Source: a plasmid
Reading direction: 5' to 3' (one strand)
DNA: 64,000 nucleotides
Assembly (NCBI RefSeq): GCF_056746865.1
Contig: NZ_JBWKMP010000003.1
The notes below the pieces were generated by a model. It worked only from the letters and a program-made list of their open reading frames with translations. It was not told the origin of the DNA and searched no databases. Shown in pieces: positions 1 to 64,000 of this stretch. Made by a program: the position numbers and the translations under genes. How positions within the stretch are numbered: position 1 is the stretch's first letter; each line of letters opens with the position of its first letter.

Positions 1-99
1 AAGATAGAAGCTCAATTACGAAAGGAGCAGCGTCAGTTGGTGGCGATGACTAACCAGCTATGGAACGCCGCTGTGAAAAAACGTGAGGCTTCCCTATGA
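1..99 (+). CDS. 3' end of an upstream gene (C-terminal fragment, function unknown)
   Basis: Frame is open from the window edge (...KIEAQLRKEQRQLVAMTNQLWNAAVKKREASL*). Its TGA stop overlaps the ATG of the next gene (ATGA), implying translational coupling. Confidence 0.35.
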   Translation, partial: KIEAQLRKEQRQLVAMTNQLWNAAVKKREASL

Positions 100-1460
100 C
101 GTTAATTAACTGGGAAGCGCATCGAGCTAAGTTCCTGGAGTTAAGAGAAGAAACCGGGATCACCATAAAAGAATATTGCGAGCAGCATGACCTCAGCTTT
201 AACACCGCCAGAAAGCATCTCAATATGAAAAAAAATGAGGTTAAGGCGAAAGCTAAGGCTACCGGGAAAAGTACAAAACAGCGCGCAAAAAGCAGCGCCA
301 CCGGCTCAAAAAAAGAGCAAAAAAAGGCTAATAAAAGCACAGAATTTACAAAAACTGACAAATCGTTGGCTGGTGGACGGTTCCGCGCCATGCCGCAAAA
401 ACAAAATGCGGATCACAAAGAAAAGCCAAGTAATAACAACAAGATACACAAGGATGTGAAGGGATCATTTTGTGATGAAATGGGAGAAATGATCCCTAAA
501 AGCAGCGATAAAGCCCAACGAAACAAGGGATCATTGCAAATGATCCCTGATTCATCAGCTCAAAGCACCACTTTGCCTGCCACCAACGTCGCCCGTGAGA
601 TGATGAAGAACGGCGCGACTGAACATTTACGACTTGCGATACAGATGGCGCAGGAACGAGCAATTCAGTATCAGGCTATCGTTGACCAGGAAGCGGAGCG
701 ACTACAGGAAGAGATTGACGCCCTCGGTGATACACAGCCAGAGGGGATGCACCCAGGGCAGCGTCTTCTCGGACTGATCAGCGATGCGGCCTACTACATG
801 AATGACTTTATCACCAGGCTGGCAGCCATCTATCAGAACGAGCAGAAGCTACGCCAGGGGGATGAAAAACTTGCGCAGGGCGCGCGTCAGCAGGCATTCA
901 GGGAGGCTGAGGCCAGAGAAAAACTGGCGATTGCCCGCCTACAAGCCGAGCAGCGTGGCAAGGAGATTGAGTATCGCATTGGCGCTGACGCACGCGCCGC
1001 CAGGGTTATCGCCGCCGCTATACGTATGCGTGAGCGCGAGGAGCTGGATGATATAGGTGTTGCTGAATATATCGAGCGGCAGGGCGTCAGTGTCCCGGCT
1101 ATCCTGGCGGCACGAGCGGCAAAAGCGATCTCACTTCTGGAGCCTCCGGTTTCTGACGTTAACGATGTTGATGATGAGCAACTGGATAAAGAGGCGAAGC
1201 AGTTTGCCGAGCAACAAGCTGGACTCCCACAATGGCTTGCACAACGCCGGGCTGAAGTAGCGAAAATCGTTGATAGGCTTGGGATGGGGGATTACGACCG
1301 GAACGGAGAACGTAAAGCCGGTGAATTTGAGGCCAATGATGAAGACCTGAATATAGACCCTTCCGCGACGGCTGATATCTACGGTGATTATGACGCGGGG
1401 GATACCGGTTTTGATGCTGTAGATGACGAGATTGCGATAGACCAGCCGGAGGATGACTAA
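96..1460 (+). CDS. pacA: terminase small subunit-like DNA-recognition protein (P1 PacA-like)
   Basis: 454 aa. N-terminal HTH-like stretch (ITIKEYCEQHDLSFNTARKHL), a Lys-rich linker and an acidic C-terminus. Stop overlaps the start of the terminase large subunit (TAATGG). GATC-rich inverted repeats sit in its 5' third, as for pac inside P1 pacA. Confidence 0.55.
   Translation: MTLINWEAHRAKFLELREETGITIKEYCEQHDLSFNTARKHLNMKKNEVKAKAKATGKSTKQRAKSSATGSKKEQKKANKSTEFTKTDKSLAGGRFRAMPQKQNADHKEKPSNNNKIHKDVKGSFCDEMGEMIPKSSDKAQRNKGSLQMIPDSSAQSTTLPATNVAREMMKNGATEHLRLAIQMAQERAIQYQAIVDQEAERLQEEIDALGDTQPEGMHPGQRLLGLISDAAYYMNDFITRLAAIYQNEQKLRQGDEKLAQGARQQAFREAEAREKLAIARLQAEQRGKEIEYRIGADARAARVIAAAIRMREREELDDIGVAEYIERQGVSVPAILAARAAKAISLLEPPVSDVNDVDDEQLDKEAKQFAEQQAGLPQWLAQRRAEVAKIVDRLGMGDYDRNGERKAGEFEANDEDLNIDPSATADIYGDYDAGDTGFDAVDDEIAIDQPEDD
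461..548. other. candidate pac (packaging initiation) site: two inverted pairs of AGGGATCATT / AATGATCCCT, giving 4 GATC Dam sites
   Basis: GATC at 464, 491, 529 and 542. Each pair is a perfect 10-bp inverted repeat, with spacers of 17 and 3 nt. The repeats lie inside the pacA-like ORF, matching P1 pac architecture (clustered TGATCA/G hexamers within pacA). Confidence 0.4.
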
Positions 1461-2968
1461 TGGCTGGTGGTCGTAAGATTAAGTGCGTCACCAGTGATCC
1501 ACGTTGGCGCGATATGGTTATCAGGTATCGATACAACTTTACCCAGGCGGTTGTCGATATTTTTGGGATGTTCCCCTCCCACCAGCAGCAGCAGATCATT
1601 CAGTCAGTGCAGGAGACGGGGAGCAGGACGACCGTTACGTCCGGACACGGAACGGGTAAGTCGTCCCTTACCGCGATGTTGCTACTAATTTTTATGATCC
1701 TGTTCCCCGACGCCCGCGTCATTATTGTTGCGAACAAAATAGGCCAGGTAAAAACAGGCGTATTCAAATACGTGAAACAGTTTTGGGCGAATGCTGTTAA
1801 GCGCCACGGCTGGTTACAGACCTATTTTGTCCTGTCTGACACCATGTTTTATGAGCGTTCCCGTAAAGGGATATGGGAAGTGCTCTGTAAAGGTTATCGA
1901 CTCGGTAACGAAGAGGCACTGGCGGGGGAGCACGCGGAGCATTTACTGCTAATCCTTGATGAAGCATCGGGCATATCCGATAAGGCGATTAACGTCATGA
2001 CGGGGGCGTTAACGCAGAAAGATAACCGTATGCTCATGCTTTCCCAGCCTACGCGTCCAAGCGGTTACTTTTATGAATCTCACCATTCAAGGGCAAAGGC
2101 AGAAGGCAATCCGGAAGGTGTCTGGACGGCAATAGTCCTTAACTCTGAAGAATCACCATTCGTTGAACCGAGCTTTATTCGTGAGAAATTGCTGGAGTAC
2201 GGCGGCAGGGATTCGCTGGAGTACATGGTTAAGGTGCTGGGCCAGTTCCCGCGTGCAATTAACGGGTATTTGCTTGGTCGTGATGAGTGCGACCGCGCCG
2301 CACGGCGTAAAGTGTTGCTGGAGAAAGATTGGGGCTGGGTAGCGACCGCTGACGTCGGTAATGGTCGCGATAAATCGGTGCTCAATATATGCAAAGTATC
2401 CGGTTATCGTGAGAAACGACGCGTTGTGAACTTTAAGATACTGGAGATGCCAGGCACTATGGACCCGTTGGCTTTTGCCGACTTTATCTATAACGAATGC
2501 ACTCCTGATAAATACCCGAACATCACCATTGCTGTGGATGCTGATGGCTTTGGTTCAGATACGTGTGCGCAGCTTGTCCGCCGTGGTGCTAATCCCGTTC
2601 GCATCCGTTGGGGTAAGCCTATGTTTGCGCTAAGAGACAGAGAACGCTTTGTCAATCAGCGTGCTTACGCCAATATTATGGCAGGGGATGCCATTAAATC
2701 CGGGCGTATGCGTATCGATAGTGACCCCAAAACCGCAGATCAGGCATCAAAAATCCCGTATATGCTTAACGAAGAAGGGAAGGTAGCGATGATGCGCAAG
2801 GAGCACATGCGGCAGAAGTTAAACATCAAGTCACCGGACAGATGGGATACCTACTGCTTCACTATGCTGGTGGATTACGTGCCTGCTAATGAAGACATTG
2901 GCGCAGAACTCGCAACATTCCGCGATCAGGTGTTGGCAGAAGTGGATATTCCTGATATTGACATTTAA
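1460..2968 (+). CDS. pacB: terminase large subunit (ATPase plus RNase H-like nuclease; P1 PacB-like)
   Basis: 502 aa. Walker A-like VTSGHGTGKSS and Walker B LLLILDEAS. C-terminal nuclease-type acidic motifs ATADVGNGRD and IAVDADGFGS. Translationally coupled to the upstream TerS-like gene. Confidence 0.8.
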   Translation: MAGGRKIKCVTSDPRWRDMVIRYRYNFTQAVVDIFGMFPSHQQQQIIQSVQETGSRTTVTSGHGTGKSSLTAMLLLIFMILFPDARVIIVANKIGQVKTGVFKYVKQFWANAVKRHGWLQTYFVLSDTMFYERSRKGIWEVLCKGYRLGNEEALAGEHAEHLLLILDEASGISDKAINVMTGALTQKDNRMLMLSQPTRPSGYFYESHHSRAKAEGNPEGVWTAIVLNSEESPFVEPSFIREKLLEYGGRDSLEYMVKVLGQFPRAINGYLLGRDECDRAARRKVLLEKDWGWVATADVGNGRDKSVLNICKVSGYREKRRVVNFKILEMPGTMDPLAFADFIYNECTPDKYPNITIAVDADGFGSDTCAQLVRRGANPVRIRWGKPMFALRDRERFVNQRAYANIMAGDAIKSGRMRIDSDPKTADQASKIPYMLNEEGKVAMMRKEHMRQKLNIKSPDRWDTYCFTMLVDYVPANEDIGAELATFRDQVLAEVDIPDIDI

Positions 2969-2990
2969 AAGCCCCGGCGATTCGGGGCTT
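2967..2990. terminator. bidirectional hairpin between convergent pacB and the minus-strand gene
   Basis: AAAAGCCCCGGCGATTCGGGGCTT: 6-bp GC stem with flanking A/T runs on both strands. Confidence 0.5.
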
Positions 2991-3005
2991 GTGGGTGGCT
3001 TGCGA

Positions 3006-4044
3006 TTACCAGAGTTTTGCCGCGTACATCGTTTGTGTGAATGTGTACCCATAGCGTTCTTCAACGCTTTTACCGTATTTTTTCCTGGCTTCAGTAAGGC
3101 GGATGCCTGTCAGGTCATCGCCGGAGGCAATCATAACTTCCAGTAGTTCCAGGTCCATTTTATCCAGCCTTGCCATTGCATCTTTAGCCTCTTGAATTTT
3201 CCGGCTAACGATCTGGTGTATGGCTGGATCGGCTTCGGCCAGCATTTTATCTGATTTGTTTTTTAAACTCTGATTGCGGATATCAATGTTTCTCAGGATA
3301 TATGACTTCACGACGTAGCTTGGCTGCTGCTTTTCCAGATCACGAACCCGATAAAGGTCAAATTCGCCGAGAAGTCCGCACGGAAGCGGTTTAATGCCAG
3401 TGTAAATGGTAAGGGTGCGGCGCTCACCAACGTTGTTAACAACGGGAATCTCTGTGTTTGCTTTTTTTGCAAAGATCAGCGCACCGTGCGTACCCACTCT
3501 GAAGCGTGAAAGTCCATTGTTGCCCTCAATATTGGTGGTAATCACCACATCGGTATAACCTTCTTTTCTTGCGCGGTATACCTCGCCCTCACGTTCAGCG
3601 GCGAAGAATCTGCGTTCTTCTTCAAGCGCACCGACAACCTGTGAAAATATCCTGTTTTTCATGCTTTTCTTTATAGTTTTATCGTATTTTTTCAGCAGGT
3701 CTTCGCGCGTAAATGTTCTCGTTGTGGTTGCGCTTTGCATAACGATGTGCGTACTCTGATTAGTATCCTCAACAATGAATGGGATCGGTAAATAAACCGA
3801 CTCAACAATGTTTGAGGCTTTGTCATCATCCTTGCGACACAGATCAACAAAGGCTTTCCATTCGGCTATGCATTTTTCAGCTTCTTCTAATACAGCCGGA
3901 TCATGTGTTAATGCAACATGGCGAAATTCCTCGCCAACATAACTGGTATCATGGAAAACAGAGTTTGCGACCACCAGCTCTTTCCACCTTTCAGCGGTTT
4001 GCAGGAACCGTTTGTACTCATTCTCGATCGACTTCTTACTCATT
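3006..4044 (-). CDS. hypothetical protein; positional analogue of the P1 c1 immunity repressor (function unproven)
   Basis: 346 aa from the MSKKSIENEY start with AGGAATAATG RBS; the longer track ORF lacks an RBS. Lies between pacB and lox-cre on the opposite strand, as c1 does in P1. Its upstream region carries operator-like TTTTCTAACA motifs. No sequence similarity to P1 C1 could be recalled. Confidence 0.5.
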
Positions 4045-4057
4045 ATTCCTACTCGAT

Positions 4058-4075
4058 TTAGTTTTCTAACATAAA
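4058..4075. promoter_or_regulatory. operator-like motif copy (TTTTCTAACA core) upstream of the minus-strand repressor candidate
   Basis: One of about 14 copies of the core ATTTTCTAACA found across 10 intergenic sites. Confidence 0.4.
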
Positions 4076-4145
4076 AGTCCTGTGACAAATTTATGCTGAA
4101 TAACAAGGTGAGTAAAGGATAAAACCGCTTTTTTTTGATTGTTCC

Positions 4146-4161
4146 TATTAGAAAATGTAAC
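4146..4161. promoter_or_regulatory. operator-like motif copy (TATTAGAAAATGTAAC)
   Basis: Variant of the dispersed motif, in the regulatory region between the repressor candidate and lox. Confidence 0.35.
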
Positions 4162-4238
4162 CAGGAGCGGCTACCGCATGGCTGACGGATTTGCGAAGTG
4201 ATCTGGTCGGTGTTTTTTTGGGAAAAAAGTTCCGATTT

Positions 4239-4272
4239 CTAACTTTAAATAATTGGCATTATTTAAAGTTAG
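4239..4272. other. lox-like recombination site (34 bp: 13-bp inverted arms CTAACTTTAAATA, 8-bp spacer ATTGGCAT)
   Basis: Perfect inverted arms (15+4+15, or 13+8+13 in loxP layout). The arm matches the loxP arm ATAACTTCGTATA at 9/13 positions. Sits 150 bp upstream of the Cre gene, as loxP does in P1. Confidence 0.6.
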
Positions 4273-4423
4273 GCTATAATCTCCAGTAAACAGGCAGTAT
4301 TGACAAGGATGAAAAATCATGCCTCGAATCAAAGGCTTGAATTTTGAAAATTAACTTATAACTACCCTGTCAGTTTTCTATTTTTCACGTAGCGTTATCT
4401 GTATATAGAGGTTTAATAGTTTC

Positions 4424-5452
4424 ATGGGTGAACTAGTTATCTCCGGCGGTTCTGGTGGTTTTCTGCGCGATATTGGCACCGAATACCAGGAAGCTGCAAA
4501 AAACTTTATGCAGTTCATGAACGACCAGGGAGCTTATGCTCCAAATACGCTTCGAGATCTCCGTCTGGTGTTTCATTCCTGGGCGCGGTGGTGTAATTCG
4601 CGCCAGCGCCCCTGGTTCCCGATTACGCCGGAAATGGCCCGCGAGTATCTTCTCCAGTTGCATGAGGCCGATCTGGCCTCGACCACCATTGATAAGCACT
4701 ATGCCATGCTTAACATGCTGCTTTCGCAATGTGGCCTCCCGCCGCTGTCGGACGATAAAAGTGTGTCTCTGGCCATGCGGCGCATCCGGCGCGAAGCGGC
4801 AACGGAAAAAGGCGAGCGAACAGGCCAGGCTATACCGTTGCGGTGGGATGATCTGAAATTGCTCGACGTGTTGCTGTCCCGTTCCGAGCGGCTGGTGGAC
4901 CTGCGCAATCGGGCGTTTCTCTTCGTGGCATACAATACCCTGATGCGTATGTCAGAAATCTCGCGCATCCGCGTCGGAGATCTGGACCAAACAGGTGACA
5001 CTGTAACGCTGCATATTTCACACACGAAGACCATCACGACCGCCGCCGGACTTGATAAGGTGCTTTCTCGTTACACTACCGCCGTACTGAACGACTGGCT
5101 GGAGGTGTCCGGACTTCGAGAACATCCGGACGCGGTGCTATTCCCGCCAATACACCGCAGTAATAAGGCCAGAATCACGACAACGCCCCTTACTGCACCT
5201 GCAATGGAGAAAATATTCAGCGATGCCTGGGGGTTGCTGAACAAACGAGATGCCACGCCGAACAAAGGAAGATACCGGACGTGGACAGGCCATAGTGCGC
5301 GTGTTGGTGCGGCAATTGATATGGCTGAGAAACAGGTGTCAATGGTCGAGATCATGCAGGAAGGTACATGGAAAAAGCCCGAAACACTTATGCGATATTT
5401 GCGCCGTAGCGGGGCATCCGTTGGTGCAAATAGTCGCCTGATGGACTCATAA
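4424..5452 (+). CDS. cre: Cre-family tyrosine site-specific recombinase
   Basis: 342 aa. Long collinear matches to P1 Cre: LAMRRIRRE, RNRAFLFVAYNTLMRMSEISRIRVGDL, HISHTKT, WTGHSARVGAAIDMA, IMQEGTWKKPETLMRYLR. Catalytic R..HxxR..Y pattern is present. Confidence 0.9.
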   Translation: MGELVISGGSGGFLRDIGTEYQEAAKNFMQFMNDQGAYAPNTLRDLRLVFHSWARWCNSRQRPWFPITPEMAREYLLQLHEADLASTTIDKHYAMLNMLLSQCGLPPLSDDKSVSLAMRRIRREAATEKGERTGQAIPLRWDDLKLLDVLLSRSERLVDLRNRAFLFVAYNTLMRMSEISRIRVGDLDQTGDTVTLHISHTKTITTAAGLDKVLSRYTTAVLNDWLEVSGLREHPDAVLFPPIHRSNKARITTTPLTAPAMEKIFSDAWGLLNKRDATPNKGRYRTWTGHSARVGAAIDMAEKQVSMVEIMQEGTWKKPETLMRYLRRSGASVGANSRLMDS

Positions 5453-5468
5453 ATTAATTTTCTAACAA
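5452..5468. promoter_or_regulatory. operator-like motif copy (TTAATTTTCTAACAACC) just after the cre stop
   Basis: Near-identical to the copy after ref (25208..25229). Confidence 0.4.
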
Positions 5469-5498
5469 CCTTTTTAGACAGTGCATTTTAATGTAAAG

Positions 5499-5528
5499 TA
5501 CCCTCGCCTATTGCGGAGGGTACTTTGC
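5499..5528 (+). terminator. hairpin GTACCCTCGCCTATTGCGGAGGGTAC followed by TTTG
   Basis: 10-bp stem downstream of cre; the U-tract is short. Confidence 0.4.
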
Positions 5529-5869
5529 ACAATCGTATTACGGAATCAAAACGCTTCACTGTTGACGGTTACACCATAACCTTCACTGCGGGCGTTAAGC
5601 GCGACCAGGCGGTCGTGGTGTTCGGTGTTATGACCGGACTTGATGCCGTTCCCGTATTTACCCTCGAAAAAAACTGGCGAAATCTGGAGGAAGCTGAACG
5701 CTACGTCCGGAAAGTAACCGTCATTGCTGCTGAAAAACTCCTGGCCCACTATCAGGAAAATTATCGCGCTATGACCGAGAAAATTAACCATGTTTTCACT
5801 CGCCCCACCAGCGGCTTCATTGCCCCTGATGCGAATGCCGGGCGCTATCCGGCAAGGGGGCGCAAATGA
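5525..5869 (+). CDS. hypothetical protein (start uncertain)
   Basis: 114-aa ORF, first gene of a six-gene operon with 4-nt overlaps between genes. No recognisable motif. Confidence 0.4.
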   Translation: MHNRITESKRFTVDGYTITFTAGVKRDQAVVVFGVMTGLDAVPVFTLEKNWRNLEEAERYVRKVTVIAAEKLLAHYQENYRAMTEKINHVFTRPTSGFIAPDANAGRYPARGRK

Positions 5870-6354
5870 AAACTTACTACCCATCCCTGAACTGTTATCC
5901 AACCACTAATCCTGAGCTGTCAGGGAAACTTCTGTCCCTCCTGGCTGATAGTCCTGATGAATGGCATAAGCCTGGTGATATCAACACACAGTTCCCTGAG
6001 TACGGGTGTATCCGCACCCGAAATGAGCTGAAGAACCTCATTGCTCACGGTTTTGTCCGTCACCGTAGCGGGAAAGGCTATCAGTTGGCTATCCCACAAG
6101 GAGAGGCAAGAGAACTCTTTGGCTATCGAGAAAGCCAGACGCAAGCGCGGGTGATCGCAGAAATTATCCGTAATGGCAGCGTCTATGCCCGCAAATTCTG
6201 GCTGTCTGGCGGTGGTGATGCATCACAGTTCTTGCGTGCTGTGCGATCGCTGGAGGAACAAGGTGTTATCGAGAATACCTGCGTCTCCGTTCCGACCGCT
6301 CCGCATATCAAACGCCGGATTTATACATTTACCCGGAGAGCTAAAAAGCAATGA
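5866..6354 (+). CDS. hypothetical protein, possible winged-helix fold
   Basis: 162 aa. ATGA overlap with both the upstream and downstream gene. Confidence 0.5.
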   Translation: MKTYYPSLNCYPTTNPELSGKLLSLLADSPDEWHKPGDINTQFPEYGCIRTRNELKNLIAHGFVRHRSGKGYQLAIPQGEARELFGYRESQTQARVIAEIIRNGSVYARKFWLSGGGDASQFLRAVRSLEEQGVIENTCVSVPTAPHIKRRIYTFTRRAKKQ

Positions 6355-6845
6355 TTAACGTGAAAGTGAAACGCCTTCATCCGGCGGCAAAACTCCCCGT
6401 TTACGCCACCGCCGGATCGGCGGCGATGGATTTTGTTGCTGTTGAAATAACGCCGGGTATCGATAGCAACGGCGCTATTTCCTCAAGCTGGTGGGTGCAT
6501 ACCGGCCTCGCTATGGCGATCCCTCCTGGCTGGTGTCTGAAACTTTATCCTCGTTCCGGATTGGGCTGCAAAAAGCATACGCGCCTGGCTAACTGCGTAG
6601 GAATTATCGACTCCGATTATCGCGGTGAAATCAAAGCAAAACTGATTACAGATCCCGGTGGTGAAGGCGTTTGCCTCAAGCCAGGAATGGCGGTCATGCA
6701 AGGCATTTTTGAGCGTGTTGAACCGGTATCGCTGGTAGAAGTTGATGAACTCGATGAAACAGAGCGAGGTGCTGGTGGCTTTGGTAGCACATCGGAAGAC
6801 CGCATTGAAATCAAGCGTACACCGCTTCAGTACGCAAAGTTTTAA
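6351..6845 (+). CDS. dut: dUTPase (trimeric dUTP diphosphatase)
   Basis: 164 aa with the five dUTPase motifs in order: AGSAAMD, PRSGLG, GIIDSDYRGE, and C-terminal GxGGFGSTS. Confidence 0.85.
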   Translation: MINVKVKRLHPAAKLPVYATAGSAAMDFVAVEITPGIDSNGAISSSWWVHTGLAMAIPPGWCLKLYPRSGLGCKKHTRLANCVGIIDSDYRGEIKAKLITDPGGEGVCLKPGMAVMQGIFERVEPVSLVEVDELDETERGAGGFGSTSEDRIEIKRTPLQYAKF

Positions 6846-6859
6846 GTAGAGGAAAGGCT

Positions 6860-7510
6860 ATGAATAACATGCCAACGAAAGAGCTTTTTAAGTTCCTTCC
6901 CAAATACAAAGCTCACAAAAACGTTAGTGCATCGAAAATTAAAAATGTTGTTATTTTCGGAGTAACTGATGCCCCACTTTGGGGCTGCATCGAACTCGTT
7001 GAACCAAAAGGGGCAACAGTTTGTGTTGACGCAATGTTTTTACAAAAACACCGACCAAAAACTGGCGGGTATCTGATCGTTTATGAAAACGGTTATCTGT
7101 TCTATGCCCCGGAGAAACCATTTGAGGAATGCTATGGCCTGGTTAACGACGCCTCCAAAAATGGAACCACGGTCATCATTACGGATGACAACGGCGTGAT
7201 GATTAATCTTACTGGGAGCGTAACTATTTCTGCTGGTGGCATCACCACCCAGCAAGAAGAAATCGACCTTGAAGCAGCCGACTTCTCTGATGCGCTAATG
7301 TGGTTGAAGGAAGGCAAGAAAGTTGCCCGACGCGAGTGGAAAGGCGAAAAGCAATTCTGCTGGTTAGTTCTCGCTGGAAGCGTCAATTTACACGGCATTC
7401 ACGTTCCTTATGGTGACCATTTTGTATTGAAAGATGCACAAAATATGGACAGCGTTTGGTTGCCGTCTGTGGATGATTTACTGGCCTGTGACTGGTTTGT
7501 TGTGGAGTGA
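6860..7510 (+). CDS. hypothetical protein with a C-terminal DUF2829-like domain
   Basis: 216 aa. C-terminus FSDALMWLKEGKKVARREWKG...WLPSVDDLLACDWFVVE resembles the phage DUF2829 signature. Confidence 0.5.
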   Translation: MNNMPTKELFKFLPKYKAHKNVSASKIKNVVIFGVTDAPLWGCIELVEPKGATVCVDAMFLQKHRPKTGGYLIVYENGYLFYAPEKPFEECYGLVNDASKNGTTVIITDDNGVMINLTGSVTISAGGITTQQEEIDLEAADFSDALMWLKEGKKVARREWKGEKQFCWLVLAGSVNLHGIHVPYGDHFVLKDAQNMDSVWLPSVDDLLACDWFVVE

Positions 7511-7516
7511 TTTAAC

Positions 7517-8323
7517 GTGGAAAATACCAAGAACATTCAATATCGCTTGCGTAACGGCCTGCTGGTGGATGTAAACGATGATATGTCCCTGCCCTTTGCC
7601 ACCATTGAGCGAACCATCCTTACATACCTGGGCTTAGACGAAGAGTTAGATAGTGAGAATGGCATTGCTATCTGGCGTGACGGAAAAACGGGAGTCAGAC
7701 GTTTTATTACGGCAAGAGGCATTCAGTGCACACAGGAAGAATTGTTTGAACTGGCGCAGTCTTATGGATGCATCGCGTTAGATCCCCTGTATGACCCAGC
7801 CATAGCACAACAACTCATTCGAGAGCTGTCGCTTTCGGTCACGCCAATAATCTTCCGCCAGGGAACCTTAACCGGCACATGGCGTGTAGAACGCATCTCT
7901 AAATATCAGCCATATAATATCCATTTGAACGGCACTATTACTGGTGTGGATCAACCAGTAGCAGGTGAAAACAAAGACCTGGAACTTGCAGTAATGATGG
8001 CAGCTTGTCGCGTGCTTGGCCTGGGCAAGCAGATGTTTATCCATTTCCCAAACGGCGCGGAAGGCGAAGTAGAGCTGATTTCCTGCGACTTTTCCTTAAC
8101 CTGGATGCTTGATGAATTCCTGGACAAAACAGTATTCCGTGCTGAAGAACTGGATATGTATGTCACCTCAAGTATTCCTAATGACGTGAAAGTTGAGGCC
8201 ATCGCTACAGCCAGGGCGAAATGCCGTGCGGCGATTGCAGAACAGGCCAAAGAAGAACAGTCCGATGAAGTCGCGGCAGATGTGGAGGCAGAGGTAGCGG
8301 AGGATGCTGATGCTGACGCCTAA
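7517..8323 (+). CDS. hypothetical protein (GTG start, acidic C-terminus)
   Basis: 268 aa. Stop overlaps the start of the TerL-like paralogue by 20 nt. Confidence 0.5.
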   Translation: MENTKNIQYRLRNGLLVDVNDDMSLPFATIERTILTYLGLDEELDSENGIAIWRDGKTGVRRFITARGIQCTQEELFELAQSYGCIALDPLYDPAIAQQLIRELSLSVTPIIFRQGTLTGTWRVERISKYQPYNIHLNGTITGVDQPVAGENKDLELAVMMAACRVLGLGKQMFIHFPNGAEGEVELISCDFSLTWMLDEFLDKTVFRAEELDMYVTSSIPNDVKVEAIATARAKCRAAIAEQAKEEQSDEVAADVEAEVAEDADADA

Positions 8324-9410
8324 AAACATCACCGAATTACCAGAGTGGAGAGAGCTGGTAAGCAAATATAGCCATGACTGGGCATTAGCAGCAGAAGAGT
8401 TGATGGGTGTTAAGTTAACCCACCAGCAAAAGCTAATTGTTGAGGCGATTCAACAAAAAGGTTCAGCAGTCAGCGTCACCACTCCTGAAGGGATAGGCCA
8501 AAAGACGGTTATCGCTATAATTAGTATTCTTTATACAATCCTGATGCCTGAGTCTAAAACGGTTATTGTTTCCCCAAAGTTCTATAATTGTCGCAGGCAA
8601 GTTATCCAATACATAAGTACGTATTGGGATAGAGTCAGTAACAGAATCCCATTGCTGGGAGAATATTTTAAAGTCGACGGAAACGGCATCAATCATCGTT
8701 ACCGGGAATATTGGGGCTGCGAAATTAAGCCATATCACCGAAATTATGAGGAAGGTTTCGGTGGATATTATGCTGAACATCTTTTAATCATTGTTACGGA
8801 GGCGGCTCTTGCTGGCGATCGGCTATTCAGCATGTTAAGAGCATCGTTAGTAAGTGACGATTCACGTATACTTTTAATGTCCGCTCCTTCAGAGGAGGAG
8901 CATGGACACTTTTACGATTCCCATCATGGTCGTGCAAAATCAGAAGAAAATCCATGTGGTATTTATACAGCCATCAAGCTGAACGCAGAAGATACCCCCA
9001 TTATTTCACAAGGTTATCTTGATAACATTGCAGAAATATATGGTGGTAAAAACAGCGATTACTACCGTCGCATGATTCTTGGTGAGTTTCCAGGTATTAG
9101 GGAGGCTGTTCTTGAATCAGATATGCCGAAAACAATGCGCTTTTCGATGCCTGATGGTAGTGAATGGATAATGCCATTACGAGTGATAGCCCGGCATCAT
9201 GCACAGCACCACGCCAAAAAACATGGCGTTACAACATTGGAGTGGTTGAAATCGCACACCATTCCACTCTTCACTGCAGATCACAATGCTATCGTTGAGT
9301 GGGCAAAAACAATTCCGTGGGAGAATGTCGCTGAATACGCCCACATGCTAAAACCGCCGAAAGACAGGCAAGAAATTAGCTGGCTGACAGCAGAAAAAAT
9401 CATTGAGTGA
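8304..9410 (+). CDS. degenerate paralogue of the terminase large-subunit ATPase domain (no nuclease domain)
   Basis: 368 aa, collinear with residues ~40-300 of the pacB product. HQQKLIVEAIQQKGSAVSVTTPEGIGQKT aligns to HQQQQIIQSVQETGSRTTVTSGHGTGKSS, and YYAEHLLIIVTEAALAG aligns to EHAEHLLLILDEASGIS. The Walker A lysine is displaced (GQKT) and the Walker B Asp is replaced by Thr. The C-terminal 120 aa are unrelated to the nuclease domain. Confidence 0.7.
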   Translation: MLMLTPKNITELPEWRELVSKYSHDWALAAEELMGVKLTHQQKLIVEAIQQKGSAVSVTTPEGIGQKTVIAIISILYTILMPESKTVIVSPKFYNCRRQVIQYISTYWDRVSNRIPLLGEYFKVDGNGINHRYREYWGCEIKPYHRNYEEGFGGYYAEHLLIIVTEAALAGDRLFSMLRASLVSDDSRILLMSAPSEEEHGHFYDSHHGRAKSEENPCGIYTAIKLNAEDTPIISQGYLDNIAEIYGGKNSDYYRRMILGEFPGIREAVLESDMPKTMRFSMPDGSEWIMPLRVIARHHAQHHAKKHGVTTLEWLKSHTIPLFTADHNAIVEWAKTIPWENVAEYAHMLKPPKDRQEISWLTAEKIIE

Positions 9411-9445
9411 TAGTAGGAAGCCCGCCTGGTTGAGCGGGCTTCTTT

Positions 9446-9826
9446 TCAAATATTGGAACCATATAGTTCACGTAGTTTATCCGCTACTGAAGATACGGGG
9501 ATTTCACCAGTTGCAGCCCCCACCGCAAGTTCCACCAGCACGGGAGAATCATATACCTGTATACCGTTACGGCGTAGAAATAGCAGCGCACTGTTTAGCG
9601 CGGTACGCTTATTGGCATCATTGAATATATGCCCTCTCGCTGTAGCCACCAGGTAGGTGGCGGAGACTTCGAAAAGGTCGGTGATCTCTTCGTAGGCAAC
9701 TCTGGCCTGAACTCTCCCGATAATGGCCTCTGCCCTGCCCGGATCTGACATGCCAGGCAGGCCGCCGTAGCGGCTTATATTCGCATCATGAAGCGCAATA
9801 AGTTCTTCCGGTGATATATGCCTCAT
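9446..9826 (-). CDS. doc: Doc toxin (Fic/Doc family), P1 death-on-curing
   Basis: 126 aa, essentially identical over its length to P1 Doc as remembered ([39 protein letters not shown]...). Confidence 0.95.
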
Positions 9827-10053
9827 TATCGGTTAACCAGTTCCTTGTTGGTGGAGTCCAGGGTGTCAAACAGGGATGCAAATTCAGCATCCAGCGCCGC
9901 TTTTTTGTAGGCTTCGAAAGTAGCCTTGCTGACAATTACTGCTGGCTCACGGCCTCTGCGGGTGATTTCAACCTCTTCCCCGGCTTCAACATTGTTGAGC
10001 ACTTCAGAAAGGTTGCCACGCGCGGTACGGAAGTTAATGGATTGCATAAACAC
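9826..10053 (-). CDS. phd: Phd antitoxin
   Basis: 73 aa beginning [39 protein letters not shown], matching P1 Phd. Stop and start overlap with doc. Confidence 0.95.
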
Positions 10054-10119
10054 CTCGTGTACTCGTTATGTGTACACAATTATAAACTTCACAGGCATAA
10101 AGCACCAGCACTTTGCAGC

Positions 10120-10509
10120 TTAAATAACCGGACAATCATCAAATTCCCCACTTCGGGCATCATTGATGACATGAGTGATCACACCAAAAACAGCATTACT
10201 GCCCGTGTATCCATCGTCATCTACTGGTAACGCCTCTTTCTTCCCGGTGCTTAAGTCCTCCAGGTGCTGGCGCGGATACTTCCTGTATCTCTTTATGCGA
10301 TATTCACCCTCCATAGCGCACACAAGCAGAGAACCATCAACCGGAGTAAGCGAGGAATCAACCACCAGCAAAGCACCCTGCAATATTCCCTCACGGTGAT
10401 GGCTATCAGCTGCCCGCATGAAGTAGGTCGCTGAAGGATGTCTAATTATCTGCTGATCAAGAGAAATTCGGCTTTCAACATAATCCGCCGCAGGAGAAGG
10501 GAAGCCCAT
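10120..10509 (-). CDS. humD: UmuD'-like S24 peptidase-fold protein (P1 HumD)
   Basis: 129 aa with a LexA/UmuD C-terminal domain (catalytic Ser/Lys spacing) and no N-terminal cleavage arm. humD-phd-doc order is as in P1. Confidence 0.8.
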   Translation of the reverse strand: MGFPSPAADYVESRISLDQQIIRHPSATYFMRAADSHHREGILQGALLVVDSSLTPVDGSLLVCAMEGEYRIKRYRKYPRQHLEDLSTGKKEALPVDDDGYTGSNAVFGVITHVINDARSGEFDDCPVI

Positions 10510-10632
10510 AGCGTTTTACCTCAATGATACTGTTTATTCATACAGTATACATTGAAAAGGCATAGTTTGTGAAAGCGGGGTTTGTAGGCGCGCCACGCTG
10601 GGGGCTAATCACATTTCTCCCCCATCTTGCCG

Positions 10633-10884
10633 TTATTTTTTTGGTGCATCCTCGTTCTGATACACCGGATCGCTCCCTTTTGGCAACTGGAGGCTTAACT
10701 GCCGATAGTGCCGTAACCGTTCCATGAAATAGGTGCGCAGATTCTCTGGTTGCTCGCGGGCTACCTGTTCAGCTATGACAGGTATGTTCAATCGCTCTTT
10801 GTACGCCACACCGCTGGCAGCCAGATCAACGTTAACCTTATCCCGTTCTTCCTGACTTTTAGCTGCAATATTCCAGTCGCTCAT
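10633..10884 (-). CDS. hypothetical protein
   Basis: 83-aa ORF at the distal end of the long leftward operon. Confidence 0.45.
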
Positions 10885-10886
10885 AT

Positions 10887-11159
10887 TTAAGGCTCACATT
10901 TCCAGATGGTATTCTGAACACCCGAACCGGGCGCAAGATTAGGGTTGGCGTTCGCGCTATGCTGATATACTGCTTTAGACTTCCCATATTGCTGACAGGC
11001 TTTATCTGCGGTTTTTTGCAGGCTATCCAGGCCATACCAACCATCTGACTGTATGCTTACCTTTTCACCGTCGTTGTATTGCACCATTGCACACCCAGAT
11101 ATAGCCAGTATCGCACCGACAATAACGCTTTTCCATAAAACTCTATGCAACATATACAA
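10887..11159 (-). CDS. lipoprotein (signal peptide plus lipobox AISGC)
   Basis: 90 aa. N-terminus [21 protein letters not shown] has the typical SPII signal. Confidence 0.6.
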
Positions 11160-11198
11160 AAATCCCCTCTGTGAATTGAGGGGATTTTAGCATGGTGA

Positions 11199-11834
11199 TC
11201 AGATATCGGCCTTATTCGGAATTTTATCAGCCACCAGCGGCAATAAAGCCTTCGCCATTTCATGAACCAACATGGCATCAATGACGCCTAGCGTATGGCC
11301 CGGTTTAATGTTTAATGCCGCCTCAAGATGACTCCTTTCCAGGCCGCTTTTCTCGGCTTGTTTATGACGATCTGGTGTAATAACTTCGCCCAAAACGCGG
11401 CTAATTTTTTCTCGTAATTGCTGGGTGCCAGCACACTTGATCGCTGTATCGTGGAGACGGTTAACCAGTTCGCGATAAACATGCGGCTTAATGCGGATAC
11501 GTTCACCGGTGACGCCCTTTCCTGGCGCTGGCACCGAACTATCCGGATAGTTGCCAGCCTCGTAAGCTACCCGCAGCCAGTGCATGAATGTTTCAGTGGA
11601 CACACAACCACAGTCCACATCGATTTTTCCGCGTTGCTGTTCCAGCCACTGCTCAAAATTCAATCTACACGTATTACTTTCATGTTGCTCTTTTTGTCTC
11701 AAGGCCAGCATCTGCTGGGCTATTTCCAATACTTCATCTGCCGTATATCCAGCACCGTGACCATACATTTCGATACGGGAAATAATCTCTGATATACGCT
11801 CTTCAGTGATTCTGGTCATTTCTTTTTGCGCCAT
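11199..11834 (-). CDS. hypothetical protein sharing a ~40-aa module with the DUF4406 protein at 23758..24369
   Basis: 211 aa. KPHVYRELVNRLHDTAIKCAGTQQLREKISRVL resembles APHIYRELVNALRDIAAVYHGTEQLRERLAHTI. Confidence 0.55.
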   Translation of the reverse strand: MAQKEMTRITEERISEIISRIEMYGHGAGYTADEVLEIAQQMLALRQKEQHESNTCRLNFEQWLEQQRGKIDVDCGCVSTETFMHWLRVAYEAGNYPDSSVPAPGKGVTGERIRIKPHVYRELVNRLHDTAIKCAGTQQLREKISRVLGEVITPDRHKQAEKSGLERSHLEAALNIKPGHTLGVIDAMLVHEMAKALLPLVADKIPNKADI

Positions 11835-12187
11835 TTCTTTTCACATTCCTTAGTCCATTTTTCAATGTTCATTTTGGCAATATCAGTCATTCCATCACCT
11901 AAGAAATACTTTTTCCGGTATGTCTTGCACTTAAACCACACTACAACAGCCACCAGCCAGAAAATAAAAGGCCATACAGCAATACCAACGACAGCCGCGA
12001 TAAAGCCCAATAGCCATAAATGAAGCTCTCCAACTTCTGTTTCCGGCAATATTCTTAAAGAATTAAACAGCAGGCTGAACGAATGGTCGTATGCATTGGC
12101 GGTATAAGACATGCAATCCATATAATTAAAGTCATAGCCTGCGGCTGCCGCCCATAATGGGCGGTCAAGAAAATGTTTTAGTGTCAT
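11816..12187 (-). CDS. small membrane protein
   Basis: 123 aa with two hydrophobic helices (WLLGFIAAVVGIAVWPFIFWLVAVVVWF). Confidence 0.45.
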   Translation of the reverse strand: MTLKHFLDRPLWAAAAGYDFNYMDCMSYTANAYDHSFSLLFNSLRILPETEVGELHLWLLGFIAAVVGIAVWPFIFWLVAVVVWFKCKTYRKKYFLGDGMTDIAKMNIEKWTKECEKKWRKKK

Positions 12188-12196
12188 TATATAAAT

Positions 12197-12490
12197 TTAA
12201 GGTTCAGACCAGTTATCTTCAATAGCAATGCTTAATCTTTGTAGCCATTCTGCTAATTTCAGCATTGCTTCTCTTTCGCTTAAACCACGAGGAAAATCAT
12301 CAAGCGAAATTGTTGGCTTGAATCCCCCGCAATTATCCATTTCAACTGTCAGATTTTGTTCCAGCACGGTATTTCTTACGCGGCTATTGTGCCGAAGCAA
12401 ATATACTGAGCGTGATTTATTGGTTTTGTGGTCTAGCTTATATTCGGTAAGTATCATCTGGCTTTTGCCATGATTATTACCTCTCCACAT
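12197..12490 (-). CDS. hypothetical protein
   Basis: 98 aa from MWRGNN, with GAGGT RBS 4 nt upstream. Confidence 0.4.
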   Translation of the reverse strand: MWRGNNHGKSQMILTEYKLDHKTNKSRSVYLLRHNSRVRNTVLEQNLTVEMDNCGGFKPTISLDDFPRGLSEREAMLKLAEWLQRLSIAIEDNWSEP

Positions 12491-12497
12491 ACTTACC

Positions 12498-12620
12498 TCA
12501 CTTAATAAAACAACTCCATGCGTAGTTGATGATTTTTTCCCACGTAATATAAATCTGCACTCCGGCAGTAAAACCAAAGCCAACAATTGCTGAAAAAATC
12601 AAAACATTTACTTTTGACAT
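12498..12620 (-). CDS. small hydrophobic peptide (40 aa)
   Basis: MSKVNVLIFSAIVGFGFTAGVQIYITWEKIINYAWSCFIK. Not in the ORF track because it is under 60 aa. Confidence 0.25.
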   Translation of the reverse strand: MSKVNVLIFSAIVGFGFTAGVQIYITWEKIINYAWSCFIK

Positions 12621-12668
12621 TATAAATTTTCTCTCGGTGTCGTAGGTGATAGCACCATAATTGATAAT

Positions 12669-12902
12669 TTAGTGAGTTAGCAGTTCCATTTTTTTGATGA
12701 TTTCCGCATGAGCATCATCGTTATCAACACTTAGCTCGTTTAATGCTTCTCGCACTACATCAACTTCTTCAGGCTGAAAGAAGTCGTCGCGGTAATCACC
12801 AAATAGAACCGAAACCAGCCTGCCACCAGCAACATCAAGATTGGCGCTAACAGGTGGCTCTTTGCCATCCTCAAATTCGACTACAAAAGTTAATTTTCCC
12901 AT
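12669..12902 (-). CDS. hypothetical acidic protein
   Basis: 77-aa ORF. Confidence 0.45.
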   Translation of the reverse strand: MGKLTFVVEFEDGKEPPVSANLDVAGGRLVSVLFGDYRDDFFQPEEVDVVREALNELSVDNDDAHAEIIKKMELLTH

Positions 12903-12978
12903 CGTTACCCCCAGAAGATAAAAATAGCGGCAATCGCCATAGCTACGCCTACAATCGCAAATGCTTCAGGCCAGCTTA

Positions 12979-13239
12979 TTACCTCACCTCCAGTCTCCAT
13001 ACCGCCTGACCAATCCGGCTGGCATGGGTATCTTTGGATACTGTTCCATCTTTAGCCAGCTCCATAAGAATTTTGCGCAAATCTGCCGAACGCCATTCTT
13101 CATCAGGAAATTCCTTCTCCATTGCCAACCGCAGATTCCAGGTTGCTATCGTGAATGGATATTCCCCGCCGAGAGCTTTCTCTTGCAGGGCAGCACGGGA
13201 ACGTATCACCTGCAAAACCTTCTCTTTTACATCCATCAT
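12979..13239 (-). CDS. hypothetical protein
   Basis: 86 aa from MMDVKEK. This start gives an ATGA overlap with the upstream gene; the longer track ORF would overlap it by 76 nt. Confidence 0.4.
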   Translation of the reverse strand: MMDVKEKVLQVIRSRAALQEKALGGEYPFTIATWNLRLAMEKEFPDEEWRSADLRKILMELAKDGTVSKDTHASRIGQAVWRLEVR

Positions 13240-13934
13240 TTTGCCTCCTGCGGCGGTTCTGGTAGCGGCATCCAGTGTGATGGTATCCACGACGCACCAG
13301 GTATTACCCACCCATCATTAGCGTCAGGATGCCCCGGGATGTAAGTCGCCCATTTCATTCGCCAGTCACCTTTCCTGTCAAACTCCCTGGCAACAAGAAC
13401 GGCTGTTTTGGTATCCGGCATTCGCTCACTACAGCTTATCCAACTATCCGGAATTACCGGATAGTTGCCCGACAGCTTGTTCAACTTGTAAGTCTGGCTT
13501 ACAGGTTTGGCACCATGAAGCATGGCGTCGCTCCGCTCTATGCCATCCAGCGCGATTCGCAGTGCCTGAATTGTGGTAGAGCTATCGTTTGGGGCTATTC
13601 CATATCGCTCGAATACAGCTAAATGGTTGCGCATAATCTCAGGCGTAAGCTCTTTGTAAGCATAAGCAAGAGACTCTGATGCATTATCCGGCACAACCGA
13701 CGCAAGCGCGGCAGCATAAACAGGAATAACGTCCACTTGCTCTTTATTGCTTTCATCCGTTAAAGCCCAGAATAATTTCCCGGCCGGATGTTTGAAAATA
13801 TAAGCAATTGGTTCTGCTTCCAGCGATGCCAGAGCAATTTCATACGACCGTCGCTCAATATTGTCTCGCACGTCCAGGCTGCTGATACGCTCTTTGATTT
13901 CTTTAATCAGTTCTTTGTCGGTTAAAGTGGTCAT
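13236..13934 (-). CDS. DUF551-like C-terminal domain protein (lambdoid accessory type)
   Basis: 232 aa. C-terminus GWVIPGASWIPSHWMPLPEPPQ fits the DUF551 W-x-LP-PP signature. Confidence 0.5.
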   Translation of the reverse strand: MTTLTDKELIKEIKERISSLDVRDNIERRSYEIALASLEAEPIAYIFKHPAGKLFWALTDESNKEQVDVIPVYAAALASVVPDNASESLAYAYKELTPEIMRNHLAVFERYGIAPNDSSTTIQALRIALDGIERSDAMLHGAKPVSQTYKLNKLSGNYPVIPDSWISCSERMPDTKTAVLVAREFDRKGDWRMKWATYIPGHPDANDGWVIPGASWIPSHWMPLPEPPQEAK

Positions 13935-13944
13935 AAATTATGCC

Positions 13945-14181
13945 TCAGTTGTATCCGATTGGATTAACCGCAACAAGAACGCCATCCGCGAACAAATCTT
14001 TAATGAGGTGTTCGCTCGGCTCGCCTTTTTCGTACTCTTCAATAAGGTAAGTGTCTCCATCTTCATTGATATAAACAGGAAGGATGGAGCCGTTGATAAA
14101 GTAGGTTCCGTTGTTATCGAGGATTTTTGCCTCGGCGATTTGTTTTTTGGTAAAACGCTCTTCTTTTGTCAAAGTTGCCAT
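13945..14181 (-). CDS. hypothetical protein
   Basis: 78 aa from MATLTKEER, with AGGAAAG RBS. Confidence 0.45.
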   Translation of the reverse strand: MATLTKEERFTKKQIAEAKILDNNGTYFINGSILPVYINEDGDTYLIEEYEKGEPSEHLIKDLFADGVLVAVNPIGYN

Positions 14182-14182
14182 A

Positions 14183-14401
14183 TCAGCTTTCCTTATATGG
14201 GTTGATTTTGTTGTGCAATGTGTTGAACGACGCCCATACCACGTCGTTATACAATTCAATAACTGGCTCAATTATTTTCCCGATTCCCCATACCAGAATT
14301 AACGGGGATATCGGTATCATCAACACGATAAACAGAATGAGAAACAGAAATTCTGTTATTCGGCTTCTTTGCGGATATTCTTTTCTGAATAATGTTGGCA
14401 C
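14183..14401 (-). CDS. small membrane protein (GTG start)
   Basis: 72 aa. AAGGAGAGTGATGTG junction with the upstream gene. Hydrophobic core FLFLILFIVLMIPISPLILVWGI. Confidence 0.4.
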   Translation of the reverse strand: MPTLFRKEYPQRSRITEFLFLILFIVLMIPISPLILVWGIGKIIEPVIELYNDVVWASFNTLHNKINPYKES

Positions 14402-14402
14402 A

Positions 14403-14624
14403 TCACTCTCCTTTGCCCGCAGCTTTCGCCTGCTCTTTAGCAAGTCGCTCCGCTTCTCTGAAATCCCAATCCACTCGATGTGCGATATCAATTGCAGAAC
14501 GCACGGTTCGTTCAATTAGCGTATCCAGGTTATCAATTGTCATTGCCATATCTGGATTTCGAGATAAAATCTCCGCCCTCTGAATCTGCCAGTTGTTACA
14601 GGTTTCAAGTAATGAGTTAGCCAT
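14403..14624 (-). CDS. hypothetical protein
   Basis: 73 aa from MANSLLETC, with AAGGAGAGTGATATG RBS/junction. Confidence 0.45.
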   Translation of the reverse strand: MANSLLETCNNWQIQRAEILSRNPDMAMTIDNLDTLIERTVRSAIDIAHRVDWDFREAERLAKEQAKAAGKGE

Positions 14625-14625
14625 A

Positions 14626-14814
14626 TCACTCTCCTTTAGTGCGCAAGTGGTTTTTCCAGCGGTTTTGCGCCGCGCTGGGCTTTTTGCAAAAACCACAATC
14701 CATCATCCCGTAATATTTCATCAACCCCATCCGTCGGTTGCTGAGTCTCACCCACTGCCAGACGCCAGGAGCGTTTCTACGAACTAACAGAATCTTTGCT
14801 TTACGGTTTTTCAT
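14626..14814 (-). CDS. small basic protein (MKNRKAK...), third of a tandem trio
   Basis: 62 aa. Its start region is duplicated 173 bp upstream. Confidence 0.3.
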   Translation of the reverse strand: MKNRKAKILLVRRNAPGVWQWVRLSNRRMGLMKYYGMMDCGFCKKPSAAQNRWKNHLRTKGE

Positions 14815-14987
14815 CTTACAGCGTACCCTTTCTTCCGCCTGTTCTGTGACGCAGTAGGCTTACGCTTTGCGGCAAAAGCCACCTGACCAAATGGATGGAG
14901 TACCGCTATCTTATGGTTGCTAATAACCAGCTCCACCACACGCACAGGTCGCTGTAAAAAAAGTCGTTTTGCCTTACGGTTTTTCAT
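14811..14987 (-). CDS. small basic protein (MKNRKAKRLF...), paralogue of 14626..14814
   Basis: 58 aa. Stop overlaps the next start (ATGA). Below the ORF-track length cutoff. Confidence 0.3.
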   Translation of the reverse strand: MKNRKAKRLFLQRPVRVVELVISNHKIAVLHPFGQVAFAAKRKPTASQNRRKKGYAVR

Positions 14988-15160
14988 CGCTTTGCTCTCC
15001 TGCGTCTCTTTGCTGCTCGTCGTGCCGCTGCAATACCGGTATGGCGGCGCTTTGGTGCCGGGATGATGTTGTCAGCCATCAGGACATACGGCTTTGCAAT
15101 TAGCGCAGAAGCCCAAAAACGAGTCGGGTACGGTAACAAGCCGATACATGCCACACGCAT
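14984..15160 (-). CDS. small Arg-rich basic protein (MRVACIGLLPYP...AARRAAKRRRRAKR)
   Basis: 58 aa. TAATG overlap with the upstream gene and ATGA overlap with the downstream gene. Confidence 0.3.
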   Translation of the reverse strand: MRVACIGLLPYPTRFWASALIAKPYVLMADNIIPAPKRRHTGIAAARRAAKRRRRAKR

Positions 15161-15912
15161 TACTCACCTCCTTTGATGCGAATGCCTGCGGCGCGGATTG
15201 CAGCGATGACTTCAGAAACTTTGTATGCCATTACCGTTTGGTAATCATCGTGAAAATCTGTTCGATGAAGCATGCTGCTACGTTCCGGGAGCGATATTTC
15301 CCGAGCATCCAGTTCCTTAACGCGTTCCTCCAGTTCGTAGACCCTGCATTGTTCTCTATCATCAATCAGATATACCCCAAGACATTCGCTTTCTACCCAA
15401 CCGCCAAAATCATGATCGTAACGCTCACATGAAAACTCACCGTCACCGTCCTTTGTTGGAATGGTGTAACTATCTAATGGGCCACCATATGTCGGCACAT
15501 TTCCCAATGTTGGATGCTCAATCCACATGAAAAATGCACGTCCGGTTATTGGGCAAATATCTGGCCGCCATTGGTTACGAACAGCCTTGGTTTCGGATAA
15601 TTCTTCAGCGTGTTGTTTTACTTCCTCAAGCTCAACTCTCAGCTTCCCTACCGTTAGCGCAATATCCTCGTTCTCCTGATCGCGGCGTTTTATGTATTGC
15701 TGGTTTCTTTCCCGTTCATCCAGCAGCGCCAGCACGGTTTCTGGTCCGGTCAGAAATTTGAAGGCGTTGAGCGCATCAATATCCACACCGTAATCTTTAA
15801 GTTCCTGTTCACTTAACAAATCATCATCAGCTGGCAACATTAACAGGCGTTCCATTGCTGGAATTGCACGTTCCGCCGCCTCACGCAGTGCCTGGTAATT
15901 AATTTCGCTCAC
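15160..15912 (-). CDS. Ead/Ea22-like mosaic protein, family A (ends [10 protein letters not shown])
   Basis: 250 aa. Shares a 37-aa identical block ([36 protein letters not shown]) and about 100 bp of near-identical DNA with 22074..22748. Confidence 0.55.
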   Translation of the reverse strand: MSEINYQALREAAERAIPAMERLLMLPADDDLLSEQELKDYGVDIDALNAFKFLTGPETVLALLDERERNQQYIKRRDQENEDIALTVGKLRVELEEVKQHAEELSETKAVRNQWRPDICPITGRAFFMWIEHPTLGNVPTYGGPLDSYTIPTKDGDGEFSCERYDHDFGGWVESECLGVYLIDDREQCRVYELEERVKELDAREISLPERSSMLHRTDFHDDYQTVMAYKVSEVIAAIRAAGIRIKGGE

Positions 15913-16571
15913 TGGTTGCCTCCTTTGCGAAGCTGGGCAGCAAAGTCAACTAACCACTCAGTCATTTCAACCTTCCCTACCAGGTCGGAACCAGGGTGCA
16001 TACAGCAATCACTCTGCGCCGCTTTGAAATCCTTACACTCATATTCTTTGGCCACCAGATTTTTTGCAGCTTCTATAGCAGCATCCACCCCCTGCGCCCG
16101 CACTTCAGCCAGAAAAGCATCGGTAGCTGGAGTTTCGCTGTGGTGTAGGGCATCGTTGATAATCATTGCAGCAACACCAGCCTGCCCTGCATCCGTGACC
16201 GACACATGCTCAAGAGTTACGGCCATTGCGTGTTTCAGCCCAGCGTTCTCTGCCACCAGCGCAGCGATATTAGTCTCAAGCTCTGAAATTCGGCACGTGG
16301 CATCAATATTTGTGTCCTCCAAGCACTTAATTTCACCAAGCAGCTCCAGTGCAACCTTTGGGTTGAACGCGGCAACATGACGAGCGTTGTTCTCTGCATT
16401 TTTCTGTCCATCAAAGCCGGTCCATTTGATAACGTCTTCACATCGTTCATCACCGGGCGTGTGCACCGCATAAGTACCAGTATCCGTCGAAATAAATGCG
16501 ACCCATTCGTCTGGTGTTGCCTTTTCTGCCGCCTCACGCAGTACCTGATAGTCAATTGTCATTCTCGCCAT
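15909..16571 (-). CDS. Ead/Ea22-like mosaic protein, family B ([14 protein letters not shown]...LRKGGNQ)
   Basis: 220 aa. Conserved motifs are shared with 21036..21803 and 22951..23454; the C-terminal tail is shared with 17200..17439. Confidence 0.55.
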   Translation of the reverse strand: MARMTIDYQVLREAAEKATPDEWVAFISTDTGTYAVHTPGDERCEDVIKWTGFDGQKNAENNARHVAAFNPKVALELLGEIKCLEDTNIDATCRISELETNIAALVAENAGLKHAMAVTLEHVSVTDAGQAGVAAMIINDALHHSETPATDAFLAEVRAQGVDAAIEAAKNLVAKEYECKDFKAAQSDCCMHPGSDLVGKVEMTEWLVDFAAQLRKGGNQ

Positions 16572-17239
16572 CCTTCACAGTTGTAATCACTACAGCCTTC
16601 AAAATCATATGGGCTGTACTGCCAGGTTATTTTTCCGCAATGCGGACAATTCCAACGCACCTTCCCGCTTCGCGACTTCTTTCTTCTGTTCTGCTCTTTC
16701 AACCAGTCAGGCATGATCAAACCTGCGCCCTGAACCATTGTTCTGCGGTTAAAGTTATTGATATTGAACGTCCGGCGCTTTGCTGCATCAGCAATGGAAA
16801 ATGGCAACCAAACTATTCCTGGTTCGTTTTTGTTGGCGACGCTAAAGATGGTCGCTTTACTGAAGTCATCTGTTGGCAATCCACCGTGTTGAAGCCAGTA
16901 AACATCGTTGCCGTTCCAGCTACCTTTTTTGTAGGCCACATACGCAGTGCAATCTGACTCAATCAGGCTTTCTGTAGGGATGTACTGGCAATCAACGTGC
17001 CACACAGCCATTGCATCCACGCTATCAGCGCAAACAGGCTGATCGATATCTCGCCCACAATTCCAGGCTTTTTGGGCTTCTTCCAGCGTGTAAACATGAG
17101 CGCGATCGATATCAGAGCTATAACCATTGCCGTTATGGCAATGGAATGAGGCGTTATTACCCACAGTTTCACGCAAGCACATCATGTAAAAACGGTTACT
17201 CACTGGTTGCCTCCTTGGCGGAGTTGCGCTGCGATGCAT
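16559..17239 (-). CDS. hypothetical protein with C-terminal CxxC..CxxC zinc-ribbon-like motif (start uncertain, 17239 or 17185)
   Basis: 226-aa ORF ending NCPHCGK...CSDYNCEGW. Confidence 0.4.
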   Translation of the reverse strand: MHRSATPPRRQPVSNRFYMMCLRETVGNNASFHCHNGNGYSSDIDRAHVYTLEEAQKAWNCGRDIDQPVCADSVDAMAVWHVDCQYIPTESLIESDCTAYVAYKKGSWNGNDVYWLQHGGLPTDDFSKATIFSVANKNEPGIVWLPFSIADAAKRRTFNINNFNRRTMVQGAGLIMPDWLKEQNRRKKSRSGKVRWNCPHCGKITWQYSPYDFEGCSDYNCEGWRE

Positions 17240-17439
17240 GAAAAAAAAGACTCCCGAGTGTGACAGTTAAGAGCTGGTGCGAACGCCGCGTTAAGAACGG
17301 CGGCATCACAGCCGTCATCAATATAGAGCGCAATTTTTTTCTCCAGGCGCGCTTTGGCTTCCTGCAACTGCATACCCCGGCACGCACGCGGGATATAATC
17401 AGCAATTTGAGCGATAGCTTTTTCGTTCTGTTTAAACAT
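17200..17439 (-). CDS. small protein carrying the family-B C-terminal tail (AAQLRQGGNQ)
   Basis: 79 aa. Confidence 0.4.
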   Translation of the reverse strand: MFKQNEKAIAQIADYIPRACRGMQLQEAKARLEKKIALYIDDGCDAAVLNAAFAPALNCHTRESFFSCIAAQLRQGGNQ

Positions 17440-17635
17440 GCTTCACCTCGATAGGCTTGATGGTGTCTAACAGCAGTCGGCGGCGCGTATTTTCTGCAAA
17501 ATGGCGGCGTCCAGTTTCTTTGTGGTAAAACTCGTTTTTGCCGACGACCCACATCCGCTCTGTTTGGTGCAGTTTTTTTACCTTCGGGCCATCTTTGGTG
17601 ATCACGGTACCGGTATGGGTTTTTACGATTGTCAT
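17432..17635 (-). CDS. hypothetical small protein
   Basis: 67-aa ORF with an 8-nt overlap with the next gene. Confidence 0.35.
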   Translation of the reverse strand: MTIVKTHTGTVITKDGPKVKKLHQTERMWVVGKNEFYHKETGRRHFAENTRRRLLLDTIKPIEVKHV

Positions 17636-17718
17636 GCCACTACCTATTCGAACAGATGAACGAGACAGGCCGATGCTCGTCCACCTGAAAAACTGACGAT
17701 TTGATGCATACTCACGGT

Positions 17719-18447
17719 TTATTCCTGAATGCGCTTAAACTCGATTACCCACACCCAGGGATTAGCGTTCCAGCTTTCTTCACCATAGATGGATTCCCAC
17801 AGGCGCTGGAACGCAACCTTGGCCATTGCGAAATCCCCCTTGGGAGTAAGGAATGTTCCCGGGTGATCAGGAAGCAAACTTCCAGCAGGCGGAACGCCCT
17901 CAGCCCTTGCATCGCATTCGCTGATATCGTTCAACCGTTCAACGCGCACGTTGGTAATTTCCAACAGAATGCGTGATGCCCATCGCGGCATGTGAATTGA
18001 TGGACGCCACCCACCATCAAACTTTTCATTCACAGTGTGAGGTTTCCAGTCGGCATCATCGGGTATCGACCATAAGCCGTAATCACCAGGTTTTTGCTCG
18101 CAACTGGCCCGATAAATCCTTGCTGCGTTCTTCTCATCGCCACGACAAAGGTTGTCGTTCCAGTCCACACTGCAACCATCCTCATTGCCTAATATCGCCC
18201 ATGTTTCACGAACCCAAATTCGATCGCCGACGATACCAAATGGGCAATTGAAAACACTGCTTACACCATCAGCCCCGTACCACTGAAAACCTGCACCAAT
18301 TTTTCTAACCATCACTGGTGCTTCTGGACCAACTTCCGCAGGCTGATTTTTCATTATCCGCCGCGTCTGCGTTTTCCTTCCTTCGAGGATGGCCCGGACC
18401 ATCTCATCGTTAAAAATCATCCCGCGTTCTTTCATTTTTTGATCCAC
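17719..18447 (-). CDS. ASCH-domain protein
   Basis: 242 aa. N-terminal FNDEMVRAILEGRKTQTRR matches the ASCH signature (E. coli YqfB ILAGRKTITIR). C-terminal WVWVIEFK matches YqfB FYVIEFK. Confidence 0.65.
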   Translation of the reverse strand: MDQKMKERGMIFNDEMVRAILEGRKTQTRRIMKNQPAEVGPEAPVMVRKIGAGFQWYGADGVSSVFNCPFGIVGDRIWVRETWAILGNEDGCSVDWNDNLCRGDEKNAARIYRASCEQKPGDYGLWSIPDDADWKPHTVNEKFDGGWRPSIHMPRWASRILLEITNVRVERLNDISECDARAEGVPPAGSLLPDHPGTFLTPKGDFAMAKVAFQRLWESIYGEESWNANPWVWVIEFKRIQE

Positions 18448-18451
18448 TCCA

Positions 18452-19447
18452 TCAGTTATTGAACGTGATCACTCCGCGCTCGATGGCGAAGTCGAAAAGC
18501 TGGTTGGCGGCTACGTAAAGGCGTATGCCATGTGCTTTTTCCCATGCCCGGACATCGTTTTCTGCGCTTCTGGCGCATTCATCGCAAAGAGGAACGGCCC
18601 AGCGATCGTGTTCGTTTAACGAGCGGGCGCGGTACATGAACGGGTGATTAACTTTGCCTCCGCATCCGATGCACGGACGAGAAATCACAAACCGGAGATA
18701 AGCCGGGCTTTTACCGAGAACCGCTTTTGGTCGGCGCATATACAGCAGGCCGGAATCCTCATCTACAGACAGGTTGACGATCTGCTCTGCGGTTATGTCC
18801 ACCAGCTCACGGGTGCTGTGCTCCCAGGTGATATCCGATTCTTTCAGTGTGCCGGTAGGGATTTCCTGTTTTGGCTGACAAAATGCAATGCGACCGGCTT
18901 CATCTGGCAGCTCGTCTTTCAGATTCCGGCGAATGGCCCAAAAAGTGAGTTCAACCATGCTCAGATCGCGTTCTGGCGGTAGTTTTAACTCGCTCGCAGC
19001 CCAGTTCATAACCCAGTTGGCACGATTCAGGGATAACTGGTCATCCAGCTTGCCGTACCCCTTCATCATGTATTCCGCATCATGCTTCCAGCACAGGCGA
19101 ACGGCAGAGCCGTTATAGAAATGAGTGGTTAGCTGGTGGCTGCAATCGCGCTTATCGTGCGCCTGGCAATCGTGGATATTGGAACTTACCCAATGAACAA
19201 GCGAATCTTCACCGCCTAATGCGTTAAATACGCGCTCGCTTTGAAAAAATGCTTTCAGAGACTGGTTGGCAACCAGCGAATAGTTCAGATCCACTACGCC
19301 ATCTGGCGTGTTTTCAGCCTGTTCGCGCGGAAGTGGAGAGATAATGAAACGGCGACCTGCGCCAATGTAGTTGCTGGTGGGCTTGTCTACCGGAAAGACA
19401 GCCACACCAGCTCCGTTTACGAAATGAGGTGTGATTATTGCACTCAT
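18452..19447 (-). CDS. DUF968-family prophage protein
   Basis: 331 aa with multiple Cys/His clusters (CIGCGGKVNHPFMY, CDEC). Resembles the lambdoid YdfU-type proteins of this length. Confidence 0.55.
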   Translation of the reverse strand: MSAIITPHFVNGAGVAVFPVDKPTSNYIGAGRRFIISPLPREQAENTPDGVVDLNYSLVANQSLKAFFQSERVFNALGGEDSLVHWVSSNIHDCQAHDKRDCSHQLTTHFYNGSAVRLCWKHDAEYMMKGYGKLDDQLSLNRANWVMNWAASELKLPPERDLSMVELTFWAIRRNLKDELPDEAGRIAFCQPKQEIPTGTLKESDITWEHSTRELVDITAEQIVNLSVDEDSGLLYMRRPKAVLGKSPAYLRFVISRPCIGCGGKVNHPFMYRARSLNEHDRWAVPLCDECARSAENDVRAWEKAHGIRLYVAANQLFDFAIERGVITFNN

Positions 19448-19489
19448 AATGTATACCGACTCTGTTTTGTTCCGAGCGGTAAAATAATA

Positions 19490-19519
19490 TGTTAGAAAAT
19501 TAAAATCAATATTCTAACA
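19490..19519. promoter_or_regulatory. operator-like inverted pair TGTTAGAAAAT...ATTCTAACA
   Basis: Intergenic, between the phosphatase and the DUF968 gene. Confidence 0.45.
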
Positions 19520-19551
19520 CGGTTTTGAGTGCATAAACGATGTGTTCAGGA

Positions 19552-20268
19552 TTACGGCTGGCCTCCCTTCACCTGCTTTAGCGTCAGATTTCCGCAAAAA
19601 ACCGCGCCAGTGTCTATGTAGTGCTGGTTCCAGAAAGATTTCGGGCTGTTTACTGGCGTATGCCCGAAAATAAAGCTATCTGCACCAGTGATCATTCCAC
19701 CAACACCATCAACCGCGTCATAAAATCGCTCACGCCGCCAGGTAACATTGAGATCGCTAACAGGTTTACCAAACTGGTATTCGTTATCAGGATAGTCGGC
19801 ATGGGCTATAACGATAGTTTCATGCCCGGTGTTCAACTCAATGATATAGGGTAAACGTCTTACCAGCTCCACCAGCGCCCTGGCTAATATTTCCCGATCA
19901 GCGTCCAGCATGAAGAACCATTGGCCGCCATTCATTAGCCAGTTATTCACGTTGCCTGCGGGGCTTAACGCATCGATCATTAATCGCTCGTGGTTTCCCA
20001 TAACCGACCGAAACCAGGGCATCTGCAATAGCTCCAAGCATTCAACATTTTCGGTGCCGCGATCGATAAGGTCGCCAACCGATATCAGTAAATCCTGTGT
20101 CGGGTCAAAGTCCACACGATGAAGTTCAGACATCAATCTGGTGTAGCAACCATGCAGATCACCAACAACCCATATGTTTCTGTAGCCTGAACCATCAATA
20201 CGGCCATATAAATTCACTTCATGCAGCGCCTGGGTCATGCGGCAACCTTCTCCCGCAGCCAGATACAA
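19552..20268 (-). CDS. Ser/Thr protein phosphatase (lambda PPase-like metallophosphoesterase)
   Basis: 238 aa with GDLHG, GDLIDRG and GNHE motifs in calcineurin-fold order. Confidence 0.85.
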
Positions 20269-20546
20269 ACCGGGCCATCTTCAGTGTCATGAATAGAGCC
20301 AACAAACCATCCTTCGCCCTCTGGTCGCTCTGGTTCCCAGGCGGCAATATCGGGACCATCTGCGTCCAGATTAAAATGATCTTCATCCATACTGCGAATA
20401 GTCCACTGAAGATTATTATCCTTCATCCAGGCGTCAAATTCCTCAGTGGATATATATTCACGACCTGCGCAAAACTTTTCATATTCCGGATGTGTCCAGC
20501 AGCCATATTCATCACGTTCTACCGGCATTTCTTTAATGATGCTCAC
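20235..20546 (-). CDS. hypothetical protein
   Basis: 103-aa acidic ORF. Confidence 0.4.
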
Positions 20547-20767
20547 TCTTCATCCTCCAAGTCGGCAACGGCCTCCATCACATCAGAACCGCGAATAACC
20601 TCAAAAGCACGGCAGGCCATTTCAAACACCTGTTGTTCTTGCGGATGCGGTGACTCCCAATACTTAAAACCAGGTCGATGCTCGTAACCCAACATGGAAT
20701 AAAAATCGCCAGCAAGTTCAATCGCTGCATCAACAAGTTCGCGATTTGTCATCGTCTGTTCTGTCAT
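20543..20767 (-). CDS. hypothetical protein
   Basis: 74-aa ORF overlapping its neighbours by 4 nt. Confidence 0.4.
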   Translation of the reverse strand: MTEQTMTNRELVDAAIELAGDFYSMLGYEHRPGFKYWESPHPQEQQVFEMACRAFEVIRGSDVMEAVADLEDEE

Positions 20768-21039
20768 TTTGTTTTCTCCTGTCTGAACATCACTATCATC
20801 AGGTCGCCTTTTGTCGCTATCCTGGCTGTTGTACCTGGTTCAATGCGGCTAAGCTCAAATGCGTCATAGAACGCTTCTAATGCCTTCTGGCGTAGTTCCT
20901 GTTTGCGCCGTTTTTTCCACTGTTTTAGGAAAATGGAACCCAGCCATCGCCATGTACGGGACATGATGTAAAGCCAACCGAGAAGTGCCAGACCGGTATT
21001 TAGGAGCGTATCGATCGTTATTGTCGTGTCGATATTCAC
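20764..21039 (-). CDS. small membrane protein
   Basis: 91 aa with one TM helix (LALLGWLYIMS) followed by a basic stretch. Confidence 0.4.
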   Translation of the reverse strand: MNIDTTITIDTLLNTGLALLGWLYIMSRTWRWLGSIFLKQWKKRRKQELRQKALEAFYDAFELSRIEPGTTARIATKGDLMIVMFRQEKTK

Positions 21040-21803
21040 TGGCTGCCTCCTTTGCGAAGCTGGTCGGCGAACAAACGTACACTAGACGCTTCACTGCGTA
21101 GAAACTTAACGGCATAATCAAAACCACCTCGTTCTGCGTCGTCTGCTCCGTTGTCGAGGTTATCTGCGTACATCTCTACCCCCTGCGCACGTACTTCAGC
21201 CAGGAAAGCATCGGTGGCTGGGGTATCAACACGGATACTGTCGCGCAAGATGAAAAATGCATTGAGCATTCCAGTCTCTGGCACTTCATCCTGATGCTTC
21301 TCATACGCATCAAGAGCCTTCATCATCTCAGCTCCGAATGGTTGAGGGTGCACAGACTTCAGCTCCGCATTCTCCGCCGCCAGCACCGCGCGTTCGCTCT
21401 CCAGTTCTGTAATGCGCCGTCTTGCAGCATCCAGTTCAATCGACAATTTTCCCAACTGCTCTTTATGCTTCTTGTATTCCTGATATGCGTGCCAAGACTG
21501 ACCTTTGCGCACACTATCCGTGATATCAGTAATCTGTTCTGGTGTTAGCGTGGTCAGTGGCTGTGCTGGGAAAATCAGCACTTTCCCAGCATCCCAATCA
21601 AAACCCACCTGAATTGACTGAACCTCAACTGATGGTGTTGAACCGATGCGACCAGGCGAATGAACAACGATCGTTACATCCATATCGCGACGATGGCTGT
21701 GGTTGTTGGACAAAATACGATTCACCAACTCCGAGAATTTGGAAAATTTCATGCTGATTCCCTTTGCTCTTCCTGGATAATGTTGTTGCAATCTTTCACG
21801 CAC
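21036..21803 (-). CDS. Ead/Ea22-like mosaic protein, family B
   Basis: 255 aa with [18 protein letters not shown]...[11 protein letters not shown] and a central coiled coil. Confidence 0.55.
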
Positions 21804-22072
21804 TCGTTGCAGATGAAAACGTTGTCCCCGGCAATTAACTTTTTAACGGTGTGCTGGGATTTGTTGCAGAAGCTGCAATAAAGCGTTGGACTGGCTGATA
21901 TGGATGGTGCGCCAGATGTCAGCCGCGCGATGTCGTTCTTGCGACGCAATATCACACGGCTGCACTCGACCAGCATCTCCGGGGATATATCCTCCTCCGT
22001 GGCGAGCGCCTCCAGACGTTCGAGCAAGCGAAATACTTTTTCCTGGGTGATTGCAGAATGCGATGTGGTCAT
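21749..22072 (-). CDS. ClpX-type C4 zinc-finger domain protein (ZBD only, no AAA+ module)
   Basis: 107 aa from MTTSHS, with [57 protein letters not shown] is close to the ClpX N-terminus [40 protein letters not shown]. Confidence 0.6.
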
Positions 22073-22073
22073 C

Positions 22074-22748
22074 TCACTCTCCTTTGATGCGAATGCCAGC
22101 GGCACGGGAGTCATTCCATCGCTTTACTTCTTCACGAATTACGTCAATGCATTCTTTCGAATCCATTAGGTAATCTTCATCAAAAAGCCTTTCCTGTTCG
22201 TTTTCTATCGCAACAATGATTGCTTCAACTAACTTTTGTGCCTGAGAACCACTTTCTAACTCTGCAATGCGCTTCTCTGCGGCTTCCAGCTTCTCGCGCA
22301 TATCGTCAACGTACTCGACCAGAGATCCGCCAGCAGGAATTTCGCACTCCTCGACCAGTTGGAAGTAGATATCAGCTGCGGCCCGTGTGTTGCTATGCCT
22401 AGCGTCGCCCATCTCACCTTCACGAAGAGCATCGCGTTCGGCGGTAAGATTGGCTATTTTGCTGTCTTTGCCTTCAAGCTCAACGCGCAGCTTCCCTACC
22501 GTTAGCGCAATATCCTCGTTCTCCTGGTCGCGGCGTTTTATGTATTGCTGGTTTCTTTCCCGTTCATCCAGCAGCGCCAGCACAATGTGTGGCGTTATCA
22601 AGGACTCAAATTCGGCAACAGCTTGCTCACCTCGCTTGTAATTCTTAATCCCACCTAAATCTTTCGCGTTCTGTGCCGCCTCACGCAGCGCCAGTGTGTC
22701 GATGTCGATGTCGATGTTGCTCATTGTGCCTCCTCGATTTCGTCCCAT
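22074..22748 (-). CDS. Ead/Ea22-like mosaic protein, family A
   Basis: 224 aa. Shares an identical block with 15160..15912 and the same 3' DNA junction CTCACTCTCCTTTGATGCGAATGCC. Confidence 0.55.
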
Positions 22749-22954
22749 TCCACCCAGGCATTCTCTCCATCAGCATCGATTTCACCTTTGTGACCGCATT
22801 TGGAACAAACGGCCTCATCACCCGCCCACAAAGAATCTTTGGTTACCGACCATCCTGTTACCCTGGCTTTGCCGTGCTGGCACCTAGGGCAATCATCAAG
22901 CCATTCGACTTCGACCGTTGAAGGACCAAATCCATGTTCAGTTCGGATGCTCAT
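22721..22954 (-). CDS. zinc-ribbon protein (CPRC...CSKC)
   Basis: 77 aa from MSIRTEHGF. ATGA overlap with the upstream gene. Confidence 0.4.
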   Translation of the reverse strand: MSIRTEHGFGPSTVEVEWLDDCPRCQHGKARVTGWSVTKDSLWAGDEAVCSKCGHKGEIDADGENAWVEWDEIEEAQ

Positions 22955-23454
22955 GACTGAACTCCTTTGCGAATCTGTTCCGCCCATTCTTCAAGGGATT
23001 TCTCCGCATATTCACCGGACAGGCCATCAATCGGATGCGGTTCATTAGCCAACTCTTCTTTCGCTGACAAAATCATGCGTGTAACGTCGAAAACTTCACG
23101 CAAAGACTTATTGATAAATCCGTGATTGAACGCAGCAGCAAGACGGCTTGCGGTGTAGTTAATCCCCTCGTTGCGTGCCTCCGCACGTATTTCAGCCAGG
23201 AAAGCGTCGGTGGCTGACATATTTCCTGTTGCCTTCATGGCCTTCAAAATAACCAGAACGCCATCTTGCCCAACCAACTCGGAGATAATCTCAGTGTTGT
23301 CGCCAACAACCTCACAGAATGCCTGAACAGCTTTACGAGCAAGTGCATTCTCCGCCGCCAGCGCCGCGCGCTCTTTCTCAAGTCGGGAAATTTCCGTTAC
23401 ATACTCAGCGTTACGCTCTGCCAGTTGTGCGGGCGTTAAACCTTCAGACTTCAT
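22951..23454 (-). CDS. Ead/Ea22-like mosaic protein, family B (short)
   Basis: 167 aa with [19 protein letters not shown]...WAEQIRKGVQS. Confidence 0.5.
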   Translation of the reverse strand: MKSEGLTPAQLAERNAEYVTEISRLEKERAALAAENALARKAVQAFCEVVGDNTEIISELVGQDGVLVILKAMKATGNMSATDAFLAEIRAEARNEGINYTASRLAAAFNHGFINKSLREVFDVTRMILSAKEELANEPHPIDGLSGEYAEKSLEEWAEQIRKGVQS

Positions 23455-23761
23455 GCACTCTCCTTTCGAAATAAACGTACTGATTAATCATGCCCAGGGG
23501 CATTTCGAACTTTTCTGCGATCTCACGGCGGGGAACGCCACACTGATGAAGCTGCCGCGCCAGCTCTATATCGCTCTGCCGGTATTTGGCTGACTGGTGA
23601 AAGTCACCTTTCAGAATCATGCTGATCCGCAATTGCCGCGCTTTAGTCCTGACAGCACCACCGGTACGCCCGATCAGTCTCCCAATACCCTCGACTGTCA
23701 TAGTCCCGGCGCACTGGCGGAGTATCATGATTTCTGCCCTTCCCCATCCCCGCCAGCTCAC
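23444..23761 (-). CDS. GcrA-like N-terminal domain plus HTH protein
   Basis: 105 aa. MSW...EGIGRLIGRTGGAVRTKARQLRI resembles the GcrA N-domain (MSW..LW.EG.SASQIA..LG.SRNAVIGK.HRLGL). A second HTH-like segment is REIAEKFEMPLGMINQYV. Confidence 0.45.
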   Translation of the reverse strand: MSWRGWGRAEIMILRQCAGTMTVEGIGRLIGRTGGAVRTKARQLRISMILKGDFHQSAKYRQSDIELARQLHQCGVPRREIAEKFEMPLGMINQYVYFERRVHEV

Positions 23762-24369
23762 GCAGAACTCCTTCTAACCAAAAGAACGCCATCTTCAGAA
23801 ACAACGTTGCAGGACTTCAGGTAATTCATTGCCTCTTTCGGTAATGGATTCTTTGGATCGGCGCTTGCCAGGGATTTCGATAACCTCATGATAAATTTGA
23901 TCATTACCTTCTGACGGAGCTTGTGCTCATGGGATGCAGACAGGTAATAGGAAATGGTATGGGCTAAACGCTCACGAAGCTGTTCTGTGCCGTGATATAC
24001 AGCAGCGATATCACGCAGTGCATTGACCAGTTCCCGGTAAATATGCGGAGCAACCTGGCATTCAATGTTGGTTGGTGACTCATAAATTACATTCAGCCCC
24101 AGCTTTTGAGCCAGCTCGTGCTCTGCACGAGCGCCAACTGATTCCTCCCACCCCTTGAGCAAATAGACCGCATTAGCCGAACGCACCATTGCAAGGCAAA
24201 TATCCATGTATTCGCTCTGGCAGAGGCCAGCAGGTAACAGCGCCGGATTCAGAACAATATGCCCTACCTCCATCAGCTCTTTTGCTTTCGAAAAAAACGC
24301 TGTGCGGTTGTAGTCGGGATAACCAGTCATCGGACCCGCGATGTAAATTTTCATAATGCGTTTTGACAT
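23758..24369 (-). CDS. DUF4406 (nucleoside 2-deoxyribosyltransferase-like) domain protein
   Basis: IYIAGPMTGYPDYNRTAFF...GHIVLNP is the DUF4406 signature. The C-terminal module is shared with 11199..11834. Confidence 0.55.
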   Translation of the reverse strand: MSKRIMKIYIAGPMTGYPDYNRTAFFSKAKELMEVGHIVLNPALLPAGLCQSEYMDICLAMVRSANAVYLLKGWEESVGARAEHELAQKLGLNVIYESPTNIECQVAPHIYRELVNALRDIAAVYHGTEQLRERLAHTISYYLSASHEHKLRQKVMIKFIMRLSKSLASADPKNPLPKEAMNYLKSCNVVSEDGVLLVRRSSA

Positions 24370-24524
24370 CAAAGTTTCCCCAGGAACGTTACGCAAAAGT
24401 TAATGAGAGCAAAGAGTTCAATGCCCAGCTCAAACAACGCCAGGACAGTGAAAAACAGGGCATATAGCAACCCAATTTCTGTACCGGATTGCTGGTGGAT
24501 TGCACTTATTGCGACAAGCATCAT
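24369..24524 (-). CDS. small hydrophobic peptide, first gene of the leftward operon
   Basis: 51 aa, MMLVAISAIHQQSGTEIGLLYALFFTVLALFELGIELFALINFCVTFLGKL. GGAGG RBS. Its TGA stop overlaps the next ATG. Confidence 0.3.
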   Translation of the reverse strand: MMLVAISAIHQQSGTEIGLLYALFFTVLALFELGIELFALINFCVTFLGKL

Positions 24525-24564
24525 GACCTCCTGATATAGCGTCTGAAAAAAGTATCTTCATTTT

Positions 24565-24596
24565 GTGTTAGAAAATCAATTTTGATTTTCTAACAC
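24565..24596. promoter_or_regulatory. 32-bp near-perfect palindromic operator GTGTTAGAAAATCAATTTTGATTTTCTAACAC in a divergent promoter region
   Basis: 15+2+15 palindrome built from two copies of the dispersed TGTTAGAAAAT motif. Lies between the leftward accessory operon and ref. Confidence 0.55.
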
Positions 24597-24640
24597 TTTT
24601 GATCAACCATAGCGGCGATGTAGACAAACCGGGTATTTCT

Positions 24641-25216
24641 ATGAAGCAAAGCTATTGGGAGAAACAGACACAAAAAGCCCTGCAAAAACTGGCTGATCCG
24701 AAATGGCGGGAGGAACAAAGGGCAAAGCGTCTTCAGCAAGCTCAACGCCAGCAGCAGCGTGCGCGAGAAAAAGCCGCATCGCCTGAATATCGGCAAAAGA
24801 AAATTGAAAAAGCGAAGCAATATGAACAGCGAAGAAAAGAGAAGGCCGCTTCTGCTCCTGTCAAAAAAACTCGCGCGTCACGCGGCCTGAAAGGCAGAAC
24901 ACTCACAGCAGATGAGCGCCGGATACAAACTGCCATCGGTGCTCTCCCCTGCATTGCCTGCCATATGCACGGACAGCATAGCCCTGTGGTATCCCTGCAC
25001 CACATCTTCGGGAGAACAGCAGAAAACGCGCATAAATACGTCCTCCCTTTGTGTAAATGGCACCATCAACACGCAGCGCCAGCAGAGATCCGCGAGCAAT
25101 ACCCCTGGTTGGTTCCTGTTCATGCTGATGGAAAAATAGGCGGCAAAGCAGATTTCAGGCGGCACAATGCTGATGAAATGACGTTGTATCAGATGGTGAC
25201 TGAATTAATAAATTAA
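24641..25216 (+). CDS. ref: Ref-like HNH endonuclease (P1 recombination enhancement function type)
   Basis: 191 aa from MKQSYWEK (a TTG-initiated extension is also possible). Highly basic, disordered N-terminus. C-terminal Zn/HNH-like pattern LPCIACHMHGQH...LHHIFGR...CKWHHQH. Located downstream of the operator, in a P1-like context. Confidence 0.5.
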   Translation: MKQSYWEKQTQKALQKLADPKWREEQRAKRLQQAQRQQQRAREKAASPEYRQKKIEKAKQYEQRRKEKAASAPVKKTRASRGLKGRTLTADERRIQTAIGALPCIACHMHGQHSPVVSLHHIFGRTAENAHKYVLPLCKWHHQHAAPAEIREQYPWLVPVHADGKIGGKADFRRHNADEMTLYQMVTELIN

Positions 25217-25229
25217 TTTTCTAACATTT
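25208..25229. promoter_or_regulatory. operator-like motif copy (TAAATTAATTTTCTAACATTTT)
   Basis: Near-identical to the copy after cre. Confidence 0.4.
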
Positions 25230-25547
25230 TAAGTTGAATTGTGAAATTCGCCGTTGTACATTCACAACCGATTGGTACACCGGTCAACTTTTTGAGACAA
25301 ACCGTTTGGTTTTTCGTATGATTGCCGCCGCCATACCAATGGCGGTGCAATATAGGTGGCTGAAAAGCCCCCGTTGACTCACGGTGTTCCAACCTTTATT
25401 GCGCCGCCACCAGACCGTGGAACAGTCGATGGCGGCTCCGAAAGCAAGGAGTCACTACACTATGAACAGCTACTGTCTTTTCCCATCACTCGTTATCCGC
25501 CACTCACGCGATAATCTGCATTCTTTACTCGCGCTGGGGGTGTCAAA

Positions 25548-25715
25548 ATGACCGTTCGCTATCTCAACTTTCAAATCCAGAACATCACTGGCGGTTGCTA
25601 TGACTGGTTTGTCACTCTCGGAAAAGAAGTGATCACCGGGAAGCTGGATGAAGTGAAAGCTAAAGCAATGGCCTACGCCTGCAAGCAAGCCCAAAAGAAG
25701 AAAAGAAAAGCATAA
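25548..25715 (+). CDS. small basic-tailed ORF (55 aa)
   Basis: MTVRYLNFQIQNITGGCYDWFVTLGKEVITGKLDEVKAKAMAYACKQAQKKKRKA, with GGGGG RBS and followed by a terminator. Below the ORF-track cutoff. Confidence 0.3.
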   Translation: MTVRYLNFQIQNITGGCYDWFVTLGKEVITGKLDEVKAKAMAYACKQAQKKKRKA

Positions 25716-25828
25716 GAAAACACACAGTTGCGCCCTGGCATTATCGTGGGGTATATTTCTACGGCACCTTAGAAAAACGGGTGCCGGGATTGGAACCCCG
25801 GATAATGTCAAAGGCGACACAGACGCCG

Positions 25829-25855
25829 AACGCGTCTTTTTTTGTGTCATGCCAT
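25829..25855 (+). terminator. rho-independent terminator (GACGC-CGAAC-GCGTC plus T7)
   Basis: 5-bp GC stem followed by TTTTTTT. Confidence 0.45.
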
Positions 25856-25879
25856 CGCACAGCCATACTTAGCGTTTAG

Positions 25880-26020
25880 CTCAGAGATCAATGGTAGTGC
25901 TGGCTGGGCTGCCGAAAGGCAGGCCGGTTCCCTTTGACGCCGGTAGTTCCAACCCAGTCAGTGCTACCGCCATTGAGATTGGAACCTCACGCGGTAGCTC
26001 CTTAACTTAGTCAAAGGAGG
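25880..26020 (+). ncRNA. candidate c4-like antisense RNA region upstream of icd/ant-like genes
   Basis: Non-coding 150 bp with a tRNA-like TAGCTCAGAG...GGTAGTGC segment. Mutually complementary short elements (GGTTCC/GTTCCAACC versus GATTGGAACC x2) sit upstream of the icd-like start, as for P1 c4 a'/b' pairing with ant mRNA. Confidence 0.25.
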
Positions 26021-26028
26021 CTGCCAAT

Positions 26029-26244
26029 ATGGCTACTATCCCTACCCCAACTCATTCTGAATTTATCTGGCGTTTCTATTCCTGCCAAAAACACCTTTAT
26101 ATCTGCGTAATGGCTGCTACCGAAGCAGAGGCGCGCTCATACCTTCCCGAAGAACCCTGCATTTTTGCTGCTCGCTTCACTCTTGATGCGATGGAGATCC
26201 TCAATTACTGGAATCTGCCAATGAACTGCGTGGAGGTGCACTGA
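26029..26244 (+). CDS. small ORF overlapping the antirepressor start (P1 icd-like position)
   Basis: 71 aa with GGAGG RBS. Its stop overlaps the ATG of the Ant-like gene (TGATGA). Confidence 0.4.
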   Translation: MATIPTPTHSEFIWRFYSCQKHLYICVMAATEAEARSYLPEEPCIFAARFTLDAMEILNYWNLPMNCVEVH

Positions 26245-27185
26245 TGAATCTGTCCATCTCTCAAAAAGCGACAATGACCAGCATTGAGATCGCGGAACTG
26301 GTAGGAAGTCGCCCAGATAGTGTGAAGAGAACTATCGAAACACTGGCTAAAAAGAGTGTGATTCAATTTCCACAATCTGTGGAAATTGAAAATAAACAAT
26401 CAGTTGGCCCTCGTCGATTTTCCAAGGCTTACATCTTTGAAGGCGAACAAGGAAAACGAGACAGCATCATTGTCGTCGCGCAGCTCTCTCCGGAATTTAC
26501 CGCCCGGCTGGTGGACCGCTGGCGCGAACTGGAGAATGCCCGGGTACAGTTAAAATCCAAAGCCGAAATCCTGGCCGAAATGGCGCAAATGCATCTTGAG
26601 CATGAACGCCGGATCAACGCCGTTAATGCCCAGGTAGCCGAAGTATCGGCACAAGTGTCCAGGGTCACCGAAACACTTGAGCAGATCAAGAAAGGCAATA
26701 TTCCAGAAGGCTACATTGGCTATCGCCAGTTGGCGGCAAAATGCGGCCTGACTGAAGCCAAATGCCGCAACCTGGTCAACGCTTACCGGATACCCACTGA
26801 TACGCATGAGTTTTTAACTCCCGACGGTTTGCTTGCGCGACGCTCCATTGTGGCCCTGGCCCCCTTCCGGAAAGCCTTTAAGCAGGTTATGTCGGAGGCA
26901 GAACCACGTAACAAACGCTGGTATCATCCCAGGATGGGGCTATTTCAGGCCATTCACCATCCTGTGCCTGAAAGTCCAAAGGCAAACCTGTCGTTGCATA
27001 CCGCCAGAGAGAAGATTAAAACAGGGTATGCAACCGTATGCCGTCGAGCATCCTGGCCTGAAAGTGTCTGGGTATGGCCCGAAAGAGGCTCACGGAAAAA
27101 CTGGCGCACCATTCGCGACGGCAAGATCTGTGCGATTGATTTACAGCCAGAAGATGTAGCAGCGACCGACTGGATTGTTAGTTAA
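26244..27185 (+). CDS. Rha-family phage regulatory protein / antirepressor-like
   Basis: 313 aa. N-terminal TMTSIEIAELVGSRPDSVKRTIETLAKK resembles the Rha/Ant N-domain; there is a central coiled coil. Confidence 0.5.
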   Translation: MNLSISQKATMTSIEIAELVGSRPDSVKRTIETLAKKSVIQFPQSVEIENKQSVGPRRFSKAYIFEGEQGKRDSIIVVAQLSPEFTARLVDRWRELENARVQLKSKAEILAEMAQMHLEHERRINAVNAQVAEVSAQVSRVTETLEQIKKGNIPEGYIGYRQLAAKCGLTEAKCRNLVNAYRIPTDTHEFLTPDGLLARRSIVALAPFRKAFKQVMSEAEPRNKRWYHPRMGLFQAIHHPVPESPKANLSLHTAREKIKTGYATVCRRASWPESVWVWPERGSRKNWRTIRDGKICAIDLQPEDVAATDWIVS

Positions 27186-27193
27186 TAGATTTG

Positions 27194-27216
27194 CCCCGGT
27201 CATGCCGGGGCTTTAA
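27194..27216 (+). terminator. hairpin GCCCCGGTCATGCCGGGGC followed by TTT
   Basis: 7-bp GC stem immediately after the ant-like stop. Confidence 0.5.
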
Positions 27217-27223
27217 CTACTAA

Positions 27224-27562
27224 GTGACCGGACACAGCAAAATGTATGCCACGAAAAAAATTGATTTCACTTATTCTTCCGCCACAATTGAGCGGCGCTT
27301 CACCCTCATTAGAGAGTTGGAACTGTCAAAAGTCTGGTATCAAATTCTACTGGATGAAGAGTTCTCACTGATGATAATGGCTGAAAAAGAAGCAATGCCG
27401 AATGACCGGCATAAAGTCATTGCCAGCCTTGACCTGGTGACAAACAGATACTGGGAGACAGAGGAACTGCGTGAAGCGGGAGTAATTCGTGACCTGATGG
27501 AGAGTTCCGTTCCCCGCCGCTATCGTGCGGGAAACGAAATCTCCGTGATTAAAGGGGCTTAA
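27224..27562 (+). CDS. hypothetical protein
   Basis: 112-aa ORF. Confidence 0.4.
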   Translation: MTGHSKMYATKKIDFTYSSATIERRFTLIRELELSKVWYQILLDEEFSLMIMAEKEAMPNDRHKVIASLDLVTNRYWETEELREAGVIRDLMESSVPRRYRAGNEISVIKGA

Positions 27563-27951
27563 AGCTCACCAGCACGCTGTTTTTCAAGCGTAGATTTAAC
27601 ATTGGGCGCTTTCCCTTTAAAAGAATGGAAAGTGCCACATTTTTCTGTTTTAACCTCGCGCAGAGCTTCGCCATCGGCGTTCTGCCATTGATGAGATAAC
27701 GTCATATCACCGCGAGAAGGAACATCCAGCGAGTACAACGTGTAAGTTCCCCCCATCTCGGCATACTCCTGGAACACATAGCTCATTACGTCAGATTCAG
27801 TTTTCCGGTGCGCGTTATCGACCTTATTCCCATTCAGAAATATGGCGTTCGGATAGATTTTTATATCAAACCTACCGCACTTCACTTGTAAATTCCCGGC
27901 GTGAGCGATCAAAGGGAAAGCTGCCAATAAAGCAATAGCTAATCTTTTCAA
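27559..27951 (-). CDS. exported protein with a cleavable signal peptide (periplasmic)
   Basis: 130 aa. MKRLAIALLAAFPLIAHA-GN is a classic Sec signal. Confidence 0.6.
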   Translation of the reverse strand: MKRLAIALLAAFPLIAHAGNLQVKCGRFDIKIYPNAIFLNGNKVDNAHRKTESDVMSYVFQEYAEMGGTYTLYSLDVPSRGDMTLSHQWQNADGEALREVKTEKCGTFHSFKGKAPNVKSTLEKQRAGEL

Positions 27952-27971
27952 TTCTGCCTCCGCTGCGTAAC

Positions 27972-28592
27972 TTATTGCCCGTATTGTTTACACCATTGCT
28001 CTGCCATTTGTGGGGCTAAAGGCCCAGCCACTGCGCTGTATTCTGCTGTTTTGCTTTGCACGCATGAGGCAGATGGTTTTTTATTGCGCTGTTCCTTGAG
28101 TTGTTTTTCATAGGCAACGATGGCATCGAAACCAGCTACATCTTCCTCCCTCATGAACCCTTTCTTGATCAGAAACTGCTGACCTTCCGGCACCAATGCT
28201 AGAGCATACAACGGCTGCAACAGCTCCCCCAATCCTTCCCGGCTATAAACTTGAAACTGCATCCAGCTTTTACTTAACGCTGTCATAGTGTCTTTGGTGG
28301 AATAGCCAGCCTTGCGTATAGCCTTGTCTAATCGATCTGCTGAATACGCAAACAAACAGAAATCGCCCTTTCCTGTAAACCCCGGTTCAACCGGTTGCAA
28401 CGTGATATTTTCTTTTTCGCAAAAGTCTATAAATTCATCAGGTCTATCGGTTTTATAGTCCCGCAATACCTTCAGTCCAGCCTCATACTTTGCAGGTAAC
28501 GCGCCTGCATAGGCAGCATTAAGAGAAACTCCCCCCAATATAACCGCGAGCACTGCTCCCAAAACCCTTAACTTCACAAAACCATCCTTCAT
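27972..28592 (-). CDS. exported protein with a signal peptide (periplasmic)
   Basis: 206 aa from MKDGFVKLRVLGAVLAVILGGVSLNAAYA. The upstream part of the track ORF lacks a coding look. Confidence 0.55.
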   Translation of the reverse strand: MKDGFVKLRVLGAVLAVILGGVSLNAAYAGALPAKYEAGLKVLRDYKTDRPDEFIDFCEKENITLQPVEPGFTGKGDFCLFAYSADRLDKAIRKAGYSTKDTMTALSKSWMQFQVYSREGLGELLQPLYALALVPEGQQFLIKKGFMREEDVAGFDAIVAYEKQLKEQRNKKPSASCVQSKTAEYSAVAGPLAPQMAEQWCKQYGQ

Positions 28593-28857
28593 GTAAACAA
28601 ACTGAAGTTTTATGTTACAAAAGCAAACATCTACGCCAAAATGACTTAGGCCAAATTCAGCGCGAATAAAAAAATCAAAAAAATTGTTGACACTATTCTG
28701 GAAATCACAATCTGGACAAAATCCATTGCGCAAACGGCTCCCGTTGAAGGTTCTTTTGACGACTAACTTTCAGCCGATGCGCGGTAGGGAGTCATAACGC
28801 CAAAGCAGGCCGCCATGTGCGGCCTTTTTTTGTGCCTGCTATCGTGGAGTAAAAGCC

Positions 28858-29511
28858 ATGCAAAAGATCGCAATATTCAGTCTTTCTACTAACAAGCCGC
28901 TGATGGCTACGGCAGTCCTGAAAGACGGCGCGCTTGTAATTGACAAAGTAAAGCCGCTCCCTGCATCTGCTATTGAACAAAAACGAAAAATTCCACCAGC
29001 AATTGCCGAGCTGCGTAAAAGTGAATTTAAGGTGCTGGTTGACGAAATCACGCCAACCATTTCAGCCGGTACAGGTGCCAGCCAGGTAACATTAAAAACA
29101 CGGCACGCCGACGGCAGAGCAGCGATCATTGTCGGCATGGAGAGATACCGGGAGCTGAAACTACAAAGGCTGCTATCCCTGCCTGACAAGAACAAAGGGG
29201 CATTTGAGATCCCCGACTCTATCGTCGATACCGAATACAACGGCAACGGTGAAGAGGTTTATCGAGTTAACTGGCAAGATATCCGACCAGAGCACATCCT
29301 GATGATTCTGTGCTGCTATGCAACGGTATACCACAATGTTGCCAGCGCGGATTACCTGAAACAAATGACAGGAGCGGTAGAGAAAGAAAACAAAGCAGGG
29401 ATAATGGCCTCGTTCCTGTCCATTATCAGCGATCAAAAAGCTAAAGCAGGAAATACCCAACCAAAATCGCTGGCCGGGCAAGTAATTGATGAAGATACGG
29501 TGATACTTTAA
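28858..29511 (+). CDS. hypothetical protein
   Basis: 217-aa ORF, first of a three-gene plus-strand cluster. Confidence 0.5.
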   Translation: MQKIAIFSLSTNKPLMATAVLKDGALVIDKVKPLPASAIEQKRKIPPAIAELRKSEFKVLVDEITPTISAGTGASQVTLKTRHADGRAAIIVGMERYRELKLQRLLSLPDKNKGAFEIPDSIVDTEYNGNGEEVYRVNWQDIRPEHILMILCCYATVYHNVASADYLKQMTGAVEKENKAGIMASFLSIISDQKAKAGNTQPKSLAGQVIDEDTVIL

Positions 29512-29842
29512 TCAACTCAGTAGCTTTGTTAACTCCCTTAATACCAGGTAGAAGAGTAACAAAAATACTAACGCCAGTATTTGCGTGGTCAACGAGGCGT
29601 TCATAAACAGAACAATTAGCTTTAACAATTCGAGAATAACGTCCATGTCATTCACACTATTTAATTTTTAATCTACAGCCAGCAAACAATGAAGCTGGCC
29701 CCCGCATAAAGATTAATGAAAGTCACTTGTCACCAGTGAGGGGATTTATGAACCACATCCCCCTGAACTGGTGGACTGTCTGTTTCTCGCATTTCACACC
29801 CTGCATACAGTTCCCCCCAGGTTATGACTGTGAGGAACTGTT

Positions 29843-30172
29843 ATGAGTTACAGCAGGCTCGACGATCGATGCATTGAAGACGATGTGCTGCGCGCACTAT
29901 TCCATCAGGAGATGATCAAGCGGGTATCGGAGTACCACTCCGATAATTTCCAGTACACGATAAAAATTGATGAGGTTTATCGCTCAGACCTGGCGGCCTA
30001 TCGCGCCTATGGCAACGCTGATTTGCGCTGGGTATTTCGCGTGCTGGTGGGCCATGAGTCAGAAATGGAAGAAATGCCGGTCGGGACAACGTTAACTCTT
30101 CCTGACGCAGCATGGCTAAGAAACAAGATTCGCGATTACGCTGGCTCGGCACCGGAGATAGAAAATGCCTGA
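29843..30172 (+). CDS. hypothetical protein
   Basis: 109-aa ORF. Stop overlaps the next gene by 8 nt. Confidence 0.5.
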   Translation: MSYSRLDDRCIEDDVLRALFHQEMIKRVSEYHSDNFQYTIKIDEVYRSDLAAYRAYGNADLRWVFRVLVGHESEMEEMPVGTTLTLPDAAWLRNKIRDYAGSAPEIENA

Positions 30173-31361
30173 CTTCCTGAAAAATCAGGACGGGCGATAT
30201 ATCACTGACGGCCTGTCCTCTAAGGATTTCACACGCGTATTTGAACTCATCAGGAAAGAGCAAAACCGCAAACGCCGCCAGGCGAACAGGACACTCACGC
30301 CGGGCAGGCTTAGGAATAAATCAGCCGAAGACATTCTTAAGCTGGGGAAAAAGAAAGGCGGCACGTTCTTTACGCGTGACGATCTGAAAGGCTTCGAAAA
30401 GCTGCGAAGCAAAGCACGCGAAAAATATGACAGCAAGACGGCTGGCATTACATACGCACAACTGGTAGCGTCCAGCCAGGCTATCGATATTAAGCGAGCA
30501 AATAACGCCGTAGACGACGGTTCTGGTATCAAAAGAGCTACGCCCGTATCTCTTCGTCACAATGTGATTAATATCCGCGTGGAAGCGTCCGATATATCCG
30601 TTCACCAGCACCACATTGTCCGGGTACGTTTTGAAGAATGGGATCAGATGGTCGATGACATCGCAGAAGACGATAAATCAGCCCTGAAAGTCACAAAATC
30701 ACTGTGTGCCGGGCGAGTGTCTTTCGACTGTGACTGCGGTCGCCATCAATACTGGTATCGCTACATCGCCACTGCGGGTAACTTTGCCCTGGCCCCGCCA
30801 AAAGAATACGCCTATCCAAAAGTTCGCAACCCTAAGCTGCAAGGCGTCGCCTGTAAACATGTGATCCACTCAATGACACGACTACAGTCTGCCAGTTGGC
30901 AGATGAGTATTGCTCGTGCGCTACAAAAGGCTGCAACGCAAATTGCATTTGGTGACGATCGCCGCCGTACAACCAAACACTTCTCAAAAGAAGACGAGAA
31001 GGAGTTTAATCGCAATCGTAGCAGTAAAACGAACGTTGAAGCCGCCAAACGCGAATGGAGGCTCTATCAGAAGCGCCAGGCAGCTTTAAGTACAAAACTG
31101 GCGAAGGACAACGGCAAGATCGACAAGCTACGTGACCAACTGACCAGGGCCAGAAAGTTGTCAGACGCACAGAAAAAACGAGCGGCAGCAAAAGAAGCGG
31201 CCTTGCAACGTGAGAAACAGAAAAACAAGGAGCTTCAGCAACGCCTTGCCGATCAGTTCGCACTGAAGAAGCAGGCGTTCATTGATGCGCTGGTCATGGC
31301 AGGAACGTCACCTGGGCAAGCTGAAAAAATGTTTATGGAGTACGTGAAGAAAGGTTCTTGA
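30165..31361 (+). CDS. SWIM zinc-finger protein with a Lys/Arg-rich coiled-coil C-terminus
   Basis: 398 aa. FDCDCGRHQYWY...(26 aa)...CKHVIH fits the SWIM CxCx(n)CxH signature. Confidence 0.55.
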   Translation: MPDFLKNQDGRYITDGLSSKDFTRVFELIRKEQNRKRRQANRTLTPGRLRNKSAEDILKLGKKKGGTFFTRDDLKGFEKLRSKAREKYDSKTAGITYAQLVASSQAIDIKRANNAVDDGSGIKRATPVSLRHNVINIRVEASDISVHQHHIVRVRFEEWDQMVDDIAEDDKSALKVTKSLCAGRVSFDCDCGRHQYWYRYIATAGNFALAPPKEYAYPKVRNPKLQGVACKHVIHSMTRLQSASWQMSIARALQKAATQIAFGDDRRRTTKHFSKEDEKEFNRNRSSKTNVEAAKREWRLYQKRQAALSTKLAKDNGKIDKLRDQLTRARKLSDAQKKRAAAKEAALQREKQKNKELQQRLADQFALKKQAFIDALVMAGTSPGQAEKMFMEYVKKGS

Positions 31362-31372
31362 TTGACAACAAA

Positions 31373-31391
31373 GGCGGTCATACAGACCGCC
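31373..31391. terminator. hairpin GGCGGTCATACAGACCGCC between convergent genes
   Basis: 7-bp stem; a T-rich tail is present on the minus strand. Confidence 0.45.
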
Positions 31392-31395
31392 GAAC

Positions 31396-31755
31396 TCATA
31401 CACCAACCAGGCTTTCAAGAGGAATGCCAAACTGGGAATGTAAACGACGAATCATAGGTAACGTTAAATTTCGTGTTCCATTTAGCACTTCGTAAACACG
31501 ATTTGACTTACCAATCGCCGGTTCCAGATCCTTCACGGTCAGCCCTTGCTGTTCCATACGGAATTTAATGGCCTCAATAGGTGATGGTGGCTCAATTGGG
31601 TAATGTTTTTTCTCGTACTCCTCAATGAGAAGACACATGACCTCAAAGAAATCACCTTCCGGGGTGTTCATTTCCGGTTCGTTATCGAACATCGGTTCGA
31701 CCGCACGCAGTGCGGCCTCATAATCTTGTTCTGTACGGATAGGTTTAATGTTCAT
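31396..31755 (-). CDS. HigA-like (E. coli YgjM-type) HTH antitoxin homologue with no cognate toxin (orphan)
   Basis: 119 aa from MNIKPIRTEQDYEAAL. The C-terminal HTH GLTVKDLEPAIGKSNRVYEVLNGTRNLTLPMIRRLHSQFGIP parallels E. coli HigA GLTLSDLPEIGSKSMVSRVLSGKRKLTLEHAKKLATRFGIS. Confidence 0.6.
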   Translation of the reverse strand: MNIKPIRTEQDYEAALRAVEPMFDNEPEMNTPEGDFFEVMCLLIEEYEKKHYPIEPPSPIEAIKFRMEQQGLTVKDLEPAIGKSNRVYEVLNGTRNLTLPMIRRLHSQFGIPLESLVGV

Positions 31756-31765
31756 TAATTCCAAA

Positions 31766-31793
31766 GGAAAGCCCACTTGTTAAGTGGGCTTTT
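31766..31793. terminator. hairpin GCCCACTTGTTAAGTGGGC plus TTTTT between the two antitoxin genes
   Basis: 6-bp stem with T/A runs on both strands. Confidence 0.45.
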
Positions 31794-31811
31794 TGTATGT
31801 GTTTAACTATA

Positions 31812-32150
31812 TCAGGCTGCTTTTTTATTCAGGTTCCGCTGAGAAATAAATTTTTCAGCAGTATTGATACGACTTAACTCTTCCTGAACGCGCATATCAT
31901 TTTCGACTTCCCACAGGTCTACTGCGGTCTGAAGATTAATCCAAAAATCTACAGAAGTATCGAATGCTTTTGCCAGGCGATATGCCATATCCATCGTTAG
32001 CTTACGATTGTTATTAACAAGAGCACTTACGGTGTTACGATGAACATGAAGTATTTCTGCTAACTCGTTGATCTTAAGCTCTAACGGCTCCAGGTATTCG
32101 TACAGCAGGATATCACCTACAGTCGTCGGTTTTCTGGTTGCCTGTTTCAT
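31812..32150 (-). CDS. higA: HigA antitoxin (XRE-family HTH)
   Basis: 112 aa. HTH ELAEILHVHRNTVSALVNNNRKLTMDMAYRLAKAF. Immediately downstream of higB. Confidence 0.75.
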   Translation of the reverse strand: MKQATRKPTTVGDILLYEYLEPLELKINELAEILHVHRNTVSALVNNNRKLTMDMAYRLAKAFDTSVDFWINLQTAVDLWEVENDMRVQEELSRINTAEKFISQRNLNKKAA

Positions 32151-32221
32151 TTTTTGCCCTTACTAGCGTGCGTATTAAGTGGACTCTGGTCAGTACCTGG
32201 CCCATCCGCCGGGTATTTGTT

Positions 32222-32524
32222 TTAGTATTTGTGAGGGTCGAGATACAAGTCCTCGGCCTTTCCGTTAACCCACTTAAAAATTAACCTGTATTGCTTATTC
32301 ACCCTTATTGATGAATAGCCGTTTAGCTTCCCTGACAATTCCTCATACCGATTACCTGGTGGTGATCTCAAGTCCTTCCAAGTAGTTGCAGCATTGATAA
32401 TATCCAGCTTCCGCAACAATGTAATCTGAATATCAGAAGGTATCTTTTTGTGTGGTATTGAAAATTCAAAAAAATCATCAAGCCACTCATCCCTGAAATT
32501 CTTTATGTTAATCTTTTTGCTCAT
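32222..32524 (-). CDS. higB: HigB toxin (RelE/ParE superfamily; plasmid maintenance killer family)
   Basis: 100 aa. FRDEWLDDFF...KKIPSDIQITLLRKLD...NRYEELSGKLNGYSSIRVNKQYRLIFKW is typical of HigB. Toxin-first gene order. Confidence 0.8.
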   Translation of the reverse strand: MSKKINIKNFRDEWLDDFFEFSIPHKKIPSDIQITLLRKLDIINAATTWKDLRSPPGNRYEELSGKLNGYSSIRVNKQYRLIFKWVNGKAEDLYLDPHKY

Positions 32525-32687
32525 CGATCATTTTATCCTCCATGATTATTAATGAATGTCATAATGATAGCGCACTGTTGCACCGTGCGCAAGTGCATAT
32601 TGTAACAATTCCCCTCCTCCATCCAAAATCACAATCTCCCGAAAATCTTCCTTTCGATACCTGATAAATCGACCTTTGAGGACGCTT

Positions 32688-33482
32688 ATGGGCCGTTTTG
32701 ATGAATGGCTTGCTGATGATGCAAGCCTGATGAGAAAGGGAACAGAACATGACAGCACGCAGAGAGAAGAGACAACGACGGTTGAAGCGAATGAAGGAAG
32801 CACAACGGAAAATGGGAAGGTCAGTACAGGGCCATTCAGTATTCTGGAAGAACACGCTGCCACCGAAGCAGATAGCCGCCATGATAATTGGCCTGATAAT
32901 GCTGGTGACTCTGTTACGGAAGTGATTGAACCTGACATCGCCCCCCTACCGGCATCGCTCGCTAACAGAGAACCAAACCAGCAGCTTAAAACCCGATATA
33001 ACGGACACAAAGCGTTCAACGACCAGATCCGCGCCGATTGGATGCTCATTATTGAATCAAGCCCTGACGCATTCGAGGCGCTTTTATATCGCCCGGCTGA
33101 TGGCACCTATGGCGTCGTAAACGATGAAACAGGTGAAGAGTCATTCACGCAACTGGACAACAACCAGCGTGAGCTTACCTATCTGGAACCGGAAATCGTA
33201 TACGTCCTGGACAACCCGGACGGAAGGGATTCGTTTCATGCCATTGATGCCGATGGAGAACAGGATGGTCTTGCTGATGAAGTGCTAATCCTGCGTATTG
33301 CTGCAAACAACGTACCTGTTGGTTCAATCCTGGAATGGAACGAAGAAATGGCGAATGGCCTCGCCCGCCGCTGGTGGTACGTGCACCGAATCTTCAGCTA
33401 CGGAACACAACACGTCGGCTCCCTTTATTACTGCATCCCGGCCAGGAACTTTGATACCACTCAAAACGGAGTGATCGAATGA
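32688..33482 (+). CDS. hypothetical acidic protein
   Basis: 264 aa from MGRFDEW, with GAGGA RBS. Confidence 0.45.
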   Translation: MGRFDEWLADDASLMRKGTEHDSTQREETTTVEANEGSTTENGKVSTGPFSILEEHAATEADSRHDNWPDNAGDSVTEVIEPDIAPLPASLANREPNQQLKTRYNGHKAFNDQIRADWMLIIESSPDAFEALLYRPADGTYGVVNDETGEESFTQLDNNQRELTYLEPEIVYVLDNPDGRDSFHAIDADGEQDGLADEVLILRIAANNVPVGSILEWNEEMANGLARRWWYVHRIFSYGTQHVGSLYYCIPARNFDTTQNGVIE

Positions 33483-34246
33483 CATCCAACAAAACTCTCC
33501 TGTCCCGCATTGGCGAGTGGCAGACAACGCGTACTGGAAAATTCCAGACAACTGGTCTGGAAAGAGTGGATAACGCTTTTGCTACGCTAATCAGTGACAT
33601 TTTTTCTGACGTAACGCTGGTGGAACCAGCAAAAGAAGAAAGGCGCTTTGCATCATTCCTGAGTCGCCCACCAGCGGAGCGTGTTTATGTTGCCCGTTTT
33701 GATAACGCGGTCGAGTTCCTTAAAGCGGTTCGCCGTGCTAATGCCGGGCAAGGGAGAAAGCCAGAGAATCCGAACATTAATCGCGATGCGCTCCCTCTGA
33801 TTAATATCTCGCGCTCAATGGATATCAGCTATATCAACAATGACCAGCAGATAGACCGCAAAAGCTGTGATCACTTCTGCGAACCTGGCAGCGGTATGCC
33901 TTTAGTAGCCCTGGAATACACCCAGGCAAATCTGACGTATGACGTTACATTAATGGCGACGGATAAGGCGACCATGAGTCTGATGTGTAATTCGCTAGGA
34001 GCACGTCTTCGCTTGATGGCAGGAACGCAGTTTGAAGCAACAACCCCGCTGGTACGAGTACCCGTCCCGCTAATTTGCGCGATTCAGGATGCTAAAGACA
34101 TCAGTTTTACTGATGTTTCAGCCCCAATTGGGGAAGAGCGTATTTATGCTGCACAAACGGCAATTAGTGTTATAGCAGACGTGATCACCGCCTGGGAGCT
34201 GGACGCGAAACGAATTATTACTGAAACCTCTCTGAGAATGGGGTAA
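33479..34246 (+). CDS. hypothetical protein (baseplate-associated by position)
   Basis: 255 aa, overlapping and preceding the hub/spike genes. Confidence 0.45.
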   Translation: MTSNKTLLSRIGEWQTTRTGKFQTTGLERVDNAFATLISDIFSDVTLVEPAKEERRFASFLSRPPAERVYVARFDNAVEFLKAVRRANAGQGRKPENPNINRDALPLINISRSMDISYINNDQQIDRKSCDHFCEPGSGMPLVALEYTQANLTYDVTLMATDKATMSLMCNSLGARLRLMAGTQFEATTPLVRVPVPLICAIQDAKDISFTDVSAPIGEERIYAAQTAISVIADVITAWELDAKRIITETSLRMG

Positions 34247-34249
34247 GCC

Positions 34250-35230
34250 ATGTCCCAGGAGCTACAGCAATACTTTCTACAGTCCGTTACCATCAACGGA
34301 AACAAAGTACCCAGGGAGTGGATATTCACTGCCGTATATGTGGAAAAGGCAAACCTGCGTGCACCATTGCTGAAACTGGAAATTCACGACATTACCGGCA
34401 CCATAATTGATGACTGGAAAACAAAATACGGCGCAGCACTGGTTGCAGAGATGGGAGATCCACAAGGCAATTCAGGCACGTTTAAAACAACTTTTTTCGT
34501 AACATCTGCGGTGCTGGCTGGTGATGTCATCACGGTCATTGCAGTCAGTGAAGACGTTCGGATATTTAAGATCCCCGCCATACGGGCTAACCTGCATACA
34601 AATAAAACGCCTGATACCATTTTCAAGACGTATACCGGTACACTGAAAATCGCCTCCAGCGCATTGAAACGAAGCTGTACGTACCATCTTTCCGCCGGGG
34701 AAAAACCCTCCAAAATGCTATCTGAAATGGCCCGCGATAAAGGCGCTTTATGCTGGGCCTGCCGTGGTCAGTTTAACTTTTATACATTAGCTGACCTTAT
34801 GAAAGCCAAACCATCATTCACCTATGAAGGGAACAACCCCAGGGCGGAATACACGATTTCAAAAATGAGGCTTATACAGCAAGAGTATGCCGTTACGGCA
34901 AATACTCAGTATCGATTTACCGGCTATTCAATGACTGAAGGCTATGTCGAATATGGCGATAGCTCACTTCCAATACGCTATATATCCGATCCGGATATGG
35001 AAACTCTGCGCAATATGCAATTGTCGCTCGTACCCAAAATGGATATTGAGGTCGCGGGTAATCCCGACATCACGCCGGGAATGGTTATTGAGATCCTCGT
35101 GTATCGTTACGACCAGGAAAATAAGCTGGACGAATCGTTGCCTCGTAAGCTGTTGGTGAAAAACGTAGCCCATTTTGAGGACCGGATCGGCTATACAACA
35201 CGAATGATATTAGGAGTACCCAACCAGTGA
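34250..35230 (+). CDS. putative baseplate hub protein (gpD / Mu gp44-like position)
   Basis: 326 aa immediately upstream of, and overlapping, the gpV-like spike gene. No motif-level proof. Confidence 0.35.
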   Translation: MSQELQQYFLQSVTINGNKVPREWIFTAVYVEKANLRAPLLKLEIHDITGTIIDDWKTKYGAALVAEMGDPQGNSGTFKTTFFVTSAVLAGDVITVIAVSEDVRIFKIPAIRANLHTNKTPDTIFKTYTGTLKIASSALKRSCTYHLSAGEKPSKMLSEMARDKGALCWACRGQFNFYTLADLMKAKPSFTYEGNNPRAEYTISKMRLIQQEYAVTANTQYRFTGYSMTEGYVEYGDSSLPIRYISDPDMETLRNMQLSLVPKMDIEVAGNPDITPGMVIEILVYRYDQENKLDESLPRKLLVKNVAHFEDRIGYTTRMILGVPNQ

Positions 35231-35904
35231 AACGCAGAGCGCAAATCGTAGGGACCAAACACCCTGCCGGACTTATGCGAGCGCAGGTCCGCATACTGCC
35301 TGACTGGAACGGTGTACCGGATGAAGACCTCCCATGGGCAGAGTATCAAATGCCTATCGGTAACGCCTTTACACCTACAGTCAGCGGCGATTTAGTCTGG
35401 GTCGAATTTCCTTATCTGGATGCTAAAGGCAGGATAGACACGCGCCGACCTTTAATCGTTGGCGCGGCGCAGGATGCCCCAGGAGGCGTACCAAATGTGC
35501 CTCCGGAAGCCTCCGGACAAGGAAACGGATGGTCGCCAGAAGAAGTTGATGGTGCTCCTGCCCGCCCCCAGTTTTCGGCGACTGAAGATTTTGTTATTCA
35601 CCGAAACAATATCCTTGAGGTCAGAACGGCTGGCGGTGGCTATGAAATAGCAAACACCGCCGCAGGATCAAGGATAGGGATGAACGAATCCGGCCAGATT
35701 TACATAATCGGCCCGGCGAATATAGTGCTTAATGCTGGAGGTGAGGTTAACGTCAAATCAAGCAGCAAAACCAATGTATCCTCAGATGGAGACGTTAATG
35801 TAAAAGGCAGCAATGTAACCGTCGCCGCTGATGGTGATATAGCCCTGAAAGCTGGTGGCGCGCTAAAAGCAACAGCGAGCAATTTCTCCTTTGTGAAGGG
35901 ATAG
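35227..35904 (+). CDS. baseplate spike protein (gpV/gp5-like OB-fold plus beta-helix)
   Basis: 225 aa. N-terminal RAQVRILPDWNG...WAEY..P.G....PTVSGDLVWVEF matches the Phage_base_V OB domain. C-terminal repeats VNVKSSSKTNVSSDGDVNVKGSNVTVAADGDIALKAGG look like a beta-helix. Confidence 0.6.
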   Translation: MKRRAQIVGTKHPAGLMRAQVRILPDWNGVPDEDLPWAEYQMPIGNAFTPTVSGDLVWVEFPYLDAKGRIDTRRPLIVGAAQDAPGGVPNVPPEASGQGNGWSPEEVDGAPARPQFSATEDFVIHRNNILEVRTAGGGYEIANTAAGSRIGMNESGQIYIIGPANIVLNAGGEVNVKSSSKTNVSSDGDVNVKGSNVTVAADGDIALKAGGALKATASNFSFVKG

Positions 35905-35911
35905 CAAAATG

Positions 35912-35956
35912 CAAAACTGTGTTAGATAATTGAGTTTTATTTTCTAACACAGTTTT
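35912..35956. promoter_or_regulatory. 15-bp perfect inverted repeat CAAAACTGTGTTAGA...TCTAACACAGTTTTG carrying the TCTAACA operator motif
   Basis: 15-nt spacer; sits directly upstream of rdgC. Confidence 0.45.
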
Positions 35957-35963
35957 GCGAAAC

Positions 35964-36869
35964 ATGAGATTAGTCGCCTTTAAAAACATATACGTCTATC
36001 GCCTTGCCCGCGAAATTAAACTGGACTCAACCACCGTTAGTGATGCCTTAAGCCAATTCACATTCACTCCATGCGCATCACAAGAAATGGCAAAAGTCGG
36101 ATGGGTGCCGGTTCTGGCTGACAACCTGATCCATGAATACCACGGTTTTCTACTTCTCCAGCAACAGCGAGAAATTAAGCTCCTGCCCTCTCATGTCATT
36201 AAGGAGGAAGTGCAGAAAAAAGTGGAAAAGCTCGAAAATGAGCAATCTCGTAAGCTGAAGAAGTCGGAAAAAAACACCCTGAAGGATGAAGTTCTCCACT
36301 CTTTGTTGCCTCGCGCATTCACTCGCAAATCATTGTCGCGAATCCTTATTGATCGCGACAACTATCTGGTCTTCGTAGAAGCTTCCAGCGCCAGAAAAGC
36401 AGAAGAAATGCTGGCGCTCTTACGTAAATCACTTGGCAGCCTGCCAGTGATTCCATTCACGCCGATAGAACCGCTCGAAATGACTATGACCGAATGGTTC
36501 AAGTCAACATTTCCTCAAGGCTTTAAAGCAGGCGAAGAAGCCATATTGAAATCTCTGTTCGATGACGGCGGCGCAGTTCGTTGCAAGAAAGTAGACCTAC
36601 AGTCAGAGGAAATAATGACTCATATTGAAGCCGGAAAAGTTGCAACAACAGTTGCAATCAACTGGCAGGACCGCGCGACCTTCAGGTTAAACGATGACAT
36701 GAGCATCAAAGCACTGACGTTTTGCGATGATCTCTATGACCAGAACGATGACATCGACCGTGAAGATGTTGCCCAGCGATTTGATGCTGACTTCATTCTG
36801 TTCACAAGCGAATTATCCGCGATGTTTAGCTCGCTGGTGGAGGCCATTGGCGGTGAAGCAGAGCATTAA
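35964..36869 (+). CDS. rdgC: recombination-associated protein RdgC
   Basis: 301 aa, collinear with E. coli RdgC: FKNxxVYRL, FTPCxSQxMAKxGWVP, KLLPSxVIKQ, KLKKxEKxxLKDEVLHSLLPRAF, ALLRKSLGSLPVxP, EDIDREDxAQRFDADFIL. Confidence 0.85.
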   Translation: MRLVAFKNIYVYRLAREIKLDSTTVSDALSQFTFTPCASQEMAKVGWVPVLADNLIHEYHGFLLLQQQREIKLLPSHVIKEEVQKKVEKLENEQSRKLKKSEKNTLKDEVLHSLLPRAFTRKSLSRILIDRDNYLVFVEASSARKAEEMLALLRKSLGSLPVIPFTPIEPLEMTMTEWFKSTFPQGFKAGEEAILKSLFDDGGAVRCKKVDLQSEEIMTHIEAGKVATTVAINWQDRATFRLNDDMSIKALTFCDDLYDQNDDIDREDVAQRFDADFILFTSELSAMFSSLVEAIGGEAEH

Positions 36870-37533
36870 TAACCGACCGCTGGCGGTGAGTCTTTGTGAT
36901 TATACAGGGAATATGGTTTCCCCCTGGCTGGAACACGGCATTGATGCAGTCATTGTCGATCCGCAACACCAGGAGTCCGGCAGCCAATTGATGGAGTCAG
37001 GTGCTGTACTCACACGTATCAGCGCAATTATTGACAGTGATGAGGTCTACAATTTCCTTCGGAAAAATTTGCACAGAGTTGTATTTTTAGCCGGTTTCCC
37101 TCCATGTACTGACCTGGCTGTATCTGGCGCACGCTGGTTCGCAGATAAAGCAAAAAAAGATCCGGTTTTCCAGTTCAAAGCAATGCAGGTTGTCTGGCAG
37201 TGTTACGACATTGCAAAGATGATTGGTTGCCCGTACATGATTGAAAACCCGGTCAGCCAAATATCGACATTCTGGCGTAAACCTGATCACATATTCCATC
37301 CTTATCACTTCACTGCATATTGCAAGGAAGACAATTACACCAAAAAAACATGCCTGTGGAGCGGACAAGGATTCATCATGCCAACTCCGCGAATCGACAA
37401 GTCGTTAGGTGATCCAGATAACCGAATACACAAGGCACCGCCAGGGCCTGAAAGAGCGAATTTTCGTAGCGCGACACCTTACGGTTTTGCAAGAGCTGTA
37501 TTTGAAGCAAATAAGGAGGGAATCCGTGGCTGA
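36850..37533 (+). CDS. short C5-cytosine DNA methyltransferase-like protein
   Basis: 227 aa from a GTG start with GGAGG RBS. Motif I-like LCDYTGNM, PC motif LAGFPPCTDLAVSG, ENV-like MIENPVSQ. No target-recognition domain is apparent. Confidence 0.45.
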   Translation, partial: AVKQSINNRPLAVSLCDYTGNMVSPWLEHGIDAVIVDPQHQESGSQLMESGAVLTRISAIIDSDEVYNFLRKNLHRVVFLAGFPPCTDLAVSGARWFADKAKKDPVFQFKAMQVVWQCYDIAKMIGCPYMIENPVSQISTFWRKPDHIFHPYHFTAYCKEDNYTKKTCLWSGQGFIMPTPRIDKSLGDPDNRIHKAPPGPERANFRSATPYGFARAVFEANKEGIRG

Positions 37534-38274
37534 TATTGGTGCTAAATTTATTTCTTATAGCGACAATCATCGTCCTGCGGCGGAAGCCACTATCAGCCAT
37601 ATGCGACGTATTCGCTCGGAGGACGAATTTGATCGCCCAGTCTTTAAGTGGGTCGGCGGCAAATTTTCTGCACTGCCCATTATCTTCGAACACCTGCCCC
37701 ACGGAAAACGGTTGATAGAACCTTTCGTTGGAGGTGGCGCTGTTTTCACTAATGCCGGATTTAAAAGCAACCTGCTGAACGATATCAATAATGACCTGAT
37801 TAACTTCTATCAGACATTGCAGCGTGAAGGGCATTCTCTTATCACACTGGCATATCGTTTTTTTCAGGATTACAACTCTGCTGATGCATTTTTGAATGTT
37901 CGCAATGCATTCAACAATGGTGCTTATGATTCCCTTCACCATGCAGCGGCGTTCCTGTATCTCAATCGTCATTGTTTTAATGGCGTCACTCGCTATAACC
38001 GTAAAGGAGAGTTCAACGTCGGATATGGAAAGCAGAAATCACCCCACTTCCCTCTCGCGGAAATGGAGGCGTTCCTGGCTGACGATATTTCAAAGTATTC
38101 GGAATTTGTGTCCGGCGATTTTGCTGGTGTAATTGAGGCTGCCGGGAATGATGATGTGATTTTCTGCGATCCCCCCTATGAACCATTGCCTGACACTACC
38201 GGATTTACAAATTACTCAGGGCATAGCTTTAGGTTTGAAGATCAACAACGGCTGGTGTCACTGCTGGTGGATGC
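37527..38274 (+). pseudogene. Dam-like N6-adenine DNA methyltransferase, 5' portion, interrupted by IS2
   Basis: GTG start after AAGGAGG. FKWVGGKF (Dam LKWAGGK-like motif I) and DPPY (motif IV). The frame is broken at the IS2 junction after ...LLVDA. Confidence 0.7.
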
Positions 38275-38285
38275 TGGATTTGCCC

Positions 38286-39191
38286 CTATATTTCCAGACA
38301 CCTGTTATCACTTAACCCATTACTGGCCCGCTGCCGTAGATATTCCCGTGGCGAGCGATAACCCAGTGCACTATGCGGATGCCATTCGTTATAATGCTCG
38401 AACGCCTCTGCAAGGTTCTTTGCTGCCGTTAACCCGTCTGGTTTAGGCATGATACTGATGTAGTCACGCTTTATCGTTTTCACGAAGCTCTCTGCTATGC
38501 CGTTACTCTCCGGACTCCGCACCGCCGTGTTCTTCGGTTCAAGCCCCAACATCCGGGCAAACTGCCGTGTTTCATTAGCCCGGTAGCATGAACCATTATC
38601 CGTCAGCCACTCTACTGGAGACGCCGGAAGCTCGTTGCCGAAGCGGCGTTCCACCGCTCCCAGCATTACGTCCTGTACTGTTTCACTGTCGAAGCCGCCC
38701 GTAGTGACTGCCCAGTGCAGTGCCTCACGGTCACAGCAGTCCAGCGCGAACGTGACTCGCAGTTTTTCTCCGTTATCACAGCGGAACTCGAACCCGTCAG
38801 AGCACCATCGTTGATTGCTTTCTTTCACGGCCACTTTGCCAGTATGTGCCCGTTTCGATGGCGGTACAGCGGTTTTTCGCTCAAGCAACAGCGCATTCTG
38901 GCGCATGATCCGGTAAACACGTTTGGCATTGATCGCAGGCATACCATCAAGTTCGGCCTGTCTGCGAAGCAGCGCCCATACCCGACGATAACCATACGTG
39001 GGCAGCTCTCCGATAACATGGTGTATACGGAGAAGCACATCCGTATCATCTGAGTGACGGCTGCGGCGACCATCTTTCCAGTCATCGGTTCGTCTGAGAA
39101 TGACGTGCAACTGCGCACGCGACACCCGGAGACAACGGCTGACTAAGCTTACTCCCCATCCCCGGGCAATAAGGGCGCGTGCGCTATCCAC
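38286..39191 (-). CDS. insD: IS2 transposase InsD (orfB; DDE integrase domain)
   Basis: 301 aa beginning [29 protein letters not shown]... Expressed as an InsCD fusion by -1 frameshifting. Confidence 0.9.
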
Positions 39192-39514
39192 TTTTTTGCA
39201 CGCCCGTATTCAACGGCTTCTTTAAGGAGTTCATTTTCCATCGTTTTTTTGCCGAGCAGGCGCTGGAGTTCTTTAATCTGCTTCATGGCAGCAGCAAGTT
39301 CAGAGGCAGGAACGACCTGCTCTCCTGCGGCCACAGCAGTAAGACTTCCCTCCTGGTATTGCTTGCGCCAGAGAAATAACTGGCTGGCTGCCACACCGTG
39401 TTGCCGGGCAACAAGGGAGACCGTCATTCCCGGTTCAAAACTCTGCTGAACAATAGCGATCTTTTCCTGTGTAGTACGCCGTCTGCGTTTCTCCGGTCCT
39501 AAGACATCAATCAT
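39149..39514 (-). CDS. insC: IS2 InsC (orfA; HTH)
   Basis: 121 aa beginning [41 protein letters not shown]... Confidence 0.9.
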
Positions 39515-39605
39515 CTGCTCTCCAATGACTAGTCTAAAAACTAGTATTAAGACTATCACTTATTTAAGTGATATTGGTTGTCTGGAGATTCAGGGGGCCA
39601 GTCTA

Positions 39606-39779
39606 GATGCCCACAGACGCGGAGCGAAAATTGTGATAACAAACAGTGGTGCGCCTAACATTCGCGAACTTTACGTTGGCAATGGCTTCAAGGTGTATCC
39701 TATGCCATCCCGTCGCTCTGTATCCTGTAAAGCATCAACGCGAATGATAGCTAACGACATTATAGCCACACTTAATTAA
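39606..39779 (+). pseudogene. Dam-like methyltransferase, 3' portion, displaced by IS2
   Basis: Continues in frame through the target duplication (...VDA|[15 protein letters not shown]...). Resembles the E. coli Dam C-terminus (RGAKVLVSNHDT). Confidence 0.6.
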
Positions 39780-39799
39780 GAAAAGCCCCATATGGGGCT

Positions 39800-39905
39800 T
39801 TTATAACATCAAACAAGCACCGTTACGGTACACTAACAACACCATTCTGGTACTAAAAAGGAATCAAAGTAGCCTCAAAATAACACATGGACCCAAAACG
39901 GTGTC
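39800..39905. repeat. centromere-like repeat block downstream of the parFG-like operon
   Basis: AACAACACCATTCTGGTACTAAAAAGGA and AGCCTCAAAATAACACATGGACCCAAAACGGTG; both units recur, permuted, upstream of the operon at 40986..41075. Confidence 0.4.
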
Positions 39906-39914
39906 ATTCCGGCG

Positions 39915-40202
39915 TCATTTTGTATCCTCAGACTCTGCAAGCATGAGGATAGCATGGCGGATCATATTCAATTTGCTGCGATTATGCTTTTTGCTTAACG
40001 CATCAAGTACCTGGTACTCGTATTCATTGAAGCCAACACGAATGGATTTAAAATCACGTGGGGCGTCCTTATCGAGCACTTTGTTGTCTTCTGGTTGCTC
40101 ACCCGGCACCAAATCAGCTTTGCTGGCAAAAGCCTCAATTCGGCGTTCAAGATCGAGGTCTTTTACTTCGGGGGCTTTTACCGATTTACGAGGCTTAATC
40201 AC
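39915..40202 (-). CDS. small partition protein (ParG/ribbon-helix-helix type, by size, position and predicted C-terminal helices)
   Basis: 95 aa immediately downstream of, and overlapping, the ParA-type ATPase gene. Confidence 0.5.
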   Translation of the reverse strand: MIKPRKSVKAPEVKDLDLERRIEAFASKADLVPGEQPEDNKVLDKDAPRDFKSIRVGFNEYEYQVLDALSKKHNRSKLNMIRHAILMLAESEDTK

Positions 40203-40836
40203 TTAATAACTCCTTAACCAACATCTGGATTTCACCTTTAGCTTTCCCGTTGTCCATCTCAACAACGCCCTTCCCTTCAGCCATACAATCGCGGTAAACC
40301 TTGCGATCGCGAATGATGGTTTTCAGCAACTTCAGTTGCGGATATTCAGCCAGGTACTCTTTGGCCTCATTGGCTTCATTCACAACCGGATTGGATGGGG
40401 CCATTGTTAAAACTGCGCACGCCTTAATGCTAGGATTAGGCATCAGATCCAAAGCCTCTTCAAAGACTTCAACAAAATGCGCCAGCGTGTCTAAATCTGG
40501 CTGAGATGGCCTGAATGGAACAAGCAAAACATCCGCCGCAGTAATACCGGTGCGCATCTCTTTGCTATCACGACCAGCGGTATCAACAACCACAAATTCA
40601 TAACGCTTGTCCAGATCAAGAAGTGTTTCACGAATATTCCCAAACTTCTGGACGCAATGAATTACTGGAGAAACCTCTGCCGCATTACGGTCCGATGCCC
40701 AACGGGCAGATGTTCCTTGCTTATCTGCATCAAGTAGAACTACGTCCTTATTTGCGCGGGCAAGCTCCGCACAAATGTTTACGCTGGTGGTTGATTTGCC
40801 ACAGCCACCTTTTTGGCTGGCTACCAATATAATCAT
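40195..40836 (-). CDS. ParA/ParF-type partition ATPase (small type Ib)
   Basis: 213 aa with deviant Walker A KGGCGKST, VVLLDAD, VVVDTAG. Confidence 0.8.
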   Translation of the reverse strand: MIILVASQKGGCGKSTTSVNICAELARANKDVVLLDADKQGTSARWASDRNAAEVSPVIHCVQKFGNIRETLLDLDKRYEFVVVDTAGRDSKEMRTGITAADVLLVPFRPSQPDLDTLAHFVEVFEEALDLMPNPSIKACAVLTMAPSNPVVNEANEAKEYLAEYPQLKLLKTIIRDRKVYRDCMAEGKGVVEMDNGKAKGEIQMLVKELLSD

Positions 40837-40985
40837 ATCCGTCCCTCGGTGTTATTTTGGTATCAAAATGGCTCCAAACAGAAGCCTTATTGATGCGGTT
40901 TTGGCTCTATAGTGGAGTCACTATGCTTTGCAAAAGTATAACACTAAACACTCGAAATTTGCCCTCTGTTGCATCCTGTTTAACA

Positions 40986-41075
40986 CGAAGTCAGCCTCAA
41001 AGTGGAACCAGACACAAAACAGCACCACAACAACACCGTTTTGGTACTAAAAGAGCACCAAATTAGAACCATAAC
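40986..41075. repeat. centromere-like repeat block upstream of the parFG-like operon
   Basis: AGCCTCAAAGTGGAACCAGACACAAAACAGCAC and AACAACACCGTTTTGGTACTAAAAGAGCA, homologous to the units at 39800..39905. Confidence 0.4.
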
Positions 41076-41080
41076 AGTAT

Positions 41081-41106
41081 AAAAAAGGCTGCAAATTGCA
41101 GCCTTT
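41081..41106. terminator. hairpin AAAAAAGGCTGCAAATTGCAGCCTTT terminating the minus-strand parMR operon
   Basis: 8-bp stem with a T6 tail on the minus strand. Confidence 0.5.
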
Positions 41107-41121
41107 GAAGATGTAGATTTG

Positions 41122-41487
41122 TTAATCAGGGAGTGAGTTTGCCAAATTCTGTGCAGAGCGGCTTTTCGAAACGCCAGGTTTTTTAACATCCGCTGAGGCT
41201 GAGGGGTTTCCTTCAGGGTTTTCCCGAACTTCAGGCGAAATTTCAAGAAATGAAACCAGCATTTTTCTGATCACTTCAGGGCTATTATCACCGGATAAAA
41301 GCGATGCCAACATGGGAGGTAATCTGCTATCAACCTCGCCAAGAGCGATACCTGCAAGCATCGCTGTGCGCGCCATATCATTGCGATCTCTTAATGGATG
41401 GCCCTCAAGTTTTGCATCAGCATATTGCTCACTGGCGTTAAGACCAGGACGAAGATAAAACAATACTTTTCGACGTTCCTGAGACAT
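41122..41487 (-). CDS. parR: ParR-like centromere-binding protein (by position after parM)
   Basis: 121 aa directly downstream of the actin-like ATPase gene. Confidence 0.45.
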   Translation of the reverse strand: MSQERRKVLFYLRPGLNASEQYADAKLEGHPLRDRNDMARTAMLAGIALGEVDSRLPPMLASLLSGDNSPEVIRKMLVSFLEISPEVRENPEGNPSASADVKKPGVSKSRSAQNLANSLPD

Positions 41488-41497
41488 GGCAACCTCA

Positions 41498-42454
41498 TCA
41501 ACCGATAGATTTTAGACCATAGACAAGAGCAAGTTGTGGATCATCAGCAACGAAAAACCTATCGTCACGAATGTTTACCTGCTCACGGATAGCATCAGCA
41601 ACAAGCGGCGCGCCGCCACCAATGACCATAACATGCGTGTATCCTTTGAAATCACTGATCACATCCAGTACGCGTGTACGGAGTCGTTCTATGCTTGACG
41701 AAATGGCTTTCTTAACATCATCAATAGCAGACGGATCGTTAATATTGTCGGTCAAATAATCCTCATCATCACGATTAATGATTAATTGATCGACATTATA
41801 ATTAGAGGTTTCGGTATTCGCTTTTGCAAGTGCCTGTCTGACCTCTTTAGTTACCAGCGAAACGCCGAGATTAGAATCGCCAAATACGCGAGAAACGGCG
41901 GTCATTTGCCCGGCGACCATCGACACATCCAGAGTAGTCCCACCAAGATCAACAATAAGCACAGAATGCGCTGGCACAAGGCTGTCGCACAGACCGATCC
42001 CTGCGGGTATTGACTCCGGGCGCACAGTCACTTTTTTGATAGTAAAAACCTGACCTTTGTTAAGGGTGACTGGTCGCATCAGGCTGGCCTTTTTCCGCTC
42101 AATATTTTTCATGTTGTATTGTGCGTCGTCGTCATAAAACTCTGCCAGTGGCAACGTGACAACTATTTCCACTTCTTGAGGCTCAATGCCACTTGTAAGC
42201 AGGGCATGATGAACAGCAAGCACATTAAGCGGGCTGTATTGCCATTCAACGTTATTCGTCGGCAGCACATCCGGCGAGATCAAGTCATATGAATATTTTT
42301 CGTCATCAATGATGTAGTTAAACGGCTTTCCTGCGCCAAATGTGGCGGACCATCCACGTTTAAAACTGTTCGGACAGATATGGGTTCGAGTTTCCCCGTC
42401 TTGTTCCCACAGCATTTTGATATTGGTAGAACCATCGTCGATAAAAATGCGCAT
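41498..42454 (-). CDS. parM: ParM/StbA actin-like segregation ATPase
   Basis: 318 aa from MMRIFIDDGSTNIKM (GGAG RBS), matching the ParM N-terminus (FIDDGSTNIK). Further actin-fold phosphate motifs VLIVDLGGTTLDVS and MVIGGGA. Confidence 0.8.
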   Translation of the reverse strand: MRIFIDDGSTNIKMLWEQDGETRTHICPNSFKRGWSATFGAGKPFNYIIDDEKYSYDLISPDVLPTNNVEWQYSPLNVLAVHHALLTSGIEPQEVEIVVTLPLAEFYDDDAQYNMKNIERKKASLMRPVTLNKGQVFTIKKVTVRPESIPAGIGLCDSLVPAHSVLIVDLGGTTLDVSMVAGQMTAVSRVFGDSNLGVSLVTKEVRQALAKANTETSNYNVDQLIINRDDEDYLTDNINDPSAIDDVKKAISSSIERLRTRVLDVISDFKGYTHVMVIGGGAPLVADAIREQVNIRDDRFFVADDPQLALVYGLKSIG

Positions 42455-42539
42455 CATATTGCTCCACTTCTGAGACACATTTGAGAAAGAATTGAATTTT
42501 ATATGAGAAAACAAAATAAGACCAGAAGTTAGATAGCGT

Positions 42540-42680
42540 AAAAAGCATCAAACAAGAGACGTAAGAGAGACGCAAAAGAGACTTAGATGATACATGATGT
42601 ACCCACGATACCCGTTTGAGACAAATCAGAGACAAATGTGAGAAGTAAGAAATCTGAAGAGTGAAAATCACAAAGTGGAG
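42540..42680. repeat. parC-like iteron array (about 8 copies of (A/T)GAGAC(A)AA(T)) in the divergent region upstream of parM
   Basis: AGAGACGTAAG, AGAGAGACGCAAA, AGAGACTTAGA, TGAGACAAATC, AGAGACAAATG, TGAGAAGTAAG and others. Confidence 0.4.
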
Positions 42681-42706
42681 AAGATTTAAGAAAAAGGAGG
42701 TGTTAG

Positions 42707-42991
42707 ATGAGTGCAATAGCGACCAGTGACACAGTTTGTTCTGGTCATGGAGGATTCCCTCCGCGACCTGTAGCAGAAACAGTTTCCTGGTTTACCGTAA
42801 ATGGAAAGCCAGTGGTTGTAGATGGGGGAGCGTTCCCCAGCCATACAGACGGAAATAGCGCGCACCCCGGATCAGCCGTATCGACGCGCTCATGGTTTGC
42901 AATAGGCGGGAAAGGAGTTGTTTGTGTGGGAGATCCCCTTTCTTGTGGCTCAGTCATCGCCAATGGTGAGGCAATTTTTCAGGTGTCATAA
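42707..42991 (+). CDS. PAAR-like spike-tip protein (tentative)
   Basis: 94 aa with repeated small hydrophobic/Gly motifs and conserved Cys/His (CSGHGG...SHTDG...HPG...GDPLSCGSVIANG). Confidence 0.35.
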   Translation: MSAIATSDTVCSGHGGFPPRPVAETVSWFTVNGKPVVVDGGAFPSHTDGNSAHPGSAVSTRSWFAIGGKGVVCVGDPLSCGSVIANGEAIFQVS

Positions 42992-43785
42992 TGCTTGATT
43001 CAATCGCTGAAGTTAATGCATTCAAAATTCTAAATGCATCAGGCACAACTACGCCTGCATCTATCACGCTAAGTAAAACAGCGTCATCCAATGCCAGTTC
43101 TCTGGAAGAGAATATCCAGGCTCTTATCCTGAAGGATAAAGCATACCCGGCGTCGGTGGTTTCATGGGTCAATCAGCTTTCTGTCTTTTCAGAACAACTG
43201 AAAACTGTCAGTGCAGAAGCAACCAATTTAGCCGACTCGCTGTCTCCGTATACTTCGCCAACTGAATTACTTCAGATGAAAATTGGCTGGGAATGTTACG
43301 TCAAAGGTAATGAGTTATCTCCTGCGCCAGAATTTGCTCTCGTAACAGTTATGGGAGATACCCTGCATCCGCAATCGCTTATTGACGCGTTGGCAGCATT
43401 TGAACTGGTGCCAATCACTTCAGCCATGACCGCTATAAATGCAAAAGTTCAGGCGTCAAGCGGGGAGGCTTCAGGCAACGGAAGTTCCACCGGAACAACA
43501 CAGCAACCAGCACTAACAGAAGAAGAGATCAAAGCACTAAAAGACGCTGTGGAAGCAGCAACAGAACAAATAAATGCAATAAACAACACGAGCAGTAGTC
43601 TCTCAACACTTGTACAGCAAGTTAAGGACTCTACCGGAAAAGCCAAACAGGGACTGGAGAATGCTGTAGCTATTACGTTAACCGGTTCTCTACTGGGCGA
43701 TGAAGTAATGAGTCCGGCAATCAGTTTGATCATGCCACAAGGTGTGATCGATGCGCTCCAAAACAACACTAAAAAGGAACCATAA
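42991..43785 (+). CDS. hypothetical Ser/Thr/Ala-rich protein
   Basis: 264-aa ORF with overlapping stop and start with the upstream gene. Confidence 0.45.
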   Translation: MLDSIAEVNAFKILNASGTTTPASITLSKTASSNASSLEENIQALILKDKAYPASVVSWVNQLSVFSEQLKTVSAEATNLADSLSPYTSPTELLQMKIGWECYVKGNELSPAPEFALVTVMGDTLHPQSLIDALAAFELVPITSAMTAINAKVQASSGEASGNGSSTGTTQQPALTEEEIKALKDAVEAATEQINAINNTSSSLSTLVQQVKDSTGKAKQGLENAVAITLTGSLLGDEVMSPAISLIMPQGVIDALQNNTKKEP

Positions 43786-43855
43786 CCACACCATTTAAGC
43801 CCATAAATGGTTACAAATTGGTACACATATCACACCAACAAAAAATCTGAAGAGG

Positions 43856-44314
43856 ATGGTTTTGAAAAAGATAATTTTGATAGTAGTTGCGCTTTTAGCC
43901 ATTTATGGAATTTACCGTACTACGGCGGCAGTTATCGATCACATCAGGTATATCCGTTCCCTGGAAGACTCAAAATCACAACTTGAAAGCGAGAACAACA
44001 CGCTTTCTACCGCATTGCAGTTAAGTGAAAAATCGCGATCTGCCATGATGGCTGAAAACGAAAGAATTAAAACACTGGAGAAGGAGTACCAGCGCAAAAC
44101 AGCAGAACTGAATACCAGCCTGATCAAACAACGGGAGGAAAGCCAGAATGAAATCAATCGTCTTGAAACTGCGTTACGCAATGCCGGGGTTAATGATGTG
44201 CGTGTGCCTGATGACGTTATCAGGATGCAGCGGGAACGGGCAAAAGAAATCAATCAGCGTGCCAATGCAAATTACCGTAGAAGCCACCAGCAAACCGCAG
44301 GGAAATCTGATTGA
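43856..44314 (+). CDS. i-spanin (Rz-like; N-terminal TM helix plus periplasmic coiled coil)
   Basis: 152 aa. TM segment IILIVVALLAIYGIY followed by a charged heptad-rich region. Confidence 0.55.
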   Translation: MVLKKIILIVVALLAIYGIYRTTAAVIDHIRYIRSLEDSKSQLESENNTLSTALQLSEKSRSAMMAENERIKTLEKEYQRKTAELNTSLIKQREESQNEINRLETALRNAGVNDVRVPDDVIRMQRERAKEINQRANANYRRSHQQTAGKSD

Positions 44315-44528
44315 TTATACCCCTTGCATAGTGCCAGAGGACACGCCTGTGCTGTTAAACAAGTATCCGGCATACACTGAACAGTTATTCAGCACTATCG
44401 ATGAATGCAACCAACGAAACGCACTGAATAACCAAAGGAATAGGGAGATTTGGGAAGGGAAGGGGGTTAAGGCTCCTGAAGCCAGATGTCCTGGCTGTCA
44501 GCTTCTTCGAAACCGTGACAGACGTTAA
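44148..44528 (+). CDS. o-spanin (Rz1-like lipoprotein) in +1 frame, overlapping the 3' part of the i-spanin gene
   Basis: Lipobox LMTLSGC. Starts inside the Rz-like gene and extends past its stop (overlapped architecture). The start could be at the internal M at 44184. Confidence 0.45.
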   Translation: MKSIVLKLRYAMPGLMMCVCLMTLSGCSGNGQKKSISVPMQITVEATSKPQGNLIDYTPCIVPEDTPVLLNKYPAYTEQLFSTIDECNQRNALNNQRNREIWEGKGVKAPEARCPGCQLLRNRDRR

Positions 44529-44949
44529 AGTCACTCAAGCGATACTGGCGCTGACGGCCTCTATTTCGCTCATGCCAATGCATATATCCACCAGCAAATG
44601 CCAGCGGACAATCGCTATAGTCGATGTAGCCAATACCATTACCCAAACGCGCTTCGCGCGCCCCGGCTTTCCAGGACAGCAGAAAAGAGTCACGATCTGC
44701 CAGCATGACTACAAAATCATCCAGATCGCCTATGCAGTGAAGAATGCCTGCCTTGCATAACTGTTTGAGTGCCTTGGACTGACTCAGGATGTCTTCACCG
44801 TAATACTGAAAACAATCATCAACAATAGCGGGATAGCCAGCGGGTGGATTCAGGCTGGTTGGTATAGCTGACGCGATAGCCAGCATTAAACGATATTGTG
44901 TTTTCGATGGGTTCGCGTGACTCATGTTTCCTCTACTCACTGTCTCCAT
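44467..44949 (-). CDS. hypothetical protein
   Basis: 160-aa ORF. Confidence 0.4.
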   Translation of the reverse strand: METVSRGNMSHANPSKTQYRLMLAIASAIPTSLNPPAGYPAIVDDCFQYYGEDILSQSKALKQLCKAGILHCIGDLDDFVVMLADRDSFLLSWKAGAREARLGNGIGYIDYSDCPLAFAGGYMHWHERNRGRQRQYRLSDFNVCHGFEEADSQDIWLQEP

Positions 44950-45329
44950 GCATTTTTCAGCTCCGGAATATCAGCCATTTCAACCAGCTTCCGAAGCCCC
45001 GCGCTGACCTTCCCATTACCAACCGCAGCAAGCCAATCCCTTACTGACTTCGGCATATAAAGAGTGGTCGTTACAGGATCTTCCACTCTTACAGGCGTGC
45101 CAATTTGAGGCCACTTAACAGATGCCAAAACGTCAGAAGGCGGGGTAAGCGCGGGAACATTAAGAATAGCCTTTCCTGAATGGAGAATCACGATTCGTTC
45201 AGCCAGGGAAAGAATGTCTCTTTCAGTAAGGATTGATGACAGTTGAGCTTCTACAAGGCATCTGCTGCTTGTATTCAGAGAATGGCTTTTAGCACCATTT
45301 TTGTATGAAACGAAGATCTTGTACGCCAT
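44937..45329 (-). CDS. hypothetical protein
   Basis: 130-aa ORF. Confidence 0.4.
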   Translation of the reverse strand: MAYKIFVSYKNGAKSHSLNTSSRCLVEAQLSSILTERDILSLAERIVILHSGKAILNVPALTPPSDVLASVKWPQIGTPVRVEDPVTTTLYMPKSVRDWLAAVGNGKVSAGLRKLVEMADIPELKNAWRQ

Positions 45330-45330
45330 T

Positions 45331-45410
45331 TGTTCTAATGTTTTATGTTAGAAAATTAAGATTAAACCATACTAACACAAGATTGTTAACGAAAATTATT
45401 TTTCTAATGC
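45331..45410. promoter_or_regulatory. cluster of four operator-like half-sites (TGTTCTAATG, TGTTAGAAAATTAA, CTAACAC, ATTTTTCTAATGC) in a divergent promoter region
   Basis: Same core motif as the other dispersed sites. Lies upstream of the head-protein candidate. Confidence 0.4.
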
Positions 45411-45488
45411 TATTGACTAAATAACAAAGTGAGTATTGTCACCTCGTCAAAAGAATCTTCACGCCGCGCCCGAATTTAGGGTTTAACC

Positions 45489-47186
45489 GTGAACAAGAAC
45501 ATTGAGCCAGCTCGTAAGCGCGAGCGCGAGATTATGAATCGGGCGGCAAGCGTCATGGCTATGACCGTCGATCCAACCACTGATGCTGCCGGTAACATGA
45601 TTACCGACAACGAAGTGATGATGGCTAACCTGGAAAAAGCTATCCAGAAAGAGCCAATGTTTGAAGGCGTTGGACCAGAAGCAGCTCGCCAGATCATTGG
45701 TAGCTGGGCCATGTCTATTCATGAATACAAACGCCAGCATGGGCATTATCCGGCAAGCGATGTATTAGCCAACGCCCATGTAGCACTTGAGCGCCTGATG
45801 ATGGAGTCCGCTAAAGAGACGCATGAAGGCGCTGGCAAAGCCATGTTTGAATCAGTAGCCAAGGACATGCGCACCTCCGATGGTGTAATGAAGGTTGCAC
45901 AATATGCCGCACTGATCCTGCCTGCTTCTCTCGGCGCAGCCACCAGCGACGCATGTACGTTTATCCCTTGTGATCGTGATGAAACCAATATTTACGAGCT
46001 GACCAACGTTGCTGGTACAAAATTCGGTACATTCGAGCAGGGCGATGAACTGAACATGCAGTCTGCTGGCGTGTATTCGCAGATGAAACGCCTGTACATC
46101 CTGACCGAAAAAGGCGATGGCAGCAAAACCACCTTCCAGTTTGATATCCAGAACTTCGAAGGCCAGGCCTGCCCGCTGCGCCAGGGCTACAACAAACTGC
46201 TGATTAACCGCAAACCGTCCAAAGTAGATGATGGTGACGGCAACCTGTATTTCAACGACAAAGACGTCAACGGCAACTCTTTCTCTGCTACAGCAAAAGT
46301 TAAATACGATACCGGCGTTATCGATATCACCTTTAATGAAGCACCAGCAGAAGGCACAGAAATCGCTGTTCAGGTTGAAATCAACATTGAACGCAATCCG
46401 AGCCTGATACCAGTCATTAACCAGTCCATGCGCAATTACGCCCTGCGCCCGTCGCAGTACGTGATCGCATCCGAACATACGGTTATGACAGCATCTGACC
46501 TGAGCCGTGAACACGGACTCGAACTGGCAGCATTGCAATTCTCCGCAATGCGCAACTGGATTTCCCACGAAATCGATATGATGCGCCTGCGCACTCTGGT
46601 ATTCCACACAGTTTACGGTCGTGAATTTGATGTGGCACTGCCAGAAGCGCAGAACTACGAATCGTGGGTTGGTTTAATTCGCCATGTAGTGAACGCGCTG
46701 TCACAGGACATGGCTGACCGCACCCTGACTACCGGTATCCGTGGTGGCTTTGCTGGTGGCGATGCTGCTAACTTCCTGCGTTCCTTACCGCCGCAGCACT
46801 TCCAGTTGGCACCGGGCTATGTACAGTCGCCGTACATTCAATACATCGGCACCCTGTTTGGTTCCATTCGTATCTACGAAGTGCCGAAGCCTATCTGCAA
46901 ACAATTCCAGGAACATGGCTACGACTTTGGCCTGGACGACATCTACTTCTATGGTCGTGGCGAAGGCATTGGTAAAGCTGGCCTGGTCGCTGGTGATGCT
47001 GTGCCTGCTATTCCGTATGTCCACGAAACAAATCCAGCCCTGGTAAACCGCACCACTCTTTGGGGTACAGCAATCAACGATGTGCATCCGCGCAACGGTG
47101 AGAACTATTTCACTCGCCTTCGCCTGACACGTTCGAAAGAAGGTGCGATTGACATGTTGAGCGGGCAAATCAACGAAAAAAAGTAG
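45489..47186 (+). CDS. putative major head (capsid) protein
   Basis: 565 aa (about the size of P1 gp23). Followed by an Ig-like decoration-type ORF. A dnaX-type -1 slippery heptamer sits at its stop. No fold-level proof is possible from sequence alone. Confidence 0.4.
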   Translation: MNKNIEPARKREREIMNRAASVMAMTVDPTTDAAGNMITDNEVMMANLEKAIQKEPMFEGVGPEAARQIIGSWAMSIHEYKRQHGHYPASDVLANAHVALERLMMESAKETHEGAGKAMFESVAKDMRTSDGVMKVAQYAALILPASLGAATSDACTFIPCDRDETNIYELTNVAGTKFGTFEQGDELNMQSAGVYSQMKRLYILTEKGDGSKTTFQFDIQNFEGQACPLRQGYNKLLINRKPSKVDDGDGNLYFNDKDVNGNSFSATAKVKYDTGVIDITFNEAPAEGTEIAVQVEINIERNPSLIPVINQSMRNYALRPSQYVIASEHTVMTASDLSREHGLELAALQFSAMRNWISHEIDMMRLRTLVFHTVYGREFDVALPEAQNYESWVGLIRHVVNALSQDMADRTLTTGIRGGFAGGDAANFLRSLPPQHFQLAPGYVQSPYIQYIGTLFGSIRIYEVPKPICKQFQEHGYDFGLDDIYFYGRGEGIGKAGLVAGDAVPAIPYVHETNPALVNRTTLWGTAINDVHPRNGENYFTRLRLTRSKEGAIDMLSGQINEKK

Positions 47187-47290
47187 CAGTGGCGAACGTG
47201 TCAGTTTCACCAACGGCAATTGAAGTAAACGAAGGTGAAACTATCGCCGCAAGCACTTCAAAGACACGAAAAACACCCAAAAAGAAGTAA
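47177..47290 (+). other. candidate -1 programmed frameshift: slippery heptamer A_AAA_AAG (47177..47183) at the stop codon, opening a 35-codon -1 frame extension
   Basis: GAA AAA AAG TAG in frame. The -1 frame reads VAVANVSVSPTAIEVNEGETIAASTSKTRKTPKKK* (stop at 47288..47290). The extension matches the N-terminal strand of a Big_2 Ig-like domain. Confidence 0.35.
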
Positions 47291-47327
47291 GACAAGCCCC
47301 TGAATAGGGGGCTATATGGAGGAAAAA

Positions 47328-47606
47328 ATGGCTGATATTCAGGTAACTATTACCCCACCAAATGCGACAGATAAAACTTTCACTGTCGAATCCGATCATC
47401 CGGAAATTGTGAGTGTTGATGGAACCACATGCACCGCAGTATCTGCTGGTACTGCGGTACTAACCATCAAAACTACAGATGGAAATAAAACCGCAACATG
47501 CACTGTAACGGTTAATGAAGCCGCAGTAAGTGTCAACTCTGTCAGCGTTGATCCGTCAACCAAAGAAGTGACGGTAGGTGACAGCTTCACGGTCGGCGAA
47601 GCCTGA
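47328..47606 (+). CDS. Ig-like (Big_2) domain protein, probable head decoration / Hoc-like
   Basis: 92 aa from MADIQ (GGAGG RBS, 5 nt spacer). IQVTITPPNATDKTFTVESDHPEIVSVDGTTCTAVSAGTAVLTIKTTDGNKTATCTVTV matches the Big_2 consensus lacking its first strand. The C-terminus VSVNSVSVDPSTKEVTVGDSFTV is another first-strand copy. Confidence 0.55.
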   Translation: MADIQVTITPPNATDKTFTVESDHPEIVSVDGTTCTAVSAGTAVLTIKTTDGNKTATCTVTVNEAAVSVNSVSVDPSTKEVTVGDSFTVGEA

Positions 47607-47608
47607 TA

Positions 47609-47637
47609 AAAGCCTCCCCATGCAAATGGGGAGGCTT
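47609..47637 (+). terminator. hairpin AAGCCTCCCCATGCAAATGGGGAGGCTT
   Basis: 11-bp stem immediately after the stop; the U-tract is weak. Confidence 0.45.
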
Positions 47638-47671
47638 CTCTCATCCGCTCGATAAAGAGGAAAAGAGCAGC

Positions 47672-49327
47672 ATGAATAAAATTGGTTTTTCTGTTGGTCA
47701 GGCGGCGGGCGTTGCGGTAGCGGACGTAAATGCCGATGCTATTCTGTCCAACACATCTGGCGGTGCTTCCGTCTTTGCCGGGCTGGTGATTTCCCGCAGA
47801 GGAGCACCAGGCAAGGTTTTGCAGGTTACAGCAGCCAACTATCAGAGCGTGTTAGGTTCACCTCTTCACCCGCGCACCGGGGCCGCATTTGAACCATATC
47901 GCCACGTTGAACGCGCAGTAAAAGGCGGCACCGGTTATGTGGTTCGCGTATGCGCAAAAGACATGAAAGTACCGGGCATTGCCGTTTCTGTTCAGGCCAG
48001 GTCGAAAAGCACCAAGTCAGCAAAAACTCTGCAAATTGCTCCGACCGAAGCAACGGTAAATATCGGCGATACACTGACCGTTCGTGCCGTTTCTGGAGCC
48101 ACTTCTCCGGTAACTTTCGCTGCAAGCGAAACACCTGAAATTTCCGGCAGTGAACTGGCTATTTTCTACATAAAGGACGGTGATGCTTCGACAAACCGCA
48201 CGTTATCACTGACCCGTGAGGACGAAGAAAATGACCTGTTCACTCTGGAACTGAAAGAGACACAGACCGATGGTTCTGTAGAAACTTTGGAAAGCTACCA
48301 GGTTTCTTTCGATCCGGATGCAACGAACGATATGGGCCAGCCAGCATGGATTCCTGCGTTGTTAGAAAGTCAGTCCTCCAGGCTTGGAGCTGTACTGGCT
48401 GATGGTGCCGAAGACTCCGCTCACTTGCTGACTTTCGAAGATGTAGCGTTTGAAGGCGGTACAGATGGCGATCTGTCCTCAATTGACGCTGATGATTATC
48501 TGAAAGCGTTAGAGGTTCTCGAAGCGTCAGAAGTTAATTATACCGCACTGCTTTCTATGGGCTGCTACGACGCATCCGTGCTGGCAAAAATTAATTCGCT
48601 GGCAGAAGACGTTCGCGTGGATATGTTCTACGACCTGAAATGTGCTCAGACTGGTGATAACGCTATCGCGGAAGCTAAATCACATGGTTTCGGCAAATCC
48701 CACCAGGCTGCACGTTATCACTTCCCGTACTCATGCCGTGACACTTTCAGCGGTATGAATGTGGTTTACGGAATCAGTTGTGATGCGTTCGTGGCAAAAG
48801 CGAAAGGCGTTGCGCTTGTGTCTGATGTAGGCGGCTGGCATTACGCCCCGGCTGGTCTGTCTCGCGCAATCATTGATCGCCAGAACATCACCAGACTCTC
48901 CGGAATTGGCACAATCGATCGTGAAGCGTATGTGACCGCTCGTATTAACCCTGTAAGCGTTGCAGCGGATGGTTCTGTCTACATCGACGACTCCCTGACG
49001 ACATACAGCAAAAATAACTATCTGCGATTCCAGCACGTTTCATCACTGATGAATGCAATTGCCCGCAATTTCTATGAAGTTGCTCAGGCAATCAAGCATG
49101 AACCTGATGGCGTTACGCAGGAAAGTCTGACTAACGCACTGACAGATCTTCTGGACCGTTTTTATGCGGCTGGTGCGCTGGTTACACCACGCGATGAATC
49201 TCAAGGTTCTGACCCTTATGTGGTCAAGGTAACTCAAAAAGACATCGACTTGTGGGAAGTGGAATGGTCCGTGTGCCCAACAGGCACTGCCCGTCGAATC
49301 CTCGGCAAACCAATCCTGATGCGTTGA
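47672..49327 (+). CDS. putative tail sheath protein
   Basis: 551 aa, a large protein between the head genes and the tube-like gene. Assignment rests on size and order only. Confidence 0.35.
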   Translation: MNKIGFSVGQAAGVAVADVNADAILSNTSGGASVFAGLVISRRGAPGKVLQVTAANYQSVLGSPLHPRTGAAFEPYRHVERAVKGGTGYVVRVCAKDMKVPGIAVSVQARSKSTKSAKTLQIAPTEATVNIGDTLTVRAVSGATSPVTFAASETPEISGSELAIFYIKDGDASTNRTLSLTREDEENDLFTLELKETQTDGSVETLESYQVSFDPDATNDMGQPAWIPALLESQSSRLGAVLADGAEDSAHLLTFEDVAFEGGTDGDLSSIDADDYLKALEVLEASEVNYTALLSMGCYDASVLAKINSLAEDVRVDMFYDLKCAQTGDNAIAEAKSHGFGKSHQAARYHFPYSCRDTFSGMNVVYGISCDAFVAKAKGVALVSDVGGWHYAPAGLSRAIIDRQNITRLSGIGTIDREAYVTARINPVSVAADGSVYIDDSLTTYSKNNYLRFQHVSSLMNAIARNFYEVAQAIKHEPDGVTQESLTNALTDLLDRFYAAGALVTPRDESQGSDPYVVKVTQKDIDLWEVEWSVCPTGTARRILGKPILMR

Positions 49328-49370
49328 TTTATCTTCCCCGCTGAAACGCGGGGATGAATGAGGTTTCCTA

Positions 49371-50117
49371 ATGAAAAACTATTCTGTTGTTGATCCATTC
49401 ATGCGCGCGCTATTTGCAGGCAAAACAGCCGATAACGCAGATACAGCCATACTGGAAAGCGCCAAAGATTCTGGTTGTTTTGAAAGTGGCGATAACGCCA
49501 TCCTGGAAAGTGCCAAGAATGGAACCGATGGCGCGGATATCGAAGCCGCAATGATGGAAGCGGTGGAATCCCGTGCACAAAGTGACATCCGCAGTCTGGC
49601 AGCTTCAATGCTGGCGAGCTGGGTAGAAGATGGCGACCCTGAAGCGGATTCATTTGATGCGCTGGCAATCACAATGGCTGGCCTGGCCGACATTGACGAA
49701 GACACAGAACTGACCGACGAACAGGTTGACGCATATAACGACGCACTCGCGGCGTTGGCTAACGCGGCTGTGGCCCTGGGCGCTGATCAGGACGACGTCA
49801 CCGAGATGATCGATGACGAAGATGACGCGGCAGCAGAACGCGTATTTGACGCACTGTCAGAAAGCGATAGCGAAATGATGGAAGAAGCCATTGCGATTTA
49901 CACCGTTGCTGGTGGCAATGCCGCAATGCTCGAAGCTGTCAGCAAAAAAGTCGTTCGTGATGGCAAGGTTACTATCATCCGCAAACGCCCGCGCCCGCGT
50001 CGCATGACGTCCTTACAAAAGCAGGCGCTGAAAAAAGCTCGCCTTAAGGCGCATACGTCGATAGCTAACACTCGCCGCCGCAAGTCTATCCGCATTCGCA
50101 AAAAACGCGGTCTGTAA
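49371..50117 (+). CDS. highly acidic protein with an extremely basic C-terminal tail
   Basis: 248 aa, roughly 25 percent D/E, ending RKRPRPRRMTSLQKQALKKARLKAHTSIANTRRRKSIRIRKKRGL. Internal direct repeat TAILESAKDSG / NAILESAKNGT. Confidence 0.5.
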   Translation: MKNYSVVDPFMRALFAGKTADNADTAILESAKDSGCFESGDNAILESAKNGTDGADIEAAMMEAVESRAQSDIRSLAASMLASWVEDGDPEADSFDALAITMAGLADIDEDTELTDEQVDAYNDALAALANAAVALGADQDDVTEMIDDEDDAAAERVFDALSESDSEMMEEAIAIYTVAGGNAAMLEAVSKKVVRDGKVTIIRKRPRPRRMTSLQKQALKKARLKAHTSIANTRRRKSIRIRKKRGL

Positions 50118-50135
50118 TGATGTAAGCCACCTGTA

Positions 50136-50753
50136 ATGGTGGCCTGTTTGGGAGAAATAGCAGTGATTTGCGGCGCTAACGTTGCGGACGGAATCAGTCC
50201 GCTAATGAAAGCATACATCATATCAAGCGAGGATATGGTCATCGGATATATCGGCGAAGGTTCCTCTGCCGAATTAACGTCTCTGTGGCAGTCGCCATTT
50301 GAAGATAAAGCGATGGGCAGCATGTTAGGCGCTATTAGCGAGGCGGCATCATCTCTTGCAGGCATCGTGCAGACATCATCAGGGTACACGAGTAAAAGCC
50401 GGTTCAACTCCACCCTCGTGTGGGAAGGGCAACAACCGCCGGAATTTACCCTTGTACTGGATTTTTTAGCGATGTCCAACGCCAAAACGGAAGTGAATGA
50501 CGCCATCACGACGTTGCTGAAAATGGCATCGCCAGAACTAAACGACATTACGCCTTTTGGTCGAGTCCCGGAGGCCGTAACGATAAATATCGGCAGGAAC
50601 GTGATGTTAACGAACGTTGTGATCAAAAGCGTCAGCTATCAGCTTGACGCCCCGCGCACATCGGAAGGCTATTTCACCCACAACACGGTCACTCTGCAAT
50701 GCAGTGGTAACACATCTATTAACCGCAGCAATATCTCATCTGTTTTTGTTTAG
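50136..50753 (+). CDS. hypothetical tail-associated protein
   Basis: 205-aa ORF. Confidence 0.4.
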   Translation: MVACLGEIAVICGANVADGISPLMKAYIISSEDMVIGYIGEGSSAELTSLWQSPFEDKAMGSMLGAISEAASSLAGIVQTSSGYTSKSRFNSTLVWEGQQPPEFTLVLDFLAMSNAKTEVNDAITTLLKMASPELNDITPFGRVPEAVTINIGRNVMLTNVVIKSVSYQLDAPRTSEGYFTHNTVTLQCSGNTSINRSNISSVFV

Positions 50754-50761
50754 GAGTAATT

Positions 50762-51253
50762 ATGGCCGGTTTTTCAAACACAAAAGCCGATCTCGCCTTC
50801 CTGAAAGCCAGATTCAACAAGAACCTGGCAGCAGGCGAAAAATTAATTGGCACTGAATATTGGATGACCATTAAGGGATACGAAAATCTGTCAGTGCTGA
50901 TCCGCACCGCGCAGTTACCGGAAATGACGCGTGAAGACGTAGAAGATTACGCTCCAGGCGGTATGAAGTTCAACCAACACGGCCCGCTGCGTAACTCAGG
51001 TGAATTTCAGGTTACCTGTGCGGAGACGATTGAAGGTGTTGTACTCGCTGCCGTCAAAGAGATGGTTTATCAGAAGAAATATCTGGATATCTCTTTCCAG
51101 GCTGCCGCTGAATCTAACAGCGGTGACAGCAAAGGTCTGTCACGTACTTACTCACACTGCAAAGTGTATTCCGATGCCGTTGATTTCTCATCAGAAGATG
51201 TAACGGCGGTTGTCAGACCGACCCTGCGTATTGTGTACAACTGGGTTGAGTAA
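50762..51253 (+). CDS. putative tail tube protein
   Basis: 163 aa, size typical of tube proteins. The C-terminus ...LRIVYNWVE is reminiscent of T4 gp19-type tube proteins. Confidence 0.35.
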   Translation: MAGFSNTKADLAFLKARFNKNLAAGEKLIGTEYWMTIKGYENLSVLIRTAQLPEMTREDVEDYAPGGMKFNQHGPLRNSGEFQVTCAETIEGVVLAAVKEMVYQKKYLDISFQAAAESNSGDSKGLSRTYSHCKVYSDAVDFSSEDVTAVVRPTLRIVYNWVE

Positions 51254-51304
51254 TACCGATCCCGCTCAAAAGAGCGGGATTATCCCCCTCCGTCCGGAGT
51301 ATTT

Positions 51305-51856
51305 ATGACACCTTCTGAACTATTAGAAAGCGTTAAAGCGCGATTCAATCCTCTTCTTGTACGGGAAGAGGAAACACTGAAAGCATTCCTGCTCAAAGCG
51401 TTGACTACTTACCAGGACAGGGCAGGCGTAGTTAAGGCGTTAAAGCTGGAGAAATCAGACGGCACGGCGATCCCTGTTCCGGATGATTATCTGTCTCTGG
51501 TCCACGTCACTGACCACAACGGGCTTCTGGTTTACGCCGACGAGATTGCCGGTTTTGTCGAACTTGAGCTTACCGGTTCTGAACGCTGGCCTTTCAAGAT
51601 GCAATACCTTGTAAATCTCCGCGATCGCAACCTGGATGAGTGGCAAGTGCCACCTGCGATTATCGGAATGCTTGAGGAATATCTTGAAGCACTTATCAAT
51701 GTCCGCAACGTTGCCCGCCAGCGAAGGGCGTCAATTGATGGCAAGTTTGATTACTCCGATCTTCCTGATGAGGCGACGCTCTACGCGCGTGTTCAGGAGA
51801 TAGAAGAAAAAATGGCAGCCAACCGGGCCATTATCCCTGGTGCTACCATTTTTTAA
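51305..51856 (+). CDS. hypothetical tail-module protein
   Basis: 183-aa ORF overlapping the next gene by 17 nt. Confidence 0.4.
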   Translation: MTPSELLESVKARFNPLLVREEETLKAFLLKALTTYQDRAGVVKALKLEKSDGTAIPVPDDYLSLVHVTDHNGLLVYADEIAGFVELELTGSERWPFKMQYLVNLRDRNLDEWQVPPAIIGMLEEYLEALINVRNVARQRRASIDGKFDYSDLPDEATLYARVQEIEEKMAANRAIIPGATIF

Positions 51857-52577
51857 CACGGAGGGCTACGTGAGTATTTTTAGTGCTACAACGCAAACGC
51901 TAGCCAGTGCGGTATCGTTTAGCGCGAAATCGTTCACCAGCAACCTTATCAGCGACATTCTGGATAGAGCGGTGTCTGGCAGTGGCGTTAGTGGGAGCTA
52001 CGGCAATGACATCGCTTACGGAAAGAACGTAGTTGCTACGGCTATGCGTATCCGCTATGCCCAGGGCTGGCAGTGGACGGTAGACGTAGACGGATTAAGC
52101 GGCTTTGATATGTTCGTTAAGGACATCACTTACAGTAGCGGGAATATTGAAACAGAAAGCAAAATCATTGGTAGCGTCGAGTTCAATAAGCCAACGCACG
52201 TAACCGCCGGGCCGGTAACAATGACGGTCAGAGACACAGAAGACGGCAAAATAATGAATTGGTTCAAAGAGCGCCGCGCTCGTGTAACCAATAGCGATGG
52301 TACGCTAAACCTGCCGCCAGATTATCTCATGAATATCAGGCTATACCGCGTTACACAGGAAGGCGGGAAAGAGCTGGAAGAGGAAATGCGTGTATTTCCG
52401 ACTCAGATAGGAGAGATCAGCCGCTCACGTGATCAGGTGTCCGAATTCTTGTCCTATCCGATCACGTTCCAGCGATACACATCTGCCGGTTCCGGCCTGT
52501 CCGCATTAGTCAATGGAGCTGCTGGTTTAGCAACAAGCGCACTTAAAAGCGCCGCCAGCAACGTGATCAAGTTTTGA
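51840..52577 (+). CDS. hypothetical tail-module protein
   Basis: 245-aa ORF. Confidence 0.4.
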   Translation: MLPFFNTEGYVSIFSATTQTLASAVSFSAKSFTSNLISDILDRAVSGSGVSGSYGNDIAYGKNVVATAMRIRYAQGWQWTVDVDGLSGFDMFVKDITYSSGNIETESKIIGSVEFNKPTHVTAGPVTMTVRDTEDGKIMNWFKERRARVTNSDGTLNLPPDYLMNIRLYRVTQEGGKELEEEMRVFPTQIGEISRSRDQVSEFLSYPITFQRYTSAGSGLSALVNGAAGLATSALKSAASNVIKF

Positions 52578-52599
52578 AATGCAATATTAAAGTGCGAGA

Positions 52600-52920
52600 A
52601 GGTGGGGAAGGGGCAAACTTGAGGGCAATATCTACACCTGCTGTTTACGTCAATGATGGCATTTTTTACACATCACAACAAAATCAACGCGTTACAACCA
52701 TAAAACATTCAACAGTAGTGCGATAAAAATAGCTATAGCATACGATGCCATCTGAGGGTGATTTTTACACATTCCTTATTAATCAATAAATTACAAATAA
52801 TGTTAGCCGTTAAAGATCCAACCAACTAACTAATGATGTAAGAATTGCCCTCAATCTCCCATCTTTAAGGGCAAATCCTACACCTACAGAGAGGTGTAGA
52901 AATTGCCCTTAAGACTGCTG
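52600..52920. repeat. incA-like iteron cluster downstream of repA, with copies in both orientations
   Basis: TTGAGGGCAATATCTACACCTG (52609), GAATTGCCCTCAAT (reverse, 52846), TTAAGGGCAAATCCTACACCTAC (52871), GAGGTGTAGAAATTGCCCTTAAG (reverse, 52896). Confidence 0.6.
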
Positions 52921-53664
52921 ATAGGTGAATTTTATTTTTGTAACTCTGCCACCTTCTGTAACCTCTGAGAAAACTATTTTCATTTTTGTGTTTTTTTCGA
53001 TTTCAGCTACAGCTTTTGCCAGAAAGCTTCTCTTAAATTCGGCGTACCGTTGATAGCTTTTGGGAAGACCATAACGCTCCCGCATCCATTCAACGCCAAG
53101 TATAGCGAAGCCGCTCCCATCATCCTTTCTATACTGGCATAAGGACTCATAAAGCCGCATAGAATAAGGGTTTGTCAGGCGAGACACTTCAGTAAAATTC
53201 AGCCTCGTGAACCTCTTATCAAGCAGAGTAAAAAACGGCATGAGATATGGATTCAGATGAATAATGTAAGTCCCCCGGCGTGGTGAGTAAGCCTCCTTAA
53301 TCATCCAGGGATAAGACTCATAACTGTCTTCTGATTCGGTTGATTCATCAGGGTTATATATCGTGACTTTCTTCTCACTAAGTCCGGAGATAGCTTTACG
53401 AATATCCTTGCTGGCTTCAGCAGAGGGCAAATTATACATCTCTGCATATTCGTTGACCGTCAACTCACAGGCACCTGAACCAAGAACGCCATCCTTAGAA
53501 GCATAGCGAAGTCTTCCCACCACAATAAACAACAGTCGCTTTTGGTCGCGTGTCAGGTGATAAGCCGCCTCTGTGATCTCATTGGCCTGCGCCAAGCTAC
53601 GGCTAATTGGTGTCGCTGATTCAATCAGACTGACGGCTTTTGCCGTTAATTCCGCTCTGTTCAT
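52909..53664 (-). CDS. repA: iteron-binding plasmid replication initiator RepA (Rep_3 / P1 RepA-type)
   Basis: 251 aa from MNRAELT. Flanked on both sides by 19-22-bp iterons. The central winged-helix-like region and acidic patch are typical of Rep_3 initiators. Confidence 0.75.
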   Translation of the reverse strand: MNRAELTAKAVSLIESATPISRSLAQANEITEAAYHLTRDQKRLLFIVVGRLRYASKDGVLGSGACELTVNEYAEMYNLPSAEASKDIRKAISGLSEKKVTIYNPDESTESEDSYESYPWMIKEAYSPRRGTYIIHLNPYLMPFFTLLDKRFTRLNFTEVSRLTNPYSMRLYESLCQYRKDDGSGFAILGVEWMRERYGLPKSYQRYAEFKRSFLAKAVAEIEKNTKMKIVFSEVTEGGRVTKIKFTYQQS

Positions 53665-53697
53665 AACCCTGTGTGATCCTTCAAATGGTGAGGGCAA

Positions 53698-53821
53698 TTT
53701 TTACATCACTTTGAGGGCAATTACTACACCTTTTGAGGGCAAATCTTACACCTGCTGAGGGCAAATCTTACACCTCAATAGCTTAATTGAGGGCAAATCT
53801 TACACCTTGGTCCTCTACAAG
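53698..53821. repeat. incC-like array of five direct iterons (TGAGGGCAAATCTTACACCT consensus) immediately upstream of repA
   Basis: Copies start at 53698, 53721, 53744, 53766 and 53800, with about 22-bp phasing. Confidence 0.75.
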
Positions 53822-54000
53822 CCCCGCCACCCCTGGCCTCCGCGATGCCTAAAAAGGATCTAAAAAGGATTAAAAAGAGAAAAAGGTTTATAAAAATACT
53901 CTGTGGATATGTGAATTGCGTCACTTAAGGTGTAAAAATCACCCTCAATAGTTGCTGTTCGATCGACAAAGATCCTTATTCAATACTCCCACAAATCACA
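53822..54000. other. putative oriR: A-tract repeats (CTAAAAAGGAT x2), DnaA box TGTGGATAT (rc ATATCCACA), an inverted iteron and clustered GATC sites
   Basis: DnaA box at 53901..53910. GATC at about 53857, 53962 and 53973. Reverse iteron GGTGTAAAAATCACCCTCAAT at 53928. Confidence 0.4.
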
Positions 54001-54050
54001 CACTCCCTATCCTCTGAAAAACTAACTGAACCTAGCTTTCGGAGGAATCC

Positions 54051-54875
54051 TTGAACATTCCCAAATTCCCATTGCCTTCACAGCCTGAAATAGAAATTCA
54101 GTTTCATGCACCTACTGTGAAAGATGCCCTGAAATATTCAGACATCAATCCGGCAGAAGACGAGGCAACCACAACAGAATACCTCAATGCTATGCAAGAC
54201 GGCGAAATTAACGACAGCTCAAACTGGACAGTTCAGGATCGCAGAACCGCGCTTTGGTGGATCTTTGTTAATTCCAGGCCTGATGCCGTCATGACTTACT
54301 CATACGAGTGTGGTCACTGTGGAAACGTTCATCACGCAGATATTAACCTTTCAGACCTTGCCGAAACGGTAGAAATCCTGACTGTCCCGCCGTTTATTAA
54401 AACTATGGTCCCTATAAACGGAGTACCAACCGAGTGGACGCTTAAACCACTAACAGGGAAAGGAGCTGAATTGCTTGAGCGTATGCGCGCCACTTTGCCT
54501 GATATGAAAACTCCAGAGTACAGTGCTGAGGTTGCTCGTCTCCGCATAGCTGAGTTGGCCTTGTGTACATCTCTGAACGACGATCCAGAAGACTTCACAC
54601 AAGCTGCAAACAGACGATTCGATATCATTGAAAACATGGCTCTGGAAACCGAGTTTACCCCTCTGGTAGCTCGCATTCAGCTCATGCAGAAAGACCTTCG
54701 CCACGGCTTAAAAATGGCTATTGAACGAGGCACAAGCCGCCTGATCCTACCGCCACAACGCTGCAAAAACGCTAAGGAGGGTGCAGACGTGACTACCACG
54801 CTGTACGCCCCATTTCTCAATAGAGAGTTTATCCCATCAATTAGATCTGAATGGATGGCTAACCATTATCAATAA
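54051..54875 (+). CDS. hypothetical protein preceding the tape-measure/injection protein
   Basis: 274-aa ORF. Confidence 0.45.
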   Translation: MNIPKFPLPSQPEIEIQFHAPTVKDALKYSDINPAEDEATTTEYLNAMQDGEINDSSNWTVQDRRTALWWIFVNSRPDAVMTYSYECGHCGNVHHADINLSDLAETVEILTVPPFIKTMVPINGVPTEWTLKPLTGKGAELLERMRATLPDMKTPEYSAEVARLRIAELALCTSLNDDPEDFTQAANRRFDIIENMALETEFTPLVARIQLMQKDLRHGLKMAIERGTSRLILPPQRCKNAKEGADVTTTLYAPFLNREFIPSIRSEWMANHYQ

Positions 54876-54926
54876 CCTGACGTTATACGGCTACCAGCCA
54901 GTTAGTGACGTTGAACAATTACCGCA

Positions 54927-57900
54927 GTGGCGGGCACTCCATATGGAAAAAGCACTGGAAGAGAAATACAAAGCCCACGCCAAAAAAACAGGGTGATCAC
55001 CGCCGATGTAAGTGAGGTTATTTTGAACGATAAAAAAGACCGAATAGCGATAATCGACGCAATACAAACGGCAAACGCGAAAGAGCTAGCTGCGCTTTCA
55101 GAAATAAAAAAAGCACTTGAGTCTTACGGACGCAATCCTGATACCAGCGACGCACCACAAGGACGCGTAAGTCGTCGCCTGGCCCGAACAGGGAAAGCAG
55201 GGGCGCAACGCAACAGTTTCACACAGGGGCCGTATAAAGACCGGCTCCCTACCAGGAAACAGAGATTACGTATAAACAACACTAGCGAGATAGATAATCC
55301 GCAAAAAGCAGCAGCAGATCACCGCACCGCTCATTCGGAATCAAAAACAGCACCGCTGGCTGAAGGCAAAGCCACGAAGTCATCACCTGAGCGCATTCAA
55401 TCGCTCACTCCTGACATTCAGCCTGCAAGGCAAGAACAACCAGTTAGAGAAAACCAGAGCATCGCTGGTGCACCGTTACGGGATAGCAACGGACGATTTG
55501 CCTCTCAGAAAAAAAACGAGGATCTCGCACGCCAGAATGAGCTACGCGCACAGGCAAAACTACAGGTTGGGTTCCTGCGAAAACTCGGTTCCATTATGGG
55601 GGTTGATGGTTCAGGGAAAGCCGACGATGGAGCTGTAACCGATGCTGCCGGGGTAGGGGCTGGTGGTCCACTATGGATGGCAGCACGGGGCGTATTTGAT
55701 ATCAGCCGCGAGATTACTGGTAAGGCTAAATCATTGAAAGAATGGATAGATAATGGCAACGACAAGGCGGCTGGCGCACCGGTGGTCGCAAAAGCCCCCG
55801 CCATTACTTACCCGGCACCTGACAATGAAAGGAAGACTCCAGATAACGCGCCCGGTTCAGCAAAGGCATTTACTGAAGCCGTTAAAGAAAAATCTGTGCG
55901 TGCGATCGAAGAACAAACGAAAGTTCTTCAACGCAACGACAGCCAGATAATTGATGAGCTGGAAACTGTATCCGAAGAGATCCGGAAGCTAAGAAAGTCC
56001 CAGGAGAGTGGGCTAAAACTGAGCGACCTCCTCGGCGGTGGCAGATTACGCACCAAAATATCCCCTACACGCGGTCGTAGCAGTGCACGTGGTGGCAACA
56101 CGGGCCGCACTGGAGACAGTAAAGAAAACAAGGGCAAGAAGGGAAAAAACACCAGCAAACCTACTGAGACGGGCAGGAGTCAGGAAGGCAAAGAGGGGAA
56201 AAAAAATCAGCCAGGCAAAAACAACAGTGCGGGCGAGGAAAAAAATCGGACAAAAAATGCTGGTGGGAACGAGGGTAGTACCTCACCAAAATCATCGGGT
56301 GATAAATCTTCAGTTAAAACCAGAGCAGGTAAGGTCACTGAAGAAAGTGTAGCCAAAACGGCGACTGGTGGAGCGGCAGGGAAAGACGCTGGTAAAGCGG
56401 CAACTTCCGCTGGGGAAAGCCTTACCAGGAAAGAGGCGGGTAAGGTTGCCGTTGCCACTGGTGAAAACATCGCGAAAAAAGAAGCTGGAAAAGTGGCTCT
56501 CAAAGCTGCCGGAGGTGTTGCCGCAAGGGCCGGATTCAGGGCGATTCCAGTCATCGGCCAGGTGGCTATGGTTGGTTATGATGCCGTAGACGGCTACAGC
56601 GACACAGAAGCGCAGAGGGCGACTTATAACCTGAAGGAAGGGCAGGACGTTACAACACAGCAAAAGAGCGCCTACGCCGCTGCTAACGTCCTGGATATGG
56701 GCGGTCTGGTGACGGGAGCGGCTAACCTCATTGGCGAGGGGATGTCCGCGCTAGGCTTTGAAGGTGTCGGACAAAAACTTCAGAGTCTTGATACCAGCAA
56801 TATCGCTCGCGGCATAAATAGTTCTATCGACGCGTCGAAGAACGCATTCAGCAGCCTAAAAGAATCGTTCTCATCAAGCAGCGAAGGCACTGCGCAGGTT
56901 AAGAAAGCCGTTGAAGATGGCACCAAGCAAACGGTAGCCGCAATTAATGATCTGGCCCGACAGCTACAGGGCGGGCGCAGAGGTGAGGATGGCGTGGGTG
57001 AACACGGCTACAAATCGCCAGACGAATTTAAAGCGCCTGAAAAAAATACAATAACGGCTGATCTGAATATAGGCGGAAGCAACGCCAAGAACAGGAATTA
57101 CCGGAATAACAACCTGGGGAACCTGGTTTTTGCAAATCAGGAGGGGGCGGTACTGGAAGCGCCGAACGCGAAAGGCGAACAGCGTTTTGCGCGGTTTAAT
57201 ACGCCCGAAGAAGGGATTCGGGCATTGGCAAACCAGGTATCGAGTTATTACAACGGTACAAGTGCTGCCGCCGGGTATCAGAAGCTGCAAACAGTATCCA
57301 GCATCATTTCAAAATGGGCACCACCAACAGAGAACAACACCAATCAGTACATTGAAAACGTCAGCAAATATCTCGGGGTATCCCCCAACGATAAAATAGA
57401 CGTTAGCAACCCTGAAGTTATGACGCACCTTGTTCGCGCCATTGCGACGAAGGAGGGGGGTAACCCGGCGGTTAACAACAATTTCATCAAAACAGCTCTT
57501 GGTTCATTCAACGCTAAAACTGGGCGTTGGGAAGGGCAATTCAATGATGAAACGCTGGAACACATTAATAAAATCCAGAAGGAAAAGGGCGGTCCTCTAA
57601 TCGCTCGCAACTCCCAATATAGTGTCGGTAGCAAAGTCAAATACGCCAACGGCTCATCTTCTGCTATTCCTGCGTCAAGCGTAGCCCAGGCTGTAATGCC
57701 TAGCCCTACTGACGTGGTTCAACACGCACAGGCAGCTAAAAAACCGAAGGCAGCTCAACAGGAAAATGCCCAAGCGATCAGCCACGCGAAAGCTAGTGGC
57801 AATTCTTCCGCCGCAGCCGGATTGACGGAGCGGTTAATGAGTGCAGACGGTGTTGGGGGCGTCATCGCCGGGATAGTTGGGGGAGATCCCAATATGGGGC

Positions 57901-58790
57901 TAAATCTCGGCCCTGTCAGTTCTCCGGAAGAGATGTCCTCGTTAGCAGCAAAAGCCAAGCAATTGGATAAGTTTCTTGTTGAAAAAATATCCAGAGCAAC
58001 GGGCAAAAACTTTAGTTTCCAGAAGGCGGAACAGATCGCCGATATCACTACGGCTATACAGCAAAAGCGCAACGTTAACCGCGATACAGAAACCATTGGC
58101 CTGCTTCCGGAGAGTCCGGCAACCATCAGCGAGAAGCGTGCCACATCGACACCGGCGGGTGTGCAGATGTACGACAACGGCTACAAGGTGGTTGAAGGTG
58201 AGGACAGGGGCTTCTTTGGCTCGCTATTTGATTCAACTGTGTCAGGGCTTAACCAGGTAGGCTCCGCCGTCCTCCCCGCCGTTGGAGATAACCTCTCGCG
58301 ACTTGTGGGCGGTATTGATAGCACCGGAATGTTAAATGACTTTGTATTGCAGTCCTCTGGACAGAATACCGATGTTGCTCGCGCTATTAGTCCGTTAACA
58401 AGGAGTGTTGGCGGTTGGCTGAATGGTGGCATACAGAAAACGGCGGATACGATCAGGGACACAACTGGCGCAATCAATCAAAGCCTGTTTGCTTCGGGCG
58501 TGGCTGCTAAAGAACCGTTCCTTGCAATGCCTCCGCAGCTACCAATCGTCACGGACCTCGCACGAAGCGGAATAAGGCAGATGCTAACAACAGATACCGC
58601 AAATAACGATCCGGCTATGTTGAAAGCACTGGAGAACGTTTATTCCGTTCTTAAAGAGATTCTTGGCGTAAGCAAAGACAACCGCAAAGGCGATCAGGAC
58701 AAAGTTGTGAACACATCACAACCACAACCTCGTCAGCGTGCCAGCACGACTATCAATGACCCATCTCTTGACAAATTACTGGAGGATTAA
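54927..58790 (+). CDS. Sit-like tape-measure / injection protein with a probable peptidoglycan-hydrolase-type C-terminal domain
   Basis: 1287 aa. Long Lys/Gly/Ala-rich low-complexity middle and a conserved C-terminal region (NLGNLVFANQEGAVLEAP...KEGGNP). Directly upstream of the baseplate genes, as for P1 sit. Confidence 0.5.
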   Translation: MAGTPYGKSTGREIQSPRQKNRVITADVSEVILNDKKDRIAIIDAIQTANAKELAALSEIKKALESYGRNPDTSDAPQGRVSRRLARTGKAGAQRNSFTQGPYKDRLPTRKQRLRINNTSEIDNPQKAAADHRTAHSESKTAPLAEGKATKSSPERIQSLTPDIQPARQEQPVRENQSIAGAPLRDSNGRFASQKKNEDLARQNELRAQAKLQVGFLRKLGSIMGVDGSGKADDGAVTDAAGVGAGGPLWMAARGVFDISREITGKAKSLKEWIDNGNDKAAGAPVVAKAPAITYPAPDNERKTPDNAPGSAKAFTEAVKEKSVRAIEEQTKVLQRNDSQIIDELETVSEEIRKLRKSQESGLKLSDLLGGGRLRTKISPTRGRSSARGGNTGRTGDSKENKGKKGKNTSKPTETGRSQEGKEGKKNQPGKNNSAGEEKNRTKNAGGNEGSTSPKSSGDKSSVKTRAGKVTEESVAKTATGGAAGKDAGKAATSAGESLTRKEAGKVAVATGENIAKKEAGKVALKAAGGVAARAGFRAIPVIGQVAMVGYDAVDGYSDTEAQRATYNLKEGQDVTTQQKSAYAAANVLDMGGLVTGAANLIGEGMSALGFEGVGQKLQSLDTSNIARGINSSIDASKNAFSSLKESFSSSSEGTAQVKKAVEDGTKQTVAAINDLARQLQGGRRGEDGVGEHGYKSPDEFKAPEKNTITADLNIGGSNAKNRNYRNNNLGNLVFANQEGAVLEAPNAKGEQRFARFNTPEEGIRALANQVSSYYNGTSAAAGYQKLQTVSSIISKWAPPTENNTNQYIENVSKYLGVSPNDKIDVSNPEVMTHLVRAIATKEGGNPAVNNNFIKTALGSFNAKTGRWEGQFNDETLEHINKIQKEKGGPLIARNSQYSVGSKVKYANGSSSAIPASSVAQAVMPSPTDVVQHAQAAKKPKAAQQENAQAISHAKASGNSSAAAGLTERLMSADGVGGVIAGIVGGDPNMGLNLGPVSSPEEMSSLAAKAKQLDKFLVEKISRATGKNFSFQKAEQIADITTAIQQKRNVNRDTETIGLLPESPATISEKRATSTPAGVQMYDNGYKVVEGEDRGFFGSLFDSTVSGLNQVGSAVLPAVGDNLSRLVGGIDSTGMLNDFVLQSSGQNTDVARAISPLTRSVGGWLNGGIQKTADTIRDTTGAINQSLFASGVAAKEPFLAMPPQLPIVTDLARSGIRQMLTTDTANNDPAMLKALENVYSVLKEILGVSKDNRKGDQDKVVNTSQPQPRQRASTTINDPSLDKLLED

Positions 58791-58795
58791 GACCG

Positions 58796-59170
58796 ATGCT
58801 TTATGAGATTGATGCCCGCCTTCAGACAAACGAGAGCGGGGTGGTGATCGCTGAAGGCGACACAAACGCCTGGATAGCCCGACTCGATGAATGGCTACGG
58901 ACACCAAATGGCAGCGTTTACGGATTTCCGTCATGGGGGAATCCGATGGAGGAGTTCAAACACGAACCCTTCGGTTCTGATACGTCACACATTGTTGAAG
59001 TGGCGATTGAAGCGCGAATGATGACGAAGCTACAGCAGGACTTACCAGGGCTTGGACTCCAGGCGATCCGCTGCGCGACTGTCTCTGAAGACCAGTTACT
59101 AATTAGCTTCCAGGCAAAAGGAGGCACCGTGAATGTTGTTATGCAGAAAGATAGCGGAGATACAGCGTGA
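58796..59170 (+). CDS. baseplate wedge protein (gpW / gp25-like)
   Basis: 124 aa. WLRTPNGSVYGFPSWGN resembles P2 gpW ILRTPVGSRVMRRDYGS. Confidence 0.5.
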   Translation: MLYEIDARLQTNESGVVIAEGDTNAWIARLDEWLRTPNGSVYGFPSWGNPMEEFKHEPFGSDTSHIVEVAIEARMMTKLQQDLPGLGLQAIRCATVSEDQLLISFQAKGGTVNVVMQKDSGDTA

Positions 59171-60597
59171 GTATTACCGAATTACTGGACAAGTTTAATG
59201 CCAAGCTGAACGAAAACCCCTGGTGGGCGCGATTTGTAAACAGCCAGTTTATTCAAATGCAGTCCGTTTTGGGCGCGCAGATTGTTTATATTGCGCGTAC
59301 ATTTGCAAGCCGTGCACTTACAGAAGGATTCATTTCCACCGCGACGCGTAGAGCAAGTATTCTCGCGGCAGCGGAAGACCGTGGCTATGTCGGTCGTTTG
59401 GTCGATGCGTCATACGGCACTGTTTCCATCACCAACAAAACCGACAGGGATATTACTCTACCCGGAGGGGCTGAATTACTGACAAGTGACCAGACACCAA
59501 TTGCAACCAGCAGTAGTGTTGTTATCCCTGCTGGTGAAACAGTACCCGGCATAGAAGTAAAACAGCATGAAGCAGTCAGCGTAACGTTCGACGTGGTGCA
59601 AGAAACACCATTCTTGACGCTGTTACTTTCCCGTGAGTTAACAGCAGAAGTCGCCAGCCTGGAAGTTGTCGTGATAACTAATGGTGTCGAGGAAAAATGG
59701 ACACATAACCCCCTGTTCCGCATGTCCAGGGATAACAGTAAACATTATGTGTTGGTTTATAAGCCGACAGAACAGATCGGCGTGCGCTTCGGTGATGGAT
59801 CAATGGGGATGATGCCAGCGGCAGGGAGTCAGGTACGCATTGATATTATGGCAAGCCTCGGTGATTACACGCTGGCTGAAGGCCAGAAACTTGAACCAGC
59901 AGGGAACATCTCCGGGTATGTCGAATCACTGGAAGTAAAAACCGATTCGATCATTTCTGGCGGTGGTGGCATGGAAACTACCGAGGAAACCCGAAACAGG
60001 GCGCAGTATTATGTGGCCTACGATGAGCAGGTTGTTTGGGGCGGTGATTACCGCCAGTTCATTCAGAACGTGGTCAGTGGCACGTCATGGCTTAACGTGT
60101 GGGGGGAGGCGCTACAGGAGAAAATCACGGGCTTTGATGTGCGTAATATCAACAAAATTTTCTTTTGTGGGCACAAGCCCGGCGTAACACAGGAAGCTCT
60201 GAAAACAGAGATATTATCAGCCCTTGAGAGTATCCCTAATGAGCTGAATAAGAAGTTCGAATACGTCGCCACCAATGAACAGCCGTTCAACATCAAATTT
60301 ACCGGTATCGTAAAAAAGAGTGTGCTGGTGGATGACGCGCTAACTGCAATTAAAGCGGCACTGGAGGAGAACTTCGGTAAAGACTCCATGTCATTTAGCC
60401 AGCTATTGCAGAGTGATGACGATTCACAGCAATGTTATGCACAGGTCAAAGTAAAAGATATCTGGCGAGTAATCGAATCGCTGGATATGTTCCTGTCTTA
60501 TGACGTGGCTACGCAGAACATGAAAGAAGCTGTGTACTTTAATGATTTTGTTTATCTGGACGTGGAATCATCAACGTTCAGCATAACCTATCCGTAA
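59167..60597 (+). CDS. baseplate protein J-like
   Basis: 476 aa, overlapping downstream of the gpW-like gene. Order W-J-I-fibre is as in P2, Mu and P1. Confidence 0.45.
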   Translation: MSITELLDKFNAKLNENPWWARFVNSQFIQMQSVLGAQIVYIARTFASRALTEGFISTATRRASILAAAEDRGYVGRLVDASYGTVSITNKTDRDITLPGGAELLTSDQTPIATSSSVVIPAGETVPGIEVKQHEAVSVTFDVVQETPFLTLLLSRELTAEVASLEVVVITNGVEEKWTHNPLFRMSRDNSKHYVLVYKPTEQIGVRFGDGSMGMMPAAGSQVRIDIMASLGDYTLAEGQKLEPAGNISGYVESLEVKTDSIISGGGGMETTEETRNRAQYYVAYDEQVVWGGDYRQFIQNVVSGTSWLNVWGEALQEKITGFDVRNINKIFFCGHKPGVTQEALKTEILSALESIPNELNKKFEYVATNEQPFNIKFTGIVKKSVLVDDALTAIKAALEENFGKDSMSFSQLLQSDDDSQQCYAQVKVKDIWRVIESLDMFLSYDVATQNMKEAVYFNDFVYLDVESSTFSITYP

Positions 60598-60606
60598 GAG
60601 GTCACA

Positions 60607-61449
60607 ATGCAGAATAACTGGCTAAAAGAGCGTCTGACGCAATTTAAACAGGATTCTAAATTGTGGGCCGCCTTTGTTGATACGATTCAGGACGTGTGGA
60701 ATGAATCGGTTGAACCTATTCTCACGCGAATAAGCAACCGTAAATCGTTTTTCACAATGGCAAGGGAGGATATGGACACTCGCATTGCTGAATATGGTCG
60801 TTTCTTTGTTATCACAGAAACGGACAAAACACGCAGGCCAATGCTATTAGCTCAACGACTGGATGAGGTGCACTTCAAAGGAACAGTAAGGCCGATAGAG
60901 CAAACGTTCTGGCGTGAATTTGGCACAATCCCCGTCTCATGGGAACCTTTGTATGCGCCTGTCGATACAGAAAAACATCCCTATGGTTCATTCTTCGCGA
61001 CCGCAAATGAAATACCGACCGCTCAGGCACAATATGGTGAGTTTTTCCTGACATCCAGAGGGCTGGTTGTCGTCAACCAAAATAAGCTGTATCGAGCTTA
61101 TGATAGCGATGACCGAGACGTTGCTGTACAGAAGCTACTTGCTGATTTTGATACGGTTATAGCGCCGCTATTGCCATTGCATATCGTGTTTGATGGTGTT
61201 TCTTTCCAGTTAAGCGCAACATTGCCGGAAATGGCGGAGATCCTGAATTGCTTATCTGCGGAAGTGTCCTTTATTGAGGGGGTGTACACGACGCAAGAGA
61301 TGGTCGATGAGCTATCTATTAGCGATACGATCATTCAAATAGGCGGCATCCAGTTCGCAGGAAGGCCAGACCGGACGACGGAAAGAGTGCTTCATCTCGA
61401 TGAACTCCCGCTCGACGCCTGGGCGCTGGATTATAATTTTGCACCTTAG
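60607..61449 (+). CDS. tail protein (gpI-like position)
   Basis: 280-aa ORF. Confidence 0.35.
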   Translation: MQNNWLKERLTQFKQDSKLWAAFVDTIQDVWNESVEPILTRISNRKSFFTMAREDMDTRIAEYGRFFVITETDKTRRPMLLAQRLDEVHFKGTVRPIEQTFWREFGTIPVSWEPLYAPVDTEKHPYGSFFATANEIPTAQAQYGEFFLTSRGLVVVNQNKLYRAYDSDDRDVAVQKLLADFDTVIAPLLPLHIVFDGVSFQLSATLPEMAEILNCLSAEVSFIEGVYTTQEMVDELSISDTIIQIGGIQFAGRPDRTTERVLHLDELPLDAWALDYNFAP

Positions 61450-61565
61450 CAAACCAGGCCCCGCCAACCTGGGTGGGGCCATTTCTCAAAACAAAAGACC
61501 ACTGGAAATCACAAACTGAACATACTGCCCTTCGATTTATTGCTTGTTAAAGGGGCTATGTTCGT

Positions 61566-62012
61566 ATGGCTGAAACTTTAAAATCCCAAAGCGATTCCAG
61601 TATTTACAAGGCGCAACTCCTTTCTTACTACTACTCTCGCCGTGCAGAGTCTGCAATCGGCAGAGGTGAGCGTTTTGTTATGACAAAGGCTTATTGGTGC
61701 AAGTCCGATCTTGTGACGGTAAATAGTGCTGGTGGCTGGACTATTTCTGATATTCCGCTCGACTTCAAGTTAAGTGATGCACAGCATTTTGCTGAATCCA
61801 ATCTCATTCTTTCCAGCCTCGATGGTGTCATTACGATTAATGCCGCTTTTCCACAAGAAACGATGCCGGACGATACACCTTACGATTTCAATACGCTGGT
61901 TCTCGTAGATGCAGAGGATCAGGCTTTTGGGGTTGTTTGTACTCAACAGGACACCTTATTCAAAGGTAAGCGATACAGCTTGCTCATGACCATTGAACAG
62001 GTCGAGGGATAA
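61566..62012 (+). CDS. hypothetical tail fibre-proximal protein
   Basis: 148-aa ORF. Confidence 0.4.
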   Translation: MAETLKSQSDSSIYKAQLLSYYYSRRAESAIGRGERFVMTKAYWCKSDLVTVNSAGGWTISDIPLDFKLSDAQHFAESNLILSSLDGVITINAAFPQETMPDDTPYDFNTLVLVDAEDQAFGVVCTQQDTLFKGKRYSLLMTIEQVEG

Positions 62013-62014
62013 TT

Positions 62015-64000
62015 ATGTGCGCAGATAAAGTAAAGAACATTGTCACCTTATCTTCGGACATTTCCGCTCCACTAATTGCAGACATGCAATACTTTGAGCT
62101 GTATAGCACCGAAGCTCTAAACAGGAAGATGAAAAATATCGTTCTGCCCGGTGTGTACTGTGGGTTTGAACCGGTGCCAGGGGATGGCCTGTTTGTGCGG
62201 ATTACATCCGAGAAAACAGAGGGAAGAGGGGCGGCTTCAGTTGACGTGGGTAAATGTCAGATATCCGTGCAGCAAGTCAGTGATGTTGTTGTTCCTGTAG
62301 AAGCAGGTGTAACGACAATCATCGTTCTTGAAGCTAATTACGAACATGGAGTGAAAACCAGCCAGGTAGATAGTTCATCGGATATTAGCGCAGCGAGAAT
62401 TATAGCTCTCGTTGATGAGGGCATAGCATCTAACCAGATTGAGCTATGCCGAGTGATCGTGCCTGACAATGCTCAAGCCGTTACCGCAGATATGATTAGC
62501 ACTAAATATCGCGCTAATCGTGCTGTAGGTGTTGAGTTCTCCAGTGCTTTGGATAGTGACGAAGAATATAAAGCTGCAACCCCCCTTGCTATCAGCACGT
62601 TAAATAAACTTAAAGCTCCGGTTGATAGCCCGGAATTTATAGGTATCCCTACATCTCCAACTCCGGAACAAGGTACAAACAGTACACAAATCGCAAACGC
62701 TGCCTTTGTTCAGGCCGCTATAACCGCACTTATTGATGGTTCTCCTTCAGCGTTGGATACGCTGAAAAAAATTGCAGATGCAATAAACAATGATCCCCAG
62801 TTTAGCCAGACGATTAATGATGCTTTAGCTCTTAAAGCGCCGTTATTAAGCCCGGCATTTACGGGGGTTCCAACAGCTCCTACGGCGTCACAAGGTACGA
62901 ACAACACTCAGATTGCAACAACCGCTTATGTTCGTGCCGCTATTTCTGCATTGGTCGGCTCATCACCAGAAGCTCTTGATACTCTTAATGAGCTTGCTGC
63001 GGCGCTGGGCAATGACCCGAACTTTGCGACTACAATGACAAATGCCCTGGCAGGTAAGCAGCCTCTCGACGCAACCTTAACCGCGCTCGCTGGCCTGGCG
63101 ACGGGGGCAAATAAATTACCGTACTTTACCGGAACAGACACTGTAGCCCAGACTGATTTAACGTCAGTCGGTCGCGATATTCTTGCTAAAACAAGCACAC
63201 TGGCTGTTATCCAATACCTTGGTTTAAGAGAACTCGGAACCAGCGGAGAAAAGCTCCCCCTGTTGAGCACAGCTAATACCTGGAGTGCACGCCAGACTTT
63301 CAGCGCGGGGATCACTGGTACGCTGACCGGGAACGCCGATACTGCGACGAAATTAAAAACAGCCAGAAAGATTAACGGTGTGGCATTTGATGGGTCGGCA
63401 GATATTACTCTGACCCCTGAAGATCTTGGCTTAACGGATATTGCTTCTCAAGCTGGTAACGCAGTTCAGCGTTCTGGCGACACAATGGGGGGGCAGCTAA
63501 AAATTGGCACAATAAATGCCCTTCGAATATTTAACCAGGACTTTGGCCTTATCTTCAGGAGATCCGAGGAATATCTTCATCTTATCCCGACAAATGAAGG
63601 GGAGGGTGAAAATGGTGACATCGGGCCATTAAGACCATTTTCTATAAACTTAAGAACTGGGTTGGTGTCCATCGGTAACGGCGTAAAAGTTGGCGGTGGT
63701 ATTACTGGTAATTTGACGGGAAACGCAGATACTGCCACAAAGCTCAAGACAGCTCGAACGATCGGCGGAGTGTCATTTGATGGCAGCGCCAATATCGACC
63801 TGCCTGGCGTGAATAAAACAGGTAATCAGAGCACTACCGGCAATGCTGCAACCGCAACGAAACTTCAGACGGCACGCACAATCGGCGGAGTGTCATTTGA
63901 TGGCAGCGCCAATATCGACCTGCCTGGCGTGAATAAAACAGGTAATCAGAGCACTACCGGCAATGCTGCAACCGCAACGAAACTTCAGACGGCACGCACA
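62015..64000 (+). CDS. tail fibre protein (partial, continues beyond the window)
   Basis: Frame is open from ATG 62015 to the window end. Repeated collar motifs (SPAFTGVPTAPTASQGTNNTQIATTAYV) and GNADTATKLKTAR...FDGSADI fibre repeats, as in P1/Mu S and lambda Stf-family fibres. Confidence 0.7.
   Translation, partial: MCADKVKNIVTLSSDISAPLIADMQYFELYSTEALNRKMKNIVLPGVYCGFEPVPGDGLFVRITSEKTEGRGAASVDVGKCQISVQQVSDVVVPVEAGVTTIIVLEANYEHGVKTSQVDSSSDISAARIIALVDEGIASNQIELCRVIVPDNAQAVTADMISTKYRANRAVGVEFSSALDSDEEYKAATPLAISTLNKLKAPVDSPEFIGIPTSPTPEQGTNSTQIANAAFVQAAITALIDGSPSALDTLKKIADAINNDPQFSQTINDALALKAPLLSPAFTGVPTAPTASQGTNNTQIATTAYVRAAISALVGSSPEALDTLNELAAALGNDPNFATTMTNALAGKQPLDATLTALAGLATGANKLPYFTGTDTVAQTDLTSVGRDILAKTSTLAVIQYLGLRELGTSGEKLPLLSTANTWSARQTFSAGITGTLTGNADTATKLKTARKINGVAFDGSADITLTPEDLGLTDIASQAGNAVQRSGDTMGGQLKIGTINALRIFNQDFGLIFRRSEEYLHLIPTNEGEGENGDIGPLRPFSINLRTGLVSIGNGVKVGGGITGNLTGNADTATKLKTARTIGGVSFDGSANIDLPGVNKTGNQSTTGNAATATKLQTARTIGGVSFDGSANIDLPGVNKTGNQSTTGNAATATKLQTART
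63781..64000 (+). repeat. exact 120-bp tandem repeat (40-aa unit) inside the tail fibre gene
   Basis: 63781..63900 is identical to 63901..64000 for as far as the window extends. The unit encodes DGSANIDLPGVNKTGNQSTTGNAATATKLQTARTIGGVSF. Confidence 0.85.

What the first reader, a model, noticed from the sequence alone, without database searches (positions are those of the whole stretch)
21749..22072. Stand-alone ClpX zinc-binding-domain protein
The 107-aa product reproduces the ClpX N-terminal C4 zinc finger almost residue for residue ([39 protein letters not shown]) but has no AAA+ module. The ZBD is the ClpX dimerisation and adaptor/substrate docking domain (SspB, lambda O, MuA). A free ZBD is predicted to titrate adaptors or substrates and so tune ClpXP degradation of phage or host proteins. 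This is a plausible host-takeover or anti-defence device.
Basis: partly seen in the sequence, partly recalled or inferred. Interest (0 to 1): 0.6.

Follow-up and report, generated by a model that had tools for sequence, protein, structure and literature searches.

The report
Phage copy of ClpX docking domain
A plasmid-like E. coli phage carries a small gene that joins a private helical domain to a faithful copy of the docking domain of the host ClpX protease motor. It probably acts as a decoy that blocks one branch of host protein degradation, but this has never been tested.

Summary
A 107-aa gene lies at 21749-22072 on the minus strand. Its C-terminal 44 residues are a true ClpX zinc-binding domain (Pfam E 9.8e-18; 28/39 identical to E. 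coli ClpX; model 1.7 Å from the crystal structures). It has no AAA+ motor.

"Stand-alone" is only half right. Residues 1-52 form a conserved three-helix domain that occurs only fused to this ZBD.

The window is a D6-like E. coli phage-plasmid. The gene sits in a tightly packed accessory operon among Ead/Ea22-like genes. The family is confined to temperate phages of Escherichia and Salmonella and is present in 194 of 5,426 complete E. coli genomes. RefSeq already names it "ClpX C4-type zinc finger protein", and PHROG 6797 lists it with unknown function.

Synonymous sites against host clpX are saturated, yet 72-79% of ZBD residues are kept. This indicates an old capture held by selection.

Published biochemistry shows that free ClpX ZBD binds adaptor tails and inhibits adaptor-dependent ClpXP degradation in trans. 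A receptor-domain decoy is therefore the best mechanism, at a confidence of about 0.45. The physiological target and the role of the N-domain are unknown. I found no paper that characterises such a phage protein. Interest is moderate.

The parts
21749..22072 (-). CDS, 107 aa plus TGA: two-domain ClpX-ZBD protein (PHROG 6797; RefSeq WP_021551796-like 'ClpX C4-type zinc finger protein')
21917..22072 (-). N-terminal region, residues 1-52. It has a predicted three-helix domain (H10-26, H31-43, H45-52). It is family-specific and is found only fused to this ZBD.
   Evidence: AF2 model. Invariant E18, R19, E21, L23, E26, E27, E36, L42, R44, D47, L51. Profile search of 1.84 billion representatives finds it only with a ZBD. 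All 35 IMG/VR loci carry it with a ZBD.
21887..21916 (-). Low-confidence Ser/Ala/Pro-rich linker, residues 53-62
   Evidence: pLDDT below 50 at residues 56-59
21755..21886 (-). ClpX-type C4 zinc-binding domain, residues 63-106, with Cys66, Cys69, Cys88 and Cys91
   Evidence: Pfam PF06689; PDB sequence match; Foldseek match to 2ds6 and 2ds8 at rmsd 1.7 Å; 28/39 identical to MG1655 ClpX residues 13-51
22079..22084 (-). Shine-Dalgarno AAGGAG, 6 nt upstream of the ATG
   Evidence: read from the sequence
22074..22748 (-). Upstream gene: Ead/Ea22-like coiled-coil protein. Its stop is 1 nt before the ZBD gene's ATG.
   Evidence: Pfam PF13935, E 2.8e-15
21036..21752 (-). Downstream gene, in ATGA overlap. 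It is a mosaic protein with a phrog_6026-type N-terminal module and an Ead/Ea22-like coiled-coil tail. It is a frequent neighbour but not a dedicated partner.
24566..24595 (.). Perfect palindrome made of two copies of TGTTAGAAAATCAA, between ref and the head of the leftward operon that holds the ZBD gene. It is a candidate master-repressor operator. That the operon is repressed in the prophage is an inference from this.
   Evidence: 10 sites in the window against 0.85 expected; all seven sites with at most one mismatch are intergenic

Best explanation
The protein is a trans-acting mimic of the ClpX N-terminal docking domain.

**Shown.**
- It folds as a ClpX zinc-binding domain and keeps the ClpX signature residues.
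- It has no motor.
- It carries an extra, conserved helical domain joined by a flexible linker.
- It is an autonomous accessory gene of temperate Enterobacterales phages.
- It has been kept by purifying selection long after its capture.

**Inferred.**
- The ZBD dimerises as it does in ClpX.
- It binds the same short peptide motifs that dock on the ClpX N-domain. These include the XB tails of SspB, RssB-type adaptors, the UmuD tether, and N-domain degrons such as those of lambda O, MuA and MqsA.
- By competing for those clients it would selectively slow the N-domain-dependent branch of ClpXP proteolysis. Pore-recognised substrates, such as bare ssrA tags, would be left alone.
- The N-terminal helical domain adds either avidity through oligomerisation or a second, specific contact. 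Which one is unknown.
- The gene is probably switched on with the early or accessory operon when the master repressor is lifted.

The benefit to the phage is not established. It could be stabilisation of phage or host proteins that ClpXP would remove, or prevention of ClpXP-triggered toxin activation.
For: **Domain identity and fold:**

**Client-pocket residues.** L13, H23 and A30 of ClpX are retained as L64, H74 and A81. This comes from the alignments and the mutational data in PMC8808172. A30 was dispensable in that study.

**ClpX-family signature.** The signature residues, including the surface polar residues K71, Q73, K77, E90 and N96, are invariant or nearly so.

**Old capture under selection.** Synonymous sites against E. 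coli clpX are saturated (pS 0.83-1.0), while 72-79% of ZBD residues are conserved. There is no blastn similarity to clpX in the 5,232 E. coli genomes that lack the gene. Within the family dN/dS is 0.2-0.55.

**In-vitro precedent.**
- Free ZBD in trans inhibits RssB/sigma-S degradation (PMC7226468).
- The isolated ZBD binds XB peptides at nanomolar Kd (PMC12373786).
- The N-domain directly binds UmuD', lambda O, MuA, FtsZ and SspB (PMC8808172).

**Distribution.**
- The gene moves between unrelated temperate phage types: D6-like, 107-kb phage-plasmids, P2-like and chromosomal prophages. It has no obligate partner gene, so the target is probably a host component.
- Other small ZBD-only ORFs occur in unrelated phages: Caulobacter phage Cr30 and Pseudomonas phage PP9W2, and the matches to phrog_12435 and phrog_5259.
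Against: - No binding or activity data exist for this protein or any relative.
- L12 of ClpX, which is needed for MqsA binding, is Thr here and varies in the family. H23 is replaced by Tyr or Thr in many members.
- Among close relatives the ZBD shows higher dN/dS (0.4-0.9, on small counts) than the N-domain (0.2-0.4). The strongest constraint may therefore sit on the uncharacterised N-domain, which the decoy model does not explain.
- Free ZBD inhibited in vitro only at a 10- to 30-fold excess over ClpX, so high expression or added avidity would be needed.
- Expression timing is inferred only from a candidate operator.
Confidence: 0.45

Rival explanations
1. Hijacking adaptor or tether. The ZBD is a handle that plugs the protein onto ClpX, by pairing with a ClpX N-domain or through bound adaptors. 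The private N-terminal helical domain holds a specific phage or host protein. That cargo is then delivered to ClpXP for destruction, or ClpX is re-targeted or blocked at its entry face.
For: The N-domain is strongly conserved and under tighter constraint than the ZBD, as expected for a specific binding module. It is joined by a flexible linker, as in modular adaptors. The core and helix positions of the ZBD (V92, C95, I98, I99, F86) match those of ClpX, so heterodimerisation is conceivable. Phage-encoded adaptor-like modulators of Clp proteases exist, for example SPO1 Gp53 for ClpCP (from my own knowledge, not checked here).
Against: ClpX ZBD dimers are reported to be very stable, so exchange into assembled hexamers is doubtful (Wojtyra 2003, recalled; the paper appears in the reference lists seen). 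No cargo candidate co-occurs with the gene across phage types. The N-domain has no detectable relative or fold match to suggest a ligand.
Confidence: 0.15
2. The ZBD fold is used here as a generic zinc-ribbon dimerisation or peptide-binding module, and the protein acts in a process unrelated to ClpXP. For example, it could regulate or bind another phage or host factor through the N-domain.
For: PF06689 occurs outside ClpX, for example in cyanobacterial sigma-factor architectures (PMC11119718, listed). The N-domain is the more constrained half. Client-pocket positions L12 and H23 are not strictly kept.
Against: The 72-79% identity to the host-type ClpX ZBD, with saturated synonymous sites, covers surface polar residues as well as the fold core. 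A mere dimerisation module would be free to drift. Bit scores are highest against E. coli and other gammaproteobacterial ClpX (57-61 bits) and lower against Listeria (43) and Neisseria (37) ClpX.
Confidence: 0.2
3. Same decoy biochemistry but a defensive role. The prophage expresses the protein to exclude competing phages that depend on the ClpX N-domain, such as Mu transpososome disassembly or turnover of lambdoid O protein.
For: In P2-like prophages the gene lies between replication gene A (with ParM and StbB) and the portal gene. This is the P2 tin/old region, known as a hotspot for anti-phage genes (from my own knowledge: Rousset et al. 2022). MuA and lambda O are N-domain clients.
Against: No PADLOC model matches the protein or its neighbours. 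In the D6-like element the operon carries a candidate repressor operator, which suggests silence in the lysogen. There are no data on expression in lysogens.
Confidence: 0.12
4. A decaying fragment of a captured clpX gene with no function.
For: Two of 35 IMG/VR loci carry frameshifted fusions with the downstream gene. Truncated forms also exist.
Against: The frame is intact, with a strong SD and translational coupling. dN/dS is below 1 across divergent members. All zinc ligands are invariant. The gene is spread over four phage types and 194 E. coli genomes. The fused N-domain is not clpX-derived.
Confidence: 0.03

Closest known systems
[quoted passage not shown]
   Same: Same fold, the same four Cys ligands, and 72% identity over 39 residues. 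Pocket residues L13, H23 and A30 are kept.
   Different: It is not attached to an AAA+ ring. It sits at the C-terminus of the protein rather than the N-terminus, behind a private three-helix domain. L12 is Thr. The gene is encoded by phages, not by the host.
Recombinant ClpX(1-60) ZBD used as a competitor in vitro
   Same: It is a free ZBD without a motor. It inhibits adaptor-dependent ClpXP degradation and binds XB peptides (PMC7226468; PMC12373786).
   Different: That is a laboratory construct. Here a natural gene would do the same, with an added N-domain that could raise avidity or specificity. No activity has been tested.
Phage-encoded inhibitors or modulators of host AAA+ proteases: T4 PinA and T7 Gp4.5 (Lon), lambda RexB (ClpP-family), SPO1 Gp53 (ClpCP). 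Recalled from my own knowledge.
   Same: The proposed role is the same: a small phage accessory protein that alters host regulated proteolysis.
   Different: There is no sequence or fold relation. Those proteins bind the protease. This one would mimic the protease's own receptor domain and bind its clients.
Anti-adaptors IraP, IraM and IraD of E. coli
   Same: They are small proteins that block one adaptor-dependent ClpXP pathway, RssB/sigma-S.
   Different: They bind the adaptor RssB through unrelated folds. Here the inhibitor would be a copy of the adaptor's docking site and so would be expected to hit several adaptors and N-domain degrons. Similarity was not tested.
Lambda Ea8.5 (helical plus zinc-finger protein next to ea22)
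   Same: It is a small early accessory protein with a helical N-part and a C-terminal zinc finger, adjacent to an Ead/Ea22-family gene.
   Different: There is no sequence similarity (BLASTP E 8.9). The Foldseek PDB search listed no lambda Ea8.5-type protein among its matches.
Other ZBD-only phage ORFs (Caulobacter phage Cr30, Pseudomonas phage PP9W2; phrog_12435 and phrog_5259 also match the ZBD)
   Same: They are short phage proteins consisting essentially of a ClpX-type ZBD.
   Different: They lack the N-terminal helical domain, occur in phages of other hosts, and are equally uncharacterised.

Membership tests
Pfam PF06689 zf-C4_ClpX (domain) | Profile match above the gathering threshold | tested here: met
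   64.2 bits against a cutoff of 27, E 9.8e-18, profile positions 2-39 of 39
Pfam PF06689 zf-C4_ClpX (domain) | Four zinc-ligand cysteines, CxxC ... CxxC | tested here: met
   C66, C69, C88 and C91 align with ClpX C15, C18, C37 and C40 and are invariant in the family
Pfam PF06689 zf-C4_ClpX (domain) | ZBD fold (beta-hairpins plus C-terminal helix) | tested here: met
   AF2 pLDDT of about 85-89 over the domain. Foldseek match to 2ds6, 2ds8 and 1ovx at rmsd 1.7-1.8 Å, probability 1.00
Pfam PF06689 zf-C4_ClpX (domain) | Constitutive dimerisation and binding of XB-type peptides | not testable with these tools
   Only single-chain prediction was available. Interface-type residues V92, C95, I98 and I99 are conserved, which is suggestive only.
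ClpX AAA+ unfoldase (TIGR00382 / NF003745) | Full-length match including the AAA+ module (Walker A/B, pore loops, IGF loop) | tested here: not met
   43.6 and 47.5 bits against cutoffs of 370.75 and 359. The match covers only profile positions 5-50. The protein is 107 aa.
PHROG 6797 (phage protein family, unknown function) | End-to-end profile match | tested here: met
   E 1.5e-56, residues 1-106 on profile positions 1-106 of 107
Known anti-phage defence system components (PADLOC-DB 2.0) | Match to any defence-system protein model, for the protein or its neighbours | tested here: not met
   0 families for 10 proteins at E up to 0.01
Lambda Ea8.5 family | Sequence or fold similarity to Ea8.5 | tested here: not met
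   BLASTP E 8.9. No lambda Ea8.5-type entry appears among the matches listed by the Foldseek PDB search.
Carboxylate--amine ligase (legacy GenBank name for this family) | Any ligase domain | tested here: not met
   The only Pfam or NCBIfam matches are to the ClpX ZBD. The name is a propagated mis-annotation.
Phage-encoded inhibitors of host AAA+ proteases (functional class) | Demonstrated inhibition of a host protease pathway | not testable with these tools
   This needs ClpXP degradation assays. Only precedent for the isolated host ZBD is available.

The most novel reading that the evidence does not exclude
Temperate enterobacterial phages captured the client-docking domain of ClpX and fused it to a new helical domain. 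The result is a natural receptor-mimic that shuts off or re-routes the whole adaptor- and N-domain-dependent branch of ClpXP proteolysis. As far as I could find, this would be the first virus-encoded decoy of an AAA+ protease's own substrate-recognition domain. ZBD-only ORFs in unrelated phages (Cr30, PP9W2) suggest the strategy has arisen repeatedly.
Probability: 0.35. Interest if true: 0.7.

Novelty: new variant of a known kind. Interest (0 to 1): 0.45.

Why it matters
**If the decoy reading is right**, phages have a way to switch off selectively the regulated, adaptor-guided part of ClpXP proteolysis without touching bulk quality control. That branch covers sigma-S turnover, SspB-assisted tag clearance, UmuD/D', some antitoxins such as MqsA, and the replication or transposition proteins of rival phages.

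- This would add a new mechanism, mimicry of the receptor domain, to the short list of viral protease modulators.
- It would give ClpXP researchers a natural, genetically encodable tool to separate N-domain-dependent from pore-dependent substrates in vivo.
- It could explain how some temperate phages avoid protease-triggered toxin-antitoxin defences.

The element studied here also carries phd-doc. In P1 the antitoxin of that module is a ClpXP substrate, so there may be an internal link worth testing.

**If the reading is wrong**, the gene is one more small accessory protein of unknown function in the Ead/Ea22 region.

Tried and rejected
1. **Dedicated partner gene: rejected.**
   - Neighbours differ between D6, PhiR41_1, P88 and P2-like prophages.
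   - A phrog_6026-type module starts the downstream gene in 30 of 37 loci. However, that module occurs in more than 352 protein clusters, far beyond the ZBD family of about 24 clusters.
2. **Identity of the N-domain: none found.**
   - Pfam at E up to 10 gave only noise.
   - Foldseek against the PDB and BFVD matched only the ZBD.
   - A profile search of 1.84 billion representatives found the N-domain only fused to a ZBD.
3. **An XB-like docking motif inside the N-domain** (LRRK at 42-45, FRLLE at 14-18). I considered this by eye and rejected it. The Arg of FRLLE is not conserved, LRRK lacks the hydrophobic residues of the XB motif, and both lie in predicted helices, whereas XB binds as a strand.
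4. **Lambda Ea8.5 relationship:** no similarity.
5. **Known defence system:** no PADLOC match.
6. **P1 C1 operator consensus:** absent from the window. A different repeated 14-mer was found instead.
7. **Recent capture from E. coli clpX: rejected.** There is no blastn match to clpX, and synonymous sites are saturated.
8. **Taxonomic spread through GTDB species representatives:** the pattern scan found nothing.
9. **Host-matching test for the Cr30 ZBD:** uninformative, because only exact 8-mer seeds are used.
10. **Residue-level map of the SspB and lambda O sites** (Thibault 2006, Park 2007): these papers are not held. I used PMC8808172 instead.
11. **Multimer modelling:** This applies to the homodimer, the heterodimer with ClpX 1-60, and the XB complex.

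Full report
**1. The observation**

- The ORF at 21749-22072 is on the minus strand and encodes 107 aa.
- Its start is well supported. AAGGAG lies 6 nt upstream of the ATG at 22072, and most homologues begin with MTTSHSA.
- The upstream gene stops 1 nt before this ATG. The downstream gene starts in an ATGA overlap with the stop. The gene is therefore one link in a translationally coupled string.
- Pfam finds zf-C4_ClpX at E 9.8e-18, 64 bits against a cutoff of 27.
- phmmer against the PDB finds the E. coli ClpX zinc-binding domain at E about 1e-15.
- An AlphaFold2 model (mean pLDDT 79, about 85-89 over the ZBD) superposes on the ZBD crystal structures 2DS6 and 2DS8 at 1.7 Å.
- Against ClpX of E. 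coli K-12, read from the genome itself, 28 of 39 core residues are identical.
- There is no AAA+ module. The ClpX equivalog models score about 45 bits against cutoffs of about 360.
"Almost residue for residue" overstates a 72% match.

**2.

Only residues 63-106 are ZBD. Residues 10-52 are predicted as three helices, joined to the ZBD by a low-confidence Ser/Ala/Pro-rich linker.

This N-terminal region is strongly conserved, even in the 49%-identical P88 homologue. Invariant positions are E18, R19, E21, L23, E26, E27, E36, L42, R44, D47 and L51.

- A profile of it, searched against 1.84 billion representative proteins, found it only in proteins that also carry the ZBD, or in truncated forms of them.
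- All 35 IMG/VR loci that encode it have the ZBD behind it.
- It has no Pfam match and no fold match.

The protein is therefore a two-domain invention, not a bare ZBD.

**3. Where it lives**

The window is a D6-like E. coli phage-plasmid of about 90 kb. It is 99% identical to plasmid 4 of strain MINF_7C over the region tested, and the gene order follows phage D6.

The gene lies in a long leftward operon of accessory genes, with abutting or overlapping reading frames:
- Ead/Ea22-like proteins;
- DUF4752 and DUF4406 proteins;
- a NinI/Ppp-like phosphatase;
- a DUF968/PdcB-like protein.

At the head of that operon, between it and ref, sits a perfect 32-bp palindrome made of two copies of TGTTAGAAAATCAA.
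- The 14-mer occurs 10 times in the window against 0.85 expected.
- All seven copies with at most one mismatch are intergenic.
- I read this as the operator of the element's master repressor, so the operon would be silent in the prophage and early after induction. This is an inference.

**4. Distribution**

Full-length relatives occur in several temperate phage types:
- phage D6;
- the 107-kb phage-plasmids PhiR41_1 and CMS-2020a;
- the P2-like phage P88 and related prophages, between gene A with parM and stbB and the portal gene;
- chromosomal prophages of Escherichia and Salmonella.

In complete E. coli genomes the gene is found in 194 of 5,426, about half on plasmids and half on chromosomes.

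Neighbours are not conserved across these phage types. The common downstream module is far more widespread than the ZBD gene itself. The gene therefore behaves as an autonomous accessory gene (a "moron"), which suggests that its target is a host component common to all these phages.

**5. Databases and literature**

RefSeq already calls the product "ClpX C4-type zinc finger protein", and PHROG 6797 covers it end to end with unknown function. The older name "carboxylate--amine ligase" has no basis.

**6. Evolution**

- Against host clpX the synonymous sites of the ZBD are saturated (pS 0.83-1.0). No blastn similarity to clpX is detectable. Yet 72-79% of residues are the same. This is an old capture kept ClpX-like by selection, not a recent fragment.
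- Within the family dN/dS is 0.2-0.55.
- Among close pairs the N-domain (0.2-0.4) looks more constrained than the ZBD (0.4-0.9). The counts are small.

**7. Mechanism**

Established biochemistry of the host domain supplies the lead:
- The ClpX N-domain binds SspB, UmuD', lambda O, MuA and FtsZ directly (PMC8808172).
- Isolated ZBD binds XB peptides with Kd of 35-82 nM (PMC12373786).
- Isolated ZBD added in trans inhibits RssB-dependent sigma-S degradation by ClpXP (PMC7226468).
- ClpX residues L12, L13 and H23 are needed for the MqsA degron, and H23 for the SspB tail. A30 was tested and is dispensable.

In the phage protein L13, H23 and A30 are retained as L64, H74 and A81. L12 is Thr, and in other family members H23 can be Tyr or Thr.

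The best-supported explanation is a receptor-domain decoy that competes for N-domain clients. It would selectively damp adaptor- and N-domain-dependent ClpXP proteolysis.
- **Shown:** domain identity, fold, retention of key residues, selection, and autonomy of the gene.
- **Inferred:** dimerisation, client binding, inhibition, expression timing and benefit to the phage.
- **Unexplained:** the conserved N-domain. It may add avidity or a second contact.

I put this explanation at about 0.45.

**8. Rivals**

- **Hijacking tether, about 0.15.** The ZBD attaches the protein to ClpX and the N-domain brings a cargo.
- **A ClpXP-unrelated use of the zinc ribbon, about 0.2.**
- **Same biochemistry used by the prophage to exclude ClpX-dependent rivals such as Mu, about 0.12.** The position in the P2 tin/old hotspot hints at this. 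No defence model matches.
- **A dead fragment, about 0.03.** The data on selection and spread contradict this.

**9. Possible physiological links (speculative)**

- The same window carries doc (9446-9826), phd (9826-10044) and humD (10120-10509). In P1, Phd is a ClpXP substrate, and UmuD/D' turnover uses the ClpX N-domain. Both statements come from my own knowledge and from the references listed.
- ClpXP-dependent antitoxin loss triggers at least one anti-phage TAC system, CmdTAC. It does so through a pore-recognised Ala-Ala tail, which a ZBD decoy would not block (bioRxiv 2024.02.24.581848).
- MqsA degradation, by contrast, does depend on the N-domain.

**10. Generality and novelty**

- ZBD-only ORFs exist in unrelated phages. 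Examples are an unannotated ORF of about 70 aa in Caulobacter phage Cr30 (L010:1186-1425) and a 65-aa protein of Pseudomonas phage PP9W2. The ZBD also matches two short PHROG profiles, phrog_12435 and phrog_5259.
- ClpX N-domain specificity is partly species-specific (PMC5422525). This fits host-type copies.
- Six full-text searches found no paper that characterises any such phage protein.

**11. Verdict**

The mechanism is plausible and easy to test, but it is unproven. This is a new variant of a known kind, namely phage modulators of host AAA+ proteases, acting here through mimicry of the receptor domain. Interest is moderate, at 0.45.

Noticed in passing
window 4058-4071, 5454-5467, 19490-19503, 24566-24595 (double, palindromic), 25213-25226, 35936-35949, 45346-45359: The 14-mer TGTTAGAAAATYAA is repeated 10 times in the window (at most 2 mismatches) against 0.85 expected. 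All seven copies with at most one mismatch are intergenic, next to gene starts or ends. The P1 C1 operator consensus is absent. This is a candidate operator set for the D6-type master repressor.
   Followed up: partly
window 9446-9826 (-), 9826-10044 (-), 10120-10509 (-), 10633-10884 (-): The element carries doc and phd (a P1-type addiction module whose antitoxin is a ClpXP substrate in P1), humD (UmuD'-like) and a DNA polymerase III theta (hot) homologue. These are potential ClpXP-linked clients on the same element as the ZBD gene.
   Followed up: partly
window 21036-21752 (-): The downstream gene is a mosaic. Its N-terminal module of about 100 aa (phrog_6026 type, [14 protein letters not shown]...) is 88-100% conserved. 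It is fused in different elements to different coiled-coil, Ead/Ea22 or DUF551 tails, and it occurs in more than 352 protein clusters. Its function is unknown.
   Followed up: partly
P0001, P0008, P0017; L038 and L041; compare window 22951-23454 (-): Some family members carry a swapped N-terminus, MKSEGLTPAQLAERNAEL.... This is the start of the phrog_614 gene that lies two genes upstream in this window. It shows recombination between accessory genes inside coding sequences.
   Followed up: no
L029:4001-4849 and L046:3917-4822 (IMG/VR): Frameshifted variants in which the ZBD gene loses its C-terminal helix and reads through into the downstream gene. They are probably inactivated alleles or sequencing errors.
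   Followed up: no
L010:1186-1425 (+) (Caulobacter phage Cr30, NC_025422 81470-81709): An unannotated ORF encodes a ZBD-only protein of about 70 aa ([20 protein letters not shown]...CSECVDLC). It spans two small CDS that were annotated in other frames.
   Followed up: partly
GenBank and RefSeq records of D6 and P88, and many E. coli proteins: The family is widely labelled 'carboxylate--amine ligase'. No domain evidence supports this name.
   Followed up: yes
L009 (NZ_LR890273.1 31380-33436), just outside the part of the element covered by the window: The sister plasmid carries a cluster of five tRNA genes and a Thoeris anti-defence Tad2-family gene. Elements of this type therefore do carry known counter-defence cargo.
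   Followed up: no

Follow-up and report, generated by a model that had tools for sequence, protein, structure and literature searches.

In the database record of phage P1, the immI region is annotated with the elements a1, b1, C4, a2 and b2, in the same order as found here, and with the role 'repression of icd ant translation', and Icd is described as 'apparently required for expression of ant'. Antirepressors with experimental support are Ant1/2 of P1 and AnrP of Gifsy-1. A published summary (PMC5320573) describes how c4 is processed, with RNase P cutting at a GGW motif, and what its a' and b' loops do. In Gifsy-1, IsrK was found to be a trans-acting activator of antirepressor translation, the isrK leader activating translation of a downstream small ORF and of the antirepressor, and the CI RNA of satellite phage P4 is a processed RNA flanked on both sides by complementary sites (PMC4825925). 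For a D6-like plasmid, homologues of c4, icd and the antirepressor were reported together with a second c4-icd region (PMC6799933). The record of phage D6 itself already carries 'Icd-like' and 'anti-repressor Ant' annotations at the place corresponding to the locus examined here.

The whole stretch of DNA analysed (the window, 64 kb) was 99.7% identical to the E. coli plasmid NZ_LR890273.1 and 91% identical to phage D6 and, judged by these identities, is a D6-like plasmid prophage of the P1 family. With a probability of roughly 0.88, the locus in Table 1 is the immI operon of this prophage, with RNA parts and an icd gene that are homologous to those of P1 immI. It is an ordinary operon of a kind described before, in which a small antisense RNA (c4) silences an antirepressor gene. 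The family membership of c4, of the isrK-type leader and of icd, the geometry of the pairing and the coordinated covariation of six recognition elements were observed directly. A first-pass annotation had proposed that the region reproduces the P1 immI logic, with a c4-type antisense RNA, an icd-like ORF and a coupled antirepressor-type gene, in unrelated sequence. The logic was borne out, with strong backing from covariation, but 'unrelated sequence' proved wrong for the RNA, a full-length member of the Rfam C4 family, and for Icd, which shares 56% identity with its P1 counterpart; of the three parts, only Ant lacks similarity (to P1 Ant1, E 0.38). By sequence comparison, the c4 RNA and icd are true homologues of their phage P1 counterparts and no independent reinvention.

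Table 1. Features of the immI locus and of the module upstream of it (positions within the 64-kb window).
Feature	Position	Strand	Basis or remark
D6-type C1 operator-like site AAATTAATTTTCTAACAT	25210..25227	+	Motif scan; 6 nt upstream of candidate -35
Candidate operator-proximal promoter TTGAAT-17-TACATT	25234..25262	+	Read from sequence; putative positional analogue of P1 P51a
Upstream-module leader, candidate a1/b1-type sites for c4up	25268..25300	+	Read from sequence; putative
Candidate second c4-like antisense RNA (c4up)	25335..25414	+	Near-threshold Rfam C4 match, fold, conservation, context
Candidate c4up targets TGGAACA (25419-25) and GAGTCA (25448-53)	25419..25453	+	Perfect 7-nt and 6-nt complements; putative
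29-aa leader ORF	25462..25551	+	Stop overlaps next start as ATGA
55-aa ORF, upstream-module cargo	25548..25715	+	PHROG 7786 (unknown function), E 9e-42
Candidate constitutive promoter TTGCGC-18-TATATT	25728..25757	+	Analogue of P1 P1c4/P51b; predicted start near 25764
isrK-type a1/b1 leader RNA	25764..25842	+	Rfam RF01394 isrK and terminator scan
c4 antisense RNA gene	25887..25974	+	Rfam C4
c4 targets in icd leader, a2 TTGGAAC (25979-85) and b2 GTCAAAGG (26010-17)	25979..26020	+	Exact complements
icd, 71 aa, homologue of P1 cell-division inhibitor, leader ORF for ant	26029..26244	+	P1 Icd identity, NCBIfam, PHROG, D6 annotation
ant, 313 aa, putative antirepressor, Rha/Roi-type N-terminal domain	26244..27185	+	PHROG 63

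The 150-bp non-coding stretch in which a candidate c4-type RNA had been noted does contain a C4 antisense RNA. An Rfam scan matched it to RF01695 over the entire model (positions 1-87 of 87) with 77.1 bits against a cut-off of 45. The fold of -46.5 kcal/mol was 5.0 sd below the shuffle mean (z -5.0), and the minimum-energy structure agreed with the C4 architecture, with the long closing stem, the two internal hairpins, the unpaired junction and the compensatory changes that define it. The loop of hairpin 2 presents the b' segment CCTTTGAC (25931-38), and the junction contains the a' segment GTTCCAA (25946-52). Alignment to the annotated 77-nt P1 C4 placed the predicted mature RNA at about 25893..25971, with GGU as its first bases. 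A 'tRNA-like segment', TAGCTCAGAG, had also been pointed out here, and it does resemble a tRNA D-arm. That it is a decayed tRNA, or an attachment remnant derived from one, is hardly credible, given that neither ARAGORN nor a gathering-level Rfam scan found a tRNA in the window and that the segment is only the variable leader just 5' of c4, missing in two groups of relatives (L007 and L036).

RefSeq annotates positions 25891..26010 as coding for a small 'Ash family' protein. The 39-aa translation passes the Pfam model PF10554 Phage_ASH (32.2 bits against 26), PGAP uses that name in NZ_LR890273.1, and the frame stays open in variants. Nevertheless, it is very improbable that this is a protein-coding gene rather than an RNA gene, given that the substitutions preserve the RNA pairs (13 stem pairs changed on both sides) while the amino acids change radically, that C4 of P1 has been defined by experiment as a 77-nt RNA, and that the translation had no NCBIfam match. 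For genome annotation this means that the locus should be read as a standard P1-type immI operon and the RefSeq 'ash family protein' as a c4 RNA gene translated into protein.

The c4 segment GUUCCAA (a') is complementary to UUGGAAC at two sites, a1 and a2, and the segment CCUUUGAC (b') is complementary to GUCAAAGG at two sites, b1 and b2. Exact complementarity extends over 7 nt for a':a2 and 8 nt for b':b2, and b2 overlaps the icd Shine-Dalgarno sequence AAGGAGG (26014-20). Each of the four matches between c4 and its targets was reached by chance in 0.5-1.2% of shuffles and all four jointly in 0 of 20000. RNA duplex energies for c4 against the targets were uninformative, as the program unfolded the c4 stem.

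A covariation check against homologous elements had been set beforehand, and for this we compared 37 loci with 32 distinct sequences; the complementary pairs were kept and co-changed. Of the 27 pairs in the c4 stems, which were 99.6-100% paired across the distinct sequences, 13 had changed on both sides. The intermolecular helices a':a2 (7 pairs, 5 covarying) and b':b2 (8 pairs, 4 covarying) were both 100% paired in the same set. Taken together, stems and target helices were 99.9% paired with two-sided change at 22 pairs, the observed covariation score was reached by 0 of 500 shuffles, and sliding the partner as a control reduced pairing to 26-50%. The upstream sites behaved similarly, with 99.6% of cells paired for a1:a', 100% for b1:b' and 99.8% jointly, and two-sided change at 9 pairs. 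The three copies of each element co-change across the 32 distinct homologues, with 99.6-100% of cells paired and 18 helix positions changed two-sidedly. One relative (L037) has an a1 that is mismatched to its own a', and pairing of a1 is therefore not strictly required.

Among the same 32 homologues at least four 'a' and at least three 'b' recognition alleles occurred in mixed combinations, and in the main cassette two of the a alleles were found in every combination with two of the b alleles. The window and D6 were 95% identical over 25740..26250, and most of the differences fell within the six elements and were compensatory. Such natural allele swaps make the covariation of this intermolecular RNA-RNA interaction unusually clear and suggest, at the level of sequence, that immI specificity varies between plasmid prophages that are close relatives. 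If so, this would have a bearing on which plasmid prophages can coexist or superinfect. Part of the complementarity had been recognised previously: GTTCCAA does match TTGGAAC at 25790-96 and 25979-85, but 'GGTTCC' is no recognition element, because it is constant in relatives whose target sites change. The earlier list was also incomplete, having overlooked the pairing of the c4 loop at 25931-38 with GTCAAAGG at 25807-14 and at 26010-17, the latter on the Shine-Dalgarno sequence.

Upstream of c4, the Rfam scan identified a match to isrK (RF01394) that covers all 77 model positions and scores 61.3 bits, above the cut-off of 50. The segment folds with z -2.5 and has the features that mark isrK members in addition to a score of at least 50 bits, namely two 5' hairpins followed by a terminator hairpin and a U-run. 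The a1 site is displayed in the loop of hairpin 2, and b1 follows it. The alternative family c4-a1b1 (RF03163) scored below its cut-off at 25751..25804 (22.4 bits, 46.7 needed), compared with 51 bits in P1, and by these scores the leader is of isrK type. An intrinsic terminator at 25821-42 consists of a 6-pair stem (25821..25837) and TTTTTTT. The 'clean terminator' of the first-pass annotation is thus present, with its stem and T-run, but it does not form a boundary before the unit and is instead the 3' end of the isrK-type a1/b1 leader RNA. The isrK-C4 pair was also found in D6 and in an Stx2 phage, c4-a1b1 together with C4 in P1, and all three models matched in Gifsy-1. The -10 element of the candidate promoter in front of the leader aligned with the annotated -10 of P1 P1c4, and its TTGCGC and TAT..T are retained in diverged relatives. 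No operator-like site was found near it in a scan of the 64-kb window with the D6-type motif, and a consensus promoter scan listed neither this promoter nor the operator-proximal candidate.

The leader might act according to the model published for Gifsy-1 IsrK, in which the long transcript is folded inactive and the short leader RNA, acting in trans on the mRNA, exposes the small ORF's ribosome-binding site, with c4-type repression being secondary. In its favour, the leader matches the isrK family over its full length, experiments in Gifsy-1 support trans activation and two alternative structures (PMC4825925), and positions 25991-98, 3' of c4, could pair with the 3' strand of the c4 stem in an alternative fold. 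This alternative helix was dropped as a candidate because it had only one covarying pair. Against the model, the leader sites covary with the c4 loops and not with the mRNA, and the 'orf45' region of Gifsy-1 is itself a C4 homologue (69 bits); therefore, leader-c4 pairing accounts for the same data, and we regard the IsrK mode of action as rather unlikely for this locus. By analogy, competition for c4 is the most likely role of the a1/b1 leader RNA and would fit the activating effect of IsrK in Gifsy-1. The a1/b1 sites share the pairing constraint of real targets, and this constraint points to a regulatory role of the leader RNA.

The 71-aa protein was 56% identical to P1 Icd and matched NCBIfam NF033153 phage_ICD_like (49.4 bits, cut-off 25) and PHROG 1426 (E 4e-41). 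As had been stated before, its ORF overlaps the 313-aa ORF; stop and start share TGATG (26242-46), with GGAGG 7 nt upstream of the ant start. No second copy of icd or ant was found in the 64-kb window; outside the window, plasmids of this type carry a second c4-icd cassette, which encodes an Ant paralogue that is 67% identical and passes the Pfam Rha model (36.7 bits).

The 313-aa protein matched PHROG 63 'anti-repressor Ant', a name that is an annotation, over residues 2-313 (E 3.5e-58, profile positions 124-431 of 431). It could instead be a Rha/Roi-type DNA-binding regulator that serves the lytic cycle in another way, for example by controlling transcription or interfering with the host. 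At residues 1-103 it shares about 65% identity with the Roi DNA-binding proteins of Stx phages, helix-turn-helix matches were weak, and RefSeq names close relatives 'Rha family transcriptional regulator'; the match to Pfam PF09669 Phage_pRha covered the full model length at residues 11-98 but remained below the cut-off (26.4 bits against 29.9). There was no significant alignment to P1 Ant1 (BLASTP) and no similarity to Gifsy-1 AnrP, no Pfam ANT/KilAC domain was detected in the protein, and no related solved structure was found. The gene nevertheless occupies the ant position in a conserved c4-icd operon, the PHROG match extends over nearly the entire protein, and the paralogue is found in the second c4-icd cassette. 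A non-antirepressor role is thus unlikely in our judgement, and we continue to treat the protein as a putative antirepressor.

On the immI reading, transcription would start near 25764 from the operator-free promoter, and most transcripts would end at the intrinsic terminator, giving an isrK-type RNA of ~79 nt that bears a1 and b1. Read-through RNA would carry the c4 precursor, from which RNase P, as predicted from P1 homology, would cut at GGU 25893 to release a c4 of ~79 nt. This c4 would then bind the icd leader, its a' and b' segments pairing with a2 and b2. Because b2 overlaps the icd Shine-Dalgarno sequence, icd is proposed to remain untranslated, and since the ant start overlaps the icd stop and ant would depend on icd translation, ant would therefore be silent and the prophage repressed. 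The operator-proximal promoter would add transcription once C1 repression is lifted. In this scheme processing, translational repression, coupling, any Rho-dependent polarity and the decoy role of a1/b1 are carried over from P1 or Gifsy-1, and by the same analogy Ant would inactivate the D6-type C1.

The operator copy said to lie upstream of the unit does exist, but the only one nearby is about 340 bp upstream of 25548, where the unit had been taken to begin. It lies outside the -35 of the operator-proximal candidate promoter and does not cover it. The D6-type motif occurred in 12 copies at ≤4 mismatches in the window, compared with 0.76 expected from shuffles, and several copies form inverted pairs and two copies flank a distant C1 homologue (3333..4025, minus strand). 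The P1 C1 operator consensus had no match at ≤3 mismatches in the window, the motif being D6-specific instead. The hexamers of the operator-proximal promoter (TTGA.. and TA.ATT) are kept in relatives with diverged flanks.

Behind this promoter lies a candidate second c4-like RNA, c4up, proposed on the basis of its fold, conservation and context. It scored 42.3 bits with Rfam C4, just below the cut-off of 45 (E 5.5e-7), and 44.5 bits (E 6e-8) with a purpose-built model (R1); its minimum-energy fold has the c4 architecture (z -5.3). It is nearly invariant amid diverged flanks and present in 119 plasmids; among the six distinct sequences, pairing was 96% and no pair had changed on both sides. The candidate targets, which are invariant in all relatives, are complementary to the junction and the hairpin-2 loop of c4up, TGGAACA being located just 3' of c4up and GAGTCA on the Shine-Dalgarno sequence AAGGAG (25445-50), and their relative positions match those of a2 and b2 in the main module. 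In the upstream leader, a hairpin displays ATTGGTACACC (25271-81) and is followed by GTCAAC (25283-88) and a T-run; these sites pair at 9/10 and 6/6 positions with unpaired segments of folded c4up. The hairpin was flagged as terminator-like, yet it is weak (-6 kcal/mol, z -0.3). The 29-aa ORF had no PHROG or NCBIfam family match; its start codon and Shine-Dalgarno sequence are conserved, with a spacing that varies by 3-5 nt, and in one relative (L088) a 61-aa Icd-like ORF begins at the corresponding ATG. The 55-aa ORF was found in D6 only among phage records, and another relative (L090) has this ORF with c4up but without the c4-icd-ant unit. Both c4up and its 55-aa cargo appear to be unannotated and provide a small lead.

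These observations allow a tentative proposal, to which we give somewhat less than even odds, that D6-like prophages run a multi-channel RNA immunity, with c4up as a second gate, exchangeable a/b address codes and an a1/b1 leader decoy. As the second gate, c4up with its own targets may control the short leader ORF and the 55-aa protein directly behind the C1 operator, with a third cassette elsewhere on the plasmid. As the decoy, the terminated a1/b1 leader RNA may titrate c4, which, if true, would give a function to the long-unexplained a1/b1 sites of P1 and reinterpret IsrK activation in Gifsy-1.

Among the closest known systems is the immunity region of satellite phage P4 (seqA, CI RNA, seqC), whose CI RNA region is 73% identical to the c4 region here; P4 immunity ends transcription of replication genes prematurely and has no icd-ant cargo. 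The isrK-orf45-anrP region of Gifsy-1 (Salmonella) shares the isrK leader with terminator, followed by a C4 homologue and an antirepressor, whereas it has no icd, its AnrP (187 aa) is unrelated to Ant and a c4-type repressor is not part of the published model. Phage D6 and D6-like prophages such as pYU39_89 have the same locus, with 91% identity over 2.2 kb and the order ref, orf86, orf85, icd, ant in common; D6 differs in its recognition alleles (UUGGAAC/GUCAAAGG here, UUGAGAC/GCAAAAGG in D6), and Ant is 85% identical. In comparison with P1 immI, the locus has an Ant that is dissimilar in sequence to Ant1, lacks a nested ant2 and carries a leader of the isrK and not the c4-a1b1 type (22 bits here, 51 in P1); its operator motif is specific to D6, ref and pmgF adjoin it instead of sim and kilA-repL, and an extra c4-like module lies upstream. 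Shared with P1/P7 immI are the order a1, b1, c4 (a', b'), a2, b2 over the icd ribosome-binding site with icd overlapping ant, a c4 RNA of one Rfam family, an Icd with 56% identity, and a specificity that is set by a few loop and target bases, as between P1 and P7.

When the whole window was scanned with Rfam at curated thresholds, exactly two matches were obtained, an isrK leader RNA and a C4 antisense RNA, both located within the unit and covering the full models. Compared with shuffled sequences, c4 folds more stably by 5 standard deviations. The first-pass annotation, made from sequence alone, had recognized a c4/icd/ant unit here and read it as following the logic of P1 immI, and both the observation and this functional reading were confirmed. 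Its clean terminator is present and turned out to form the end of the isrK match. The proposed tRNA-like segment (TAGCTCAGAG) was rejected: a tRNA search found none, and the segment is the leader directly 5' of c4, absent from some relatives.

Positions of features in and around the c4-icd-ant unit
Feature	Position	Strand	Remark
C1 homologue	3333..4025	-	21% identity over 241 aa; tblastn E 1e-5
Operator-like motif AAATTAATTTTCTAACA	4055, 4340, 5451, 19489/19503, 24565/24579, 25210, 35919/35933, 45345, 45393		motif scan
Operator-like copy	25210-27		just upstream of next entry
Candidate promoter	25234-62		
c4up, candidate c4-type RNA	25335..25414	+	unannotated
c4up complement TGGAACA	25419-25		perfect, just downstream of c4up
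c4up complement GAGTCA	25448-53		perfect, just downstream of c4up
29-aa leader ORF	25462..25551	+	stop overlaps next start (ATGA)
55-aa ORF	25548..25715	+	cargo of upstream module
Candidate promoter TTGCGC-18-TATATT	25728-57		aligned with -10 of constitutive P1c4 of P1
isrK leader RNA	25764..25842	+	61.3 bits (cut-off 50)
a1, TTGGAAC	25790-96		
b1, GTCAAAGG	25807-14		
Terminator stem	25821-37		6 pairs, then seven T
C4 antisense RNA	25887..25974	+	77.1 bits (cut-off 45)
"ash family protein" CDS	25891..26010	+	RefSeq
b', CCTTTGAC	25931-38		hairpin-2 loop of c4
a', GTTCCAA	25946-52		junction of c4
a2, TTGGAAC	25979-85		
b2, GTCAAAGG	26010-17		
icd Shine-Dalgarno AAGGAGG	26014-20		overlapped by b2
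icd	26029..26244	+	71 aa, ATG
ant	26244..27185	+	313 aa; start overlaps icd stop (TGATG)

The two unpaired segments of c4, a' and b', are each complementary to one site in the isrK leader and one in the icd leader. Any single one of the four site matches was reached in 0.5-1.2% of shuffled sequences; the four jointly were reached in 0 of 20000. The complementary elements of the first-pass annotation were real, GTTCCAA matching two TTGGAAC sites; the b set had been missed, and GGTTCC was rejected as a pairing partner because it is constant in relatives while the target sites change.

The 300 nt upstream of icd were aligned for 80 Icd-encoding loci from IMG/VR, and covariation was formally counted in 32 distinct sequences. 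The recognition elements were found to vary as co-ordinated triplets, and all four combinations of the window and D6 a alleles with the window and D6 b alleles occurred. The c4 stems together with a':a2 and b':b2 were 99.9% paired, with two-sided changes at 22 pairs; this score was reached in 0 of 500 shuffles, and only 26-50% of cells were paired when the partners were slid. For a1:a' and b1:b' the pairing was 99.8%, with two-sided changes at 9 pairs. The complementary pairs were therefore kept among homologues, whose lack of them the first-pass annotation had named as counting against its reading. The sole mismatch among the 32 sequences was in L037 (IMG/VR contig 2778261639_000014), a natural recombinant with a D6-type a1 and window-type a' and a2, indicating that a1 matching is not absolute. 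A separate locus, L043, carries two identical c4 copies on a single contig (1359..1446 and 2925..3012, 1566 nt apart), which suggests a duplicated cassette.

Recognition alleles as triplets
Element	Leader site	c4 segment	icd-leader site	Source
a	UUGGAAC	GUUCCAA	UUGGAAC	window
a	UUGAGAC	GUCUCAA	UUGAGAC	D6
a	UUGGUCU	AGACCAA	UUGGUCU	L007 group of loci
a	UUGGCCU	AGGCCAA	UUGGUCU	L036 group of loci (one G-U pair)
a	UUAGGAC	GUCCUAA	UUAGGAC	an Stx2 phage
a	UUGACAG	CUGUCAA	UUGACAG	P1
b	GUCAAAGG	CCUUUGAC	GUCAAAGG	window
b	GCAAAAGG	CCUUUUGC	GCAAAAGG	D6
b	GUCUAAGG	CCUUGGAC	GUCUAAGG	L036 group of loci

The RefSeq "ash family protein" CDS coincides with the c4 RNA gene, and its translation scores above the cut-off of Pfam PF10554 (Phage_ASH). 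Among c4 variants the RNA pairs are conserved while the amino acids of this frame are radically altered, and the best reading of the CDS is as the c4 RNA. PF10554 seems to be a family that collects translated c4/CI RNA genes.

RNase P cleavage of c4 at a GGW motif and the roles of the a' and b' loops have been summarized (PMC5320573). By homology with P1, RNase P would cut c4 from the read-through transcript at GGU (25893), the a' and b' loops would pair with a2 and b2, b' would occlude the icd ribosome-binding site and ant would stay untranslated, its start codon overlapping the stop of icd. The predicted start from the candidate promoter at 25728-57 would coincide with the beginning of the isrK model. 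In Gifsy-1, transcription of IsrK ends at its own terminator, and IsrK activates, in trans, translation of a downstream small ORF and antirepressor (PMC4825925). Downstream of this isrK, the "orf45"/STnc1160 region (Gifsy-1 locus 34131..34316, minus strand) was found to be a full-length C4 homologue (69 bits), and the published activation may work via c4. Given this homologue and the a1/b1 covariation, the most economical reading is that the leader RNA would act as a putative decoy titrating c4.

Two further features were observed nearby. In the closing stem of c4, the 3' strand (25963..25970) is complementary to 25991..25998 (plus strand), just after a2, so that before processing a2 could lie in the loop of a hairpin; a single one of these pairs covaries. 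Inside icd there is a minus-strand promoter-like site (26088..26060, TTGGCA-17-TAAATT; consensus match only), from which transcription would run antisense to c4 and to the 5' end of icd.

The P1 operator consensus is absent from the window. A related D6-type operator-like motif is present in 12 copies at ≤4 mismatches (0.76 expected), often as inverted pairs, one of them immediately before ref. Some copies flank the gene of a protein distantly homologous to C1, the repressor of P1, with sites standing just upstream of it, and this region is likely immC. The operator copy of the first-pass annotation is probably the site at 25210-27.

Between that site and the isrK leader lies c4up, a candidate second c4-type RNA. 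It scored slightly below the Rfam C4 cut-off (42.3 bits) and 44.5 bits (E 6e-8) with our own model, and the c4 architecture is also seen in its minimum-energy fold (z -5.3). c4up was found in 119 plasmids and is near-invariant in relatives with diverged flanks, with no two-sided pair change among six distinct sequences. The layout is identical to that of the main module: sites perfectly complementary to its junction and loop follow immediately downstream, GAGTCA lying on the Shine-Dalgarno (AAGGAG) of the 29-aa ORF, to which the 55-aa ORF is coupled, and less strongly complementary sites are present in a hairpin where the transcript is predicted to begin. In two plasmids c4up is followed by a 61-aa Icd-like ORF and a homologue of the 55-aa ORF, and in another the upstream unit is present without the c4-icd-ant unit, indicating that the two are separate cassettes. 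A third cassette, outside the window, is located next to repL in NZ_LR890273.1 (11689..12874) and comprises a P1-type c4-a1b1 leader (53.9 bits), a C4 RNA (70 bits), icd and a Rha-family protein that shares 67% identity with Ant of the window; its a allele (UUAGCAG/CUGCUAA) is a further one.

The 2.2 kb around the unit are 99.7% identical to E. coli plasmid NZ_LR890273.1 and were matched in 455 plasmid records, many of them about 90 kb long and 399 non-mobilizable. Over this region the identity to phage D6, a plasmid prophage of the P1 family, is 91%; D6 is annotated in order with ref, orf86, orf85, "host cell division inhibitor Icd-like protein", "anti-repressor Ant" and pmgF. For D6-like elements the immI unit is already annotated and described; the remaining leads are c4up and the 55-aa cargo behind it, the recognition alleles in their various combinations, and the a1/b1 leader as a likely decoy.

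The unit is homologous to P1 immI, but its antirepressor has been swapped. It aligns element by element with the P1 GenBank record, which lists a1, b1, C4 (77 nt), a2, b2 ("repression of icd ant translation"), icd and ant1/ant2, and describes Icd as "apparently required for expression of ant". The Icd encoded here shares 56% identity with that of P1 and passes NCBIfam phage_ICD_like. Similarity of Ant was undetectable to both P1 Ant1 and Gifsy-1 AnrP, and its Pfam Rha score was under the cut-off; the entire protein is covered by a match to PHROG 63 ("anti-repressor Ant"; E 3.5e-58), and over the N-terminal 100 residues it shares ~65% identity with Roi proteins of Stx phages. The "unrelated sequence" of the first-pass annotation thus holds for Ant only. 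Given that Icd and the RNA elements are homologous to those of P1 and Ant is dissimilar, the RNA switch and icd have been conserved while the cargo protein was exchanged.

Follow-up and report, generated by a model that had tools for sequence, protein, structure and literature searches.

A plasmid stretch of 64,000 nucleotides (the window; contig NZ_JBWKMP010000003.1 of assembly GCF_056746865.1) carries a Dam-like DNA methyltransferase gene that is split by an insertion sequence. This raises the question of whether the split reflects a genuine transposition event, what it leaves of the methylase and whether its loss matters to the element or its host. The reading that we hold with high confidence is a recent transposition of IS2 into the dam gene of a D6-like phage-plasmid, in which the 5-bp target GATGC was duplicated, the methylase was most likely lost and the loss would be close to neutral in a dam+ host.

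The inserted element was characterized through its boundaries, terminal repeats, target duplication and coding content (positions are those of the window):
38275..39605, minus strand: complete IS2 of exactly 1331 bp, its transposase genes running opposite to the dam gene.
39564..39605, minus strand: IRL, the 42-bp left inverted repeat, starting TAGACTGGCCCCC... on that strand and unchanged from K-12 IS2A.
38275..38315, minus strand: IRR, the 41-bp right inverted repeat, reading TGGATTTGCCCC... on the plus strand, differing from K-12 IS2A at one base.
38270..38274: left copy of the target-site duplication GATGC, a perfect 5-bp repeat.
39606..39610: right copy of the target-site duplication GATGC, a perfect 5-bp repeat.
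39149..39514, minus strand: orfA (insC), 121 aa, with an HTH_Tnp_1 domain; identical to K-12 InsC.
38286..39191, minus strand: orfB (insD), 301 aa, with HTH_21, rve and rve_3 domains (DDE integrase core); 10 residues differ from K-12 InsD.
39191..39197, minus strand: AAAAAAG (A6G), the −1 frameshift site, occurring nowhere else in the element and lying within the orfA/orfB overlap.

Read on the minus strand, the element opens with TAGACTGGCCCCC... at 39605 and closes with ...GGGGCAAATCCA at 38275. Its terminal repeats have the 41-bp and 42-bp lengths described for IS2, in which a programmed −1 frameshift at A6G links orfA to orfB (PMC3299598). The ends, both reading frames and the slippery site are all intact, so that the complete 1331-bp IS2 of the original prediction stands, and by these features the copy appears active. 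The claimed GATGC duplication is likewise present: the pentamer is single in an IS-free allele and doubled around IS2 in the window, and a 5-bp match at fixed positions would arise by chance with a probability of about 1/1024. The duplicated bases are the codon for Asp249 plus positions 1 and 2 of the codon for Ala250. The site had thus been placed correctly, although the insertion lies inside the Ala250 codon and not, as had been stated, after the codon ending ...LLVDA. When 10 ORFs from parts of the window unlike its closest relative were compared with Pfam, no transposase domain that would mark a further IS element was found.

Removal of the element and one GATGC restores the target gene, whose present parts are as follows:
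37526..38274, plus strand: 5′ part of dam, codons 1–249 and the first 2 nt of codon 250.
39606..39779, plus strand: 3′ part of dam, codons 249–305 and the TAA stop, continuing the 5′ reading frame when the IS and one GATGC are deleted.
38275..38446, plus strand: IS-encoded read-through tail of the disrupted dam, 56 unrelated residues ending LTRLV, with its stop at 38444-38446.

The gene begins with GTG at 37526, with AAGGAGG 6 nt upstream, and overlaps the stop of the preceding gene by 8 nt; a start at 37527 had been proposed. Joining 37526..38274 to 39611..39779 yields one open 918-nt, 305-aa ORF, as the original prediction had it, and neither fragment carries a second lesion. The joined protein matches PF02086 (D12 class) over residues 42–280 (E 1.7e-53, 182.4 bits, against a curated cut-off of 22 bits), can be aligned over its whole length with residues 4–266 of E. 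coli Dam (E 1.6e-51) and also matches DpnM (E 6.9e-45). Its 5′ part holds FKWVGGKF, EPFVGGGAVF (of which FVGGGAVF is the AdoMet-binding motif I) and FCDPPYEP (of which DPPY is the catalytic motif IV). Among the E. coli Dam residues that we take, from the Dam structures, to contact DNA, those at K9, N120 and R124 are conserved in the joined protein, whereas L122, P134 and Y138 are replaced by V, G and Q. By its similarity to Dam, the D6-like Dam-family protein may be specific for GATC. As it stands in the window, dam is an IS2-disrupted pseudogene. The insertion falls at residue 250 of 305, within the PF02086 match, and the predicted product would consist of 250 native and 56 IS-encoded residues, missing the C-terminal 55 residues and with them the last ~30 of the 239 domain residues. 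Judged from this truncation of the domain, the methylase is most likely inactive.

An uninterrupted allele is found in plasmid 4 of E. coli MINF_7C (NZ_LR890273.1), which is a D6-like phage-plasmid of 92.8 kb. Two synonymous bases set this allele apart from the joined ORF, and the encoded protein (WP_016262374.1) is identical; the same protein is also present intact in NZ_CP085065.1 and NZ_CP104667.1. Alignment by BLAST gives two blocks around the insertion, pairing window positions 32626-38274 with 67465-73108 of NZ_LR890273.1 and positions 39606-59332 with 73104-92830. The blocks overlap by exactly 5 target bases, and the two flanks abut in this IS-free relative. The phage-plasmid context that had been suggested is supported by two comparisons: most of the window is 99.3–99.9% identical to NZ_LR890273.1, and an 8.3-kb query aligns with phage D6 across 98% of its length at 81.5% identity. 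The window, D6 and D6-like plasmids have in common tail and baseplate genes, rdgC, methyltransferase genes, a parA-like gene and parM, and by this gene content and identity we assign the window to the D6-like (P1-related) phage-plasmids. Among the intact alleles, all nine variable nucleotide sites are synonymous (chance P ~2e-6), which argues that dam is under purifying selection in the relatives; selection this strong shows that dam matters at some point in the life cycle. Relative to the divergence of D6-like plasmids, the insertion can be dated as recent, in line with the original prediction, because the repeats are perfect, the IS2 is 100% identical to a known copy, the dam fragments are free of second lesions and the flanks show only the two synonymous changes.

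We then considered whether the insertion could affect the expression of other genes. Two features border the split gene:
36727..37533, plus strand: upstream methyltransferase-like gene with PC and ENP motifs, intact; its true start codon is uncertain.
39781..39802, plus strand: hairpin AAAAGCCCC-ATAT-GGGGCTTTT, beginning 2 nt past the dam stop, with a minimum free energy (MFE) of −14.6 kcal/mol.

The upstream gene has no Pfam hit and matches phrog_757 at E 3.8e-78; its 206-aa counterpart in NZ_LR890273.1 is labelled a hypothetical protein, and there is a counterpart annotated as the ‘DNA methyltransferase’ orf64 in D6. The hairpin, which is absent from the list returned by a simple consensus scan, is likely to be a bidirectional intrinsic terminator. 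If so, dam would be the last gene of its operon, and no polar effect on other genes would be expected. A consensus scan of both IS2 junctions gave no promoter-like site. With no promoter at the junctions and a terminator hairpin closing the gene, a gain of function or a regulatory role for the IS2, by either an outward promoter or a polar effect, was set aside.

The exact junction between IS2 and dam was not found elsewhere in PLSDB, 5426 complete E. coli genomes, GTDB species representatives, JGI metagenomes or IMG/VR. In INPHARED, a query with the IS-free left flank (30000-38274) matched only phage D6, whose dam is intact. Of 102 PLSDB records that match dam, 99 keep at least 80% of the gene in one unbroken stretch. 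Recurrent loss of dam had been suspected from the lack of Dam features in the PLSDB gene table for several close relatives and was rejected on translation: three of four translated records are intact, two of them (NZ_CP085065.1 and NZ_CP104667.1) with a protein identical to the joined one, and the missing features are accounted for by gaps in the table. The fourth record, NZ_CP069647.1, is frameshifted across the region, rdgC included, and looks like a low-accuracy assembly.

Three other accounts of the locus were weighed against a recent, near-neutral transposition. IS2 is highly repeated in E. coli, such repeats commonly cause misassembly and the junction is in no other record searched, all of which would fit a misplaced IS2 repeat and a dam that is really intact. 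A misjoin, however, would not produce a precise duplication of the length made by IS2 at the exact termini of the element, nor would misjoined flanks come together in frame as a known intact allele, and an assembly artefact is scarcely credible. It is also highly improbable that the truncated protein, or both fragments together, keep methyltransferase activity. Motif I, the target-recognition region and DPPY all lie upstream of the insertion, and an 84-aa ORF (39525-39779) begins within the IS and runs in frame into the 3′ fragment. Yet the insertion falls inside the Pfam match (residues 42–280), the lost conserved segments with ...VITNSG... and ...RRSVS... correspond to E. coli Dam residues 217–266, and a scan showed no promoter or ribosome-binding site for the 3′ fragment.

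That the insertion was selected, a knock-out of the phage-plasmid Dam benefiting host or plasmid, we regard as unlikely indeed. Such a benefit could come from removing excess Dam activity that disturbs mismatch repair or the regulation of genes, or from crippled methylation-dependent packaging that leaves a domesticated plasmid. Purifying selection in the relatives implies that loss of dam should have a phenotype, cleavage at the P1 pac site requires adenine methylation (PMC12707154) and pacA in the window holds five GATC sites within 150 bp (411-560). This cluster, the best in the window, is nevertheless unremarkable: with 218 sites in 64 kb, chance alone would yield about one like it. A GATC-rich pac site of the P1 type, which would tie methylase to packaging, was therefore discarded as evidence. 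In addition, pac would still be methylated by host Dam, no recurrent inactivation of dam was found among relatives in PLSDB and the junction is unique across all collections searched, giving no sign of a spreading lineage. Equally, we think it very unlikely that the knock-out is adaptive in the specific sense of making packaging or replication fully dependent on host Dam levels or of locking the element as a plasmid; if it were, it would represent an early step from phage-plasmid to plain plasmid.

We therefore favour the recent, near-neutral transposition. In the proposed sequence of events, an IS2 of the IS3 family jumped into codon 250 of the 305-codon gene for a Dam-family N6-adenine DNA methyltransferase, doubling the 5-bp target GATGC; this gene would close an operon that runs from rdgC through the methyltransferase-like gene to dam. 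The resulting fusion of 250 and 56 residues would lack methylase activity. Plasmid copies with and without the IS may coexist in the population. In an ordinary dam+ enterobacterial host, the GATC sites on the element would be methylated by host Dam, and the loss would be near-neutral. This expectation is drawn from the precedent of P1, in which the pac site requires GATC methylation, dmt is reportedly indispensable in Dam− hosts alone (PMC12707154) and a CRISPRi screen in E. coli scored dmt-A and dmt-B as non-essential (PMC10695390). By this analogy, loss of dam is probably tolerated in a dam+ host, although, given the purifying selection in relatives, near-neutrality may be limited to carriage in the plasmid state in such a host. 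The insertion of IS2 into the phage-plasmid dam is thus real and clean, but it is an ordinary mutation and already known in kind. Its use lies mainly in annotation and strain tracking: dam should be marked as an IS2-disrupted pseudogene, and the unique junction, in which …CTGGTGGATGC is joined to TGGATTTGCC…, offers a handy PCR or k-mer marker of the plasmid lineage. As a dam-null allele that arose naturally in a D6-like element, it could also be used to ask what the phage Dam contributes beside the host Dam.

The provenance of the IS2 bears on a further claim, that it marks traffic with the E. coli chromosome. The only 100%-identical IS2 found lies on a 233-kb E. coli plasmid (NZ_CP102854.1), and a further 1780 records have a best IS2 copy with 99% identity or more to that of the window. 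In complete E. coli genomes, IS2 occupies 19578 places on chromosomes and 4662 on plasmids; a genome has a median of 4 such places and at most 41. As worded, the claim is unsupported: IS2 occurs on both chromosomes and plasmids and the sole identical copy found is plasmid-borne, so that the donor may have been either kind of replicon. The near-identity of InsC and InsD to E. coli copies holds for the NZ_CP102854.1 copy and for these 1780 records, but compared with IS2A of K-12 MG1655 (insC1/insD1; IS3 family, IS2 group) the element is only 95.8% identical. The two are of equal length (1331 bp) and align without gaps or indels, their differences being 56 substitutions. Of these, none falls in the first 87 nt and one in the last 41 nt. 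They have in common the orfA/orfB layout, the A6G slippery site and the OrfA protein, and the 5-bp target duplication is a further likeness to E. coli IS2. By sequence comparison, the window carries a non-K-12 allele of IS2 that is itself common.

Set beside the Dam-family methyltransferase gene of D6-like phage-plasmids and the Dam-like part of P1 Dmt, the gene in the window differs in being split by IS2. The joined protein is 74.8% identical to D6 orf63 and corresponds to the C-terminal portion of phrog_116, a profile of the P1-Dmt type. The window, D6-like phage-plasmids and P1 share a gene order of rdgC/hrdC, a small methyltransferase-like gene and dam, given for P1 as hrdC(RdgC)-dmtB-dmtA (PMC10695390), whereas in D6 glnS sits between dam and the parA-like gene, a position from which it is absent in the window lineage. 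The present insertion adds one more case of IS traffic into plasmid prophages of the P1/D6 type and involves no new mechanism. Among the spontaneous mutagens of P1, IS2 is a major one. Sengstag, Shepherd and Arber (cited in PMC3299598) reportedly described in 1983 IS2 insertions into a hot target in bacteriophage P1, a classical observation for a P1-type plasmid prophage in E. coli.

A complete IS2 element of exactly 1331 bp lies at 38275..39605 (minus strand) within a gene for a Dam-like methyltransferase (dam), and is directly flanked on both sides by GATGC (38270-38274 and 39606-39610). Read on the minus strand, it starts with TAGACTGGCCCCCTGAATCTCCAGACAACC and ends with ...GGAAATATAGGGGCAAATCCA. 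The sequence of 37300-40100 and the ORF list revealed a plus-strand ORF starting at GTG 37526, two overlapping minus-strand ORFs within 38286-39559 (121/136 aa and 301 aa) and a short plus-strand ORF ending at 39779. Joining 37526..38274 to 39611..39779, which removes IS2 and one GATGC copy, restored one continuous ORF of 918 nt (305 codons without the stop). The element, its duplication and the continuous frame are therefore as given in the original prediction, with two corrections: the gene starts one base earlier, and IS2 interrupts the Ala250 codon instead of following it.

Local BLAST of the whole window against NZ_LR890273.1 (Escherichia coli MINF_7C plasmid 4; 92830 bp) aligned 32626-38274 with 67465-73108 and 39606-59332 with 73104-92830. 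These two blocks overlap by exactly five bases, GATGC, which directly proves that IS2 simply inserted here and duplicated a 5-bp target. A duplication this precise makes an assembly artefact at dam very unlikely. The intact gene sought in a related phage-plasmid is annotated in NZ_LR890273.1 as 'Dam family site-specific DNA-(adenine-N6)-methyltransferase' (WP_016262374.1), and its protein is identical to the joined one; the gene lies among genes for tail and baseplate proteins, rdgC, a small hypothetical gene, parM and a gene for a parA-like ATPase. This IS-free allele and the joined gene have only two differences, both synonymous. The finding of an insertional pseudogenisation is correct and cleanly demonstrated.

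The reconstituted protein matches Pfam PF02086 (D12-class N6-adenine methyltransferase) over residues 42-280 (E 1.7e-53), E. coli Dam residues 4-266 (E 1.6e-51) and DpnM (E 6.9e-45), and carries both motif I (EPFVGGGAVF) and motif IV (DPPY). Residues are conserved at the positions that align with Dam K9, N120 and R124 but differ at those that align with L122, P134 and Y138, which makes GATC specificity likely rather than proven. Against PHROGs, the protein aligns with the C-terminal part of phrog_116, a 779-position methyltransferase profile, in agreement with the annotation of the phage D6 counterpart as 'similar to C-term half of P1 dmt'. Immediately upstream is a second methyltransferase-like gene:

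36727-37533, plus strand: predicted methyltransferase-like gene with a putative start codon, untouched by the insertion (phrog_757 'DNA methyltransferase', E 3.8e-78)

It shares 8 nt with the start of dam and contains the C5-methyltransferase-like motifs GFPPCTDLAVSG and MIENPVS, with no Pfam match at E<=0.001. The closest plasmid lists its counterpart (206 aa) as 'hypothetical', and D6 lists it as 'DNA methyltransferase'.

The product of the disrupted dam would consist of 250 native residues with a tail of 56 IS-derived ones, and it would miss the conserved ...VITNSG... and ...RRSVS... segments aligned with Dam residues 217-266. Because the insertion point falls within the PF02086 domain, methyltransferase activity has most likely been lost; with the domain truncated, the fragments are unlikely to retain activity. 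A hairpin with a 9-bp stem (-14.6 kcal/mol) starts 2 nt past the dam stop codon, and polarity on other genes would not be expected, as the genes that follow have the opposite orientation.

The IS2 orfA encodes an HTH_Tnp_1 domain and orfB encodes HTH_21, rve and rve_3 domains. A single AAAAAAG (39191-39197), within the orfA/orfB overlap, corresponds to the A6G frameshift window reported for IS2, an element with inverted repeats of 41 and 42 bp (PMC3299598). Compared gap-free with the annotated IS2A of K-12 MG1655, the copy has 56 substitutions (95.8% identity), with OrfA and IRL identical, 10 residue differences in OrfB and one change in IRR. It is a complete IS2 of a common non-K-12 allele and looks transposition-competent. 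Among 5426 complete E. coli genomes, it matches 24240 places in 4899 genomes, and the best copy is at least 99% identical in 1780 records. These places are both chromosomal (19578) and plasmid-borne (4662), and the one 100%-identical copy is on a plasmid (NZ_CP102854.1), so the original reading of IS2 as a marker of traffic with the E. coli chromosome is not supported.

Neither dam fragment has a further lesion, the GATGC repeats are perfect and the IS2 is identical to a known copy, all of which support the original description of the insertion as recent. Relative to the joined gene, the alleles of NZ_LR890273.1, NZ_CP085065.1 and NZ_CP104667.1 have changes at 2, 6 and 7 positions, respectively, and they encode proteins identical to the reconstituted one; all nine distinct variable sites are synonymous. 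Of all single changes possible in the gene, only 22.9% are synonymous, giving this outcome a chance of about 2e-6; dam is under purifying selection in relatives.

P1 packaging requires GATC methylation of pac, and P1 cannot do without dmt only when the host is Dam- (PMC12707154); dmt-A and dmt-B scored as non-essential in an E. coli CRISPRi screen (PMC10695390). By analogy, a dam+ host should tolerate the dam knock-out, although purifying selection in relatives warns against considering the gene dispensable in all conditions. That the knock-out is adaptive has no support: we found no other IS2/dam junction in PLSDB, RefSeq complete E. coli genomes, GTDB representatives, JGI metagenomes or IMG/VR, and no recurrent inactivation of dam in relatives. 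Five GATC sites within 150 bp (411-560), inside the pacase A subunit gene pacA, are reminiscent of the P1 pac site, which is controlled by methylation, but chance alone would give about one cluster of this kind in the window, and this one is not significant. The event is an ordinary IS2 insertional pseudogenisation, in a gene and a phage-plasmid type that are both already known.

The joined ORF matches 102 PLSDB plasmids of about 90 kb each, 100 of which are typed as non-mobilizable; four have at least 99% identity. In the relative NZ_CP069647.1 (25888-29800), many small frameshifts break dam, rdgC and all the genes next to them, a pattern that looks like errors left uncorrected in a long-read assembly and not like biology. 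Most of the window is 99.3-99.9% identical to NZ_LR890273.1. The stretch 8295-18355 is instead mosaic, with short blocks of 85-98% identity in rearranged order and some unmatched stretches; it codes for Ead/Ea22-like and DUF551 proteins, several of its ORFs lack a Pfam match (including one of 368 aa at 8304-9410), and Pfam found no transposase domains in the ORFs tested. The window end (63747-64000) matches several positions (4415-5485; 84-98% identity) of a large NZ_LR890273.1 gene (2683-6192) just upstream of a tail-fibre assembly gene, which indicates internal repeats in that gene. At 31371-32625 (HigB toxin/HTH antitoxin), identity to the closest relative is 94% over 385 bp and then ceases; the two HTH genes and higB are arranged as in D6.

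The window backbone is 81.5% identical to D6 over 8.3 kb. Its gene order is that of D6 (hrdC/RdgC, then 'DNA methyltransferase' orf64 and orf63), and P1 has hrdC, dmt-B and dmt-A (PMC10695390). Together, these similarities identify the window as a D6-like, P1-related phage-plasmid. In D6 and many D6-like plasmids, the glutaminyl-tRNA synthetase gene glnS lies between dam and the parA-like gene, whereas in the window (39780-39915) and its closest relatives this interval is an intergenic stretch of only about 135 bp (compared with 13231-14892 of the comparison stretch L002).
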